Below are positions 1 to 64,000 of a DNA stretch of 64,000 nt, one piece after another. The DNA is from Macrostomum lignano (lineage: Eukaryota): the NCBI GenBank assembly GCA_002269645.1, contig NIVC01000769.1:186001-250000 (forward strand), given 5' to 3'. A program made the translations under genes and the position numbers. The notes beneath the pieces are model-generated. The model was not told the origin of the DNA, made no database searches, and was given only the letters and a program-made list of their open reading frames with translations. The stretch's first letter is position 1, and each line of letters starts with the position of its first letter.

Positions 1-437
1 AATTTAGTAGTATTAGTCCATTGTTGCCACTACATGTTGTGCTGGCATTTTGGTTCTTTGCATTTTTCAAGTCTGACAATTTACTCTTCTTTTCTCTATT
101 TTCCTCCCTCCCTGGCCTTTATTCTTTTCCTCTCTGTCTCTAATCCCTCAATCTCCCATTGTAGGTCTCTTATTTATCCTTAATCCTCTTGCTTCTTTAT
201 AGCATTTCTACTAAGCTAGAAGCTAGGAGCTACCTAATTAAGCTAAGAGCTACTTATCTAATTATTCAGTTATTCTTAATCAATAAGCCAACATATTTAT
301 TAGAGTTTTGCCATTTTAACTATTAAATTAATAATACCTAATTGGAAGCTGTATAATTTTATAAACTTTAATTTTTAAGTTATAAAAAATTATCACAATA
401 GACAAAAAACACTTGTCAAGCCTTTCATTTTCTGTAG

Positions 438-3400
438 GGAGCAAGGACCACAAGTGGATCCAAAAGATTTCACAATTGAAAACATCGATGGCGAGGTGGC
501 TGGCCGACTTCCTGGCACTATCAATGGTCAACAGTTTATAATTGCCAATTGCAAGAATTCATCTGTGTACTTGTTCGATCACATCAACACTATTACTGTT
601 GATGACTGTGAAAACTGCGTCTTCTTTATTGGACCCGTGCAGACCAGGTAGGATGACAGGCAAAGTCCAGGCAGAAGGAATAAGCCTAGGTGTATAATCT
701 GAATATACTAATAAAAATATTAATTATGACTCGTTAGATGATGAGGCATTTTTATCCGTCACTGCCGTTTGCCGGGGTGACAGTAGTTTCAGAGCAGTAG
801 AAAAAAAAATATAAAAGCCAAAGCGGAGTTCCAACTTAATGAATTTTTTACAGCATTTTCATTCGTGACTGCAAGGACTGCAAATTTCTAGTGGCTTGTC
901 AACAGTTTCGAACTCGCGACTGTCAGCGTCTGGACTGCTTTTTGTCTTGCGTTTCTCTACCAATTATTGAAGCCTCTAGTAAGATGCGATTTGGCCCGTT
1001 CTGCTTCTATTATCCGGAACTGTTGGGTGAGATTTTTGCACCTTTCACTGAGCAGTGCTAACTAGTCAGGTACGAATCATGAACATATGTTTTTTATTGA
1101 TTTGCAGGCCAGTTTGAAAACAGCAGTCTCAGCCCATTCAACTGCCACTGGAGTGAAATTCACGACTTTACCCCAGTCACTGGGGAGAGCAACTTTACTC
1201 TGGTGCCAGATGTGAGTATAGCAGCGTTTTGCGTTCATTTGAGTATATATGAAGCTTTGCATTTTTCATTCGTTGTGATTAACAGGGCCACTGGTGATTC
1301 CCCCACTAGCTAACCCCTTCACTAGATACCCCTACTAGCCAACCCCTTCACTAGATACCCCTACTAGCCAACCCCTTCACTAGATACCCCCACTAGCTAA
1401 CCCCTTCACTAGATGCCCCCACTAGCTAACCCCTTCACTGGATACCCCTACTAGCTAACCCCTTCACTAGATTCCCCCACTAGCTAACCCCTTCACTAGA
1501 TTCCCCCACTAGCTAACCCCTTCACTAGATACCCCTACTAGCCGCCCCTTCACTAGATACCCCTACTAGCCAACCCCTTCACTAAATACCCCTACTAGCC
1601 AACCCCTTCACTAGATACCCCTACTTGTCACCCTTCACTAGATTCCCCCACTAGCCACCCCTTCACTAGATTCCCCCACTAGCCACCCATGTTTTCTCCA
1701 CCAAGCCACTATTTACTCACCGCAGGGCACGCCAATCAGGGATTTCTTTCCTTTAGACGTGCCAGAAAGCCACCAGTTGCACAGCTTCATCAGCCAGAAG
1801 GTAAGCACTAAACCTGAGTACAGCGTAGTGCCTCAAACGTTCGGCTCTCGTCCCGCCGGCCTCACTGATGAAAAATGCCTAGCCTTAGTGTTCTCCGGCT
1901 GGGAGAACGCCGTGGCCCTCATTGCTAAAGCTGCGACTAAGCCGGACCTGCGACTCGTGCGCACCTGGCAACTGCAGCTGACCGTTGAGAATGGCCGGCG
2001 CCTACTGCAGACTATGCACTATGATGCCCAACTGGCTAAAGGTGGGTTGCCTACCTGTGCTGCGCCTGTTCTATAGCTGTCATTGGATTTTTTAAAGTTT
2101 TAACAGTGCTACTGAAAATCCTGTTTAGTGATTGAGTCTTTGTTTATTTATGTTTGTCTCTGAATCTGTGTGATTTGTCTGTCTCTGAATCTGTTTGTGT
2201 CATTTGTCTGTCTCTGAATCCGTGCTATTTGTATGTCTAAATCTGTATGTTTCATTTGTCTTCTGTCTCTGAATCTGTCTGTCATTTTGTCCACTTCTGA
2301 ATCTGTACGTGTCATCTGTCTGTCTCTGAATCTGTCTGTGTCATTTGTCTGTCTCTGAATCTGTCTGTCTGTCTCTAAATCTGTCTGTGCTATTTGTCTG
2401 TCTCTGAATCTGTATGTGTCATTTGTCTGTCTCTGAATCTGTATGTGTCATTTGTCTGTCTCTGAATCTGTCTGTGCTATTTGTCTGTCTCTGAATCTGT
2501 ATGTGTCATTTGTCTGTCTTTGAATCTGTCTGTGTCATTTGTCTGTCTCTGAATCTGTCTGTGTCATTTGTCTGTCTCTGAATCTGTATGTGTCATTTGT
2601 CTGTCTCTGAATCTGTCTGTGCTATTTGTCTGTCTCTGAATCTGTCTGTGCTATTTGTCTGTCTCTGAATCTGTCTGTGCTATTTGTCTGTCTCTGAATC
2701 TGTCTGTGCTATTTGTCTGTCTCTGAATCTGTCTGTGCTATTTGTCTGTCTCTGAATCTGTCTGTGTCATTTGTCTGTCTCTGAATCTGTCTGTGCTATT
2801 TGTCTGTCTCTGAATCTGTCTGTGCTATTTGTCTGTCTCTGAATCTGTCTGTGCTATTTGTCTGTCTCTGAATCTGTCTGTGCTATTTGTCTGTCTCTGA
2901 ATCTGTATGTGTCATTTGTCTGTCTCTAAATCTGTCTGTGCTATTTGTCTGTCTCTGAATTTGTCTGTCTCTGAATCTGTCTGTGTCGTTTGTCTGTCTC
3001 TGAATCTGTGTGTTATTTTGTCCATCTCTGAATCTGTCTGTCATTTTGTCCATCTCTGAATCTGTCTGTCATTTTGTCCATCTCTGAATCTGTCTGTCAT
3101 TTTGTCCATCTCTGAATCTGTATGTGTCATTTTGTCCATCTCTGAATCTGTCTGTCATTTTGTCCATCTCTGAATCTGTATGTGTCATTTTGTCCATCTC
3201 TGAATCTGTCTGTCATTTTGTCCATCTCTGAATCTGTCTGTCATTTTGTCCATCTCTGAATCTGTCTGTCATTTTGTCCATCTCTGAATCTGTCTGTCAT
3301 TTTGTCCATCTCTGAATCTGTATGTGTCATTTTGTCCATCTCTGAATCTGTCTGTCATTTTGTCCATCTCTGAATCTGTATGTGTCATTTTGTTCATCTC

Positions 3401-3708
3401 TGAATCTGTCTGTCATTTTGTCCATCTCTGAATCTGTATGTATCATTTTTAACATTAGTTATTTTGAAGCACAAACTGAAGAACTGAACTGTTTTGCAAC
3501 TCTCGCTGTCTTTATATTATTTCTCAACTCTGTTTTCCCCACAGGCCCGGTGATCTGCTTGGAATTCAACGGTCCCCAGGTGGTGCCCCTGCTCCAGTCC
3601 CTGACTCAGGGTAACGAGGATTTCTACGTGAGCTCGGATTCCGGCGTGGCCGACCGTCAGCTCGACATCCTTGGCGGCATTGTTGACATGCAGATGAACT
3701 CGCAGTAG
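438..3708 (+). CDS. RP2: Protein XRP2 / RP2 (TBCC-domain ARL3 GAP with C-terminal NDK-like domain), 5'-partial
   Basis: Exons 438-647, 854-1026, 1108-1211, 1726-2041, 3545-3708, all GT-AG with matching phases. Translation includes VDPKDF..GRLPGTINGQQF..CQQFRTRDC..PIIEASS..GPVICLEFNG..DMQMNSQ*, collinear with vertebrate RP2, with the QQFR arginine and PIIE glutamate kept. The first (MGC) exon lies upstream of the window. Confidence 0.95.
1296..1689. repeat. 29-bp minisatellite (RP2 intron)
   Basis: Unit AACCCCTTCACTAGATACCCCTACTAGCC, about 13 copies. Confidence 0.95.
2150..3440. repeat. 29/28-bp minisatellite (RP2 intron) with two variant blocks
   Basis: Unit TGTCTGTCTCTGAATCTGTCTGTGCTATT, switching to TTGTCCATCTCTGAATCTGTCTGTCATT after about 3010. 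Confidence 0.95.
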
Positions 3709-3832
3709 CCGATCAGTGCCAGTTCGGCCCAGCACCATGCGGCTTAAAGTTCAACATTTAGTTCTTATTCCTCGATTTTCTCTGCAAAGACTGGATCTCT
3801 GAGTCGGATTTTTACAGTAGCACGTATTAGAG

Positions 3833-3834
<2 letters not shown>

Positions 3835-3893
<59 letters not shown>
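3835..3893. repeat. (GT)n microsatellite
   Basis: Pure TG repeat of about 58 nt. Confidence 0.98.
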
Positions 3894-3894
<1 letters not shown>

Positions 3895-3984
3895 CGGTCT
3901 GCAATGTTTATTATTGTAAAGCTTTGTTTCTGCTTTGCTCTCTCTGCTTGTTATAATAATTGAACCTGTGCATGTACACGTATG

Positions 3985-4175
3985 CGTGCATTACACAAGA
4001 ACGCGCTCACACAGGGTGTACCGTGTACATCGGCCCTGACTTTCTAATTGTCAGGCATGTACACTCTGGGCTTTGGGGGCTGGCTCTCATGGGTGTGAAT
4101 GGCACGTCAACCTCCCGAGCCAGGAGTCACGGCCCGAGAGTCGGACGCGTTCGCCGCTGAGCTGCTCCGTGCCCC
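3985..4175 (-). mobile_element. tRNA-derived SINE family A, partial copy
   Basis: The minus strand reads GGAGCAGCTCAGCGG (A box) then a body GACTTTCTAAT..CACAGGG shared with the copies at 57082 and 59770. The B box is deleted. Confidence 0.75.
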
Positions 4176-5097
4176 CCATTCCCATTGGGAAGTTACTGGA
4201 CTAAGACAAGTATAGTGGCTGTTGCTTATTATGCTAGCTTTAAAGCATTGTGTTATTTACGAGCTATTGGCGTAAATTGTATTTAAAAAGTCTTTGTTGT
4301 GTTGACGTTCCTAAAAGCATACAGAATAAATTCACATGCGCGTTGGCCCGAACACATTTAAGCTTATTGATCACTGCCACGAATTGTGGCATGTAGCAGC
4401 AGCGGCTGTGCCACTGGCTGTACAATTTCAATCCTTTTCTTTGATAAATGCCCAGCTTTGTCCATTCGTTTCTGTCTGTTTACTCCTATGCCTAATAATG
4501 CATTGCTGTTTACTAATCAACTTTTTAATAGATTCAGTAGTACAGATATAGTAACAGGGCTACTCGGCTTCTGTGTCAATTGATAAGCATTATTAATTAC
4601 TTATTTATATAGTCGCTTTGGCAACATTCCAATTTTATTCTACTATCCTCTTTCACTATTTATAGCCGGCTTTTGTCTCTGTTTTGCGACCCTGTCCTCC
4701 TCCGTCCAGTTAAATTGTCCTACATTTTTTTTTCGGTAAGCCATTTTATTATGCTGTTTTGTACTTGTTGAATCTAATACATTAATGAAGTAAATGCGCT
4801 TTACATATTCCTGTCGGATCAATGCTCAGTGTCTTGTGAACTAATAATTTTTAGTTTTTAAGTGCATTGGTCACACTTGGTTCACCTTCAGATATCTATG
4901 AAATGATGGTAGAATCCAGGGCGGAAGATTTGGATATTGAAGTGTTTGAGGATTCTGGAATTATTTGGGATGAGATCTTTTGGTAGTTTTTGTGGGATCT
5001 TCTGATTAAGACTTACAAAGATATCCTATGACATATACAATGTAAGTTGAGTCTGTGGCTTGTTATGATTGAAACTAAAAATAATTTTAAAAGGTGG

Positions 5098-6090
5098 TGG
5101 AATATCTGGTTAGTTTAGAAAGGAATATCTGGTTAGTTTAGGGTGGAATATCTGGTTAGTTTAGGGTTGAATATCTGGTTAGTTTAGGGAGGGATATCTG
5201 GTTAGTTTAGGGTTGAATATCTGGTTAGTTTAGGGTTGAATATCTGGTTAGTTTAGGGAGGGATATCTGGTTAGTTTAGGGAGGGATATCTGGTTAGTTT
5301 AGGGAGGGATATCTGGTTAGTTTAGGGTGGAATATCTGGTTAGTTTAGGGAGGGATATCTGGTTAGTTTAGGGAGGGATATCTGGTTAGTTTAGGGTGGA
5401 ATATCTGGTTAGTTTAAGGAGGAATATCTGGTTAGTTTAAGGTGGAATATTTGGTTAGTTTAAGGTGGAATATTTGGTTATTTTAGTGTGAAATGTCTGG
5501 TTAGTTTAAGGAGGAATATCTGGTTAGTTTAAGGTGGAATATCTGGTTAGTTTAGGGTGGAATATCTGGTTAGTTTAGGGTGGAATATCTGGTTAGTTTA
5601 GGGAGGGATATCTGGTTAGTTTAGGGAGGGATATCTGGTTAGTTTAAGGAGGAATATCTGGTTAGTTTAAGGAGGAATATCTGTTTAGTTTAAGGTGGAA
5701 TATTTGGTTATTTTAGTGTGAAATGTCTTGTTAGTTTAAGGAGGAATATCTGGTTAGTTTAAGGAGGAATATCTGGTTAGTTTAGGGAGGGATATCTGGT
5801 TAGTTTAGGGAGGGATATCTGGTTAGTTTAGGGTTGAATATCTGGTTAGTTTAGGGAGGGATATCTGGTTAGTTTAGGGAGGGATATCTGGTTAGTTTAG
5901 GGTTGAATATCTGGTTAGTTTAGGGAGGGATATCTGGTTAGTTTAAGGAGGAATATCTGGTTAGTTTAAGGAGGAATATCTGGTTAGTTTAAGGAGGAAT
6001 ATCTGGTTAGTTAAGGGTGGAATATTTGGTTAATTTAGGGTGGAATCTCTGATTAGTTTAGGGTGGAATATTTGGTTAGTTTAAGGAGGA
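5098..6090. repeat. 23-bp minisatellite containing TTAGGG
   Basis: Unit GGAATATCTGGTTAGTTTAGGGT, about 43 copies. Confidence 0.95.
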
Positions 6091-6291
6091 ATGTCCGGTT
6101 TGTTTAGGGAAAAAGATTTGCTTAGTTTAGGGTTGGACCTCAGGGTAGGTTAGGATGTGTTTCCATTTTTAACATGTGGGATATTGTGATAACCTACGAA
6201 GGGACCTTGTGATAGTATTAGCTACAGGGTAATATGTTTAGATCAGTTCAGATTTGACATACACGCATGCGAGTCGCTATTGGCTAAGAGA

Positions 6292-6411
6292 AGTCACGTG
6301 ACTAATGCTAAGTCTAATAGCGTGTCAATTACCAGGTAGAAGCAACAGCTGCACGAATGTGCTAAAATGCAGGCTTGTAGGTATAAAAACTCTTGAATAT
6401 CTGTTTCAGTC
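6292..6411 (+). promoter_or_regulatory. Candidate core promoter of the fucosyltransferase gene
   Basis: Palindrome AGTCACGTGACT (6292-6303), inverted CCAAT just upstream, TATAAAA at 6382 and Inr-like TCAGT at 6406-6410, about 26 nt after the TATA. Confidence 0.4.
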
Positions 6412-6487
6412 TCGCTGCAGCGCCGAGACAGTGCAGCAACTGTAGCACCAGCACTTATCAGAGAGAGCCGCAGGGTGTCCCGGCGCT

Positions 6488-9400
6488 ATGGCCAGACAGG
6501 CGGACAGCTATACCCGCTTCCTAATCCTGGCCATCACATTTGCCGTCGTGCTCAACCTGCACCATCTGCTGTTTGTTACTCAACGGCCCGCGTCAGATCC
6601 ACGGCGGGTGCAGGCCAATGAACCGGAGTCTGGCTCGCTAGGAAAGCTGGCGGGGCGCAATAAGCATGAGGGTGAGTAATATTCAGGGTAGTTTTTAATG
6701 TGCACACGCGAGATCATTTGTGTTGAATCAGTGCTAAAACTAAAATTTTTCTATCTTGCCAATGCATTCTGAAGCGACTTTTAAGTCTGCAATTACGACG
6801 TATTTACAGTAGTCCCAATAATTATGCGCACTAACCCCAGCAGCTCTGCTTAACTCCCGACTCCCAATAGCTACTATAATCTGCAATGGCATTCCAGGCG
6901 CCGCCGCCGCTCAGCCAGCTGCAGTGCAGGCCGCGCCAGCAGGCCATAGCAACAATCCAAAGTCATCCGCATCGAGATCCGCCTATCCAACTGTACGCGG
7001 CGGCGGCCGCCTGCTGGACAATCTGTTTCGCGTGCAGGGCAACTTCAAGTTTCCCGAATTCAACGAAACCACTACGCTGGCCATCTATCCGAACGAGGTG
7101 CCGGCTAGCTACCCGGTGAGGGCCAGGGATCGAATCTGGAACCAGATGCGCTACGTGCCAGTAAACGCGGCTACGGGGAAATCTCGGACTAAAACTATCC
7201 TGCTTTATAACGGTTTAGGCGGAGAAGGCAATGGTAGGGAAAGGTTCCAACGGGATAATTGTCCCGTTAGCGATTGCATCATGACTGGAGACCGGAGTCA
7301 GGCGGCCACTGCCGATGTGATCATGTGGCAGCACTCGGTGTTTAATCCGTTTCACAAGCGGCCGGCCAAGCAGATCTGGGCCGTGTACTTTCTGGAGTCG
7401 CCCCATCACACGCCTTCGCTAAACGGATTTGCTGGCAAAGTGAATTGGACGGCTACTTATCGCAGCGACTCTGTGATAGTGGCTCCGTATTATAAATTCA
7501 CGCCCTACGTGCACAATGTGTTTGTCAAGACGCAGACTAAAAACTATGCAAGTGGCAAGACTAAGAAAGTGGCCTGGTTTGTGTCTAATTGCGGAGCTCA
7601 GAACGGCCGGCTGGAGTACGCCAGGGAGCTGGGCAAGCATATTCAGGTTAGTTGCTGATTGTCAGACAGGTTACTTTCTCATTGTCAGGCAGTGCACATT
7701 CTGTGCTCCGGGTGCTGACCCTCATAGGCGTGAACTGTTGAATTACACAACAGACTTCAGGCCAATTTTCTTACACAATTCACCATGGCCAGCTGCTCTG
7801 CTCCCTGCGTGATCTTAAGTTAATGGCGCTAGCGCAACTAGTTTTGTCTATGGTCTATGGAGGGGTTGTTGCCTAGTGGTTAGAGCATCGAACTTACGAC
7901 TTGAAGGTCAGGGGTTCGATTCCCGATCCCACTGGAACAATTTGTGTCCTTGAGTAAGACATTTAACTCTGCATTTCTTCAGTTCACCCAGCTGAAAAAT
8001 GGGTGCCAGCATTAGCTGGGGTAATTGAGGGTGTGTGTGGCGACCCCCCAGTCCTTGGACTGAACCGCCGTACGCAGCCTTCAGATGCGCCACGCAATTA
8101 ATTAATCTATGTCAAAACTGTCAAATCTGACGGTAATTTTACCACTGCGAAATTGAACGGTAAAAGGTGTATTTACTCGCTCTAATCGAGCGGTTGAGAA
8201 AGCACAAACAGCAATTGACTCATGGACTTCTCTAGCTAACGTCTGGATTGGAGACAGAAATTTTAGCTCGGATTTTTTCCGTAAGAGGCCATGGTTTTGA
8301 GGCCTGATCGAGTAGGCGGAACAGATTCTCTTCATATGCTTTATCCGCACAGTTTTGACCATAGACATCTGATTGCAAACCTGAAACCCCAAGCCTATGA
8401 GCCATGTCATCCTGGCCATGAAGTGGCACCAATTCAAATTCCTATGTTTTTTGCTAGCTAGAGGAATCCATGAATCAACTAGCTGTGTCTGAAATTTTTT
8501 TAACTGGCCCTGCTTACATTTAAATAACAAATAGCATATTATTATTGCAACTGAATCATCAGGTTGACATCTACGGCGGCTGCGGCACGCACCAGTGCTC
8601 CCGTTCGAGATCCGGCGAGTGCTTTCGCCTGCTCGAGAAAGAATACAAATTCTATTTGGCATTTGAGAATTCCAATTGTTGGAATTATATTACTGAGAAG
8701 TTCTTTCTCAATGGACTGAGGTGAGTTGCATTGCTTTGGATAGAGTGGTTAAGCAGAAATTAAGTTTTGTCATTTATAAGCTAGCTATTACAAGTGAGTT
8801 GTAGTCTGAGTGAGATTGGCAAGTTCTACAGAGCCTCCTGCAGCAACGCTGATCATAGAGAATAGCCGCCAGAACAATAACTGACCACGCGCAGTCCTTG
8901 AAGACAGGCCTGTTATTTTTATATAAGTAAAACTATATGACCGCTGGCTACATGATAATATACACCTAGTGTACTTCTATCCACAGTAAGTCTACGGCAA
9001 ATTCACTGCCAGCCATTTACTTGTCTCATAATCCTAACCCAAAACCTGAAACCTAGCCCTATTCTAGATCGTCGGCAGTCAAGTGGCTAGTGGTCAAGAG
9101 GCTGGCAGTCAAGTGGCTAGTGGTCAAAAGGCTGGCAGTCAAGTGGCTAGTGGTCAAGAGGCTGGCAGTCAAGTGGCTAGTGGTCAAAAGGCTGGCAGTC
9201 AAGTGGCTAGTGGTCAAAAGGCTGGCAGTCAAGTGGCTAGTGGTCAAAAGGCTGGCAGTCAAGTGGCTAGTGGTCAAAAGGCTGGCAGTCAAGTGGCTAG
9301 TGGTCAAAAGGCTGGCAGTCAAGTGGCTAGTGGTCAAGAGGCTGGCAGTCAAGTGGCTAGTGGTCAAAAGGCTGGCAGTCAAGTGGCTAGTGGTCAAAAG

Positions 9401-10400
9401 GCTGGCAGTCAAGTGGCTAGTGGTCAAAAGGCTGGCAGTCAAGTGGCTAGTGGTCAAAAGGCTGGCAGTCAAGTGGCTAGTGGTCAAAAGGCTGGCAGTC
9501 AAGTGGCTAGTGGTCAAAAGGCTGGCAGTCAAGTGGCTAGTGGTCAAAAGGCTGGCAGTCAAGTGGCTAGTGGTCAAAAGGCTGGCAGTCAAGTGGCTAG
9601 TGGTCAAAAGGCTGGCAGTCAAGTGGCTAGTGGTCAAAAGGCTGGCAGTCAAGTGGCTAGTGGTCAAAAGGCTGGCAGTCAAGTGGCTAGTGGTCAAAAG
9701 GCTGGCAGTCAAGTGGCTAGTGGTCAAAAGGCTGGCAGTCAAGTGGCTAGTGGTCAAAAGGCTGGCAGTCAAGTGGCTAGTGGTCAAAAGGCTGGCAGTC
9801 AAGTGGCTAGTGGTCAAAAGGCTGGCAGTCGATAGTCGTGCTCCCGTTTAATGTTTGCTATAGCTGGTCGTCTAGCTCGTTTTGCAATGTACATTGTAAT
9901 GTACAGTTAAATGCCCGCATTGACAAAGCGCCGTCTTGGCCGGAAATGAGTGGTAGACTGGCAGCGATAGTCTATGGGCAGCCCCGCTGACCAGACCGGT
10001 AGGAACGCATTTCCAGCCTTTAAGCAAGCTCATTTCCGCGCTGACCACCATGGCCCGCAGTCACGACATCCTGCCCATAGTGATGGGCGCCCGGATGCAG
10101 GATTACATTGACGTTGCTCCGCTAAACAGCTTCCTGCACGTTGACAACTTCACTAGTCCCAAGCACTTGGCCGATTATCTGCACGAGCTAGACAAAGACG
10201 ATAGCAAGTATAATACGTACTTTCAATGGAAAGGCACAGGGCTAGTTGATACCAACGCCTTCTTCTGGTGCCGATTGTGCATGATGGCTCACGAGGCCGA
10301 GCTTAGTAGCTTCAATTACGGCGATATTGAGCAGTGGTGGCGCAAGGACACCTGCGTTCGGGGCGCCTGGCCCGGAAGTAAACGGTCCAGGGGCGTTTAA
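6488..10400 (+). CDS. FucTA: Alpha-1,3-fucosyltransferase (GT10), FucTA-like core alpha-1,3-FucT, type II membrane protein, about 476-495 aa
   Basis: Exons 6488-6671, 6841 (or 6844/6898)-7646, 8563-8720, 10061-10400. N-terminal TM segment, then KKVAWFVSNCG, the alpha-1,3 motif YKFYLAFENSNCWNYITEKF, ILPIVMGA, YFQWKGTG and WCRLC, closely matching insect FucTA. The exon-2 acceptor is ambiguous. Confidence 0.92.
7859..8105 (+). mobile_element. tRNA-derived CORE-type SINE in FucT intron 2
   Basis: A box TGCCTAGTGGTTAGAGC, B box GGTTCGATTCCC, then GTGTCCTTGAGTAAGACATTTAAC..CACCCAGCTGAAAAATGGGT resembling the CORE domain, and an AATT-type tail. TCTATG on both flanks is a possible TSD. Confidence 0.8.
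9074..9830. repeat. 30-bp near-perfect minisatellite (FucT intron 3)
   Basis: Unit GGCAGTCAAGTGGCTAGTGGTCAAAAGGCT, about 25 copies. Confidence 0.98.
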
Positions 10401-10687
10401 TTGGCCTGTCTGCGATTTCTCTGCAGTTTTTTATTTCAATATTCATTTTGTTGCCTTCTCTCAGCGATTAATAATTCCTATCAAGGTTAATTAGTACTGC
10501 ATCTTATAGTCCAGTACCGTCTCTCTGGCTTTGTTGTCTGTAAAAATGACCATTCCAGTGAGTTTATTTTCTTTTTCTGTATAAGATCTCGATTACAAAT
10601 TTAACTTACTCATTGTCTAAAAAGTCTGATGCGTTTTGCCAATAAGCAACTAAAAAAACCCTAATTACGATTTCCTTTATTCCGATT

Positions 10688-11005
10688 GAGTCAATGACCC
10701 GAATTCCAATGAGTCAATGACCCAAATTCCAGTAAGTCAATGACCCAAATTCCAGTGAGTCAATGACCGTAGTTCCAGTGAGTCAATGACCCAAATTCAG
10801 TGAGTCATGACCCAAATTTCATGAGTCAATGATCTAAATTCGAATGAGTCAATGATCTAAATTCGAATGAGTCAATAACCCAAATTCCAATGAGTCAATG
10901 ACCCAAATCCCGTACAAGTCATGACCCAAATTCCAATGAGTCAATGACCCAAATTCCCATGAGTCAATGACCCAAATTCCCATGAGTCAATGACCCAAAT
11001 TCCGA
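10688..11005. repeat. 23-bp minisatellite
   Basis: Unit GAGTCAATGACCCAAATTCCAAT, about 14 diverged copies. Confidence 0.9.
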
Positions 11006-11457
11006 TTCGAGTTTTGGTCGAGTGCTTGTATTGCGCGAACCGCAGAGTGTAAAATTACCTTCAGTTTTCTTTTAAAACAGCGGTTTATTGGAGCTCTCAT
11101 GGCTATAACAGTGCGCTTTTACTTGGCTGTGCAAATGCAAAGCCCTTGACGAAGCACCCCAAATCTGTTTCCCTGTAAGCGCAGTGGGATTTACTAAATG
11201 TATTTTTTCCTTTGAAGATTACTCTGTTCACTTCTGATTGTAGAATTGAATTCTTTATTGAAATACTTTGCCTATAAACTTTTGTTTGACATTGATGTTT
11301 GTAATTCCTTCTGTACCTACTAAACTGGCACTTTGGCTGGTGAGTTATTCATATCATTTCAGGAATTTGCAATTACTTACTGTGCGTTAATTAATACTGG
11401 TCTCAGATATTCTACCTGCTTCTGAAGGTCTGGGGTAACAGCCCTAAGGGTCTGTTG

Positions 11458-11932
11458 GAAGCACCCCTGAAGGTGTGGAGAAAGTACCCCTGAAGGTGTG
11501 GAGGAAGCACCCCTGAAGGTGTGGAGGAAGCACCCCTGAAGGTGTGAAGGAGGCACCCCTGAAGGTGTGGAGAAAGCACCCGTGAAGGTGTGGAGAAAGC
11601 ACCCGTGAAGGTGTGGAGAAAGCACCCGTGAAGGTGTGGAGAAAGCACCCCTGAAGGTGTGGAGGAAGCACCCCTGAAGGTGTGGAGGAAGCACCCCTGA
11701 AGGTGTGGAGGAAGCACCCCTGAAGGTGTGGAGGAAGCACCCCTGAAGGTGTGGTGGAAGCACCCCTGAAGGTGTGAAGGAGGCACCCCTGAAGGTGTGG
11801 AGAAAGCACCCCTGAAGGTGTGGAGAAAGCACCCGTGAAGGTGTGGAGAAAGCACCCGTGAAGGTGTGGAGAAAGCACCCGTGAAGGTGTGGAGAAAGCA
11901 CCCGTGAAGGTGTGGAGAAAGCACCCCTGAAG
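11458..11932. repeat. 23-bp minisatellite
   Basis: Unit GCACCCCTGAAGGTGTGGAGGAA, about 20 copies. Confidence 0.96.
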
Positions 11933-13439
11933 GTTCGGTAAGGTTGCCCTATTTAACCGGGTGTTCTGTTTGTATATTTCACTTCAGCGTCACAAAAGCC
12001 ACGCTTTTCTCTGCTGCTCTTGCTGTTCTCTCTGCTCATTTGAGTTCTCGTGCTGACTAACCCGCCGTTGCCAATTTGATGCTGTTTTATTTCTCTGACT
12101 GAATATTCCATGTTCTAGCTGGACTCAGATGCGCTGAGTTGCTCGTCATTCCGGCGCGTGTTATCTGCAGATTGTGTTAAATTTACGTCACTTTTTTAAT
12201 TATGAAACGCTGGCGCACACGAAACAAGCTGTTTTTATTGATTATTTATCTTGCGTTTTTTCTATTTTCTCTTGGCTACACAGTGCACATGGATTTCATT
12301 GAAGCCAGGACTGATAGCAATAGTAACATAATGTTAATACAATTATTTCCGTAAAGTTTATATTCCAAAAATTCTAACGTTCTGGTACTACTCGGAATAG
12401 TAGTCATTGAAATTGGTTGGTTTTTATTTACATTTACGTGTTGGAATAAAGTGCCTCTTTCTAAGCGACAGCGACTGATTGCGCTGAACTTAATATCTGT
12501 TCTGGCCTAATGGGCATTGAGCGCATTCTTCTTTGTTTGTATTCTCTGATTTCTGTGTGCTGCAAAACTATGTTCTAATGCAATCTGAATAATTTTGGAT
12601 CAGGTTGTTTTGGCGGTAATTTTGACAGCAGTAAAAATCTCCGTAAAATCTCAGTAAAAAATAAAATTTCTGCTTCAGAAAACATGTTTGATAGAAAGCA
12701 TTCTACATATTTTTATAACTTTTTCGACTAGAAATTGAAAAAAAATTCAATCCAATAAAAAGCCGATTGGAACGAAAGAGCAGGCCGAATGGCTTGTAAA
12801 TAGTATCCAGGTATAGATTGGATGAGTATTTAAGACATAGGTATTTGCGCATGTTAATGTGTACATCGAAAATGCAAGGAAAAATCTCCAAAGCAAAAGA
12901 AGGAAATTAAAAGGACTGCTGTTTCTCCTGCTGCTATTTGGCTTGATTGATTAAACCAGGGGGCAGACTCTGGCCATCGGGTCCCTCCGGCCGAAACTTC
13001 ACCCTCAATCTGGCCTGCTATCTCTTATCTCGCCTATTCTCACATCTCCTCTCCGTTCCTCTCATGAGCTAGGTTCTTCATCTGAGGTGAAGTTTGGCGG
13101 TCCCTAGATTAGAGAACGCAATACATGTACATGCATTTTACACCCTGCGCATCTGGGCTTCCCGGCTGCCTCGGTCCGCCGGCCTCGGTGCCAGTCGGCG
13201 CAGCCTCGCCGACGAACCATGCGTGCGAGCGGCGTGAACGTCGCGCCCATTGGGCCCTTGGGTGGCCAGCCGACCTCCGTGGCCTTTTCATCCGAAGTCG
13301 TCAGCGAAACCGGCTGCAGCAGCTTCTTGAGCTGTGACTGCCGCGTGCTTTCTAGAAAAGCGAGGTTTTAGCAGAAATTGTGCTTCTTTAACCCTACATT
13401 TCATAACACGTAGACTAGGAGGTATTTGGGAAAGGAACC

Positions 13440-13670
13440 AGAATTTGTGGAGGAAATCGACCATCAAGCGGAGAAAGCTCAACTATTACGGACATCAGAC
13501 GAGGAAGGGAGCCATGGCAAATGTCTGAATTCAAGGAGAAATTGAAGGTGAAAGAAGACCGAAAAGGCAGTGGGAACATAACCTGAAACCATAATTGACC
13601 GGATGGACAATGGAGAGGCTAAGAAGAGTAGCGAAGGACAGGCAGTTGTGGAGGAAAGCTGGTGCATGAA
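13440..13670 (+). mobile_element. Decayed non-LTR retrotransposon (RTE-like) 3' end
   Basis: Translation RRKLNYYGHQTR..*IQGEIEGERRPKRQWEHNLK*..AKDRQLWR matches the C-terminal tail of RTE-type reverse transcriptase ORFs and has in-frame stops. Confidence 0.7.
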
Positions 13671-13794
13671 TAGGTTTGCCCATGGCCATGTCGGCTGCGG
13701 TAAATAAGAAAGAAGACATGATTATCCAGTTCTTTTGCGAACCCTAAACTAAATATCCCAATTAAAGCCCTAAATATCAAACTCCCTGAACTCC

Positions 13795-13898
13795 AACAGC
13801 CTTCACTATCTACTCCACCCTACTGTATCTACTCCACCCTACACTATCTACTCCACCCTACACTATCTATTCCACCCTACACTATCTACTCCACCCTA
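13795..13898. repeat. 19-bp minisatellite
   Basis: Unit CTACTCCACCCTACACTAT, about 5 copies. Confidence 0.85.
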
Positions 13899-15265
13899 CC
13901 CCTGAGATGGATAAACAACTGCTTCGTCAAAGCGCGTCCGCCCGGGCCTCAAGTCAAGTCTTGCAGAGCCCGGCGGAGGCCTCGTCCGCTTGATCATCCA
14001 GCTCGTCAAGCCGGCTCTGCGTGCGTCCGTCAGATCTCTGAGTTTGCCAAGTTGGCCAGCCTATAGCCGGACAGCTGGACGGATAAGTCTGGCCAAAGAT
14101 CTGCGGATCAATTCGAGATTGACGCTACTGTTAGTATGTGATTCAAATTTCAACTACTTGTATGGACTTTGACTTGGCCATGCCGTCAGGTTTTGCTCCG
14201 CGTTAAGCCCAACCAGCTCAGCGAGGCGATTACGGCACGGGTGAACGCTGGATCTGGAGCAGGGTACTGGCGGGGAAATGAGATGGCGGCTGATGTTACG
14301 ACAGACAGAGCTAGACAGATACAAAAATTATAAAGTACTGTAAATGTACTGTACATTTATCATGTGAGCCAGTGTTACCTCTTTCCGACAAAAGTGTGAT
14401 TATGCTACTATCTCGCTTTGAATTTTTTCCGTGTTTAGGGAAATTGTGCTCACCGAATCCAAATAGGTAAGAACGAGCACCTGCAACTGCTCATCAGATA
14501 GTTATAGTATTTACATAATCTCTTTGTAGTAAACATTTGCTTTGAATACGAGCTCTATGCATCAAAAGAACCGCAAAGCAAATTCAACATCGACTTCAGT
14601 TGAGAATATTGCTTTCGAGATTGCATGAGTGCGAAAAAATAAATGGTTTAAAAACAGCTCAGCAGAAGTGCGCTAATTCTACTAATTTGCTTCTTCTCTC
14701 CTCACTATAGCAAACATGGGATCAGAGCTCGTCATGATCATCTATTTTTAAAGAAATTCAAACAGCTTAGAAGTTAAATAATCGAGCGAATGAAAATCTA
14801 AAATTAAAACAGCATGGCTGCGACTGAGTATACGGAACTGCGTCACGGAAATGCGTCATGCAGCTCCAACAGCGGCGCGGCTGGGGTGAGGCTTTTGAGC
14901 AAGCAAGAATCAAAGAATTCATTTAATTGAGCTGCTTTGACACTAGCAGAAGAAATAGCTGCTCCAAGAGAGAGAGAGAGAGAGAGAGCTAGATGGAAAG
15001 GTCAAGAATATGGGCAAAGGAACAGAACAGTTCGGGAGTTTTTCGTGTAAGCAAAAACATCATGAAGTAGAGAGGGTTGTCTCGGGGTTGTCTCTAGGTT
15101 GAAGTTGGTAGGTCTTAAGTCTAGAGCCTCTTCTTCTCGGAAGCCTTCTTATTAGCTCTTATTAGCGTCGGTAGTGCTGCCACCAGTCCGTCGGGTCTCC
15201 ACCTTCGGTGAGGTGAGTCTGGGACGAAATTTACACTCGTAAGAGTGTAACTAAGACGAACGAAC

Positions 15266-15451
15266 TCAGCACAACGTGCAGATTTGCAGCTTAACGTACA
15301 AGGCGTCTCGTCTGCAGGTCTTTCCGGGCTTGGTGGGTGGAATGGAGGGCTGTGTTAGCCTCTCGCAGGCTTGGGGTGTCTTCAGATGGGTCTCAGTCAG
15401 ACCAATAGCAATGAGTTGAACGTACGCAGACACAAAGCACTTAGAGAACAC
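15266..15451 (-). mobile_element. Possible decayed LINE APE-endonuclease fragment
   Basis: IAIGLTETHLK...RRDALYVK resembles the APE motifs (I.G.TETHL, RGGVALYV). The surrounding frame is broken. Confidence 0.4.
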
Positions 15452-16539
15452 TGCAAACGGAAATTAGAAGCCTCCTTGACTGAACCAAGGATTAGGGGGG
15501 GGGTCTAGTTGTCTAGTTTCATATCGCGGGATTCTCCACTGCCTCGTGACTTTGTTCTATTTTTTAGAACTGACGTCACTGGGGGTCTCCGGGCAGAGTG
15601 CAATAGGCTGTGACTCAGTGTCTATTTTTAGAAACATGAGTCACTTCTCTCCTTAGAGAAGGGAAGGGCCTTAGGCACGTGATTCTCCCGTAAACACAGA
15701 CCAGCGAGTGCAGTAAACATGTTTACTGCAGTTTTAGGACTTCAAGAAAACAAGGCCTGTCATGTGACTTGCTCAAGCAGGGGAAACAGGGGAAACAGGC
15801 CATCAGCGTGACCTCAAGACTGGAGCGAAACAAGGACAGTCCACAGCAGAGAAGCATATGGCTGAGAACAGGAGGGCAGGAAACCGGGCAGAGAACAGAC
15901 AGAAAACGGGAAAGGCGGACAGCAAACAGGCAGACAAAGGGAAGGCGGGAAGCTGAACAGCGGTAGACAGCACCAGGGCGAGGGCGAGGGCGAGGGAAAC
16001 TGCTGACCAAGTGCGACGCCTAACACCAAACTAGTGGCTCACTACAATCACAAAGCTGGCTTGAAGAGCAAACTATTGATTGATTTGTATCAGTTGATTG
16101 AACAAAGAGCATCTAGAGGTGAGGCAAGTGTAGCTCGGCCCGCAAGCTGACACAAAAGCATCCGTTCGGAAAAAGCGGCTTAGAAAATACACTGTACGCT
16201 CATGCGTATAAGCTAAAAATGGTCTGTAAAAGTTTTAGCTCGTAAAGCTGAGATATTAGGCCGTATGCATAAAACGAGCAAATACTCAAGAGCTTCAGCT
16301 TAAACTCCGAGTTATGAGCAAATGCTTGAACACGAGCCGAGACTCTAAGGTTTGTATGAATAAAGAATATACCCAAACTCAGCGGCTAGTGTTGGTGAGT
16401 ATGAGCTCGCGTAGTTTATGACATAGAAATATTTGTTTGCCAATGCGAAGCCGAGGTCAATAAGTAAGGAATGAATGCATTTTTTTCTTCTCTCGGCAAG
16501 GATCAGTGTTTTCATTTCTGCTGACTAACATTTCTGATG

Positions 16540-17560
16540 GCTACACAGGACGAAGGCGATGAAGAAGTTTCGTGACAATTGTGTTTCCCGTTTCCATTGC
16601 CTACTGGACAAGGGCAAGGCGCCGAACGCTGTCAAAAAAAGAATAACTGCTCTCTGCAAGATGCAAGAAGAAATGGGGCTGCATGGCATTAAACTTAATG
16701 GAAAGCAGATAATGAAGAACATTAAGTCTAGGCTGAAAGGGAAGACGGATCTGAAAAAAAACAGGAAACAAGATCGTACTAAAAATGGGATGCTGCGATT
16801 TCTTCAGAGCGAAGACAATCCTACATTTAACAGGATTCCTGGTGTGTGAGATCAAGCCATCGACTGAGGCCGATCATCTGGACTCGGACTCTCCACCGTG
16901 CGGTTCCGGAAACGCCAATTCTTCACGTTCAAGCGGAAGTCAATGCTCGCAGCTCACACCATCGACTGTAAAGAAGCTGCAAGCGAAACGCCGAATGGAT
17001 GAGACAAAGGAGACCGCGGATCTAAGCAACGCCGAACTACAGCGTCTCTTGCTTCTAGAGAAATTTACTTGAAGTAAATTCTTCAGGAGCAAACACCGAC
17101 TCCTGATGGAAGGCCTGATCGGATTACAGGGGGATCAGAGAGCCTGCAGTAACTCAAGTCTCTGTTAAAGGTTTCTTAACAATTTTGCTTTTGTTTTGCA
17201 TTAAACTTCAAGTTTTAATGAACATTAACTAACCGAAACAGTTGTCATTACATTTCTTTGCATTCATTTGCCAGCATCGCGGAAGTAACATTTTGCATAG
17301 TACATACACGGGTTAGTGCAGACGGTTATTCACTACGGCCTCATGTGACTGTCACGTTGGGAAATCACTTATATCTTTTTTGGGGAACTACAGGCTTCTA
17401 CTAATGAGCTCAAAGTCTCTTGAGTTTGCGCAGAAAATGGTGCGTACAATTTGCGGAAATGAACTGCGCGCGGGCGCTCAATTCGACGAAGAGGATTCGC
17501 GCTCCGCTGCATTCTCCAAATCGAGGTATAGCGCGCCTTGCTGAACAGAATCCTTTGAGG
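16540..17560. mobile_element. Decayed PIF/Harbinger transposon: Myb/SANT-like ORF (+) and transposase C-terminal remnant (-), convergent
   Basis: Plus strand, joining frames: QIMKNIKSRLKGKTDLKK/TGNKIVLK/..FLQSEDNPTFNRIPG..LSNAELQRLLLLE, typical of Harbinger Myb/SANT partner proteins. Minus strand around 17310-17560, across frameshifts: YTSIWRMQRSANP..QIV-RTI..KLKR..LH-N, resembling the DDE_Tnp_4 C-terminus. No TIRs were found. Confidence 0.6.
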
Positions 17561-17767
17561 AGAAATGCCAGTTCAAATTGAGCTGGACAGAATAGCCCCG
17601 GTGAATGCTAAATAGGCGTGCCAGGTGTCTCAGAGCGTGTCAGTGCGTCGCGCATTTTTTATGCACTCGCTCAGGCGCTTTACTGCGATTGAAAATGCGG
17701 AAATTACGGCCTGTACAGTAATTACATGTAGATCGCGCAGCCAAGACTCTGACCAGCAGCAGCACGC

Positions 17768-18428
<661 letters not shown>

Positions 18429-18966
18429 CTGCACAAAAGCAAAAAAAGAGTTTCGGACGCGTCACTGCAGCAGCAGCTCTACTGAACAAAATATCCACGT
18501 TAGTTCCGATTGAAATGTGTGGCGGAAAGTCTGCTATATTATTATATAAGCTCGGACTGGTTCGCTCGCACACAGCTGAAACTGCCGGCTCCCGTCACAG
18601 CTTTGCATGCCTGGCAGGTTTGAACTGCGCGATACAGACAAAATTTAAAGGAAAAAACTTTATTAAGAGGAAAAACCATTAATCTGCTCGGAACAGCGCG
18701 GACAGAAGCTTGGCAACAAAGATTAAAATTTAGCAGAACAACTAGAGAATACGATTCACAGCGCACAATCCCAACAAACAGTCAAAAATGACAACGTTTT
18801 CAAGTTTTTGCCGACAGAAATGGGATTCCGGATATACCCGGCTTGCCACCCGCGGCCGCTACCAGCCTATCTGTTTGCTTGTCCCGGAAATCGGGTGGCA
18901 CAGTGCAATTGTCCAAAACCCCTGCCTGTTGAGGGAGCTGAGAAAACTGAGGGATTCTGTTCTGCA

Positions 18967-21900
18967 TCAGGATTCGCCCGCCTCCTCCGAGCCAGAAGCT
19001 GCTGATGGAGAGAGCGATTGCTGCTGCTGCGATTGCTGCTGCTGCGATTGCTGTTGCTGCGATTGCTGCTGCTGCGGGTGCTGAGGCTGCTCGTGCTCAC
19101 ATAATGGTGTGGGTGGCGGCGGCGGGGGTGTGGGCGACTCCGCACCCCCTGAATGACGCATCGGCCACTGCGCCAGATGGTGCGACACCGAGTAGCTGCC
19201 TCCGCCAGATGCTCCAGCAGCTACGGGGACGGCGGCAGCAGCGGCGACTGTGGAAGCAGCGACTGTGGCGGTAGCGGCAGCCGTGGCGGCTGCAGCTGTT
19301 GCCCCCGCGGCAGCGGCAGTTGACATGGCGTAGCAACTGCTATGCAAGCGGTGGTACTCCATCAGCTGATCCCTGAGAAGCTGGTTCTCCACCTGGTCAG
19401 TTGGATGATTTGGTTGGTGTATTAAAAGCTTTGCTAAGCGGGCTTAGACACCTAGAGATCGTCCATTGAATCGGTCTCTGCAAAGCCACTTACTGAATGT
19501 AAACTAATACCAGAAGAGGGCTGCCAGGGGATAGGGGTGTTGGGGGACAGGGGTGCCAGAACAGTGCTGAGGGGACAGGGGTGCCAGGGGACAGTGCTGA
19601 GGGGACAGGGGTGCTGGGGGACAGGGGTGCCAGAACAGTGCTGAGGGGACAGGGGTGCCAGGGGACAGTGCTGAGGGGACAGGGGTGCTGGGGACAAGAA
19701 TGCTGGCGATAGTGGTGTTGGGGGACAGGGGTGCTAGGGGATAAGGGTATTGAGGATAGGGGTACTGGGGGATAAGGGTATTGAGGATAGGGGTGCTGGG
19801 GGATAAGGGTATTAAGGACAGGGGTGCTGGGGGATAAGGGTATTGAGGATAGGGGTACTGGGGGATAAGGGTATTGAGGATAGGGGTACTGGGGGATAAG
19901 GGTATTGAGGATAGGGGTACTGGGGGATAAGGGTATTGAGGATAGGGGTGCTGGGGGATAAGGGTATTAAGGACAGGGGTGCTGGGGACAGGAGTGCTGG
20001 GGACAGGAGTGCTGGGGACAGGAGTGCTGGGGACAGGAGTGCTGGGGACAGGAGTGCTGAGGACAGGAGTGCTGGACAGGAGTGCTGGGGATAGGGGTGT
20101 TGAGGACAGGGGTGTTAAGGGACAGGAGTGCTGGGGGACAGGGGTGCTCGGGGACGGGGGGTCAGGAGTTGCCTATGGACTGATGCAATGGCTGGGGTAC
20201 CTTGGCCTCAAGAATGAGCGCACAATTTGAATCAGCTTGAATCTGAGTTCGCAAAATTTCTGCACTGTCTGTCAAGGTCACAGAATCTCCGACGCTAACA
20301 AATAGTTTCGGCCTTCATTGGACTGCCCACCAACAGTCATTAATTTCTGATCGCCGAATTTCTAAGGATTAGGAAAATTCTAGAAAACAGTCATCCCATC
20401 AAAAGACCCAGCTGGAGCAGCTGCAAAAGTAAGATTTCTGTTCAAGAAAGATTCGCTTAATGCTTGCCAAAAAGACGCAAAAGGCATCTCTTGCAGAGTG
20501 AAAAAATATTTCTTTTCTCTCACCTCTGCTCTGTCGGCGTCAAAGACAATCCGCCCTCGACCGCTGAGGCTGTTGCTGTCCATGTAGCCCTGCCACTGCA
20601 CGCAGACTCCGTTTAGGATGAAGCGCGACTTCAGGCGTATCTGTGGATAAATTGGAAAGATTTTAAGCGAATCTATGATCAAGCGAAGCTAGCACTGAAT
20701 TCTAATCTCGACCGAATTTGTCTATGGTGATAAAAAAGCAAACTGTTGCAGAATCTGTTTAAACAGCACAACTGTATTTTGAGCCTAGCCGCTCACCTCC
20801 AAGTGAGTAATACTTTCTGCTAACTTTTCCTCTGTTAAAAGAAGCCTCCAGCAAAATCCACACGATGCAACATCCTTTGCTCCACATACATGCACAGACT
20901 ATTCATCTGTTTGTTAACAGATTTAAAAAACAGCTAGAAAATAGCAGAAAATGAGTTTCTCAATTAGCCATCGCAGGTTGCAATGACAAGGTAACTGGGC
21001 TAATTGGCCAGTCCAATTGGGCCTTTTAACTGCAACAAAATAAATTCTGGCTTTGGCACAAAGGAATCGGTGGAAATTCGTTTTCTTCTTCCCTAGGCCG
21101 GTAAAAGCCCCGCTTGAAATTATTTCCTATTCGGCAGCTGCGCTAACAGCTGCTGCTAGTCTAGCAGCAGTTACTGACTGTTTGTTCTCAGACTCTTGAG
21201 CTAAATTTAGGATTCGTGGATAGGTTTTGATAATTTTCCCGTTCTCAAACGCTACAGATGCATCAGGCTGAAAATGCTAACCCAGTAAAAATATCGGCAC
21301 ACCAACGTCCAATTCGCACCCCAATGTCCAATTCGGCACCCCAATGTCCAATTCGACATCACAATGTCCAAATCGAAACCCCAATGTCCAATTCAGCACC
21401 CAAATGTCCAATTCGGCACCCCAATGTCCAATACGGCACCCAAATGTCCAATTCGAAACCCCAATGTCCGATTCAGCACCCCAATGTCCAATTAAGCATC
21501 ACAATGTCCGATTCAGTACCTACACCCCAATCCCAATGTCCAATTCGACACCCCAGTGTCCAGCGAATTCCAGCAACAGTGATTCTTTAATCTTTTGGAC
21601 CCAGCCGGAAAGCTAGGCATCCAGACCAAAGCCTTAAGCGGTAAGGTCTGCTGGCCCGCGCCGAAATCCAGATTTCACATTCCTTAATGAAGACAGAGTT
21701 TCCAAATTTATGAGACCAGCCAATGCGTAATTTCATGAATTTGTGTCCGAATAGCTAAAAATCGGATAACACTTCCTGGATGGCAGTTAGCCGTGTTTAC
21801 ATCGGATTAATTAGACCCAATACAACCGTCTATAAACAATTACTATTTTAAACCGGCTCTTTAAAGTCCCTGTGCTATCGTATTTATGCATTCTATTTCT

Positions 21901-24900
21901 ATTAATAGATTTCTGGCTTAAATTATGGAACTTTTGGCTTGTTTAAAGTCAAGATAAATTCCTGATTTTATTACTCTCCAGGTCAGCCTCGTATTTGTAT
22001 TGTGTAGGATAGAGACTGCGACAAATCATGGGCTGGTTGGATTATGAGTGCAGCCCATGCGAGGTCAGGTGCTTGCTTGGGTCAGTTATTGTTATCCTCC
22101 CGTGTTTTCTTTGATGTTGCCGATAGGAACACTGGCAGATGAGTTAAATATAGGCAAGGCCTTACAAGCGGCTTTTCAGTTGGGTTGGGGAATAGTAGTA
22201 TAGCAGTTCAATGCAATAAACTTCACATTGTAATAATTGTATTACACAATGATCCACATTAGTCGGAAATTCCTAGCGCAGTCAGAAGTCTTGAGAAGAA
22301 TTTATACAGAGAATGATATAAAGAAATGTTGCCGAAAAAATCGTACCTAAAGTGTACTGACGGTCTCGCACAATAAATATGACTAAACAATAATTCGAAG
22401 GCCGAGGACACAGGGCTTTTCCGGGGGACCGAAAACTGAACCCTTGTCTTCTAAACTTATACACCCACGCCTGGGCTGAGTGCAAACATGCCGCCAGGGG
22501 CACCCCAACCCCGTTAGACTGGCGTGCGTATGACTTGGCCTTTCCATATATAATCAGTTCGTACCCTGCGTGACCCTCCCTCCCCACTCCGCGCGCTTTG
22601 GTCTTCGCTTCAGCCACCCACCCCATTCCACTACAAGCTAGAGTTTATCTACGGATTCTACGCTATTGTAAAATAAGCTCATCAGACGCGACCAAAGATC
22701 GGCAAAGGTCCCAGTCTGGGGTTCCCCATCCAACCAACCACTGGATTCACATTTAGTGTGTCTATGTATGTACAATTGTACAGTGAAATAATACCAGACT
22801 GTACAGGCAGACCTCCGCTGTCTCTTAGTTTTTTTAGGTAACTGAGCAAATTGATCTTGATCGATATATTGTAATTTATTGAAACTGGGCATTTACTGAC
22901 GATAAGTTGATTGTTTTAAAGTCCCATTTTACTTTTTGTTATATCGTCCTACTAAAATGATAGTATTAAGATACTATAAGTATAAGTATGTAAAGGATGT
23001 ATACATTCTTTAAAATAAAGCTATGCTATGCTATCATAACTCCTTCCTTACACATTTGTTAGGGAACTTCCTTAATTTCAAAACTTCCTTTTGCAAAAAT
23101 TAATATCCGGTATCCTTCCAGAGTTCCAGGCCCACAGGCGGCTGACTTGGCTGGATCCATTCTCCGATTCACCGCTTCAAAATGGATCCCGCCATCCGTC
23201 ATCCCTGATAAGCCTTCAATTTCCTGACCAAAAGTTTCACCGGTAAATAGTCGAGCTTAGGGAGTACACAGAGCACGATACATGCAGTGCAATTAGCACT
23301 TCCTAAACTCTTTCCCCTGGCTGAACCTCTGCTAAGTCCTACAAGTGATTAACAACTCGTACATTTTGTTAGTGGATTTTTTATTTAAGGAGATGATGCG
23401 TCAGTGGCGATCAGGACACGGATTTAGGCATCTCTGACACCACATTGGCACTCCGTTGAGGTGAGCGCTGAATATCCGTGGTTTGGGCTTTTGGGATAGA
23501 GTGGACCCTATTGGCCTTGATTGACCTTTCCAGGCGCCCCAGAGCAATAAAGATCCTATTTATCCGCTAAAGCCTAAAGCCTTCATTTGTAGTACTCTAA
23601 CGAAGTTGTTCAGAAGCCAAAACTGAAGTGGAACGAGAAAACAACGGTAAAAATATTAGACTAACATTGGCTTGCCTGACAACACCTACCCTCCGATCAC
23701 AGACGAAACATCTGCGACCGCCTCTCGCCCCCCCCCCCTCCCTTACCTCTCTGAGCCCGCCCTGACCCTTCCTATTTCCCCATTGATTATTCTTTCATCC
23801 CGAATTCTTAATGAGCTTTTCTGTTTCTAGGGTCTTACAGGGGTTATTTAGGTTTAGCACCGGCCTGGGCGCAGCTGCGTGGGCGGGGGGACTCGGGATC
23901 GACCAGCTGAGAGACAAAGCGTCAAGAATAGGGCCAGAACTGACAGGTGTGAAAGAGAGAGTTGCGGGAACAGATTTGCTTCTTCGTCTCTGTGGCCTGT
24001 GTCAGTGATCTATTGGAAGTGACTCACTCAGCTGACAACTTCTGGGGGCTTGAAAGTGCACAATAGCGAAATCGGACTGGACCTCTTTATGCCCTGTTTG
24101 GTGGTAAACAAGTCTGGCGGATATTGCATTCACGAAAACAGTCAAGCTGGAGAGTGCGGCTCGTTTGGAAATTCTTGAATTTTTTTAATTTTTCTACTCT
24201 CCTATCCCGGTCTAACTCTCTCCATCTGATCTGACTCCCCCCGTCTGGCTCCCCCGTCTGACTCCCCCCGTCTGACTCCCCCCGTCTGGCTCCCCCGTCT
24301 GACTCCCCCCGTCTGACTCCCTGTCTGACTCCCCCGTCTGGCTCCCCCGTCTGGCTCCCCCCGTCTGACTCCCTGTCTGACTCCCCCCGTCTGACTCCCC
24401 GTCTGACTCCCCCCGTCTGACTCCCCCGTCTGACTCCCCCCGTCTGGCTCCCCCCGTCTGACTCCCTGTCTGACTCCCCCGTCTGACTCCCCCGTCTGAC
24501 TCCCCGTCTGACTCCCCCGTCTGACTCCCCCGTCTGACTCCCCCGTCTGAATCCCCCGTCTGACTCCCCCGTCTGACTCCCCCGTCTGACTCCCCCGTCT
24601 GACTCCCCCGTCTGACTCCCCCCGTCTGACTCCCCCCGTCTGACTCCCCCCGTCTGACTCCCTGTCTGACTCCCCCCGTCTGGCTCCCCCGTCTGACTCC
24701 CCCGTCTGGCTCCCCCCGTCTGACTCCCCCGTCTGACTCCCCCGTCTGACTCCCCCCGTCTGACTCCCCCCGTCTGACTCCCCCGTCTGACTCCCTGTCT
24801 GACTCCCCCCGTCTGGCTCCCCCCGTCTGACTCCCTGTCTGGCTCCCCCGTCTGACTCCCCCGTCTGACTCCCCCCGTCTGACTCCCCCGTCTGACTCCC

Positions 24901-25803
24901 CCGTCTGACTCCCCCGTCTGACTCCCCCCGTCTGACTCCCCCGTCTGGCCCCCCTAATCTGACTTTCACAGTCTGACTCCCCCGGTCTGACTCCCCCCGT
25001 CTGACTCCCCCGCTCCCCTCGTCTGATTCTTCCTGATCTGACACCCCTGATCTGACACCCCTGATCTGACACCCCTGATCTGACTTTCCCCAATTTGACT
25101 CTTCGCGGTCTGACTCCCCGATCAACGGACAGGACGAGAAAACGCCACAAACCCAACAGAAGTCTCGCTAGCTCACAACTGAAACAATGGATTCCCCTCA
25201 TTAAGCCCCAAGCCAATCCCGGCCGCCGCACAAATCAATTAGCTGCACTTTAAAAGTACTCGCATTCGAACTCACCCGTCCGCTATTGTCGAGGCGCACC
25301 TCCTCGGACGTGACCTGGCGCTGCCCGTTCGGCTTGGGCGTCCACGGCGTGGAGTCGAACACGAGCCGCAGAGTCAGCCCCATGTTGCACACGGCCTGCG
25401 GGCATGCGTGACGTCGCACGAGATTCCTATGAGAGATCCTATATATTAAAAATTCATCTAATACAACTTAGAAGCCGTTGGACATCAAAGGCGTTGTAAA
25501 ACGATCTCGGATCAAAGCTTTTTTTAGATTCAGCAAATGATTGGAAAACAAGGTAGTTGCAGTTGTCCCCAGAGTTAAGGGGGTCTCAATGCACAGTATG
25601 TACTTATAGGCGTGCAGGAATGGAACCCGCGCCCCCTCCCCGCGGGCTAAATTAGGCTTTGGGATATTTTTAGACTAGGGGGATAAAACCTACCCCCTTC
25701 CCCCCTGCCTGCAGATACTCCCACTCTTCCAGCGACCTAATCCTGCGCAGTCTGCACTTCTGCCACTCCGTAAGGCGTCGGGATTCCTCGACGAGGCCTT
25801 GGC

Positions 25804-25859
<56 letters not shown>

Positions 25860-28032
25860 CGAAAGTATACGAGAGACGAGACGCAGCCCCCCTCAGCGGT
25901 TTGTCGACTATGCAGTGTTTTGGCTATTTTTAGTCGCCCTTTTCTGAGAAGCCAGCTCCAACCGGGGGATGCTGCGGGACCTGCAGCTTCATCTCGCGGG
26001 CCATATTTAGTTAAAGAAATGCCGTTTTAGAAGCGACCTCGCGTGCCCTCTATTTAGCCAGACTTTGCGAAGGATTTTTAGAGAAGCGGGAGAACAGGAG
26101 CGATAGCCTCCTTATGAACAGAAATAGACGAGCTAAAAAAAGTAACTGGGCGCACTTTTTGTGCAACGATCCCTATTAATAATTCCTTGATAATTTGTTT
26201 TGGAAATCTGTCCCATTAAGCCAGGCAGGCATAATAAAACAACCCCCCCCCGGGTTCCATTCTTTCATTACCGGGCGGCCCTAAATTTCCCATGAGCACG
26301 ATCGGGAATGTAAAAAATTGCAAAGCCGACGAGAGAGAATCGCTGAATGGGGAGGCCCAATACCATTAGCTGTAAACTGTATACTGGAGCTGGGGAGAAT
26401 CGACTCCCAAAATAGACGTCGGAATCTGCTGTTTGAGCTCAAAATAGACACCTGCCAGCTTCTTCGAGTACTGATTTCTAAAAAAACTGGAGCCTATTGT
26501 TTATCGCAGCTAGTCTCGCTGTACTCAGAGAGATCAAAACAAGCACAGGGAGATCAAATTTGCCAATGGTTGATCAGAAATGCTATACTACTGTATTGAA
26601 CTGAACAGCACACACAGTGCGTGGGCTCTGTCAATAGAAACATTGCTTTATAGCGACAGTTGGCCTGGCAACAAGAACATGTCATTTTTTCACGGCCGCG
26701 TACATACAGCCGCGTAGATTCCTTCCATTTCCTGTTCCCCAAGCCTGTATGGTACGACATTAGCTGTGCTATTTTTGCCCCTCCGTTGCAATATAAATCT
26801 GTACTTCTCGGCCCTATTCTTATCCGTAACTTGTAGGCGTGTGGAGCGGCCAGAACTGCGCTCGTACTCAAGAATAGGGAGGCCAAGCGGCGAGAACTGC
26901 GCTCGTACTCAAGAATAGGGAGGCCAAGCGGCCAGAACTGCGCTCGTACTCAAGAATAGGGAGGCCAAGCGGCCAGAACTGCGCTCGTATTCAAGAATAG
27001 GGAGGCCAAGCGGCCAGAACTGCGCTCGTATTCAAGAATAGAGAGGCCAAGCGGCCAGAACTGCGCTCGTACTCAAGAATAGGGAGGCCAAGCGGCCAGA
27101 ACTGCGCTCGTACTCAAGAATAGGGAGGCCAAGCGGCCAGAACTGCGCTCGTATTCAAGAATAGGGAGGCCAAGCGGCCAGAACTGCGCTCGTATTCAAG
27201 AATAGAGAGGCCAAGCGGCCAGAACTGCGCTCGTACTCAAGAATAGGGAGGCCAAGCGGCGAGAACTGCGCTCGTACTCAAGAATAGGGAGGCCAAGCGG
27301 CCAGAACTGCGCTCGTACTCAAGAATAGGGAGGCCAAGCGGCCAGAACTGCGCTCGTATTCAAGAATAGGGAGGCCAAGCGGCCAGAACTGCGCTCGTAC
27401 TCAAGAATAGGGAGGCCAAGCGGCCAGAACTGCGCTCGTATTCAAGAATAGGGAGGCCAAGCGGCCAGAACTGCGCTCGTACTCAAGAATAGGGAGGCCA
27501 AGCGGCCAGAACTGCGCTCGTATTCAAGAATAGGGAGGCCAAGCGGCCAGAACTGCGCTCGTACTCAAGAATAGGGAGGCCAAGCGGCCAGAACTGCGCT
27601 CGTATTCAAGAATAGAGAGGCCAAGCGGCCAGAACTGCGCTCGTACTCAAGAATAGGGAGGCCAAGCGGCCAGAACTGCGCTCGTACTCAAGAATAGGGA
27701 GGCCAAGCGGCCAGAACTGCGCTCGTACTCAAGAATAGGTAGGCCAAGCAAGCAGGGGGTCGCTAGCACCTCACCACAGTGATGAAGCCTTCCCGCAGCT
27801 CCTGGTGCATCAGGCTCCTGCGCTCGGCTGCGGGCCTGTCGCGATGCGGCGAATAAGCGATCTGCGGGATTGGGATTACACGGGTTGCTATGGAAACACC
27901 CGCCTCGTTGCCAAGTTGCCAAAAAGCAGATATTAAATCAGGATAAACTCTTACCGGATTATCTTCGGCTAATTGTTTCAACAAATCGTCGTGTTGAAAT
28001 TTGCGCCACTGATCTGGCACAACCTTCGGCAT
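18967..28032 (-). CDS. CBFB: Core-binding factor beta subunit (Runx cofactor, Brother-like) with low-complexity C-terminal extension, 275 aa
   Basis: Exons 28032-27955 (78 nt, MPKVVPDQ..), 27861-27775 (87 nt), 25395-25276 (120 nt), 20640-20524 (117 nt, IRLKSRFILNGVCVQWQGYMD..FDADRAE), 19392-18967. All junctions are phase 0 GT-AG, and exon sizes mirror vertebrate CBFB (78/87/117/117). Confidence 0.93.
19525..20160. repeat. G-rich compound minisatellite (CBFB intron 4)
   Basis: Successive 31-bp and 15-bp units rich in GGGG runs. Confidence 0.9.
21295..21560. repeat. 20-bp minisatellite
   Basis: Unit CCAATGTCCAATTCGGCACC, about 12 diverged copies. Confidence 0.9.
22638..22892 (-). pseudogene. 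Degenerate BED zinc-finger-like fragment (hAT-type transposase N-terminus?)
   Basis: KRQRRSACTVWYYFT..TKCESS..GT..LWSRL resembles the BED pattern S.VW.YF..C..C..GT..L..HL, but the second Cys and the His are substituted. Confidence 0.35.
24228..25130. repeat. 13-15-bp C-rich minisatellite (CBFB intron 3)
   Basis: GTCTGACT followed by a variable C run, about 60 copies. Confidence 0.95.
25806..25852. repeat. (GA)n microsatellite
   Basis: GA repeat. Confidence 0.95.
26846..27747. repeat. 41-bp minisatellite (CBFB intron 2)
   Basis: Unit GGCCAGAACTGCGCTCGTACTCAAGAATAGGGAGGCCAAGC, about 22 copies, ending about 27 nt from the exon-2 donor. Confidence 0.97.
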
Positions 28033-28740
28033 GCCGGGCCTTAGAAGCTTTAGCAGTGAGCTTAAAACAGGTTCAATATCACGCATTATTGGCGCATTGA
28101 ATGCCTTTCCCGTTCGGCCCTTGGCTCGGGCGTCTTCGGTCTGCAACTGGGAGCGGTGCTCGTCTCTAAATCGGTGGATTCTCCTGCCAATTCTAGTCAC
28201 GGTTTTATATAGGCTGAACCCTTTCAGAAAGTGTGTGGAATTGGTTAAGAGGAGCAGGGGCTTCCCCCGGGGTAAGCTGCCCGCTGATTCGCTGGGCGGA
28301 TTCTCGGCGGCCAAATATGGCTATTGGATTCCCGTGTGCTATTTTTAGCATGCCGTGCACCTCCCCGGGCCGCCCCAGCCATTTACATATCTATGCATAC
28401 GAATAGACTAGCTTGTGATATTCCACAATAGGGATTCGCCAGTGGAAGGGGAGGCAGGGGATGAGATGTGAGCGGTCGGTACTCTCCAGTCAAATAGGCT
28501 ACTCTTGTGGGCAGAGAAGAGAGTGAAGTACACTTATCCGCCCACCTGACGGGGAGTAAAGGAAATAAGGTGATTGAAATGGGAATTAATTAATCGTTGA
28601 AAACATACAAATTTGGTCTGGCCCTAAATAATTGATTCAGGAAGCTTTGAATATCGGCCTAAGCAATAATCACACAGAATAATTTGTTATTATTTGGGGA
28701 TACTCGTTGTGAAGACACCCTGGGTTAGGTGAGTTTCCCA

Positions 28741-29227
28741 GTAGGGGATTCCTGGGTCGAGCGATTTCTCAGTAGGGGATTCCTGGGTCTGGCGATTTCT
28801 CAGTAGGGGATTCCTGGGTCGGGCGATTTCTCAGTAGGGGATTCCTGGGTCTGGCGATTTCTCAGTAGGGGATTCCTGGGTCGGGCGATTTCTCAGTAGG
28901 GGATTTCTGGGTTTGGCGATTTCTCAGTAGGGGATTCCTGGGTCTGGCGATTTCTCAGTAGGGGATTCCTGGGTCTGGCGATTTCTCAGTAGGAGATTCC
29001 TGGGTCTGGCGATTTCTCAGTAGGGGATTCCTGGGTCTGGCGATTTCTCAGTAGGGGATTCCTGGGTCTGGCGATTTCTCAGTAGGGGATTCCTGGGTCG
29101 GGCGATTTCTCAGTAGGGGATTTCTGGGTTTGGCGATTTCTCAGTAGGAGATTCCTGGGTCTGGCGATTTCTCAGTAGGGGATTCCTGGGTCTGGCGATT
29201 TCTCAGTAGGGGATTCCTGGGTCTGGC
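28741..29227. repeat. 31-bp minisatellite
   Basis: Unit GTAGGGGATTCCTGGGTCTGGCGATTTCTCA, about 16 copies. Confidence 0.96.
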
Positions 29228-29950
29228 ATTTCATTTAGTCCAAATGTCTCATCAGGTGAGCGCCCCTTCCAGTGAGGAAGTTCTTCTTGAGATGCAATTT
29301 TTGTCAGGTGAGTTGGGGTGCAGAGATTCTCTACGCAATGGACGTGTAGCTTAATTTCGTGAAATCCTTTACGCAACCCCCTCTAATTTAGAGGACTGTC
29401 GCTGGCCTGCATTCCAGACAGATGGCCCAGTGCAGCGGGCTTGTTAATCTAAGAATATCTCGTGTCAGTCGTGCGTCAGCGGGCGTGAATCGGGATTGAT
29501 TTCAATCCGGCTAGGGGACTCCAGAGATAAAACTTGGAGAGGCAGAATTTTTTCTGTACAAAGTTGAACAACTCCTACCCGACTAAAGATTCCTAATAAT
29601 ACAAGCCAGAATGCCAGACTTGCAGATCGCATGCGTGCCAACAGCTTGGAAATTTTAGGGAAAATTCCGGAAAAAAGCCAAGAACAGAGATAAGCCTTAC
29701 CGATCCAAGCGCTCCTTCTAAGGACTCCTTGGCCCAGCGCTGCGGTGTGCAGGGGGGGGTGGCTGCGAGTTCCTGACGGCCGGTTAATTAACACGAGCCC
29801 AGTACAACTTATTCGCTCGTTAAAATAGATTTGACCGCTAGTAGTGGTGGGCGGGTTCTGGGGGAATCAGATGACGCAAATCTGAGCTAACTGCTTTTTT
29901 TATCGATGTGGCAAAGCCTTTCATTGGGGAGGGGGCGACTTTGCGCAGAG

Positions 29951-30866
29951 GGCGCCATTTGATTTGAGTGAGCGCCATTTGATTTGAGTGAGCGCCATTT
30001 GATTTGAGTGAGCGCCATTTGATTTGAGTGAGCGCCATTTGATTTGAGTGAGCGCCATTTGATTTGAGTGAGCGCCATTTGATTTGAGTGAGCGCCATTT
30101 GATTTGAGTGAGCGCCATTTGATTTGAAACGGGTGCCATTTGATTTGAGTGAGCGCCATTTGATTTGAAACGGGTGCCATTTGATTTGAGTGAGCGCCAT
30201 TTGATTTGAGTGAGCGCCATTTGATTTGAGTGAGCGCCATTTGATTTGAGTGAGCGCCATTTGATTTGAGTGAGCGCCATTTGATTTGAGTGAGCGCCAT
30301 TTGATTTAAGTGAGCGCCATTTGATTTGAAACGGGTGCCATTTGATTTGAGTGAGCGCCATTTGATTTGAGTGGGCGCCATTTGATTTGAAACGGGTGCC
30401 ATTTGATTTGAGTGAGCGCTATTTGATTTGAGTGAGCGCCATTTGATTTGAGTGGGCGCCATTTGATTTGATTGAACACCATTTGATTTGAAACGGGTGC
30501 CATTTGATTTGAGTGTGCGCCATTTGATTTGAGTGAGCGCCATTTGATTTGAGTGGGTGCCATTTGATTTGAAACGGGTTCCATTTGATCTTAATTGGCA
30601 CCATTTGACTTGAAACGGGTGCCATTTGATTTGATTAGACACCATTTGATTTGAAACAAGTGCCATTTGATTTGATTAGGCACCATTTGATTTGAAACGG
30701 GTGCCATTTGATGAGTGAGCACCATTTGATTTCAGTGGGCGCCATTTGATTTCAGTAAGCGCCATTTGATTTCAGTGGGCCCCATTTGACTTGAAACGGG
30801 TGCCATTTGATTTCAGTGGGCCCCATTTGATTTGAAACGGGTGCCATTTGATTTGAGTTGGCACCA
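29951..30866. repeat. 20-bp minisatellite
   Basis: Unit GCGCCATTTGATTTGAGTGA, with a 21-bp variant containing AAACGGGT, about 45 copies. Confidence 0.96.
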
Positions 30867-31499
30867 AAGTCACTGCAAGAGCCAATTAGGAAAGGAACGT
30901 AGATGTAAGAAGAAGACAATTTTTGCAATATATTGTTACTAAGCCAGGGACTCTGCGTGGCACGATCTGGATTGTACAGCGGAGCAGTTATTTTGCTTTT
31001 TTTGTTGATTTTAAGTAAACAGTTTTCACAATTTTAACGATTGATTAAAAAACTGAATTCTCCCCTTTTTCCTGGGAATTCCCTGCGTCCTCTTTAGCAC
31101 GCGAAAATCAACCAGGCCTGAAGTACCAATTGTTTAAAAATAGATTTTTAGCTGCTCCGCTCCATTCAATCCGCAATCTCTTTCAGCCTATTGAGCACTT
31201 GAACTGTGCAGATGTTCAGCTATTTATTGAGCAGCTCGCGGCCCACGCGTTGAGAGCCCCCTTCACCCAGTTCACCGCTCCAGATTAGGTAATCGAAAAC
31301 AACACAAAATCAAAGCACCCGGACTCCATCTCTTTCAAATTCGGGATGACAAAGCCCAAGAGGTGTTTGCGTGCACTTCACCCCCCCCCCCACGCAAGTT
31401 GACCCCAGATTTCTCAGTGACAGGAGAAGGTTAGGAAAAGGAGCTGCACCTCATCTTCAACACTTGCATGCGAGGCTTACATTCTTTTTGTCTTCGACC

Positions 31500-31955
31500 T
31501 TTGACCTCTGTCTGACTGAATACTGACTGAAATCTGACTGGGGATTGACTGGAATCTGACTGGAGACTGACTGGAATATGACTGGGGATTGACTGGAATC
31601 TGACTGGAGACTGACTGGAATATGACTGGGGATTGACTGGAATCTGACTGGAATCTGACTGGAGACTGACTGGAATCTGACTGGAATCTGACTGTAATCT
31701 GACTGGAGACTGACTGGAATCTGACTGGAATCTGACTGGAATCTGACTGTAATCTGACTGGAGACTGACTGGAATCTGACTGGAATCTGACTGTAATCTG
31801 ACTGGAGACTGACTGGAATCTGACTGGAATCTGACTGGAATCTGACTGGAGACTGACTGGAATCTGACTGGAATCTGACTGGAGACTGACTAGAATCTGA
31901 CTGGAATCTGACTGGAGACTGACTGGAATCTGACTGGAATCTGACTGGAATCTGA
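31500..31955. repeat. 11-bp minisatellite
   Basis: Unit TGACTGGAATC and variants. Confidence 0.95.
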
Positions 31956-34900
31956 TTGAAATTAAAATGAATTTGCACACTTATTTCTGTTCGGTTAACA
32001 TAAATATTAACCAGTTAATTCAATCGCCTATCACTCGATCTAAAAGGCAACGACTTTATGGCTGATTCACACTGCCATCAAATCACATGACCGATGTAAA
32101 ATGAAAGTTGAAGTACGAGTCGTGTGATCACAAGACTTTATTTGGCCCAGTTTGATAGCGGCGAGAACGAGCCTTCATGAGATACGAAGACCGATCAGAA
32201 TAACTATAACTAATTCGTACAACTAATTCAGAAAAACTGCTGAAGCCCTGCTGTTTCTCATCTGTCTATTTTTGGCACCAAGACTATCTTTCAATAAAAG
32301 CAACGGAATTACTAAAAGTAGGCACAAGCGGAAATAAAGCAAACGGTTTAATAACCTGGTTTAATAACGGTTTAATAACGGTTTAATAACGGTTCAATTA
32401 ACCTGGAAATTAAATACCGTATAGACCGTATAAACCTTTAAGCAACAGAAAACTATTCAAAAATAAAAATCCACTCATCATCATTACTTTCCAAGGGCAG
32501 TAAGGCTCAGCTAGACTTCCCATCGACAAGTAACTGGCTGCAATCGAAGGACGCTGCACTCGGTTTTCTTAGAAATGAGCTTGTCGTATCGCTACATATG
32601 TCTAGTGTACCGTGTAGTGCACAAATGTAGTGCATTTAGTTTTATTCTTTTCTCGGTCTTTCTCGACCGAATTTGTCTATGGCAAAACGCCACTCAGCGC
32701 TATGCGGTCTCTAGAGCACAGTGAATTCACTACTAGCCGTGCGAAAAATAAGCGTTCCTTACCGCACCGGCCTCCAGAAAATTTCTAAGAAAATCGAGTA
32801 AGGCGTCCTTCTAGTGCAGCTGTTCATGTACACTCCCTAAATTTAACCCTCCCCCATTTACGAGTTTAAAGATTTCGCTGTATACCTGGCTACTGTCAGT
32901 AGTAAAGACGGTCTCTGACTGTTTTTACCCTGGCTGCCTCTCTGGCGGCATTTCTCGGGTTGTGCGCTCTCGCTAGCCCAATCCGAAAGTGTCCTCACCG
33001 GAGGTGATGTACACAGCTAAAAATACCCCTTCTTATTTCGTGCATTCCAATTAGTTTTTCGGCCCTCGGCCTTGGTTTAGGGGGTGTACCTGGAGTGAGT
33101 GCGTACTCTGGACTGCAGTGTGGCTAGAACGGGACTTGAGCCCCCCCGGTCGTACCCGCCCTGCAGGAAAGAATGACCATTCACAAAGGTGTTACGGTAG
33201 AGCCCAGTTGATGCCAGCCCTGAGGCTGAGCCGCGGGTTTAGGGTTCAGGTGCTCCTCCCTATGCTTTGTGTTTTAAACTTTGTGTTTTTATCTCAATGT
33301 AAGGCCGCTCCAAATTTTCGGAGTTATGAGCTCTGCCCTCCCTGCCCGGTCCATCTTGCTCTGTCCTTGGTCCATCTGCTGGCTCCTCTGGTTGTCTCCC
33401 TGCCCTTGTGTCTCGGCTCTCATCCCGACAGTGGACTGGAGTCCTGGGGTTGATGTTCGTCCCGAATCGGGGATACCGGCTGAGTCCGGGTCCTCTTGCT
33501 CCTTGTGCCCCTTCCCGACCCCTTGGCCTGGCCTCCAATCTTTGAGCTGGGTAGTGAAAAAGCCTTGAGGCTCGCAGCCTATAGGAGGTTCCGCCATTCC
33601 ATCCTAGCTCTAATCCGCCTCCTGATAGGGGACTCGCCCTTGGTAAATAATCTGCCCAGACTCACTCCAAAATTAAGCCATTTCCGAGACTTCTGGGTCT
33701 CCCCGCTCTCGGACCGATTGTCAGTAGTATCCCAAACAGTTTTTCCAATTCTTTTTTCGCGCACTCCCGGGATTTGTCTGCTGGGTGGTGTCTTGGGTGG
33801 ACTCGGTCCTAGCACCGTCCCTGATTCCACTTTTGGGTTGGTGGTGTCTTAGTCCATAGGCTTGGGTTAGTAGCTACTTTCCCCTGGCCCAGACGTCAGG
33901 GCCCAACCCGGGGTATCTCGGGCTATACGCCCCTGGTAGTGCCCCTCAGCGGCAGAGCCCCTCTCCGGGCTGATCCGCGGGTAGCCCAGCTTCCCACCCC
34001 CGTTTAGCAACAACAAAGACGAGTAATCCAAGTTGGTTCATTATTTTTTATGCAAACAAATAGATACGCGTAGTTACGTAGTGCATTTATGGCAACATCC
34101 TATTCAACAATAAAAAACTGTGCTTTCTACGCTCGTATTCGCGCTACGCAGATGGTAGAGAAGACCTGTTCCAAACAACTTTCAATTACTTGCTTCAGCG
34201 AATAAGATACCGAACAGCTTGAACTTGAATATTCATTCTTGAACTAAACCCGCTAAATGCAGTCTACAGAAGAGGATCTGATCCTCTGTTCAGCGATTTA
34301 AAACTGCGCAGTTTAGCCAACCAGCCCTTCTCCCTATTGTCAGAGCTGCAGGTTCCCACTCCAGAGCCAGGAATAGCTGTGTACAAGTAGATGGCGCATC
34401 CGGCATCCTGGAAGCCACTTCCTGCGACTTGGAAGCGACGCAATATTATTGTATGGCGCTTCTAAGCACTACTAGGTGCATTGTATTGAATGCTAGCCTT
34501 TATGGGCTCAGTCGTCTGGAGAGGAACTAAAGGAACTAACTAAGAGGGATTTCGACTTACTAATTATTCTACTGTCGCTTTATTGGGAAAGCTTTGGGAA
34601 GTACTGGCATGTCAGAACCCCCAGTAGCAAATGATTCCGCTTGCTTCGATGCTGCAGTGCACGCGTGGAACGGATTGCAATTGACCTGAGACGTGTAATC
34701 GGCGAGAGTCCCGCTAAAAAACCTGTGAAGTAACCATGGCTTCTAGATGAACGACTTAACTTCTCCTGGTCTTTGCGCAGAGTTGGTGTGCACCTGCACT
34801 GCATGCTGTCTCAGACTTGCATGCAGAAATACGATTCTACGGTCGTAAATTTGGTTTGTCTATCTCAGATGCACACTGTTATTGCAAAGTAAACCTGACA

Positions 34901-35308
34901 AAACGTTTTGATTCCAGAAATGAGGAGTAGTCAGCCTTTACAGAGTGTTTTTGTAAGACATACTCGTAGTTTTGATCCGACCTACCGTGGACGTGGAATA
35001 CATGTAGTTTTAATGCAGCATTGCGGTTTGAAATCTACATAGAAAGTGCAGCACAGAAATACAGTGTGCACTTATCTACTGGCTGCAGCTTCAATCGAAG
35101 TAACTTTGCAGCAGGGGAATTGAAGAGGCCCAATATAATTCTCCCCTCTCTAGACGCCTGTCATTGGCTGAACCTCGACAATACAGTTTTAAGGCTAAGC
35201 ATAGCCGCCAAATCCAATACATCATGATGCTGGAGAACTCAATTGGAAGCTTCCGCGCATTCAGCTTCGTAACTGACGCTTCCGAGCCCGAAGCTAGACT
35301 CTGACGAA

Positions 35309-38300
35309 ATGGGCTGGTTCACAACTGTCCGAGCGCTGCTTGTTCGCGCCCTGTTCGCCACCCACGGCATTGTGACCATAGCCTACCTTCACCGGCAGAC
35401 CCGCAAGCCGCAGTACTGGTACCTGGCCGCCTCAGTGGCCGGTCTGCTGCTGGAGTCCATCGTCACCTTTGGGGCCAATCGAGGTCGAGAGTGGAAGTGG
35501 TGAGTCACCTGAAGCATGGAGAGTGGAATGCTGTTTACCATTTAGGAAGCTGGCGTCTAGTTTCATGAAGTGTCATTTCCTCATCTCAAAAGTCTCATCT
35601 CATATCTAAGAAAATCAATATAAAATCGAATTTGTAATCTCCACAGGGTTGGGAAAATATCCCGGTAAATCTGAACACAACCGAGCTAAAACAGCTAATT
35701 TTTGTGCACGCACTGCCTGTTTGTATTAATGGCCGTTCGCAGAAAGATCACTGAACTGACTGAAGAGTATTTGTGTACTGTAGTGGCTCGTACAAGCTGC
35801 CCAGTTGGAGGCAAATCTGGACTATTTGGAGGTTGGGCAGGGACGACTGGCAAGAGCTAAATCCCAATCTTTCAATCTTTCCCAATGCCCCTAACCGCAG
35901 AGTTCTTGAGAGCGTCATTAATTGTTCTCAGCTTCCTGCAACAATGCGATATTGAAGCCCTGGTCTGCCGACTGCGCTACCAAAAAATCTATATAGAAAA
36001 CCGGCTTTGCTCGCTTCATTTGGCGGCTGATCGATCGCTGTTTGATCCCGCTCTGGGGCTCTCGAGCCGGGGACGCAGGGATATCGCAGATGGGATATTG
36101 CCACAGGGAGCAGCACACACACTAGGAGCCAGAGAGGAGCCTAAATGTGCTGCCTCAATCCGGAGTCGCCACAAAGCGGCTAATTGACCTGCAGCCGCCG
36201 CGAGGCCGCCCTCCATCCACAATTCCGCCCTCCGGAACCAATCTAATTCCCAAGCTGGTGCGCCGCTCCGGCTGCCGAGATTATCTCAGTGGAGTTCTAA
36301 TGTATCTTTTATACCCTTCCCTTCACGGAGTTGAGGGCTATTGCCGATGTCAGACCGCAAGGCATAAACAATGACCCCTATCTATAAAGCCAACTTGAGG
36401 TCTATTGTGTCTGGCTTAGCTACAGAGTCCATAGTCGACTGAGTTCAGTCGCTGCCAAAACGATATTCGTTAGCTCAACCATCACAGATGCCCCGGTTTA
36501 CCTATTGTGACGTGGTGCAGCATGCATGTTTCGGGAGACATCGTTTTTGGCAGGAAGCAACGCGTGCGTGAGTGCAGCGTGCCATTTTGATGACAATCGT
36601 CTGTCTGACACTGCAAGGATGGTAATTCGATTATATCCGATTGTCAGCATAGAGCCATAGTAATGGGAGAGACATACGAACTGAAACTGCAATGATGAGT
36701 TGCTTTAATTTGTCAATCAATAATCTTACTGGTCTGTATATTTATTTATTACGCCATAAATAAACAAATAAATTTAGTAAACAGTTTTAAAATGGAGAAA
36801 ATGATTGCAAAACCAGAGAAGAAAAGTACATGTATAAATTATAAATTCAGCTTTGTTCTGCATTCCAGTTAGGAGCCAACAGCGCAAACACGTGTCCCTA
36901 GGGGTTCTCAAGTCCTTAATGCATAACTGGGTAGGTACGTTTACAGTAAGTGAAGTCAGGAAAGGGTCAATCTCCAGTATGTATCGGAAATAATAATCTA
37001 CTCTACTGGGGTAAGTGAAAAGTAGACGAAAATAAAAGAAGACTGTGATTCAAATCAAAGGTATGTTTAATTCCGGCTCATCCTAATGAAGTGGAGTTGC
37101 ATTTCTGGCACTACTTGCTTGGCTCAGTCGCATTCAGAGCTGCGACGAGGTACCAGCTACTATGCACCTCGAAGAGATGAAGAAGGCTCCCGTGATGGGT
37201 TCTTATTGCCCTCAAATCCTGTGAAAAACATCAACTGCAATAATTTTACAGGTTTTGTCCGTACGCATTTTTTTACTTGCTGATCACTGTGCCGGCCACC
37301 TGGTTCCTGGAATTGGAACTGGTCGAGTGGCGAATCGAGTGCAACAACACTTACAAGACTACGGACGATATGGTGTGTCAAGCCAAGCGAATGGGCAATG
37401 TGTCAGTGATAGTGAGTTTCATTGAACTAGCTGTTTCAGATACAGTGCGGCCGATGAGCCAGGTTTTATGATTTTACTTGCAAGTTATAATTTGCCTATC
37501 TCTATGTTTCACCGCTTAGAAGAATACACCACACGAGCTGGATTTCCTGGAGACGCAGAACTTTGAGCAAACAATCCGGCGTCTTGAGCAACTGCTGCTT
37601 CTACTGCTGATCTTGGGCCGCTGGATGCTGCCCAAGGGCAAACTGACGCACGATCAGCTGTCTCAGCTTCTGCTGGTCTACATCGGCACCGCAGCCGATA
37701 TTGTCGAATTCTTCGAGGCTTTCAAAGAGGAAGCCGTGAAGCGGGATCGCAACCTCATCAAGCTGATCCTCAGCATCTGGACTTGGTCGCTGTTGCAGTT
37801 CGTGCTGGTGGTGACGGCGCAGCGGGCTACCAAGCAGCGCCAGCCGGATAAGCCACTGTCCGCCTCGGCAGAGGCCGCAGCCGCTGTGGCCGCCACGGAT
37901 CCTGATCAGGCCTACTGCGTGTGCACACCCGACGTTCTTGGTATAGTGATGTCCATGATGCTGCAGGACCTGCCCTACCTGATCATCCGTCTCTACATGA
38001 TGTTTAACTACAACACCACCAGCTATACGAATGTGTTCTTCACGCTGAAGAATTCCCTCGTGTGTAGCCTGCTCACCTACCGGCTGTGGGTTATCTACTC
38101 CACCCGCTTCCGCCTAATCAGCAAGGCACGACGGATACGGCGAGCGGCGCGTAACTTTGATTTGATGGCTGCCGCCGAGGCCGAAGGCGAGTCTGGCAGC
38201 GGCCCAACCGCCTTCAGGATGCGACGCCTTCTCCAGCAGCGTCGAGCAGCCGGTCACGGCCACTTGGTGGCCTCCCGGTCCCTGGCCTTCGATCCATCAC

Positions 38301-38464
38301 CCACGTCTACTCTGAAGGGCGAGAGCTCTTCGCAGAGAGCTGCAGCGACCATGGCTGCGGATGCCGAGATGGTGGTGGCTGCTGAAGCCGAAGACAAGTT
38401 CCGTCTGGTGCGGCCAAAGTCGGCGCCGATTCAACTGGCCGAACCGGAGGACGAAGAAATTTAA
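35309..38464 (+). CDS. TMEM26: Transmembrane protein 26, 431 aa
   Basis: Exons 35309-35499, 37252-37411, 37520-38464. Motifs VRALFATHG, RGREWKWFCP, GRWMLPKGKLTHDQLSQLLLVYIGTAADIVEF, IWTWSLLQF and QDLPYLIIRL match the TMEM26 family. Confidence 0.92.
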
Positions 38465-41069
38465 CTAAGACAGTTTAATTTCACGCGCGCGAATATTCTA
38501 CTTACAGCAGGAGGGGCATGAAATCGATGAAGTAGTGGGATTTTTTAAATCCTGTTTTTTGCAGACAGTAAAGTATAATGTGTGCACATGTTTGGTTTTT
38601 TATTTGTTTTTTGTCATTCAATCACAAAAAGCATAAGTGAGTTGTAAATGGATTGCCACAAATGAAACAGAGATACTTGAAGTAGCTTGACGAGATGCTC
38701 ACTTATTGATTAATATAAGCTAGACTTTTTGTATTTTTATGAGCGTTTGAACAAATACATAGAGACTTCATCAATCTCTCTCAATGTACGCGCACTCCTA
38801 CATGTCGTATGTCTCTTTAATTGCAAATTTGAGTTAGGCCAATAAATGAAATTATAATTGATAACTAACACTGTATCTTGTCTATATACTGACGTTAATA
38901 GACGGTATTTAAATGACATAGCGGTATGCGTACTTTGGAAAATAATACTGACTATGCGTCGATCTGTATGCTACGTGTACTGTGTCTGGCTCGTAAGTGC
39001 ACGTGTTCAGAGCTTTATTGTACATGTACGCTCGTACAATGTTACATGTATGTAATGCGGATAGTTTTCTGTTTAAAATAAAGCGCGAAGTCATGCAGTT
39101 ACAGATAGCGCACGGAATGTTTTTTTATTTCTTTTCTTACTTAAATGTACAGTAAAATTTAAATCTTCGGCCGTTCTTTAGTAAACAGAATGTCAGTTAT
39201 TTATCAGACATGAGCGTAAGAAGAAATGCATGCATGGGCATTATAGCTATAGTACTTTGAAATTGTAAACGATTGTCAGCGGGGTTGCGAGAGCTGCTAC
39301 CTCTGCAACCCTGTCGTGACCTGGCTAAATGGATCAGTAGTGATTTTCACCTGTTTCAGCAGTTTTTTGAGGAAAAATTGGCACTGATTAAACCCAGAAG
39401 TCTATAAATGTATACGACCACACCTGATTTGAAGCGTGCTCAATAAAATTCTTCCAGAGTTTTGATTATCTCTACTCTGTGGGGGCCGCAGCCTAGTACT
39501 ACTACATGTAGTAGGTCTATAGTACTATACGGCGCTCTTTATATGTGCGAGCGGCCCACAGTCTCGATTCCAAGTGCAATCACATTAATTTTGAGATAAA
39601 TTGGACCGAATCTCGGCTTGGGTCTGTTGACAGTTAAGATTTTTTAGGGACAACCCCCCAAGGCACAGTGAAGCGTAAATATGCCTAAAAGTAAGAACCG
39701 CAGCTAGTACACTCCTGCAGTGCGAGGTGTGTGCGTATGACTGGTGTGCGTAACTGCGCGCATGTGTGCCTGCTCGGGAGTTGGAGGAATTGATGAGCAT
39801 GCAGTAATGCCTCTTGCCGGTTGTGTGATAATTTCGTTTAAAGTGTTGTAAGGGTGGACACATCCGGACCAATGAGCACTGTATAATATACGTTACAGTG
39901 GTCCTTGATCCGGACTCTGCCTTTAATGAAAAACCACTGTAGTACAATTTCCAGGAATTGTATGATAAAAAATGATATTTTCAGCTTTACGTCCTATCGT
40001 ACTAGCTACAGTGGTCTTAAATCAAAAACAGAACAACAGAACAAAACAAAACAGAACAGCGACGTTGCCGCGACGAAGTGTGTTACTAGGTAGGGCCTTG
40101 AGTCGTTTTATGTAATATTCAAGTATTGATCGAGCTGCCAAGTGTCAACTATATTGTCATAATGAATCTTAAACAAGATTTTTTAAAAGTGCTCTGTCAT
40201 AGTCTTGGTTCTCAAGAGAAAAAATCGTCATATGAGGCTAATCTGCCTCGAAACTAGACAGAAAATTTACAATTATACAACCATAGGTTTTGTTTTTTCG
40301 CAGTCCAAATTTCAGTTTTCAGTTTTCGAAGAACTTTCGACTGATGAAGGAGCAGGATGAACAGCCTTGGAAGCTTTACTCGAGTAGTCCTTGCATTTCG
40401 TCTGCTAACCAGTTCGTCTGCCAGTCCACCACTCTCTCTGCAAAAATACGATCTTATCATTTCTTCTGCCACAAATTATTGAATACGACGTCAGTATTAA
40501 TGCGCATATCAGACACATATCAAAACAAAAAGAAATATGTCTGATCTGAAGATGTACCTCAGATATATGTCGCTGTCATTATATTTGAATCAATTTGATA
40601 TATAGTGATAAGATAATGAACTTATTTATAAATGAATAGTGATTTCCTAATTTTCCTAATTTCCTATAAGTTCCTAATCTTAGATTTTTTAATTAAAGTT
40701 TCTTATTAGTTACTTAAAACAAAGTCAAAGCAGATAATATGTACATGTAGGCCATATTATTTTAAGTAGACTAAGACTCTAGTCTGAGCCTAGTACACTA
40801 AAATAGTTATTGACCATATTGCTGATCATGCTCTGTGCATGCATTAGGGCTTAAACCAAAATATAGAGACACTTATGATAAATCATAGAATCATACATGT
40901 ATATTATTCATTCCATTAGGGGCTCTATATGTTTTATACTCATGACTATATAAAGCAAGGCTATCCCTATCCATAGCAGGCTAACTACAGGCAAGGTCTT
41001 GCTCTAGCTCCTGCTTTCCTTGTGTTAAGTTGACCTGCTTTACTTATGCTGATAACTTGGTGCTGACTT

Positions 41070-41509
41070 GGCATAACTATGGTTTTGTTCATTATATTAT
41101 TTTTAAAAAGTGACAAGTTATTAGAGATTATGACAAACCATACTCGGAGAAGTTTAGAAAAGATGACCCACCACCAAAAAAGTTCAAATTAGAGTTTGAA
41201 GTCACAAGAAAGATAATTAGAGGGGATAATAATGTGACACCCAGTAGAGAAAGTTGCCAAACACATTCTGTGGATATAGATAGTGCCACAGAAATTCCTG
41301 CAGATGAGTTTCAAATCAACCATCACTTGTCCCGTACATGTTGCAAAACTTCACCTTGCAATGTACCCATGTTCCCTCGATAGTGTTCGTATGAACCATT
41401 GGGTCCTAGGGTCCACAAAATGGAGCTGGTGGTCATCCAGCCATTTCTTTGTGCGCTGGAACAAATCTGAAACAAGAAATAATATAACGAATGAAACCAT
41501 AGTTATGCC
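41070..41509 (-). mobile_element. Non-autonomous Merlin (IS1016/IS1595-related) DNA transposon, complete with TIRs and 8-bp TSD
   Basis: 33-bp TIRs start GGCATAACTATGG (41070-41102 and 41477-41509). Flanks GCTGACTT (41062-69) and ACTGACTT (41510-17) form an 8-bp TSD with one change. The internal minus-strand remnant 41445-41217 reads HFVDP/VHTNTIEGTW..MYGTSD/HLQEFLW..VFGNFLYWVSHYYPL*, the Merlin transposase C-terminus. Confidence 0.88.
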
Positions 41510-44500
41510 ACTGACTTGTTCTAGTCCCAAAGTTGCACAGAAGACAGTAAGTTGGCTAGCTAATGAGGGGAAGTATGTAGGGCTTTATATCAGCTATAGT
41601 AGGATAGAGGTGTTGCATATTGGCATTGGCAACTCTTTACCTCTGCTTCTATTAGATGGCATCATGATCATATTATGCAAATGCAATCAGTTTAAGTATT
41701 AGGTATCCTAGTCATTGACCCCAATGCCATTATCAACAACTGCAAGCAGCTGGCATAGCAGGCCTCCAACCTTTTCTGCTTTATCTTCTATTGCTAGCTT
41801 GCCACCAATAGCTTAAAGCTCCCCCTATTCTACTTGGCAATTGAAATGGTGCTAACCTACAGGCTGGAAGCTGTTCTATGATTGCCATTTGTAAGGCAAG
41901 CTTGGAGGCCTGCCATTGTCACCTACTGCATAATGCCATGGGCATCCAGTTCCCTAAGCATATGAGCAACACCAAGCTAGTAGCCTGGACTTGCATGCCA
42001 TCCCTGGGTTACACCCTGCAAAGGCAATACTAGATGTTAGTTGGCCACTGCCTGTAGGCCCAAACATGGGACACCAGGCCCCTGTTTGTCAACCTGCTAC
42101 TTAGCCCACCTTGTGGAAGACTCCGCTGGGGCCAAGCATGCTGCACCATTTTAACTGATACCCTTTTCACTGACTTGTAGGCTCTGGGCCTTATCCATCA
42201 GTCTGTAGCTAGGTTAGACTTAGCTGTTTTCTATCAGTAGGTGCTTCACTGACCCCTATGCTAGCATCTGTTTAATAATAATAATGACTATGAATTAGCT
42301 TTCTAAAAGCTTCTGGAGTCCTTATCCTCATTTATGTCTTATATATATAATTATAATTATATATAATTATATTTTATGATAATAGCACTCTAAGCCTTTG
42401 GTGGGCATTCAAATTTAAAATTCAAATGGAGTGCCTATTGAAAGTATGAAAAAACATTGTTTTTCAAATATTTCACCAATTTCTAATTTGAATTTTTTAT
42501 ATTAGTTTGCCAAACAAATCTGAATTAATTGGGCCCATTAACATTATTGCCCCAAAAAGATCAAAGCAATTTATTAGGTTGACAAAGCCTTGTTTTGTCT
42601 ACTAATTAAATTTCAAGCCAGCTTTATAACTCCTCTCTCTTTTTTCTATTGTTTATCTGATTGGTAAATGATAAAACTCAATCAAGACCACAAATTGCAA
42701 GCCCAAACAAAGTCATATAATCTCTTAGCTTATATATATTTTTTTAATACTTGACCCATTTCCAATTTGAATTTTTTATTAAAAAATATAGAACTAATTG
42801 CCAAAGAATTCCAGATGTTTTAAGACTAATTTAAAAAAATCAGCCAAATAGTTCTTAAAAAAATCAATTATAGAAAGTCAGATAGACAGATAAATAGATA
42901 GACAAATAGTTCAAAATTAGTATATAAATGTCTAGGTCTAGAGTCTAGACTATACACATCTAGACTATATACAAGGGAAAGAGAGGGAAAGATAAAAGCA
43001 AAATAAAAAAGGCAATCAAATTGATAGGCATTGAGCACTTTAGCTGAATTCTGCATTGTCTATAGAATACTGAGTAATGAGACAACTCATTTTTAATATA
43101 TAGAATTCATAGCTACATTACTGCATCTGTTATAGCTAGCAGCAAGAAGTCCCAACCCCCTGTGATTCTATGAACCTGTGATTCTTGCCAATTATCACTG
43201 GCTAATGATGCATTTCAACCATAGCAAGAAAGTTATAGGAAGTTATAGAAAATTTACTATAGCTTATTTAGCTATGGATACAGACTATAGATATAGATAT
43301 GGGAAAATTTTGGTTATAGTAAAACTCTAAAATTTTGCTTTTGGAGTAATCTTTACTTGCACATTCAATTATATTCTTCAAAAATTTGCAATTTGAATAG
43401 GAGCAGAATGATGTAGCTAGACAAATTTGTTTCTGGTAAGTCTTTGCTATTGGGTAGATACACTTAGTCAGTGCAGGGCAGATGCAATAGACTCAAATCA
43501 AGAATTGCTCAACCTGAATGAGTTTCACTAGTTGACAATTGACAATCTATTGAATTTCACTAGTTGACAATTGACAATCTATTGAATTCATTTATAGTAT
43601 TCATTTTATACTTAACAGAAACATCAAATTTTCAAAGAAGTGCAGGAGAGGAGGTCATGACCCCATTGGTTGTTGCCACTAATAATTCTTTTTTAAGGGC
43701 CATTCATTATGATTTAAAGTGGGAGTTGAGGTAGGTGTTGGGTTTGAAGTGGATGGGGTTTATGGGATTAAAGTAGGTTTTGTATTTCAAACCAAACTCA
43801 ACAAGAATTGCAACCTTTAATTCCTAAAAACACAATTCATTTGTTCACTTATTCTGCTGCATAAGTTCAAGCAGTCAGATCTAAAAAGCCCCATGCCCAA
43901 TTGTGTTCATAGCTTGCCTTTCTGCACAGCTCTCTAATTTTAGGTTAAAGTACTTTTGACTTCTTGCACTGAGTCACTGCATGTATTATACAGGTCTAAG
44001 CTAGAAAATATCTTAAATTGTCTTATATTTTTCTGTCCAAATTTTGCTTTATCAATGTAGAGGCGAGGCCCTCAGAAAAATAGAAAACTGTCAACAATAA
44101 TTTGCGCTGCTTAGATAAGTGACGTGGGTTGATTAAATGCAAACAAATAATTTTTTTCTAATCTATTTTTAGAGAGACTATGCTAGAAAGATTAGCGCAG
44201 CTCTAGTTTGTGTACTTAGTCGTTAGACGCGACTCACGCGACTTGTATCTTTTACTGCAATAGAAAGTGTTCATAGCTGGAATAAAAATTTCGCTAGAAA
44301 AAAGATTAGCTCTCGATAGAGTGTTGCGCATTGCTTGTTCAACTCTCGCGCTTTGCCCATGGGTGGTCCTTAGTTGAAGGGGCGGAGTTCCTCAGTGGTA
44401 AATTCATCTGATTCTTCTTACGCCAAAGTAACCCAGGTTCGCTTCTGTGCGCAGCGGTGCATTGATTGGATCGCGGAATTATTGTTGGAACTTTGAAAAT

Positions 44501-44602
44501 CGTCTTTTCATTCGATTATGCATTTAACTTCCATTGCATTGCTACAAATGCGTTTCTATTTATAATTTCAGTCCTTAACTTGACGTTATTATTTAACTGA
44601 TA

Positions 44603-47600
44603 ATGGCCGATTCAAACAAACAGTATCAGCAGCCGCCGCCTGTTGGTTTTGCGCCTGGCTATGGCCAGCCTCAGCAGGGCTATGGACAACCCCAGCCGGG
44701 CTACGGACAGCCTCAACAGGGCTATGGCCAGCCTCAGCAGGGCTATGGCCAGCCTCAGCAGGGCTATGGACAACCCCAGCCGGGCTACGGACAGCCTCAG
44801 CAGCAAGGCGGCGCCCCCGCAGCCGCCGCTCCGGGCCAGGTGGTGTGGATGAACCGCCCGGCTCCGATACCCGGCTGTCCGCCCGGACTGGAATACCTGA
44901 CCCAGGTTGACCAGCTGCTGGTGCACCAACAAATCGAATTATTGGAGGTGTTCACCAATTGGGAGACTAAGAATAAATATCAAGTTAAAAACAGCATGGG
45001 CCAACAGGTAATTATTTGCTCGAGTTCTTGAATTTTAGTCCGACTGCGATATAACAAATTGATATTTGTAGTGTAATGCTGTGCACCAGACTGCAACGCC
45101 TTATCGTTACGGCCTCATTGTCCCATCTTTGCATTAGCCCCACCGTAGTCGATAGCGTAACGGATTTTACTTTGCAACCCATCAAGATAGTGGGGCAGAA
45201 GAGAGGCAATCAAGGCTTCATCTTTCTTATTCCCGACCGCCACTTCCCTCTTTCCCCAATGCATACCATGGTTCCAATGCACAGCTGCTGTCTGCATCCC
45301 ACAGTATTGGTTACATAGCGTATCGGCTGCCTTGCTTTGTAGTTGTACTTTTAACTCGTATTGGTATATCCACTGTGGTGAATTCGCGGGAACTCTGCGC
45401 CTTTGCTTTTTGTATCGCATCGATCCGAGACTGAGACCATTAATTAGAAATGCGTGTTGACACCAGGCTCAGATAGGGTGGACTACAGAGGGAGATAAAT
45501 GAGGGCGGAGAGGTAGATGAAAGAAGATCATCGGATTAGATAAATGCTAGCAGGTAGAGTATATACAGAGCTTGTATAAGAATATACCGGTGTAAAGGAG
45601 ACTATATAAAGGAGAGCCGGTAGAGTAGATAAAGAAGAGTGGTAGAGTAGATGATAGAGTTCTGATAGAGTAAATAAAGGAGAGTTGATAGAGTACATAA
45701 AGGAGAGCGGATAGAGTACATAAAGGAGAGCGGATAGAGTACAGTACATAAAGGAGAGCGGATAGAGTACATAAAGGAGAGCGGATAGAGTACATAAAGG
45801 AGAGCGGATAGAGTACATAAAGGAGAGCGGATAGAGTACATAAAGGAGTGCTGGTAAAGTAGATGAAGAAGAACGGGTAGAGTAGATAACGGAACGGTTC
45901 ATCCCGCCTCTCTTTGCCAACCTCGCCGCAGGTGTACTTCGCTGCTGAAGAATCAGACGTTTGCGCCCGGCAATGCTGTGGGCCACAGCGCGGCTTTGTA
46001 ATGCACATCACGGACAACCTGGGCTCCGAGGTGATCCGGGTCACTCGCGAATTCAAATGCCTCGCCTGCCCGGGCTGCTACTGCCTGGCTGGGGCCGACG
46101 CCTGCGCCCACGAGCTGCAGATCGAGGCCCCGCCCGGCACCGTTGTTGGCTACGTGCGCCAGGAGTGCTCCTGTCTGGAGCCGCGCTACGAGATACAGAA
46201 CGCCGATAGGCAGGTTGTGCTGTTGATTAGGGGACCCGTCTGCATCTGCCAAGGACCCTGCTGCACCTGGGATCAGGAGTTCAAGGTCTGTTTGTACTCT
46301 TGTTGGGCCAGTGGTTTTTTGTTGATTTTAGAGTTTTTGGCGTTTATATTTCCTAACTTCCTGACGCGTCCCTTACCCTATCCCTTCCATTCCCTAATCC
46401 ATCTCATCTCCATTCATTCCCTCACTTCTTCCCCCATTCATTCCCTCACTCCTTCCCTATTCATTCCCTCACTCCTTCCCCATTCATTCCCTCACTCCTT
46501 CCCCATTCATTCCCTCACTCCTTCCCCCATTCATTCCCTCACTCCCCTTCCCCTCTATTATTTCCTTTCCTTCTCACTCCGTCTCGTTCGTTTCGATCGT
46601 TGACTGCTTGAGTCTGATACAAGTCAATTAGGAGCTCGCGGTGTTTCCGCTAGGTTTGGCAGACTAAAATGCTTAAGGTGCGCCTGCTGCTGCTAACCGC
46701 TTTTCCTCCAGGTGTACTCGGCGGACATGGCCCACGAGGTTGGCAAAATTAGCAAGCAATGGTCTGGCTTCATTCGTGAATACTTTACGGACGCTGACAA
46801 CTTCGGCGTATCGTGTGAGTAACGCTTGCAGGCTGTGTAGAGTTAGTTTTATACTAGTTGTACTTTACCCCTTCTTTGAAGTGTTTTGCCATTGATTTTG
46901 CTTCTTTCAGTCCCAATGGATCTGGACGTGAGAATGAAGGCCACCATGATTGGCGCCGTGTTTTTAATTGTGAGTGCTTTTATTTGCAAGTCAAATTGTT
47001 CACTTCTTAATCTTAGAGCACCTTAAGTACTATTCTATTCCATTAGAAGCAAACCAGGTATTCCATTAGGAGCAAACCAGGTATTCCATTAGGAGCAAAC
47101 CAGGTATTCCATTAGGAGCAGTCCAAGTATTCCATTAGGAGCAGCCCTGGTATTCCATTAGGAGCAGCTCAGGTATTCCATTAGAAGCAAACCAGGTATT
47201 CCATTAGGAGCAAACCAGGTATTCCATTAGGAGCAAACCAGGTATTCCATTAGGAGCAGCCCTGGTATTCCATTAGGAGCAGCTCAGGTATTCCATTAGG
47301 AGCAGCCCTGGTATTCCATTAGGAGCAGCCCTGGTATTCCATTAGGAGCAGCTCAGGTATTCCATTAGGAGCAGCCCAGGTATTCCATTAGGAGCAGACC
47401 AGGTATTCCATAAGGAGCAGACCAGGTATTTAATTGAGAGGAGCTCAGGTATTTCATTAGTGCAGTCCAGGTATTCACATTATTAGCAGCCTATATATAC
47501 AGTAGTAGGTGCAGTCCAGTTATTATTATTATTATTAGCAGCCCATGTGTTACATTAGGAGCACCCCAGGTAATTTACTACTTGTAGGAACACCTCAGGT

Positions 47601-49486
47601 GTTTTGCTAGGCGCACATCAGGTATTTCGCAAGGATCACGGAGCTTAGGCTTCCAAATTTAGCTTGTAGAAATACCGGTAAACGAGACTGATGAAATGTT
47701 TCTTGAGCTTCAAACCTGTCGTCGAGAGCAGTGCCCTGTCTATCATCAGGCTATCAGATACTCGCTAATGGATTTTGCCCATGGAGTTGCACTTTCACTG
47801 TTTGCTAGCATTAAATATTTAACAGGCTGCATTGATCAGCGTGTTTTATAAGCCTTCGTAGACATTATCCAAAATAGCGTCCACTGCTCACATTAGCTGC
47901 TATTGCTTATAGAGCTACAGATAATAGCATAAATATTTAATCAGATTAGCCATTGCTATTGGCCACTACTTTTACTTCTACAGTGTTTGAATACTGGAAC
48001 TAGCGTAATTTATTATTAGTTAATCTAGTCCAGAATTAGCATGCCATTTCCTCTAGGCAAATTAGCCTAACTACCATGCAGCCTATTCACTCTGCAGTCT
48101 AGCTACCCAAAAGCTTAGCTGCCTTACAGCATGGGTACCCCAGCTACTCTAAATCTTAGCTGCCCTAGCTACTCTACAGTTTAGCTGCCCTAGCTACTCT
48201 ACAGTTTAGCTGCCCTAGCTACTCTACAGTTTAGCTGCCCTAGCTACTCTACAGTTTAGCTGCCCTAGCTACTCTACAGTTTAGCTGCCCTAGCTACTCT
48301 ACAGTTTAGCTGCCCTAGCTACTCTACAGTTTAGCTGCCCTAGCTACTCTACAGTTTAGCTGCCCTAGCTACTCTACAGTTTAGCTGCCCTAGCTACTCT
48401 ACAGTTTAGCTGCCCTAGCTGCTCTATAGTTTAGCTGCCCTAGCTACTCTACAGTTTAGCTGCCCTAGCTACTCTACAGTTTAGCTGCCCTAGCTACTCT
48501 ACAGTTTAGCTGCCCTAGCTACTCTACAGTTTAGCTGCCCTAGCTACTCTAAATCTTAGCTGCCCTAGCTACTCTACAGTTTAGCTGCCCTAGCTACTCT
48601 ACAGTTTAGCTGCCCTAGCTACTCTACAGTTTAGCTGCCCTAGCTACTCTACAGTTTAGCTGCCCTAGCTACTCTACAGTTTAGCTGCCCTAGCTACTCT
48701 ACAGCTTAGCTACCCAAATACTAGAGCTTAGCTGCCCTAGCTACTCTGCAGCTTAGCTGCCCTAGCTACTCTACAGTTTAGCTGCCCTAGCTACTCTACA
48801 GCTTAGCTGCCCAAATACTACAGCTTAGCTGCCCTAGCTACTCTACAGCTTAGCTGCCCAAATACTACAGCTTAGCTGCCCTAGCTACTCTGCAGCTTAG
48901 CTGCCTAAATACTCTGCTTAACTGCCCTAGCTACTCTACAGCTGATCTACCTAGCTACTCTACAGCTTAGCTAACCTGGCTACTATGCAGCTTCTCTGCC
49001 TAACTACAAGTTTGTAGCACACACACAATACAACCCAAAAATCACCCAACAGACTAAAAACGTAGTGGTCTTTAACAGCAATCAATCAATAGATTGCATG
49101 GCTTAGAGAAGAAAGGTTTGCAAGCGTTGGCAGGCGAGAGGGTAGAGAAAATGCCACCCTGGCCTGGTTGCCAAATCCCTCCCGCTGTGCGGCTTCCGGG
49201 TTGGAGGGGATCTTGTCTGCCTGCCCGAGCCCCATTCCCACTAGCATCTGAACTCGGGTGTAGAAAGCGGAACACTAGCCAGCTGTTGGTGTACGCGTAG
49301 TTTTTTTCTTGTTTAACTAAAAAGTACAATGGCAAAATCGAAAAATTTTAACTGCGTTGCAACTTTGTGAATAAAACTCGATATCCACTACTTAGTTGGT
49401 AAAAAATATATTCGCGTCCTCTTATTTCTTACAATTTGCAGGACTTTATGTTCTTCGAGAACAACCAGCAGAATCAGAATAACTAA
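44603..49486 (+). CDS. PLSCR: Phospholipid scramblase (PLSCR family), 321 aa
   Basis: Exons 44603-45007, 45932-46285, 46712-46814, 46911-46969, 49442-49486. Motifs [36 protein letters not shown], a Cys-rich palmitoylation segment, the Ca-binding [14 protein letters not shown] and C-terminal [18 protein letters not shown]. Confidence 0.96.
45630..45850. repeat. 23-bp minisatellite (PLSCR intron 1)
   Basis: Unit GGATAGAGTACATAAAGGAGAGC. Confidence 0.9.
46385..46545. repeat. 24-bp pyrimidine-rich minisatellite (PLSCR intron 2)
   Basis: Unit CATTCATTCCCTCACTCCTTCCCC. Confidence 0.85.
47032..47430. repeat. 22-bp minisatellite (PLSCR intron 4)
   Basis: Unit CCAGGTATTCCATTAGGAGCAG. Confidence 0.93.
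48105..49005. repeat. 25-bp minisatellite (PLSCR intron 4)
   Basis: Unit TTAGCTGCCCTAGCTACTCTACAGT, about 35 copies. Confidence 0.96.
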
Positions 49487-49674
49487 TCCCGCTTCGGACT
49501 ATACGCGAATGAATGTTTATAATTTTTCTTTTCAAGCTGTGCTTTTTTTCTGCCGTTAATGTTTAGCTTTTGTTGCTATTTCCTATTTTTTTCGTGTGTC
49601 CCAATAATATGGTTTGAGTTAAACAGTGGGATTTTATGACGAATAAACATAATTTCCCTGTTAGATTGATCTTT

Positions 49675-50110
49675 TAAGGCCCCCAACGTACTCCAGTAGT
49701 GAGGGTTGTAACTAGTAATTTGAATCCTGTTTGGAATTAAAAGGCTCCCGACGTACTCCAGTAGTAAGAGTTGTGACTATTAAATTTTGAATGCTGTTTG
49801 GAAATCTAAGGCTCCTAAAAGGCTCCCAACGTACTCCAGTAGCGAGAGTTGTAACTAGTAAAATTTGAATGCTGTTTGGAAATCTAAGGCTCCCAACGTA
49901 CTCCAGTAGCGAGAGTTGTAACTAGTAAAATTTGAATGCTGTTTGGAAATCTAAGGCTCCCAAAGTATTCAAGTAGTGAAATTTGACACTCGAAAAATTT
50001 TAGTGCTGACGATGGAGACCTCAATGTTCCCAACGTTCTCCGTAGTGAGAGTTAGGGACATACATTTTAAATGTTTTTAGGGGTTTTAAAGCTCAGCGTA
50101 CTCCAGTAGG
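49675..50110. repeat. About 67-bp diverged tandem repeat downstream of the PLSCR stop
   Basis: AAGGCTCCCAACGTACTCCAGTAG..TTGAATGCTGTTTGGAAATCT recurs about 6 times. Confidence 0.8.
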
Positions 50111-51394
50111 AGTATCAGAGCCAGTAAAATTTTACTGTACGTGGGTATTTAAAGGCTCAGAGCGTAAATAAAAAGTAAAGAAGATTTGAGAAGATTAGTT
50201 TATTTATAACCTTTGTGGAAGCTATACGAAAGTTTAATTCTACAGTACAAATACCTGTTCGATTCGGATAGCAAAACCGGCCTCATCAAGTGGCTGTCTC
50301 CGTGTTTTTCTATCACAAATAAGATCACCGATTTATTAACTAATTCACTCAGCCGGCTTCCCACCCTGCTCATTTGTTCCTTCCTTCTTCCCGCTATTCA
50401 TATATTCGCTTATACTTGGCGGTATTGTGAAATATTTATCTATTGTTTTCATAGGCAGTATTTTATTAGTTTGGCAAAATTGATTTTTTTAAAGATGCAT
50501 CACTCGGAATCGATAAGGCGTGCTAATTGTAATGCAATATTTGTGTGAACTTTTACCAGAAAAAAGTTAATAATCATAAATTGCTACTCGCATCAAAAGT
50601 AGTACCGTTTTTTTCGGGTTGTTGTTTCAAGTTTTCATTTTCTACTTTTTGTGTTGGACAGCGGCATAATAATGGATATTAGCTATATATAACGGTTACT
50701 GTTATATCAATATTATTACCAAATTATGTATTCGAAATCCAAACCCAGTCAATATATGCTCTCTAATTTAAACAGTTTTTATTTTGCTAATTACTATCGA
50801 GCTTGTATTGCTCGTAAATGAAGTGATTCAGGAGCCATGCGTGCAATAAATCAAGATGCGCTAATTATGTCTAGTCCATGCTTTGTTTTCATTTTCCCCT
50901 AGCCTTATGTATTTCAGATTTTTACCGACTTAATATAGTTTTATGGTTTCATTTGTGTAAATCTTGTGGAACCACATCTCCATAGCAATGACATCATGAC
51001 GGCTATAACCTTTGATGTCTTATTTTAAACTCCTGGGGAGATATCCAATGACACCTATCGTTGCTATGCAGATTGATTAATGTGTTTTTTGTCGTTCGTA
51101 AAGCCAAGGAAGCTCCTGGGTTGCTATGCGGCCACGTTTATTTATTTTTATATTACATTATATACGTCATACGGATGGCCGCATTTTGTAAGCGGCTAGG
51201 CCTATTCTTTTAGATAACTAAATCAACAGTCGATGCGATTAATAAAACTGTACCAAATATTGACAGTTTTTTTAAAAATCATAAAAAATTTATAAATTAT
51301 AAAAATTTCTCAGGATCTTTTATTCCATATCAACAATTAGATTAGTTAGTTGGTGTATTTTTATCTGCGCTTTATTCTTGCCAAGCCAAGCGGG

Positions 51395-51440
51395 CCGCTT
51401 TCATTGCGAGTGGGATTCGAACCCGCGACTGTCTGGGTAC
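51395..51440 (-). mobile_element. tRNA-derived SINE head fragment
   Basis: GGGATTCGAACCCGCG on + is a B box (GGTTCGAATCCC) on the minus strand. No full tRNA cloverleaf is evident. Confidence 0.4.
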
Positions 51441-52160
51441 AATGCTTGGCATCTAGATAACCTACACTGATCTCTAGTTTACCCTGTATATCAGCTCGAC
51501 TAGATGCCTAACAGGGAGCCTAGTGTGTATGAAGTCGCAGGTACATATGTATTGCGATCTTATTGTAAATTGATAAGAATTTCGTGCCAATCTGGGCATT
51601 GGGTGCTGAAATCTCGCGCACTTTTCAGAGCAATATAAGTATAAAAAAGTATATTATAGATCGCGTACTGCCAATTTTAATGAGCGGATACTGAACCTCA
51701 GACTGTAAATTATTACACGAGCGTAATGTAGATGTAAATAATTACTGCTTTATTTATACTTGTGTTCCGTGCACAAATTTTCTTAAGTGGATTCCAGCGC
51801 GTACAGCGCACACTGCACCTACTGTACAGTACTTGTAATACTGCGGGAATAAAGTTAAATAGCAAATGATTTGTGAAAAGCGAGCGAGGCATATAATTTT
51901 AGCTCGTAAAATTGTAGTACACGAAAACCGATACCAGAGGGTTTGCTATTTTCTGTATAGGATTCTATAGAGTTCGAACGAATTAGTGACTCCTGTAGCT
52001 CGTACTGCTAGCTTTATGCACTCGAGTAATAAATCAAGGCCTGTTCGGACTCTAAGGGGATTCAATCTGAATATTTCCCTGCGTCCAAATGGCTAGAAGT
52101 TTTTGCTTTGCTTAACGCCTGTCGCGACCGTCTTAGTCTTCTTCAGTTTATCTGCCTCGT

Positions 52161-52590
52161 CTCTGTCTGGTTCAGTCTTGTTATTCTTATCTCTCCCTCA
52201 CTGCCTTCTGATTGGTTCTTCGATCTCGCCTCTTCTCCCAGTCGCGTACTCCACCCGCCCTCGTCTCTGTTTACTGTTTTTTCTCCCTCTATCTGGTTCA
52301 GTCTTGTTATTCTTATCTCTCTCCCTCACTGCCTTCTAATTGGTTCTTCGATCTCGCCTCTTCCCCCAGTCGCGTACTCCACCCGCCCTCGTCTCTGTTT
52401 ACTGTTTTTTCTCCCTCTGTCTGGTTCAGTCTTGTTATTCTTCTCTCTCCCTCACTGCCTTCTGATTGGTTCTTCGATCTCGCCTCTTCTCCCAGTCGCG
52501 TACTCCACCCGCCCTCGTCTCTGTTTACTGTTTTTTCTCCCTCTGTCTGGTTCAGTCTTGTTATTCTTATCTCTCCCTCTGCCTTCTGAT
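52161..52590. repeat. 126-128-bp tandem repeat, about 3.3 copies
   Basis: Units start at 52161, 52287, 52415 and 52541. Confidence 0.92.
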
Positions 52591-52923
52591 TGGCACGAAA
52601 ATCGTGCTTTTCGCTCTACAAAACTTTCCGGATGACCAGATAAATCTCATTACAATCAAACAGTCTATTGAGTATTTTTTTATTTCTCTACAACACCGAT
52701 TAAAAAGGAACTTAACGCTCCGATAGACTATTGAGCTTTTGACCAAACTGAAAGAGTTATGCTATCGCTGATCACCAAGAGGATTAGAGGAAAACATTTT
52801 CAATAAAAATAAACATGAAAAAGTGTAAATCTGTCTGCGTGTTTGATCTAGCTCGCGTCTTGAATCAAACTGAAAAATCCGAACGCAGTCGGGAAGACTT
52901 ATCAAATAGGTGCTGTTAAACCT

Positions 52924-55900
52924 TCACTTGCCAGGCCTGAGCACATTCTGTCGGAAGCTGCTCATCACGTTGCCGCTGGGATAGTAGTAGCAGACAACCA
53001 CAACCTTGTGCGAACCGTCCGCAGCCCGGTGAATCGCCTTGCCGACGCCCAGCTCCTTGGAGTTCTTCCACACCAGCTGGGTGAAGTTGCCTGGCATTGG
53101 ATTGGCGATTGTTTGTCTACTTGAAGTAGTCTAACTGGAGTAGACCATGCTATTAGTTGAGAATTCTTTACTTGAGATTTATAAAGACTGTCCATAGCCA
53201 AACTTCCACTCGCTTCCATACCGGTCACAGACACTTCTACACCGGTTACAGGCACGCTTTCACACCGGTCACAGATACGCTTCTACACCGGTCACTGACA
53301 CGCTTCTACACCGGTTACAGACACGCTTCCACACCAGCCTGGTACATTCTCTATGCCAATACTTACACACAGAAATCATAGACAGTTTCCATAATAATTA
53401 TTCTAAAATCAAAGTCGATAAATCCGTACAATCACCTCGGAAAAAAACTTACAATGGCTTCAAAGATATTCGCAAGTGTCTCTCGAAAGCTACACGTGCT
53501 GTGAGCCTTGGATATGCAATACAGTTAAATCTCTTGCTCATCTTGCTAGCGAAACTCACTACGCTCGTACTAGCTCGTATTTAGATTGGCACTTACCAAT
53601 TCCATTGATATCGGAGGGCTCCTCGTTATATCGAAATTTCTCCACCTCGTTGTACCAGTGGTCCACCACGTCGATGGCTGCAAAATGGCATATGATTCAA
53701 CTATGATTTGATACGAGTAAATTAGATTAGAAGCCTTTTTGCTCTTAGATTTATTATTTTAAGCTCGTCCCAGCCCAAGCCTAGTCCCGCAGCAAAGCCA
53801 TGCAGAGAGAGTCCCAAGTTCCCAGTCCCGCAGCCAGCCAGAAACAGTCCCCCAGTCCCGCAGCACAGCTAGAGGCAGTCTCAGTTCCATGGGTCTCAAA
53901 ATAAAGCCAGAGAGACAGTCCCGGTCTCCAGGCCCGCTCATAGGCCGCACCATTGTAGTCGGTCTCGCCGTTACTCCAGCGGCTGGCGATGTTCTCGCCC
54001 AGCCTTTCCGTCCCGTGAGTGGCGCTGCTGTTGTACAGCTTGGACTTGCCGCACAGCTCGGTGGCGAATGCCTGCGCCTTGGCTGACAGCTCCGCGTTCA
54101 GAGCCAGCCCGGGAACTCCGTGCTGCATCCGGTGATGGTTGTGCCGCTCCAGCACCTCGTGGCCGAATTGGGACATTTGGCTTTCCTAAACGATGGGTTG
54201 GTTCAGCCGTGTTGGATTTATTGTCTGTGTGCGATTAGTTGCATAGGGATTGTCCTAGGGCTGGGGTGGAATCTTGTCTAGTCTGTGACCGCGGTGTGGA
54301 AGCGTGTCTGTGACCGCGGTGTGGAAGCGTGTCTGTGACCGCGGTGTGGAAGCGTGTCTGTGACCGCGGTGTGGAAGCGTGTCTGTGACCGGTGTGGAAG
54401 CGTTCTGTAACTGGTGTGGAAGCGTGTCTGACCGGTGTGGAAGCGTGTCTGTGACCGGTGTGGAAGCGTGTCTGTGACCGGTGTGAAAGCGTGTCTGTGA
54501 CCGGTGTGGAAGCGTGTCTGTGACCGGTGTGGAAGCGTGTCTGTGACCGGTGTGGAAGCGTTCTGTAACTGGTGTGGAAGCGTGTCTGACCGGTGTGGAA
54601 GCGTGTCTGTGACCGGTGTGGAAGCGTGTCTGTGACCGGTGTGGAAGCGTGTCTGTGACCGGTGTGGAAGCGTGTCTGTGACCGGTGTGAAAGCGTGTCT
54701 GTGACCGGTGTGAAAGCGTGTCTGTGACCGGTGTGGAAGCGTGTCTGTAACCGGTGTGGAAGCGTGTTTGTGACCGGTGTGGAAGCTGGTCTGTGACCAG
54801 TATGGAAGCTGGTATGTGACCGGTGCGGAAGCGTGTCGGTGACCGGTGTGGAAGCGTGTCTGTGACCGGTGTGAAAGCGTGTCTGTGACCGGTGTGGAAG
54901 CGTGACTGTGACTGGTGTGGAAGCTGGTCTGGAAGTCTCAACTGCTTGAAGAACATTTGTTATTAATTTTCAATATTTTCAAAGATTTCTTTGCGAAACT
55001 GATTGATTTACGACTCCACAGCAGGTGGTTCTCCTGCTACCAGGGTCCGGCATATTGCTTGACCAGTCAATATCTGCTCTTGTCAAGTCCGATTTGACTC
55101 ATGCATGAGGAATTCAATTTCGCAAGTTGAGGCAGTTGATAAGGGAAAAAGGAAAATAAATGAAAAAACTTTCTGAGGAAATTAAAAAATTCTTTCGTGA
55201 CTTCAGAGCAGAATGCTTTTGCGCGTCAAATTATTTTCGCAATATCCGGTGCCCAGCAGCTCCTCCGCCGACTCACCGTGGCGTCCAGAACTTTGCCTTG
55301 CGTTGCTTGCTGCTGCTTCTGCTGTTGCTGCTGTTTTTCCGGTGGCGGCCTCAGTTCCGGCTTCTCCTGCCGACGCTCAACGATTTTCTCTTTCTCCTGT
55401 TGGGTTTAATTTAGTGCGGCTGATAATTCAGGGTGGCTCGCTGATTTCATTTTCAGGGAAGCTATGCGTCTTAAGCAAAGAGTTCATAAACAAAGAAAAT
55501 TTCGAGTAAGCTTAATTGACTGATTGAGCCCTTCAGTTTAGTTCAGTTTAGTTTAGGTTAGTTTAGTTTAGTTTAGTTTAGTTCAGTTTAGTTAGTTTAT
55601 TATATTTTAGTTTAGTTTAGTTTAGTTTAGTTGGTTTATTTTAGTTTAGTTTAGTTTAGTTTAGTTTAATTTAGTTCAGTTTAGTTCAGTTTAGTTCAGT
55701 TTAGTTAGTTTATTTTAGTTTAGTTTAGTTTAGTTTAGATTAGTTTAGTCTATTCTAGTCTAGTTTAGTCTAGTTTAGTTCAGTTTAGTTTGTTTTGTTT
55801 AGTTTAGTTCAGTTTAGTCTAGTTTATTTTAGTTTTGTTTTGTTTTGTTTTCTTCAGTCTAGTTCAGTTTAGTTTAGTTTACTTTACTTTAGACTTGTTT

Positions 55901-57953
55901 CCAAGAGTTTAGGTGGGCTAAGCTAGACAGGCAGACCTTAGGTAGGCAACTTAGGAAAGTTTTGTTCAGACAAGTGAAGCCTAAGACTCTCTTCTCCCGC
56001 GCGCCCCTAGGACCCCCGCTGTCTCACATTTCCCTGCTCGTCCACGTAGCGAATCCGCTCCCGTTCAACCACAAAAAGTCGGCCATCCTCGCCGCGGACC
56101 TCCTCCCGTTCAATTTTGCTGCTGGTGACGCGGCAGCCGGCGGCGGCCAGCTGCTTGGTGACGTCCGAGCCCGCCGACTCCACCGGCCGAACGTTGGCGA
56201 CGTAGCGGCCGCGCACGTTGCCAGGAGGTCGGTAGTGCGCCACCACCACCACCCGGCTGCCGCTCTGGGCGCGCCCGACGCCAACCTCGCGAGTTCCCAG
56301 CCACACCAGCTGGGTGAAGTTGCCGGCCTTGCCGCTGCCGTCCGCGAAGTTGTACTTGTCGATGTCGCGGTACCACTGGCTGACCACCTCTTCGGCTGGG
56401 AATGGAGAGTGGGCCAGCTCTGGAGTAAGACTGGGCCGTTTCTAGAGTGAGACTGGCATGGCTCGGGGATGAGACTGGTCCGGCTCTGGGGTGAGACTGG
56501 ACCGGCTCTGGGGTGAGACTGGACCGGCTCTGGGGTGAGAATGGGCCGTTTCTAGGGTGAGACTGAGTCAGCTCTAGGGTGAGACAAGATTAGTTGGCTC
56601 TCTAAGATGGGACAAGCTCTAGTTCAAGGTGAGATATAATAACTCTGGCTTCAAAGACAACAGAAGACCAACTGCGAAGTGAGGATACGACCAAAACTAA
56701 TCCAAGGCGAACCAAATAGATTTTAATACGGCCAGATGAAATTCTGGACCGAGACTGGGCCGGCTTCGCTATAGAAGAGGCCCTGTTGACGTTGAAGCCC
56801 ATGCTAAACCCGAATTATTCTGTGCAGTTTACAGCTAGAAATTTTCCAACGCGCATTTTCCAGATTGGAACAGGGCCGGCCGCCTGTGGCAAAACTTGCC
56901 AACGCGAGCTCGCGCAAATACCGATCGATGTGCGAAGTTGTTGCACACCCGAAAGCCGAGGCACTGAATGGGGTCACAGCACAGTCGGTCCGGCGCTTCA
57001 TTCATTTATGCTGGTTGGGCTTCTCGAATCAGACTAAGCCACCCTTTTGCCCAGACTGACTTGCTTGCCACTTGGATGGAGGGCGCAGATCAGCTCTGCG
57101 GTAACACGCGTCTGGCTCTCGCGCCACGACCCCCGCATTCATTTGGGGGCTTGACCGGGAGGTTGTCGTGCGATTCGCAGCCATGAAGACTAACCAGCCA
57201 AGGCACAGAGAGTGTACATGACTGAGGATTAGAAAGTCAGGGCCGCTGTGCACCCTGTGTGAGCGTGTGCTTGAGTGCGTGCCTGCGGACAGTATTGGCG
57301 CTTGTCAGGAGTCAGCGGAATGGGCACAATTGCCTCAACGCTGGCTGTGGGACGATGTCGAGTGTCAGAGCCGTCTCACCTGAGATCTCGGCTGCCTGGC
57401 CCTCGGCGCTCCGCATGCTGATGCACTCGCCACATTCGCCTCGCTTGGCCTCGGCGCTGTTCTCCAAGCTGCCCTTGGCCGCCAGGGCCTCCGCCCAGGC
57501 CTGCGCCGTCCGGTCAAGGTCGCTGGCAGCTCGGAGAGCCGCTGCACCGTGTAGGGCCCGGCGACTGTTCTGCTGCTGCATCAGCGACTGGCGGAACTCT
57601 GACAGACTCATGACCTGCGGTGTGTCAGTGTGGGAGGGGACTGGCAGAACTCTGACAGACTCATGGCCTGCGGTGTGTCAGTGTGGGAGGGGACTGGCGG
57701 AACTCTGACAGACTCATGGCCTGCGGTGTGTCAGTGTGGGAGGGGACTGGCGGAACTCTGACAGACTCATGGCCTGCGGTGTGTCAGTGTGGGAGGGGAC
57801 TGGCGGAACTCTGACAGACTCATGGCCTGCGGTGTGTCAGTGTGGGAGGGGATTGGCGGAACTCTGACAGACTCATGACCTGCGGTGTGTCAGTGTGGGA
57901 GGGGACTGGCGGAACTCTGACAGACTCACGGCCTGCTGAGCGGTGGGACCCAT
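52924..57953 (-). CDS. GAPR-1/GLIPR2-like CAP (SCP/TAPS, group-2 VAL-type) protein with two CAP domains, about 409 aa, no signal peptide
   Basis: Exons 57953-57930 (putative, MGPTAQQA), 57614-57380, 56395-56028, 55396-55277, 54185-53951, 53677-53597, 53090-52924, with consistent phases. Two copies of the HG..L..AQA..GE..WY..FTQLVW..GVG..VV..Y.P.GNV pattern are joined by a charged/Gln linker. The start may instead be the ATG at 57611. Confidence 0.88.
53211..53335. repeat. 23-bp minisatellite, inverted copy of the 54281-54925 array
   Basis: Unit ACGCTTCCACACCGGTCACAGAC is the reverse complement of GTCTGTGACCGGTGTGGAAGCGT. Confidence 0.9.
54281..54925. repeat. 23-bp minisatellite (CAP-gene intron)
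   Basis: Unit GCGTGTCTGTGACCGGTGTGGAA, about 28 copies. Confidence 0.96.
55535..55890. repeat. (TTTAG/TTCAG)n pentamer microsatellite
   Basis: 5-bp periodic AGTTT repeat. Confidence 0.93.
56445..56585. repeat. 22-bp minisatellite
   Basis: Unit GAGACTGGACCGGCTCTGGGGT, about 6 copies. Confidence 0.8.
57082..57360 (+). mobile_element. tRNA-derived SINE family A, near full length, in CAP-gene intron
   Basis: Head, body and 3' tail (CAGGAGTCAGCGGAATGGG) are collinear with the 59770-60050 copy. The B box is deleted. Confidence 0.75.
57587..57936. repeat. 53-bp tandem repeat spanning a splice junction
   Basis: Units start at 57587, 57640, 57693, 57746, 57799 and 57852, with a partial unit at 57905. 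Confidence 0.97.
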
Positions 57954-58479
57954 GTGTGACTAGTGACATTTTTACCTATCAGATTAGAATGGCACACTGG
58001 AAAAACTACCTACGAGTATTAGTATCCATTGCTCTGCCTCTTAATCCCCAACGATCGGGCGAACGCTTATCCAGCTTTGTATCTGCACTCGAGTGAAATT
58101 AATTAAACCCGAGCAGAGATTGGTGGCCTGAATTGTTGACACAGGTGACAGCGCATGCGCGACTATGTAAAGTTAGACGATAATTTGGACGATAAATCAA
58201 AGCTTTTTCACGTCGTTTCTCTACCATGTCTCTACCTTTGCTTGGTCTCTTTGTCGTTCCTTTACTATCGATTTACTTACTAGTCACAGGGGGTAACAGG
58301 GGGACTGCTTCGTAAGTCTGCTCACGTGGTTTGTGCGCGCAATTAACGCGGAAGATGATTTCATGGATAGCCGGTTTTCGTTGCAAGATGCAGTAGCGAG
58401 ATGGGAGAGGACTTCAGTTTTGTAGCACTAAATTGGCCATATCTCGCCTTCCGAGCCTTGGGATTGCAGATGAAGCAAG

Positions 58480-58610
58480 TGTGCGACTGCGGGCCTGCGT
58501 ACAGTATTGGCACGCTTGCATGCGCTTAGGAGTCAGCGGACTGGGCAGAATTGCCTCACCGCGTGGTTGTGGGGGCGATGTTGCCGAAGACATTGCGCCA
58601 GGCTGCCTGA
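58480..58610 (+). mobile_element. SINE family A, 5'-truncated tail-only copy
   Basis: CAGTATTGGC..AGGAGTCAGCGGACTGGGCAGAATTGCCTCA matches 57287-57345. Confidence 0.6.
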
Positions 58611-59769
58611 GTAAAGTTTGAAAACTCGAACTCATCCATTTTGTTTAACTTGTGAATTAATTTAGTCCAAAACATTCCTCATTTTTGCAGCTAGGTAGGC
58701 GAGATATTGTCAATTTGGTGCTAAATAGCGGCGTTATTTCTATCTCGAAAATGCATTTTGCCGCGAGTTGGGAGTGGCTTTGATGTACAGATTTTGCAAG
58801 AGAGATTTTTAATCAGAGCATCAAGATAATTTCTGAACTGAACGAAAGCGATGAGGGTGGAGCTCAAACTGTTTACTCATCACTTACCTAATGCTGTATG
58901 CCGCTCGGTGCTGCTTGGTATAGCTGACAGTTGAGGCCCGGGTGTCTAACTCTCCGCCGATGCCAACTATTTATTAATGGAAATTCGAGTCTCTGCGGAA
59001 TCGGACCGCCTGCGCTGGCTTTATTTAGGACGGCCCGCCCTCCTCCTCACTTCTCTTTCTGCCCCCCCCTCTGCCCCCTCTCTGTCCTCACCGAAACTGA
59101 CAGTCAACCCCAAGCAAGCCTATTTGGGCGGGTTTGCCCATCCATCTGCGCGCATCTATAAATAGCCTGTGCTGCTAGGGGGTGCGTGCGGCAGCAGCAG
59201 CGCGTGAGTCAGCGTTTGACCCCCCCCCCTTAGCCTGAGTACTCAACATGGGCTGGCACCGAGGTAAAAAGGTACGAGTGAAACAGGTTTGGGTGGTGGA
59301 GAGAAGAGCTGGCCTGAGCAACAGAACGGCTGGACGCAAGAGACAAGAACAGCCACCCCATGGGTTTGTCAGTTCAAAGAAGGGCGGACGGGAAACAGAA
59401 GGTATGGTGAAGAAAAACATGCAGGGCTGTCCGTCGCTGCGAGCGTCGAAAATGTGTGCGCTCTATTGGAATTCCACGCCTGAATTGCCGCATACATGAA
59501 TAGAATGCGTAAACAACCGCTTAAAAGTAATTTAAATTCCTTTGAGACTACTGAATTAAGTACTACCGATTGCGGGTAGGCCTGTTCATGCATAAAAACA
59601 GTTTGGGAAAATTTATAAAAACATTAATGCAGCTTTTGGCTATCAATTCAAGTACCGATGATCTGCCTACATGGAAACAAATGTCCGGATATGCACCCCA
59701 TGTCTCAGCGTCGGTCTTAAATAGTAGTTTTGACAGGAGGGTTGTGATCACGTTGATGCAACGTCTCTG

Positions 59770-60050
59770 GCAAAAACTTAACACAACCAGCGGTCGATTC
59801 CACCCATTTCACTGACTCCTGAGCACACGGATACACAGGGTGCACAGCAGTCCGGACTTTCTAATCGTCATGCATGTGCACTCTCTGTGCCTTAAGGCTG
59901 GCCCTCATGGCTGTGAATCGCATGACAACCTCCCAGCCAATTTTCGTGCACACGAGCCCCAAATGAATGCGACCGCGCACGGAATCGAACCGGGGGTCGC
60001 CGCGCGAGAGTCGGACGCGTTCCTGCTCCGCTGAGCTGCTCCGTCCACAT
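59770..60050 (-). mobile_element. tRNA-derived SINE family A, most intact copy
   Basis: Minus strand: A box GGAGCAGCTCAGCGG, tRNA-Glu-like CTCTCG loop, intact B box GGTTCGATTCC (59991-59981), then the shared body and tail. Confidence 0.82.
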
Positions 60051-60419
60051 CTTAGTGTCTCTGAGTCTGTCTGTCAATTGCCGGAAAATGTTCGGAATGG
60101 ACAACAAAGCGAACGGAACTTTTTATTCGTTTCAAGTAAGTTTTTTGTTAACAGAGAATACATCAGCGCATGAGGGAGTGCGCTGATTGTTCTTCAAGAA
60201 ATAATCACCTGACTAATATACGGAAGCAATTAATCACAGCAAGCCTCCTAACACCTAACAACAGCTACTAAAAGATCAACAGTTCCTCGTCTTCTGCTCG
60301 TTTTCTTCACCAGCGCCAGTCAAGATCGCTCAAAAATAAAAGAAAAACACAATATAATGGGAAACTGAAACGACAGCTACAAGAAATCACTAAAGCATCA
60401 TTCAAGTTTTATCGGGTAC

Positions 60420-61450
60420 TCAGACTGTGTCTGCGTCGATCCACTCGTCCACGGTTTCGAAGTCCACTGACCCGTTGGTGGCTGAAGCTGCGCGCTCCCG
60501 CACTTTGTTGGTTGCCTCTGCGGGCACCAGCGGGATGAGCTCTGGCTGGGCCGGAGGCTGCTGCGGCACATTCTGCTGCTGCTGCTGCTGCTGTTGCAGC
60601 TGTCTTTGACGAACCCGAGCCTCGTTGCTAGCCGTCGCTTGAGGAGCCTCCGCCTCGTCGGGCGCTAGCAACCGCGTGCAGCCAAGCAGCCGGAACAGCT
60701 CGGTACGGAAGCTGTCGTTCAGGAAGCCGTAAAGCAGCGGATTGGCGCAGCTTGACAGTAGGATGAGCATCAGCGAGACGCTCTGGATCAGCTGCAGTGG
60801 CACCTGCTGGCGGTTGATGCGGTCCGACTGGCCGTCCGTTTGAGTTGCGTTCGTCAGGTCGATGCGCCACTCCTGTGGAAATGTTGGCGGGTCTATGCAG
60901 CTATTTGCTTGTCTATCTGTTTACCTACCTACCTACCTACCTACCTACCTACCTACCTACCTACCTACCTACCTACCTGAAAGTCGTTGAAGATGTTGAA
61001 CACGGTGAGGGGCAGCCAGGACAGGGCGAACAGCAGGCTGATGGCCAGCAGAATGCCGTTGGTCCGCCGGTGCCGCCGCTTCTCCAGCTGGATGCGGCTG
61101 AGCTGGTAGGCGGACTGGCCGCTCTCCCGCCTGTGGCGGATTCTCTCCCTAAGCCGGGCGTGGATGCGGCCGTAGGCGGTCACCAGCATCAGCAGCGGGA
61201 TCAGGTACTGGACGACCATGGTGGCCAGGCTGTACACCAGCTTGGCCTGTCTGAGCAGTCGGCTAGACGAATCCGACGGGATGATCTCGCTGCAGATGTG
61301 CACCACCCGGGGCAGCTCCAGCGCGTTCTGCACCACCCGGGCGAACAGCAGCAGCGGCGAGGCCAGCAGGGCGGCAGCCGCCCAGATGCCCAGGGCGCAA
61401 GCCAGGAGGCGACCGCGGGACAGCGACAGCTGGCTGGGGTGCACGATCGC
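60420..61450 (-). CDS. Rhodopsin-class neuropeptide GPCR, NPY/NPF-receptor-like, 5'-partial (end of TM3 loop to C-terminus)
   Basis: Exons 61450-60977 (AIVHP..IWAAAALLASP..C.E..QYLIPLLML..LSWLPLTVFNIFNDFQ) and 60872-60420 (SSCANPLLYGFLNDSFRTEL). WLPLTVFN and NPLLYGFLN are NPY-receptor-like. No TM1-3 exons were found in the window. Confidence 0.88.
60922..60977. repeat. (TACC)14 = (GTAG)n on the GPCR sense strand, at the donor site
   Basis: 14 copies abutting the exon end at 60977. Confidence 0.95.
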
Positions 61451-61595
61451 CTGCGGACGGGTTTTGTCGTGATGTGCATCCCCATCCCTACGGTGCAAGT
61501 CGGATTTTTATATCGAGATATAAAGCTGCTGAATTATGCGACTTGTGAGTGATCTCTTGGTGGATGCAGCCCACAGATACTACGCTCGTATATGC

Positions 61596-62405
61596 TATGA
61601 TTGATTGACACACCTAGGATACTACTATCAATGACTGACACACCTAGGATACTACTATCAATGATTGACACACCTAGGATACAACTATCAATGATTGACA
61701 CACCTAGGATACTACTATCAATGATTGACACACCTAGGATACTACTATCAATGATTGACACACCTAGGATACTACTATCAATGACTGACACACCTAGGAT
61801 ACTACTATCAATGACTGACACACCTAGGATACTACTATCAATGACTGACACACCTAGGATACTACTATCAATGACTGACACACCTAGGATACTACTATCA
61901 ATGACTGACACACCTAGGATACTACTATCAATGATTGACACACCTAGGATACTACTATCAATGACTGACACACCTAGGATACTACTATCAATGACTGACA
62001 CACCTAGGATACTACTATCAATGATTGACACACCTAGGATACTACTATCAATGATTGACACACCTAGGATACTACTATCAATGACTGACACACCTAGGAT
62101 ACTACTATCAATGACTGACACACCTAGGATACTACTATCAATGACTGACACACCTAGGATACTACTATCAATGATTGACACACCTAGGATACTACTATCA
62201 ATGACTGACACACCTAGGATACTACTATCAATGATTGACACACCTAGGATACTACTATCAATGACTGACACACCTAGGATACTACTATCAATGATTGACA
62301 CACCTAGGATACTACTATCAATGACTGACACACCTAGGATACTACTATCAATGACTGACACACCTAGGATACTACTATCAATGATTGACACACCTAGGAT
62401 ACTAG
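61596..62405. repeat. 30-bp near-perfect minisatellite (GPCR intron)
   Basis: Unit GACTGACACACCTAGGATACTACTATCAAT, about 27 copies. Confidence 0.98.
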
Positions 62406-62639
62406 GACACCTGGAGGACAAAAGAAGAATTCCTACGTCACTGAGACAAAAAAATACAAGCGTCGATGGAGTTAATTCGAGATCTTCTGAAGAAGACATG
62501 ATAAAAAGAGGAACGCCGTTCACTTATTTTATAACTGGGCTGCTCAGTTCTGAGTCCTCTTCAGTTAATCACTCGGGAGAGAAAAAAGGGACATCGGGAC
62601 CTCTCACAATGATGGACAAAAAGGGGCAGAAAAAGTGTG

Positions 62640-62760
62640 CATAAATGCGTGGCTGCAAACGGTATTAGCGCGCTTGCATTTGCTCAGGAGTCGGTGGAAT
62701 GGGCAGAATTGCCTCAGCGCTGGTTGGATTCACGATTTCGCCATAGGCGTTGTGCCAGGG
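62640..62760 (+). mobile_element. SINE family A, 5'-truncated tail-only copy
   Basis: CAGGAGTCGGTGGAATGGGCAGAATTGCCTCAGCGCTGG matches the tail of the other copies. Confidence 0.6.
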
Positions 62761-63087
62761 AGGCCGTAGCTTCTTGTGCGTAATTATTGTTATTGTATTA
62801 TGGATTTAGTCAACCCGATATTTTCGAGCGAAGCAGTGGCCTCAGCAGCTCTCAAGAAGGTTGCAGCCGTCAACTGAGCTCTAGACTCAATAGATGGTCC
62901 CCACCCCCACTCCTCTACTTCACCGCTTCAGGTGCACCTGCGAACAAAAAAAATTGCAGGCCGATTCGGGCTAATTTGCAGTGAGCAGGGGAACAACTAT
63001 TTGGCTGCGGGACCAGCTGAGCACCAGGGTAATTCTCAGGTCACTGCCGATCCTCCTTTAGCATCAATTACGCGGGCTGCCTGCTAA

Positions 63088-63330
<243 letters not shown>

Positions 63331-64000
63331 AAAGAAATCCAATCAATCACGCGCCAACTTTAAATGCATTTTGAAAGTTCGGAGGGGGAGAAATATTCGA
63401 ATAGAAGCTCAGTTGGGAAAATATACAGGAAAATCCCTAGAAAAGTTTAAGGCTAAATCGGGCATGAAAGTAAAGTATCTTAAAAAATGAATCCATTCCA
63501 ACTACTTTCTTGCTCTATGCTATGCTTCTCAACTACCAAATTCAATCTAAGTCTTGAGGGTTTGTTTTAATGACTCGAAAACAGTCAAATGCTTTTATTT
63601 CTGTTTCAGCAACTCCCAGTACTTTGCTCCACCTCCCAAAAGCGGAGATGCACTGGGTCGTGAGATTAGCCACGAAGCAATTCCCCGTGTGTGTCCTGCA
63701 GCTTGGAGGGGAAGCATAGGAGTTATCAAGATGAGACAAACACAACAGATTTGCTTCCAGTTGTCCCGTGGGAGCCGGCAGAAATTATTTATCTCGAAAT
63801 CTTTATTAGCGACAGGCCAGGCGGCAGCCGTTCCCGAGTCAGTCCAGAAATTTCAACCCGCTGCTTGGAGAGCGAGATAGGGAAGGAGAGAGCTCTCCAG
63901 CTGGCGGCTGAGAGGCATGAGTAATTGCCTGAGTTGTGGGCAGGCAGACTTTGCCTGCGGCTGCCCACTGGTCCCGCATGTGCTGAGCGAGGCTCGGAAG

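What the first reader, a model, noticed from the sequence alone, without database searches (positions are those of the whole stretch)
57587..57953. An intron built entirely from tandem copies of its own splice junction (candidate intron birth by tandem duplication)
Seen in the sequence: on the sense (-) strand each 53-bp unit is a branch-like CTGAC, an acceptor CGCAG, and the first 28 nt of the CAP exon (GCCATGAGTCTGTCAGAGTTCCGCCAGT). This gives seven stacked acceptors, at 57615, 57668, 57721, 57774, 57827, 57880 and 57933. In the most distal copy ATGAGT has become GTGAGT, a perfect donor at 57929. It is preceded by an in-frame ATG at 57953 (MGPTAQQA), whose phase 0 matches the proximal acceptor at 57614. 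Splicing 57929 to 57615 removes a 315-nt intron made only of repeat units and restores the ORF. Established knowledge: tandem duplication of exonic sequence containing splice signals is a proposed but rarely observed route to new introns. Inference: this is either a newborn intron or an acceptor array where only the last AG is productive.
Basis: partly seen in the sequence, partly recalled or inferred. Interest (0 to 1): 0.85.

Follow-up and report, generated by a model that had tools for sequence, protein, structure and literature searches.

The report
Minisatellite copying a gene's start
A 53-base stretch holding a splice-acceptor-like signal, the start codon and the first 26 coding bases of a flatworm CAP-domain gene has been copied head-to-tail 6.6 times just upstream of the gene; this is a real, fast-changing repeat in a very repeat-rich genome, but the evidence favours a discarded leader over a newborn intron.

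Summary
A 53-bp unit in 6.62 copies at 97% match lies at 57586-57936 on the minus (sense) strand.

The genome is Macrostomum lignano (Mlig_3_7). About 25% of this window is tandem arrays, and 30-39% of this species' genes are SL trans-spliced.

The gene is a two-exon, 206-aa GAPR-1-like CAP protein with no signal peptide. Two cestode orthologues, two M. lignano paralogues and human GAPR-1 all begin at the position of the proximal ATG (57611). None has an extra N-terminal exon.

The genome holds three near-identical copies of the locus, with 6.6, 14.5 and 15.6 units. The GTGAGT "donor" is present in two copies and is ATGAGT in the third. That third copy still has an intact ORF.

The best reading is a hypervariable minisatellite born from the gene's own 5' exon edge. 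It sits in a non-coding leader or outron, and only the last acceptor and ATG are productive. The leader is probably removed by SL trans-splicing, but that step is inferred.

A cis intron in the G-bearing copies is not excluded, at about 0.15. No transcript data could be reached. Interest is moderate to low.

The parts
57586..57936 (-). 53-bp minisatellite of 6 full units plus a 33-nt partial unit. Each unit carries an acceptor-like ...CTGACACACCGCAG, then G(C/T)C, then ATG and 23 further nt of the CAP coding sequence.
   Evidence: TRF, unit-by-unit split, sequence.
57924..57929 (-). GTGAGT in the distal unit. It is a potential 5' splice site created by an A-to-G change in a copied start codon. 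It is present in the window copy and in C692:~84.5k, and absent (ATGAGT) in C692:~429.8k.
   Evidence: Donor consensus GT[G/A]AG from PMC8629364.
57930..57953 (-). If unspliced it opens a 26-codon uORF.
   Evidence: No counterpart in orthologues or paralogues.
57615..57638 (-). Proximal acceptor region CCCTCCCACACTGACACACCGCAG, with the AG at 57616-57615. This is the only acceptor followed by an open CAP reading frame. It is a candidate SL trans-splice site, and the SL's terminal ATG would be in frame (ATG|GTC ATG AGT).
   Evidence: Sequence. SL sequence and acceptor motif from PMC8629364. SL RNA genes in this genome.
57380..57611 (-). Coding exon 1 of the CAP gene (CAP-A), 232 nt from ATG 57611. 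It ends ...TCAG|GTGAGA, in phase 1.
   Evidence: The start is collinear with orthologues, paralogues and GAPR-1.
56396..57379 (-). Intron 1, 984 nt, GTGAGA...CCCAG. It contains a 22-bp minisatellite (56405-56585) and a dispersed repeat (57077-57358).
56007..56395 (-). Coding exon 2 of CAP-A, covering the rest of the CAP domain and a C-terminal tail. The stop codon TAG is at 56009-56007.
   Evidence: Pfam CAP PF00188, E=2.8e-14.
57608..57876 (-). Chain of five 18-codon uORFs (MSLSEFRQSPPTLTHRRP*). Each TGA overlaps the next ATG (ATGA), and the last overlaps the true start. These uORFs exist only if the array stays in the mRNA.

Best explanation
The feature is a young, hypervariable minisatellite. 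It arose by tandem duplication of the 5' edge of the first coding exon of a GAPR-1-like (group-2 VAL-like, no signal peptide) CAP gene of the flatworm Macrostomum lignano. It has since expanded and contracted by unequal exchange or slippage.

The array is non-coding. The true start codon is the proximal ATG at 57611, or the spliced leader's own ATG two codons upstream of it. The upstream units are decoy copies of the acceptor and start codon, lying in the part of the primary transcript that is thrown away.

The most likely way the decoys are removed is SL trans-splicing at the proximal acceptor (57615). Trans-splicing needs no cis donor. It can act again on a molecule already spliced at an upstream unit, so the last acceptor is the end state however many units precede it. 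That would explain how copies with 6, 14 and 15 units all keep an intact gene.

Shown: the anatomy, the copy-number variation, the start-codon position by homology, and the presence of SL RNA genes. Inferred: that this particular acceptor is trans-spliced, and where transcription starts.
For: - **Array and units:**
- **Organism:** G000 has 764,410,778 bp in 5,269 contigs, against Mlig_3_7 at 764,424,962 bp in 5,270 scaffolds including the mitochondrion. The M. lignano SL followed by GTAAG is found 30 times exactly.
- **Repeat background:** 24.6% of the window lies in 45 tandem arrays. The genome paper reports 15% simple and tandem repeats.
- **Published context:** repeats accumulate in the intergenic spacers of M. 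lignano operons, between trans-spliced genes (PMC8629364).
- **Three genomic copies** carry 6.62, 14.51 and 15.57 units. The window copy and C692:85k are 99.7% identical from about -530 nt to +3.8 kb, yet differ by 8 units.
- **Intact gene in all three copies:** each has a 206-codon ORF and the same splice sites.
- **Start position:** cestode orthologues begin MNDNEEF and MSDNDEF, aligned to MSLSEF. The paralogue at C2030 begins MFKSNDLKVFRQS, with an AG 8 nt upstream and no repeat. Neighbour CAP-B begins MSQFGHEV, with an AG 9 nt upstream. GAPR-1 residues 7-151 align to residues 4-148.
- **Donor polymorphism:** the donor G is missing in the 15.6-unit copy.
- **Trans-splicing rule:** an acceptor near the 5' end without an upstream cis donor is sufficient for trans-splicing (Conrad 1993, as cited in PMC8629364).
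Against: - No transcript evidence for this gene could be reached. Exact look-ups and homology searches returned nothing from this species.
- The acceptor CCGCAG does not match the top SL-acceptor motif [T/C]TNCAG at the T. That motif covers only 9,551 of 21,754 sites.
- Only 30-39% of genes are trans-spliced, so the prior is below one half.
- In two of the three copies a consensus donor does lie upstream. By the same Conrad rule, that donor would favour cis-splicing if it is transcribed.
- Between the divergent copies the CDS differs at 3 nonsynonymous and 2 synonymous sites. Purifying selection on every copy is therefore not demonstrated.
Confidence: 0.55

Rival explanations
1. Newborn cis intron. 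In the copies carrying G at 57929, transcription starts upstream of 57953. GTGAGT pairs with the last acceptor (57615), removing a 315-nt intron made only of repeat units. Translation from ATG 57953 then gives MGPTAQQAV followed by the CAP protein. A milder form has the same splice acting as a 5'-UTR intron, with translation still starting at 57611.
For: - GTGAGT fits the species' donor consensus GT[G/A]AG.
- The phase-0 junction and open frame were verified.
- A donor introduced upstream of a trans-splice acceptor is known to convert an outron into an intron (Conrad 1993, as cited).
- Intron gain by tandem duplication is experimentally established (PMC3265369; PMC4974935 and PMC2891723).
- Introns arising from tandem arrays are reported in humans (Zhuo 2007, cited).
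Against: - The donor is absent in the third copy, which has 15 units and an intact ORF.
- No orthologue or paralogue has an N-terminal extension or an upstream coding exon.
- ATG 57969 precedes 57953 and is out of frame.
- Five identical acceptors lie between the donor and the productive one. The first is only 50 nt away, and all five give premature stops.
- The only mutated ATG is in the edge unit, where arrays diverge fastest. This fits neutral drift.
Confidence: 0.15
2. The array is not spliced out. One form has it remaining in a long 5' leader, where a chain of overlapping uORFs (ATGA stop-start overlaps) throttles translation in a copy-number-dependent way. The other form has it lying upstream of the transcription start as a promoter-proximal VNTR, so it is simply not in the mRNA.
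For: - Each unit is an 18-codon uORF in a reasonable start context (G at -3), and its TGA overlaps the next ATG.
- A TATA-like TAAAAAT at 57974-57968 lies 45 nt upstream of the distal unit's start position (my reading). This would suit an ancestral short leader.
- The paralogue has a canonical TATATAAA 90 nt upstream of its ATG.
Against: - With 6 to 15 consecutive uORFs the main ORF would be almost untranslatable, yet all three copies keep the ORF.
- No core-promoter element inside the unit scores above chance. The only Inr-like match is a degenerate consensus (my reading).
Confidence: 0.22
3. The locus is silent or decaying. It would be one of several redundant copies in a hidden polyploid, and the array would have no consequence at all. 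Alternatively, the copy number is an assembly error.
For: - The genome has about 180 Mb of duplicated blocks at 95% identity or more.
- The CDS differences between copies are 3 nonsynonymous to 2 synonymous.
- No annotated protein for this gene was returned by the protein search.
Against: - The ORF, both splice sites and the conserved CAP residues are intact in all three copies.
- The array appears in three separately assembled loci with distinct variant units. At 351-825 nt it is far shorter than the PacBio reads used for the assembly.
Confidence: 0.08

Closest known systems
Minisatellite / VNTR at a gene's 5' end
   Same: The unit is 53 bp in head-to-tail copies. Copy number differs among near-identical copies (6.6, 14.5, 15.6). 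Variant units are interspersed, and the array changes far faster than its flanks.
   Different: The unit is not anonymous DNA. It is the gene's own acceptor-like sequence plus start codon plus 26 nt of CDS, so every copy is a decoy splice site and a decoy start.
Intron gain by tandem duplication of an AGGT-containing exon segment (Rogers model; Hellsten et al. 2011, PMC3265369; potato RdRp, PMC4974935; Drosophila cases, PMC2891723) and human introns from tandem arrays (Zhuo et al. 2007, cited in PMC2812944)
   Same: Exon-edge sequence carrying splice signals is tandemly duplicated. A donor in an upstream copy and an acceptor in a downstream copy could remove whole repeat units.
   Different: - The candidate donor is not a duplicated AGGT. 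It is a point mutation of a copied ATG, present in only 2 of 3 copies.
- The duplicated segment straddles the start codon, not an internal exon.
- The spliced product would not restore the ancestral mRNA. It would add 9 codons that no relative has.
- No transcript evidence is available.
SL trans-splice acceptor and outron of flatworms and nematodes (M. lignano SL, PMC8629364; outron-to-intron conversion by an added donor, Conrad et al. 1993)
   Same: The organism has SL RNA genes. An AG acceptor lies 3 nt upstream of the start codon. Repeats are tolerated in operon spacers upstream of trans-spliced genes. One copy has no cis donor upstream.
   Different: The acceptor is repeated 7 to 16 times. 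The sequence CCGCAG departs from the top motif YTNCAG. Use of the site by SL is not shown.
GAPR-1 / GLIPR2 and platyhelminth group-2 VAL proteins (PMC3435950, PMC5422958)
   Same: There is a single CAP domain and no signal peptide. The start is collinear with human GAPR-1 (1SMB, E=3e-23). The protein is 43% identical (44% by the search's own BLASTP) to cestode SCP-domain proteins.
   Different: It has a C-terminal tail of about 55 residues shared with the cestode proteins, and it lacks GAPR-1's N-terminal myristoylation glycine.

Membership tests
Minisatellite / VNTR | Tandem head-to-tail copies of a 10-100 bp unit | tested here: met
   Period 53, 6.6 copies, 97% match.
Minisatellite / VNTR | Copy number varies between alleles or copies while the flanks stay nearly identical | tested here: met
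   There are 6.62, 14.51 and 15.57 units in three loci. The flanks of the window copy and C692:85k are 99.7% identical.
Intron gained by tandem duplication (Rogers model) | Donor and acceptor both derive from one duplicated AG|GT motif | tested here: not met
   AGGT occurs only in the GTC-variant units, where it gives the weak donor GTCATG. The only consensus donor comes from an ATG-to-GTG point change.
Intron gained by tandem duplication (Rogers model) | Splicing restores the ancestral reading frame and protein | tested here: inconclusive
   The frame is restored, but with 9 extra N-terminal codons that cestode orthologues, paralogues and GAPR-1 lack.
Intron gained by tandem duplication (Rogers model) | Transcripts show the repeat removed at those sites | not testable with these tools
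   No M. lignano transcript data could be reached.
Intron gained by tandem duplication (Rogers model) | Splice signals present in all functional copies of the gene | tested here: not met
   The C692:429.8k copy has ATGAGT at the donor position and an intact ORF.
SL trans-spliced gene (outron plus acceptor) | The organism has SL RNA and trans-splicing | tested here: met
   There are 30 exact SL+GTAAG sites in G000. Between 30% and 39% of genes are trans-spliced.
SL trans-spliced gene (outron plus acceptor) | An AG acceptor lies close upstream of the start codon with no cis donor upstream | tested here: inconclusive
   The AG is 3 nt upstream of the ATG in all copies. There is no donor in one copy and a GTGAGT in two.
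SL trans-spliced gene (outron plus acceptor) | Top acceptor motif [T/C]TNCAG | tested here: not met
   The site reads CCGCAG. The motif is present at only 44% of known SL sites.
SL trans-spliced gene (outron plus acceptor) | SL-bearing reads map to the acceptor | not testable with these tools
   The SL-read track exists at gb.macgenome.org but cannot be reached here.
CAP / SCP / PR-1 superfamily, GAPR-1-like | CAP domain profile match | tested here: met
   PF00188, E=2.8e-14, residues 14-132. 1SMB, E=3.3e-23.
CAP / SCP / PR-1 superfamily, GAPR-1-like | No signal peptide; the domain starts within a few residues of Met1 | tested here: met
   MSLSEFRQS... aligns from residue 4 to GAPR-1 residue 7. 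No upstream phase-0 exon with a signal-like peptide was found in 2.5 kb.

The most novel reading that the evidence does not exclude
In the two genomic copies that carry G at the distal unit, a single A-to-G change in a duplicated start codon may have created a consensus 5' splice site upstream of a stack of duplicated acceptors. That would turn what is otherwise an outron or leader into a true cis intron made entirely of copies of the exon's own 5' edge. The third copy (A) would keep the donor-less state. One animal genome would then hold both the before and the after of an intron birth. This would be a natural replica of the classic nematode outron-to-intron conversion experiment, and it could be tested allele by allele with existing RNA-seq.
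Probability: 0.15. Interest if true: 0.7.

Novelty: new member of a known kind. Interest (0 to 1): 0.35.

Why it matters
If the ordinary reading holds, this is a clean illustration of how a trans-splicing, repeat-swamped genome tolerates minisatellites that duplicate splice acceptors and start codons. Everything upstream of the last acceptor is discarded.

It also serves as a warning for gene prediction in M. lignano. Stacked decoy ATGs and acceptors will mislead ab initio models.

If the rarer reading holds, the locus offers donor-plus and donor-minus copies of the same gene in one genome. That would be a direct, allele-specific test of intron gain from a tandem array. M. lignano has a working transgenesis method (PMC5730564), so reporter constructs with 0, 1, 6 or 15 units could be tested.

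Tried and rejected
- **Transcript or protein evidence.** An exact look-up of the SL-initiated product MVMSLSEF... found nothing. Homology searches with the full protein and with the exon-1 ORF returned only two cestode proteins and one distant hit. Records of the window's own genome appear to be withheld.
- **Supplementary tables.** The M. lignano papers held no per-gene annotation of this locus.
- **An older, degenerate part of the array further upstream.** Rejected: the local alignment of the flank to the unit is no better than shuffles.
- **A duplicated exon fragment upstream.** Rejected: the upstream similarity (58479-58581 and 59822-60047) is a dispersed repeat shared with intron 1. It stops 21 nt short of the exon.
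- **A hidden signal-peptide exon upstream.** It is not signal-like.
- **A coding repeat.** Rejected: the unit length is not a multiple of 3, and stops occur in all frames on both strands.
- **A structured RNA.** No Rfam family matches at the array.
- **A myristoylation motif in MGPTAQQA.** It does not fit the usual G-{EDRKHPFYW}-x(2)-[STAGCN] pattern (my reading; no tool was run).
- **An operon with the upstream GPCR gene.** This is unlikely. The spacer is about 2.8 kb, or roughly 2.1 kb after subtracting repeats, against the published 1-kb criterion.
Full report
**1.

Tandem Repeats Finder reports a 53-bp period, 6.6 copies, 97% matches and no indels at 57586-57936. On the minus strand the array reads as six full units plus a 33-nt partial unit.

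- The unit is GCAGG(C/T)C-ATGAGTCTGTCAGAGTTCCGCCAGTC-CCCTCCCACACTGACACACC.
- The AG dinucleotides end at 57933, 57880, 57827, 57774, 57721, 57668 and 57615.
- The ATGs lie at 57876, 57823, 57770, 57717, 57664 and 57611.
- The distal unit has GTGAGT at 57929.
- ATG 57953 opens MGPTAQQA, which ends in phase 0 at 57930. The span 57929..57615 is 315 nt.

Three small corrections apply. The stretch shared with the real exon is 29 nt after the AG, not 28. The proximal unit reads GTC rather than GCC. The array begins sharply at GCAG, and the flank upstream is unrelated to the unit (311 of 500 shuffles score at least as high).

**2. The gene.**

The array abuts a two-exon gene on the minus strand.

| Part | Coordinates | Note |
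|---|---|---|
| Exon 1 | 57611-57380 | Starts at ATG 57611 |
| Intron 1 | 57379-56396 | GTGAGA...CCCAG, 984 nt |
| Exon 2 | 56395-56007 | Ends with stop TAG |

The 206-aa product matches Pfam CAP (PF00188, E=2.8e-14). Its closest solved relative is human GAPR-1 (1SMB, E=3.3e-23). GAPR-1 residues 7-151 align to residues 4-148, so the protein starts where GAPR-1 starts and has no signal peptide.

Its best database relatives are two cestode SCP-domain proteins. They are 43% identical in the alignment (44% by the search's own BLASTP) and cover 97% of the query. They begin MNDNEEF and MSDNDEF, aligned to MSLSEF. This is the intracellular group-2 VAL type described for flatworms (PMC3435950, PMC5422958).

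**3. The organism.**

The cestode hits point to a flatworm. The assembly has 764,410,778 bp in 5,269 contigs. The published Macrostomum lignano Mlig_3_7 assembly has 764,424,962 bp in 5,270 scaffolds including the mitochondrial genome (PMC5730564). The 35-nt M. lignano spliced leader followed by its GTAAG donor occurs 30 times exactly in the genome.

Three published properties of this species bear on the finding.
- Simple and tandem repeats make up 15% of the genome, and about 180 Mb is present as duplicated blocks at 95% identity or more, because the species is a hidden polyploid.
- Between 30% and 39% of genes are SL trans-spliced. The cis-donor motif is GT[G/A]AG, the cis-acceptor motif is CAG, and the SL-acceptor motif is [T/C]TNCAG.
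- Repeats accumulate in the intergenic spacers of operons, between trans-spliced genes.

In this window 24.6% of bases lie in 45 tandem arrays. An array touching a gene's 5' end is therefore not surprising in itself.

**4. Three copies of the locus give a natural comparison.**

The unit occurs at only two other places in the genome. Both are on contig C692, and both sit in front of near-identical copies of the same gene.

| Copy | Units | Distal unit | ORF |
|---|---|---|---|
| Window (C769) | 6.62 | GTGAGT | Intact, 206 codons |
| C692:84.5-85.3k | 14.51 | GTGAGT | Intact, identical protein to the window copy |
| C692:429.0-429.8k | 15.57 | ATGAGT | Intact; 3 nonsynonymous and 2 synonymous differences |

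The unit counts and distal-unit states come, and the ORF comparison. The arrays carry interspersed variant units of 51-53 nt.

The window copy and C692:85k are 99.7% identical from about 530 nt upstream of the array to 3.8 kb downstream, yet they differ by eight units. The array therefore evolves far faster than its flanks, which is the defining behaviour of a minisatellite.

The proposed donor G is shared by the two copies on that common haplotype block. It is absent from the third copy (ATGAGT). Because the copied sequence is the start codon, A is the ancestral state. The G is a single later change in the edge unit.

**5. Where the protein starts.**

Besides the cestode orthologues and GAPR-1, two M. 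lignano paralogues were read.
- The nearest divergent paralogue is present in three copies, on C2030, C2997 and C3167. It is about 52% identical and has the same intron position. It begins ATG TTC AAA TCC AAC GAT TTG AAA GTG TTC CGC CAG TCG, with no repeat. An AG lies 8 nt upstream of the ATG, and a canonical TATATAAA lies 90 nt upstream.
- The neighbouring CAP gene in the window (CAP-B, ATG 54176) begins MSQFGHEV, with an AG 9 nt upstream of the ATG.

In every relative the first Met lies a few residues before the first CAP helix. None has an N-terminal extension or an upstream coding exon.

A scan of 2.5 kb upstream found no phase-0 exon with a signal-like peptide. ATG 57611 is therefore the start, and MGPTAQQA has no counterpart anywhere.

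**6. Consequences for the rival mechanisms.**

*If the array stayed in the mRNA.* The leader would carry a 49-codon uORF (ATG 57969), a 26-codon uORF (ATG 57953) and five 18-codon uORFs. Each 18-codon uORF ends in a TGA that overlaps the next ATG, and the last overlaps the true start. With 15 units this would nearly abolish translation. The array is therefore probably removed or not transcribed.

*Cis-splicing from 57929.*
- It is sterically and sequence-wise possible.
- However, it is impossible in the donor-less copy.
- It must skip five identical acceptors, the first of which is only 50 nt away. Using any of those five gives a premature stop.
- Once the single donor is used, the choice is final.

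*SL trans-splicing.*
- It needs only an acceptor (Conrad 1993, as cited).
- It can act again on a molecule already spliced at an upstream unit. The proximal acceptor is therefore the end state regardless of copy number.
- The SL's terminal ATG would be in frame (ATG|GTC ATG AGT).
- This is why I rank trans-splicing first. It remains an inference: CCGCAG lacks the T of the top SL motif, and no reads could be inspected.

**7. Comparison with what is known.**

The structure meets every tested criterion of a VNTR.

It resembles intron gain by tandem duplication (PMC3265369, PMC4974935, PMC2891723; Zhuo 2007, cited in PMC2812944). It fails two defining features tested here. The donor does not come from a duplicated AGGT, and the donor is not present in all intact copies.

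The outron-to-intron conversion idea links the two readings. In the G-bearing copies a transcribed GTGAGT would be expected to compete with the SL. That is the novel case, at about 0.15.

**8. Verdict.**

The feature is real and tidy, and it is interesting as a natural experiment. On present evidence it is one more minisatellite in a genome full of them, sitting in a discardable leader. I rate interest at 0.35 and class it as a new member of a known kind. Existing RNA-seq would settle the question in an afternoon.

Noticed in passing
window 53211-53335 and 54281-54931: Two arrays of the same 23-bp unit lie in inverted orientation, with arms up to 110 nt at 89% complementarity. They bracket exon 1 of the neighbouring CAP gene CAP-B (ATG 54176, exon-1 ORF 53784-54185, minus strand). 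One array is upstream of its start and the other is in its intron. If both are transcribed, they could pair and loop out the exon.
   Followed up: partly
window, whole (e.g. 5099-6132, 10679-11003, 11459-11934, 45599-45893, 46410-46545, 47036-47491, 53211-53335, 54281-54931): 24.6% of the window lies in 45 tandem arrays. At least eight arrays have a period of exactly 23 bp; all but the inverted pair at 53211-53335 and 54281-54931 have unrelated unit sequences. Several others have periods of 29-31 bp. The preference for these periods is unexplained.
   Followed up: no
about 500-560 nt upstream of the array (window ~58440-58500) and the matching sites in L011 and L012: The pattern of shared variants among the three genomic copies switches here. 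Further upstream the two C692 copies agree (99.6%). From here through +3.8 kb the window copy and C692:85k agree (99.7%), and C692:429k is the odd one out (94%). This is either a recombination or gene-conversion junction between homeologues, or an assembly haplotype switch.
   Followed up: partly
G000 C692:84,546-85,314 (+) and C692:428,953-429,777 (-): Two of the three copies of the CAP locus lie in opposite orientation on one contig, 344 kb apart. This is either a large inverted duplication or a chimeric join in the assembly.
   Followed up: no
window 57077-57358, 58479-58581, 59822-60047: A dispersed repeat, probably a transposon fragment, sits in intron 1 of the CAP gene. It also occurs twice upstream, once direct and once inverted, at 76-82% identity.
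   Followed up: partly
window 56007 to 54176 (minus strand): CAP-A and CAP-B are tandem paralogues 1.8 kb apart, and about 1.0 kb of the spacer is tandem arrays (55535-55892 and 54281-54931). The repeat-adjusted distance is therefore under the 1-kb operon criterion of PMC8629364. If CAP-B's AG at 54186 is an SL acceptor, the SL ATG would be in frame there too.
   Followed up: no
window 7862-7931 (+): A tRNA match (Rfam RF00005, 32.6 bits) lies between two fucosyltransferase (GT10) exon ORFs at 6822-7655 and 9957-10397. It is apparently inside that gene's intron.
   Followed up: no
window 379-648 (+), 27766-28320 (-), 37520-38461 (+), 45890-46600 (+), 60423-61507 (-): Other gene fragments were recognised by Pfam: TBCC-like, CBF-beta, TMEM26, phospholipid scramblase, and a rhodopsin-family GPCR upstream of the CAP gene on the same strand.
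   Followed up: partly
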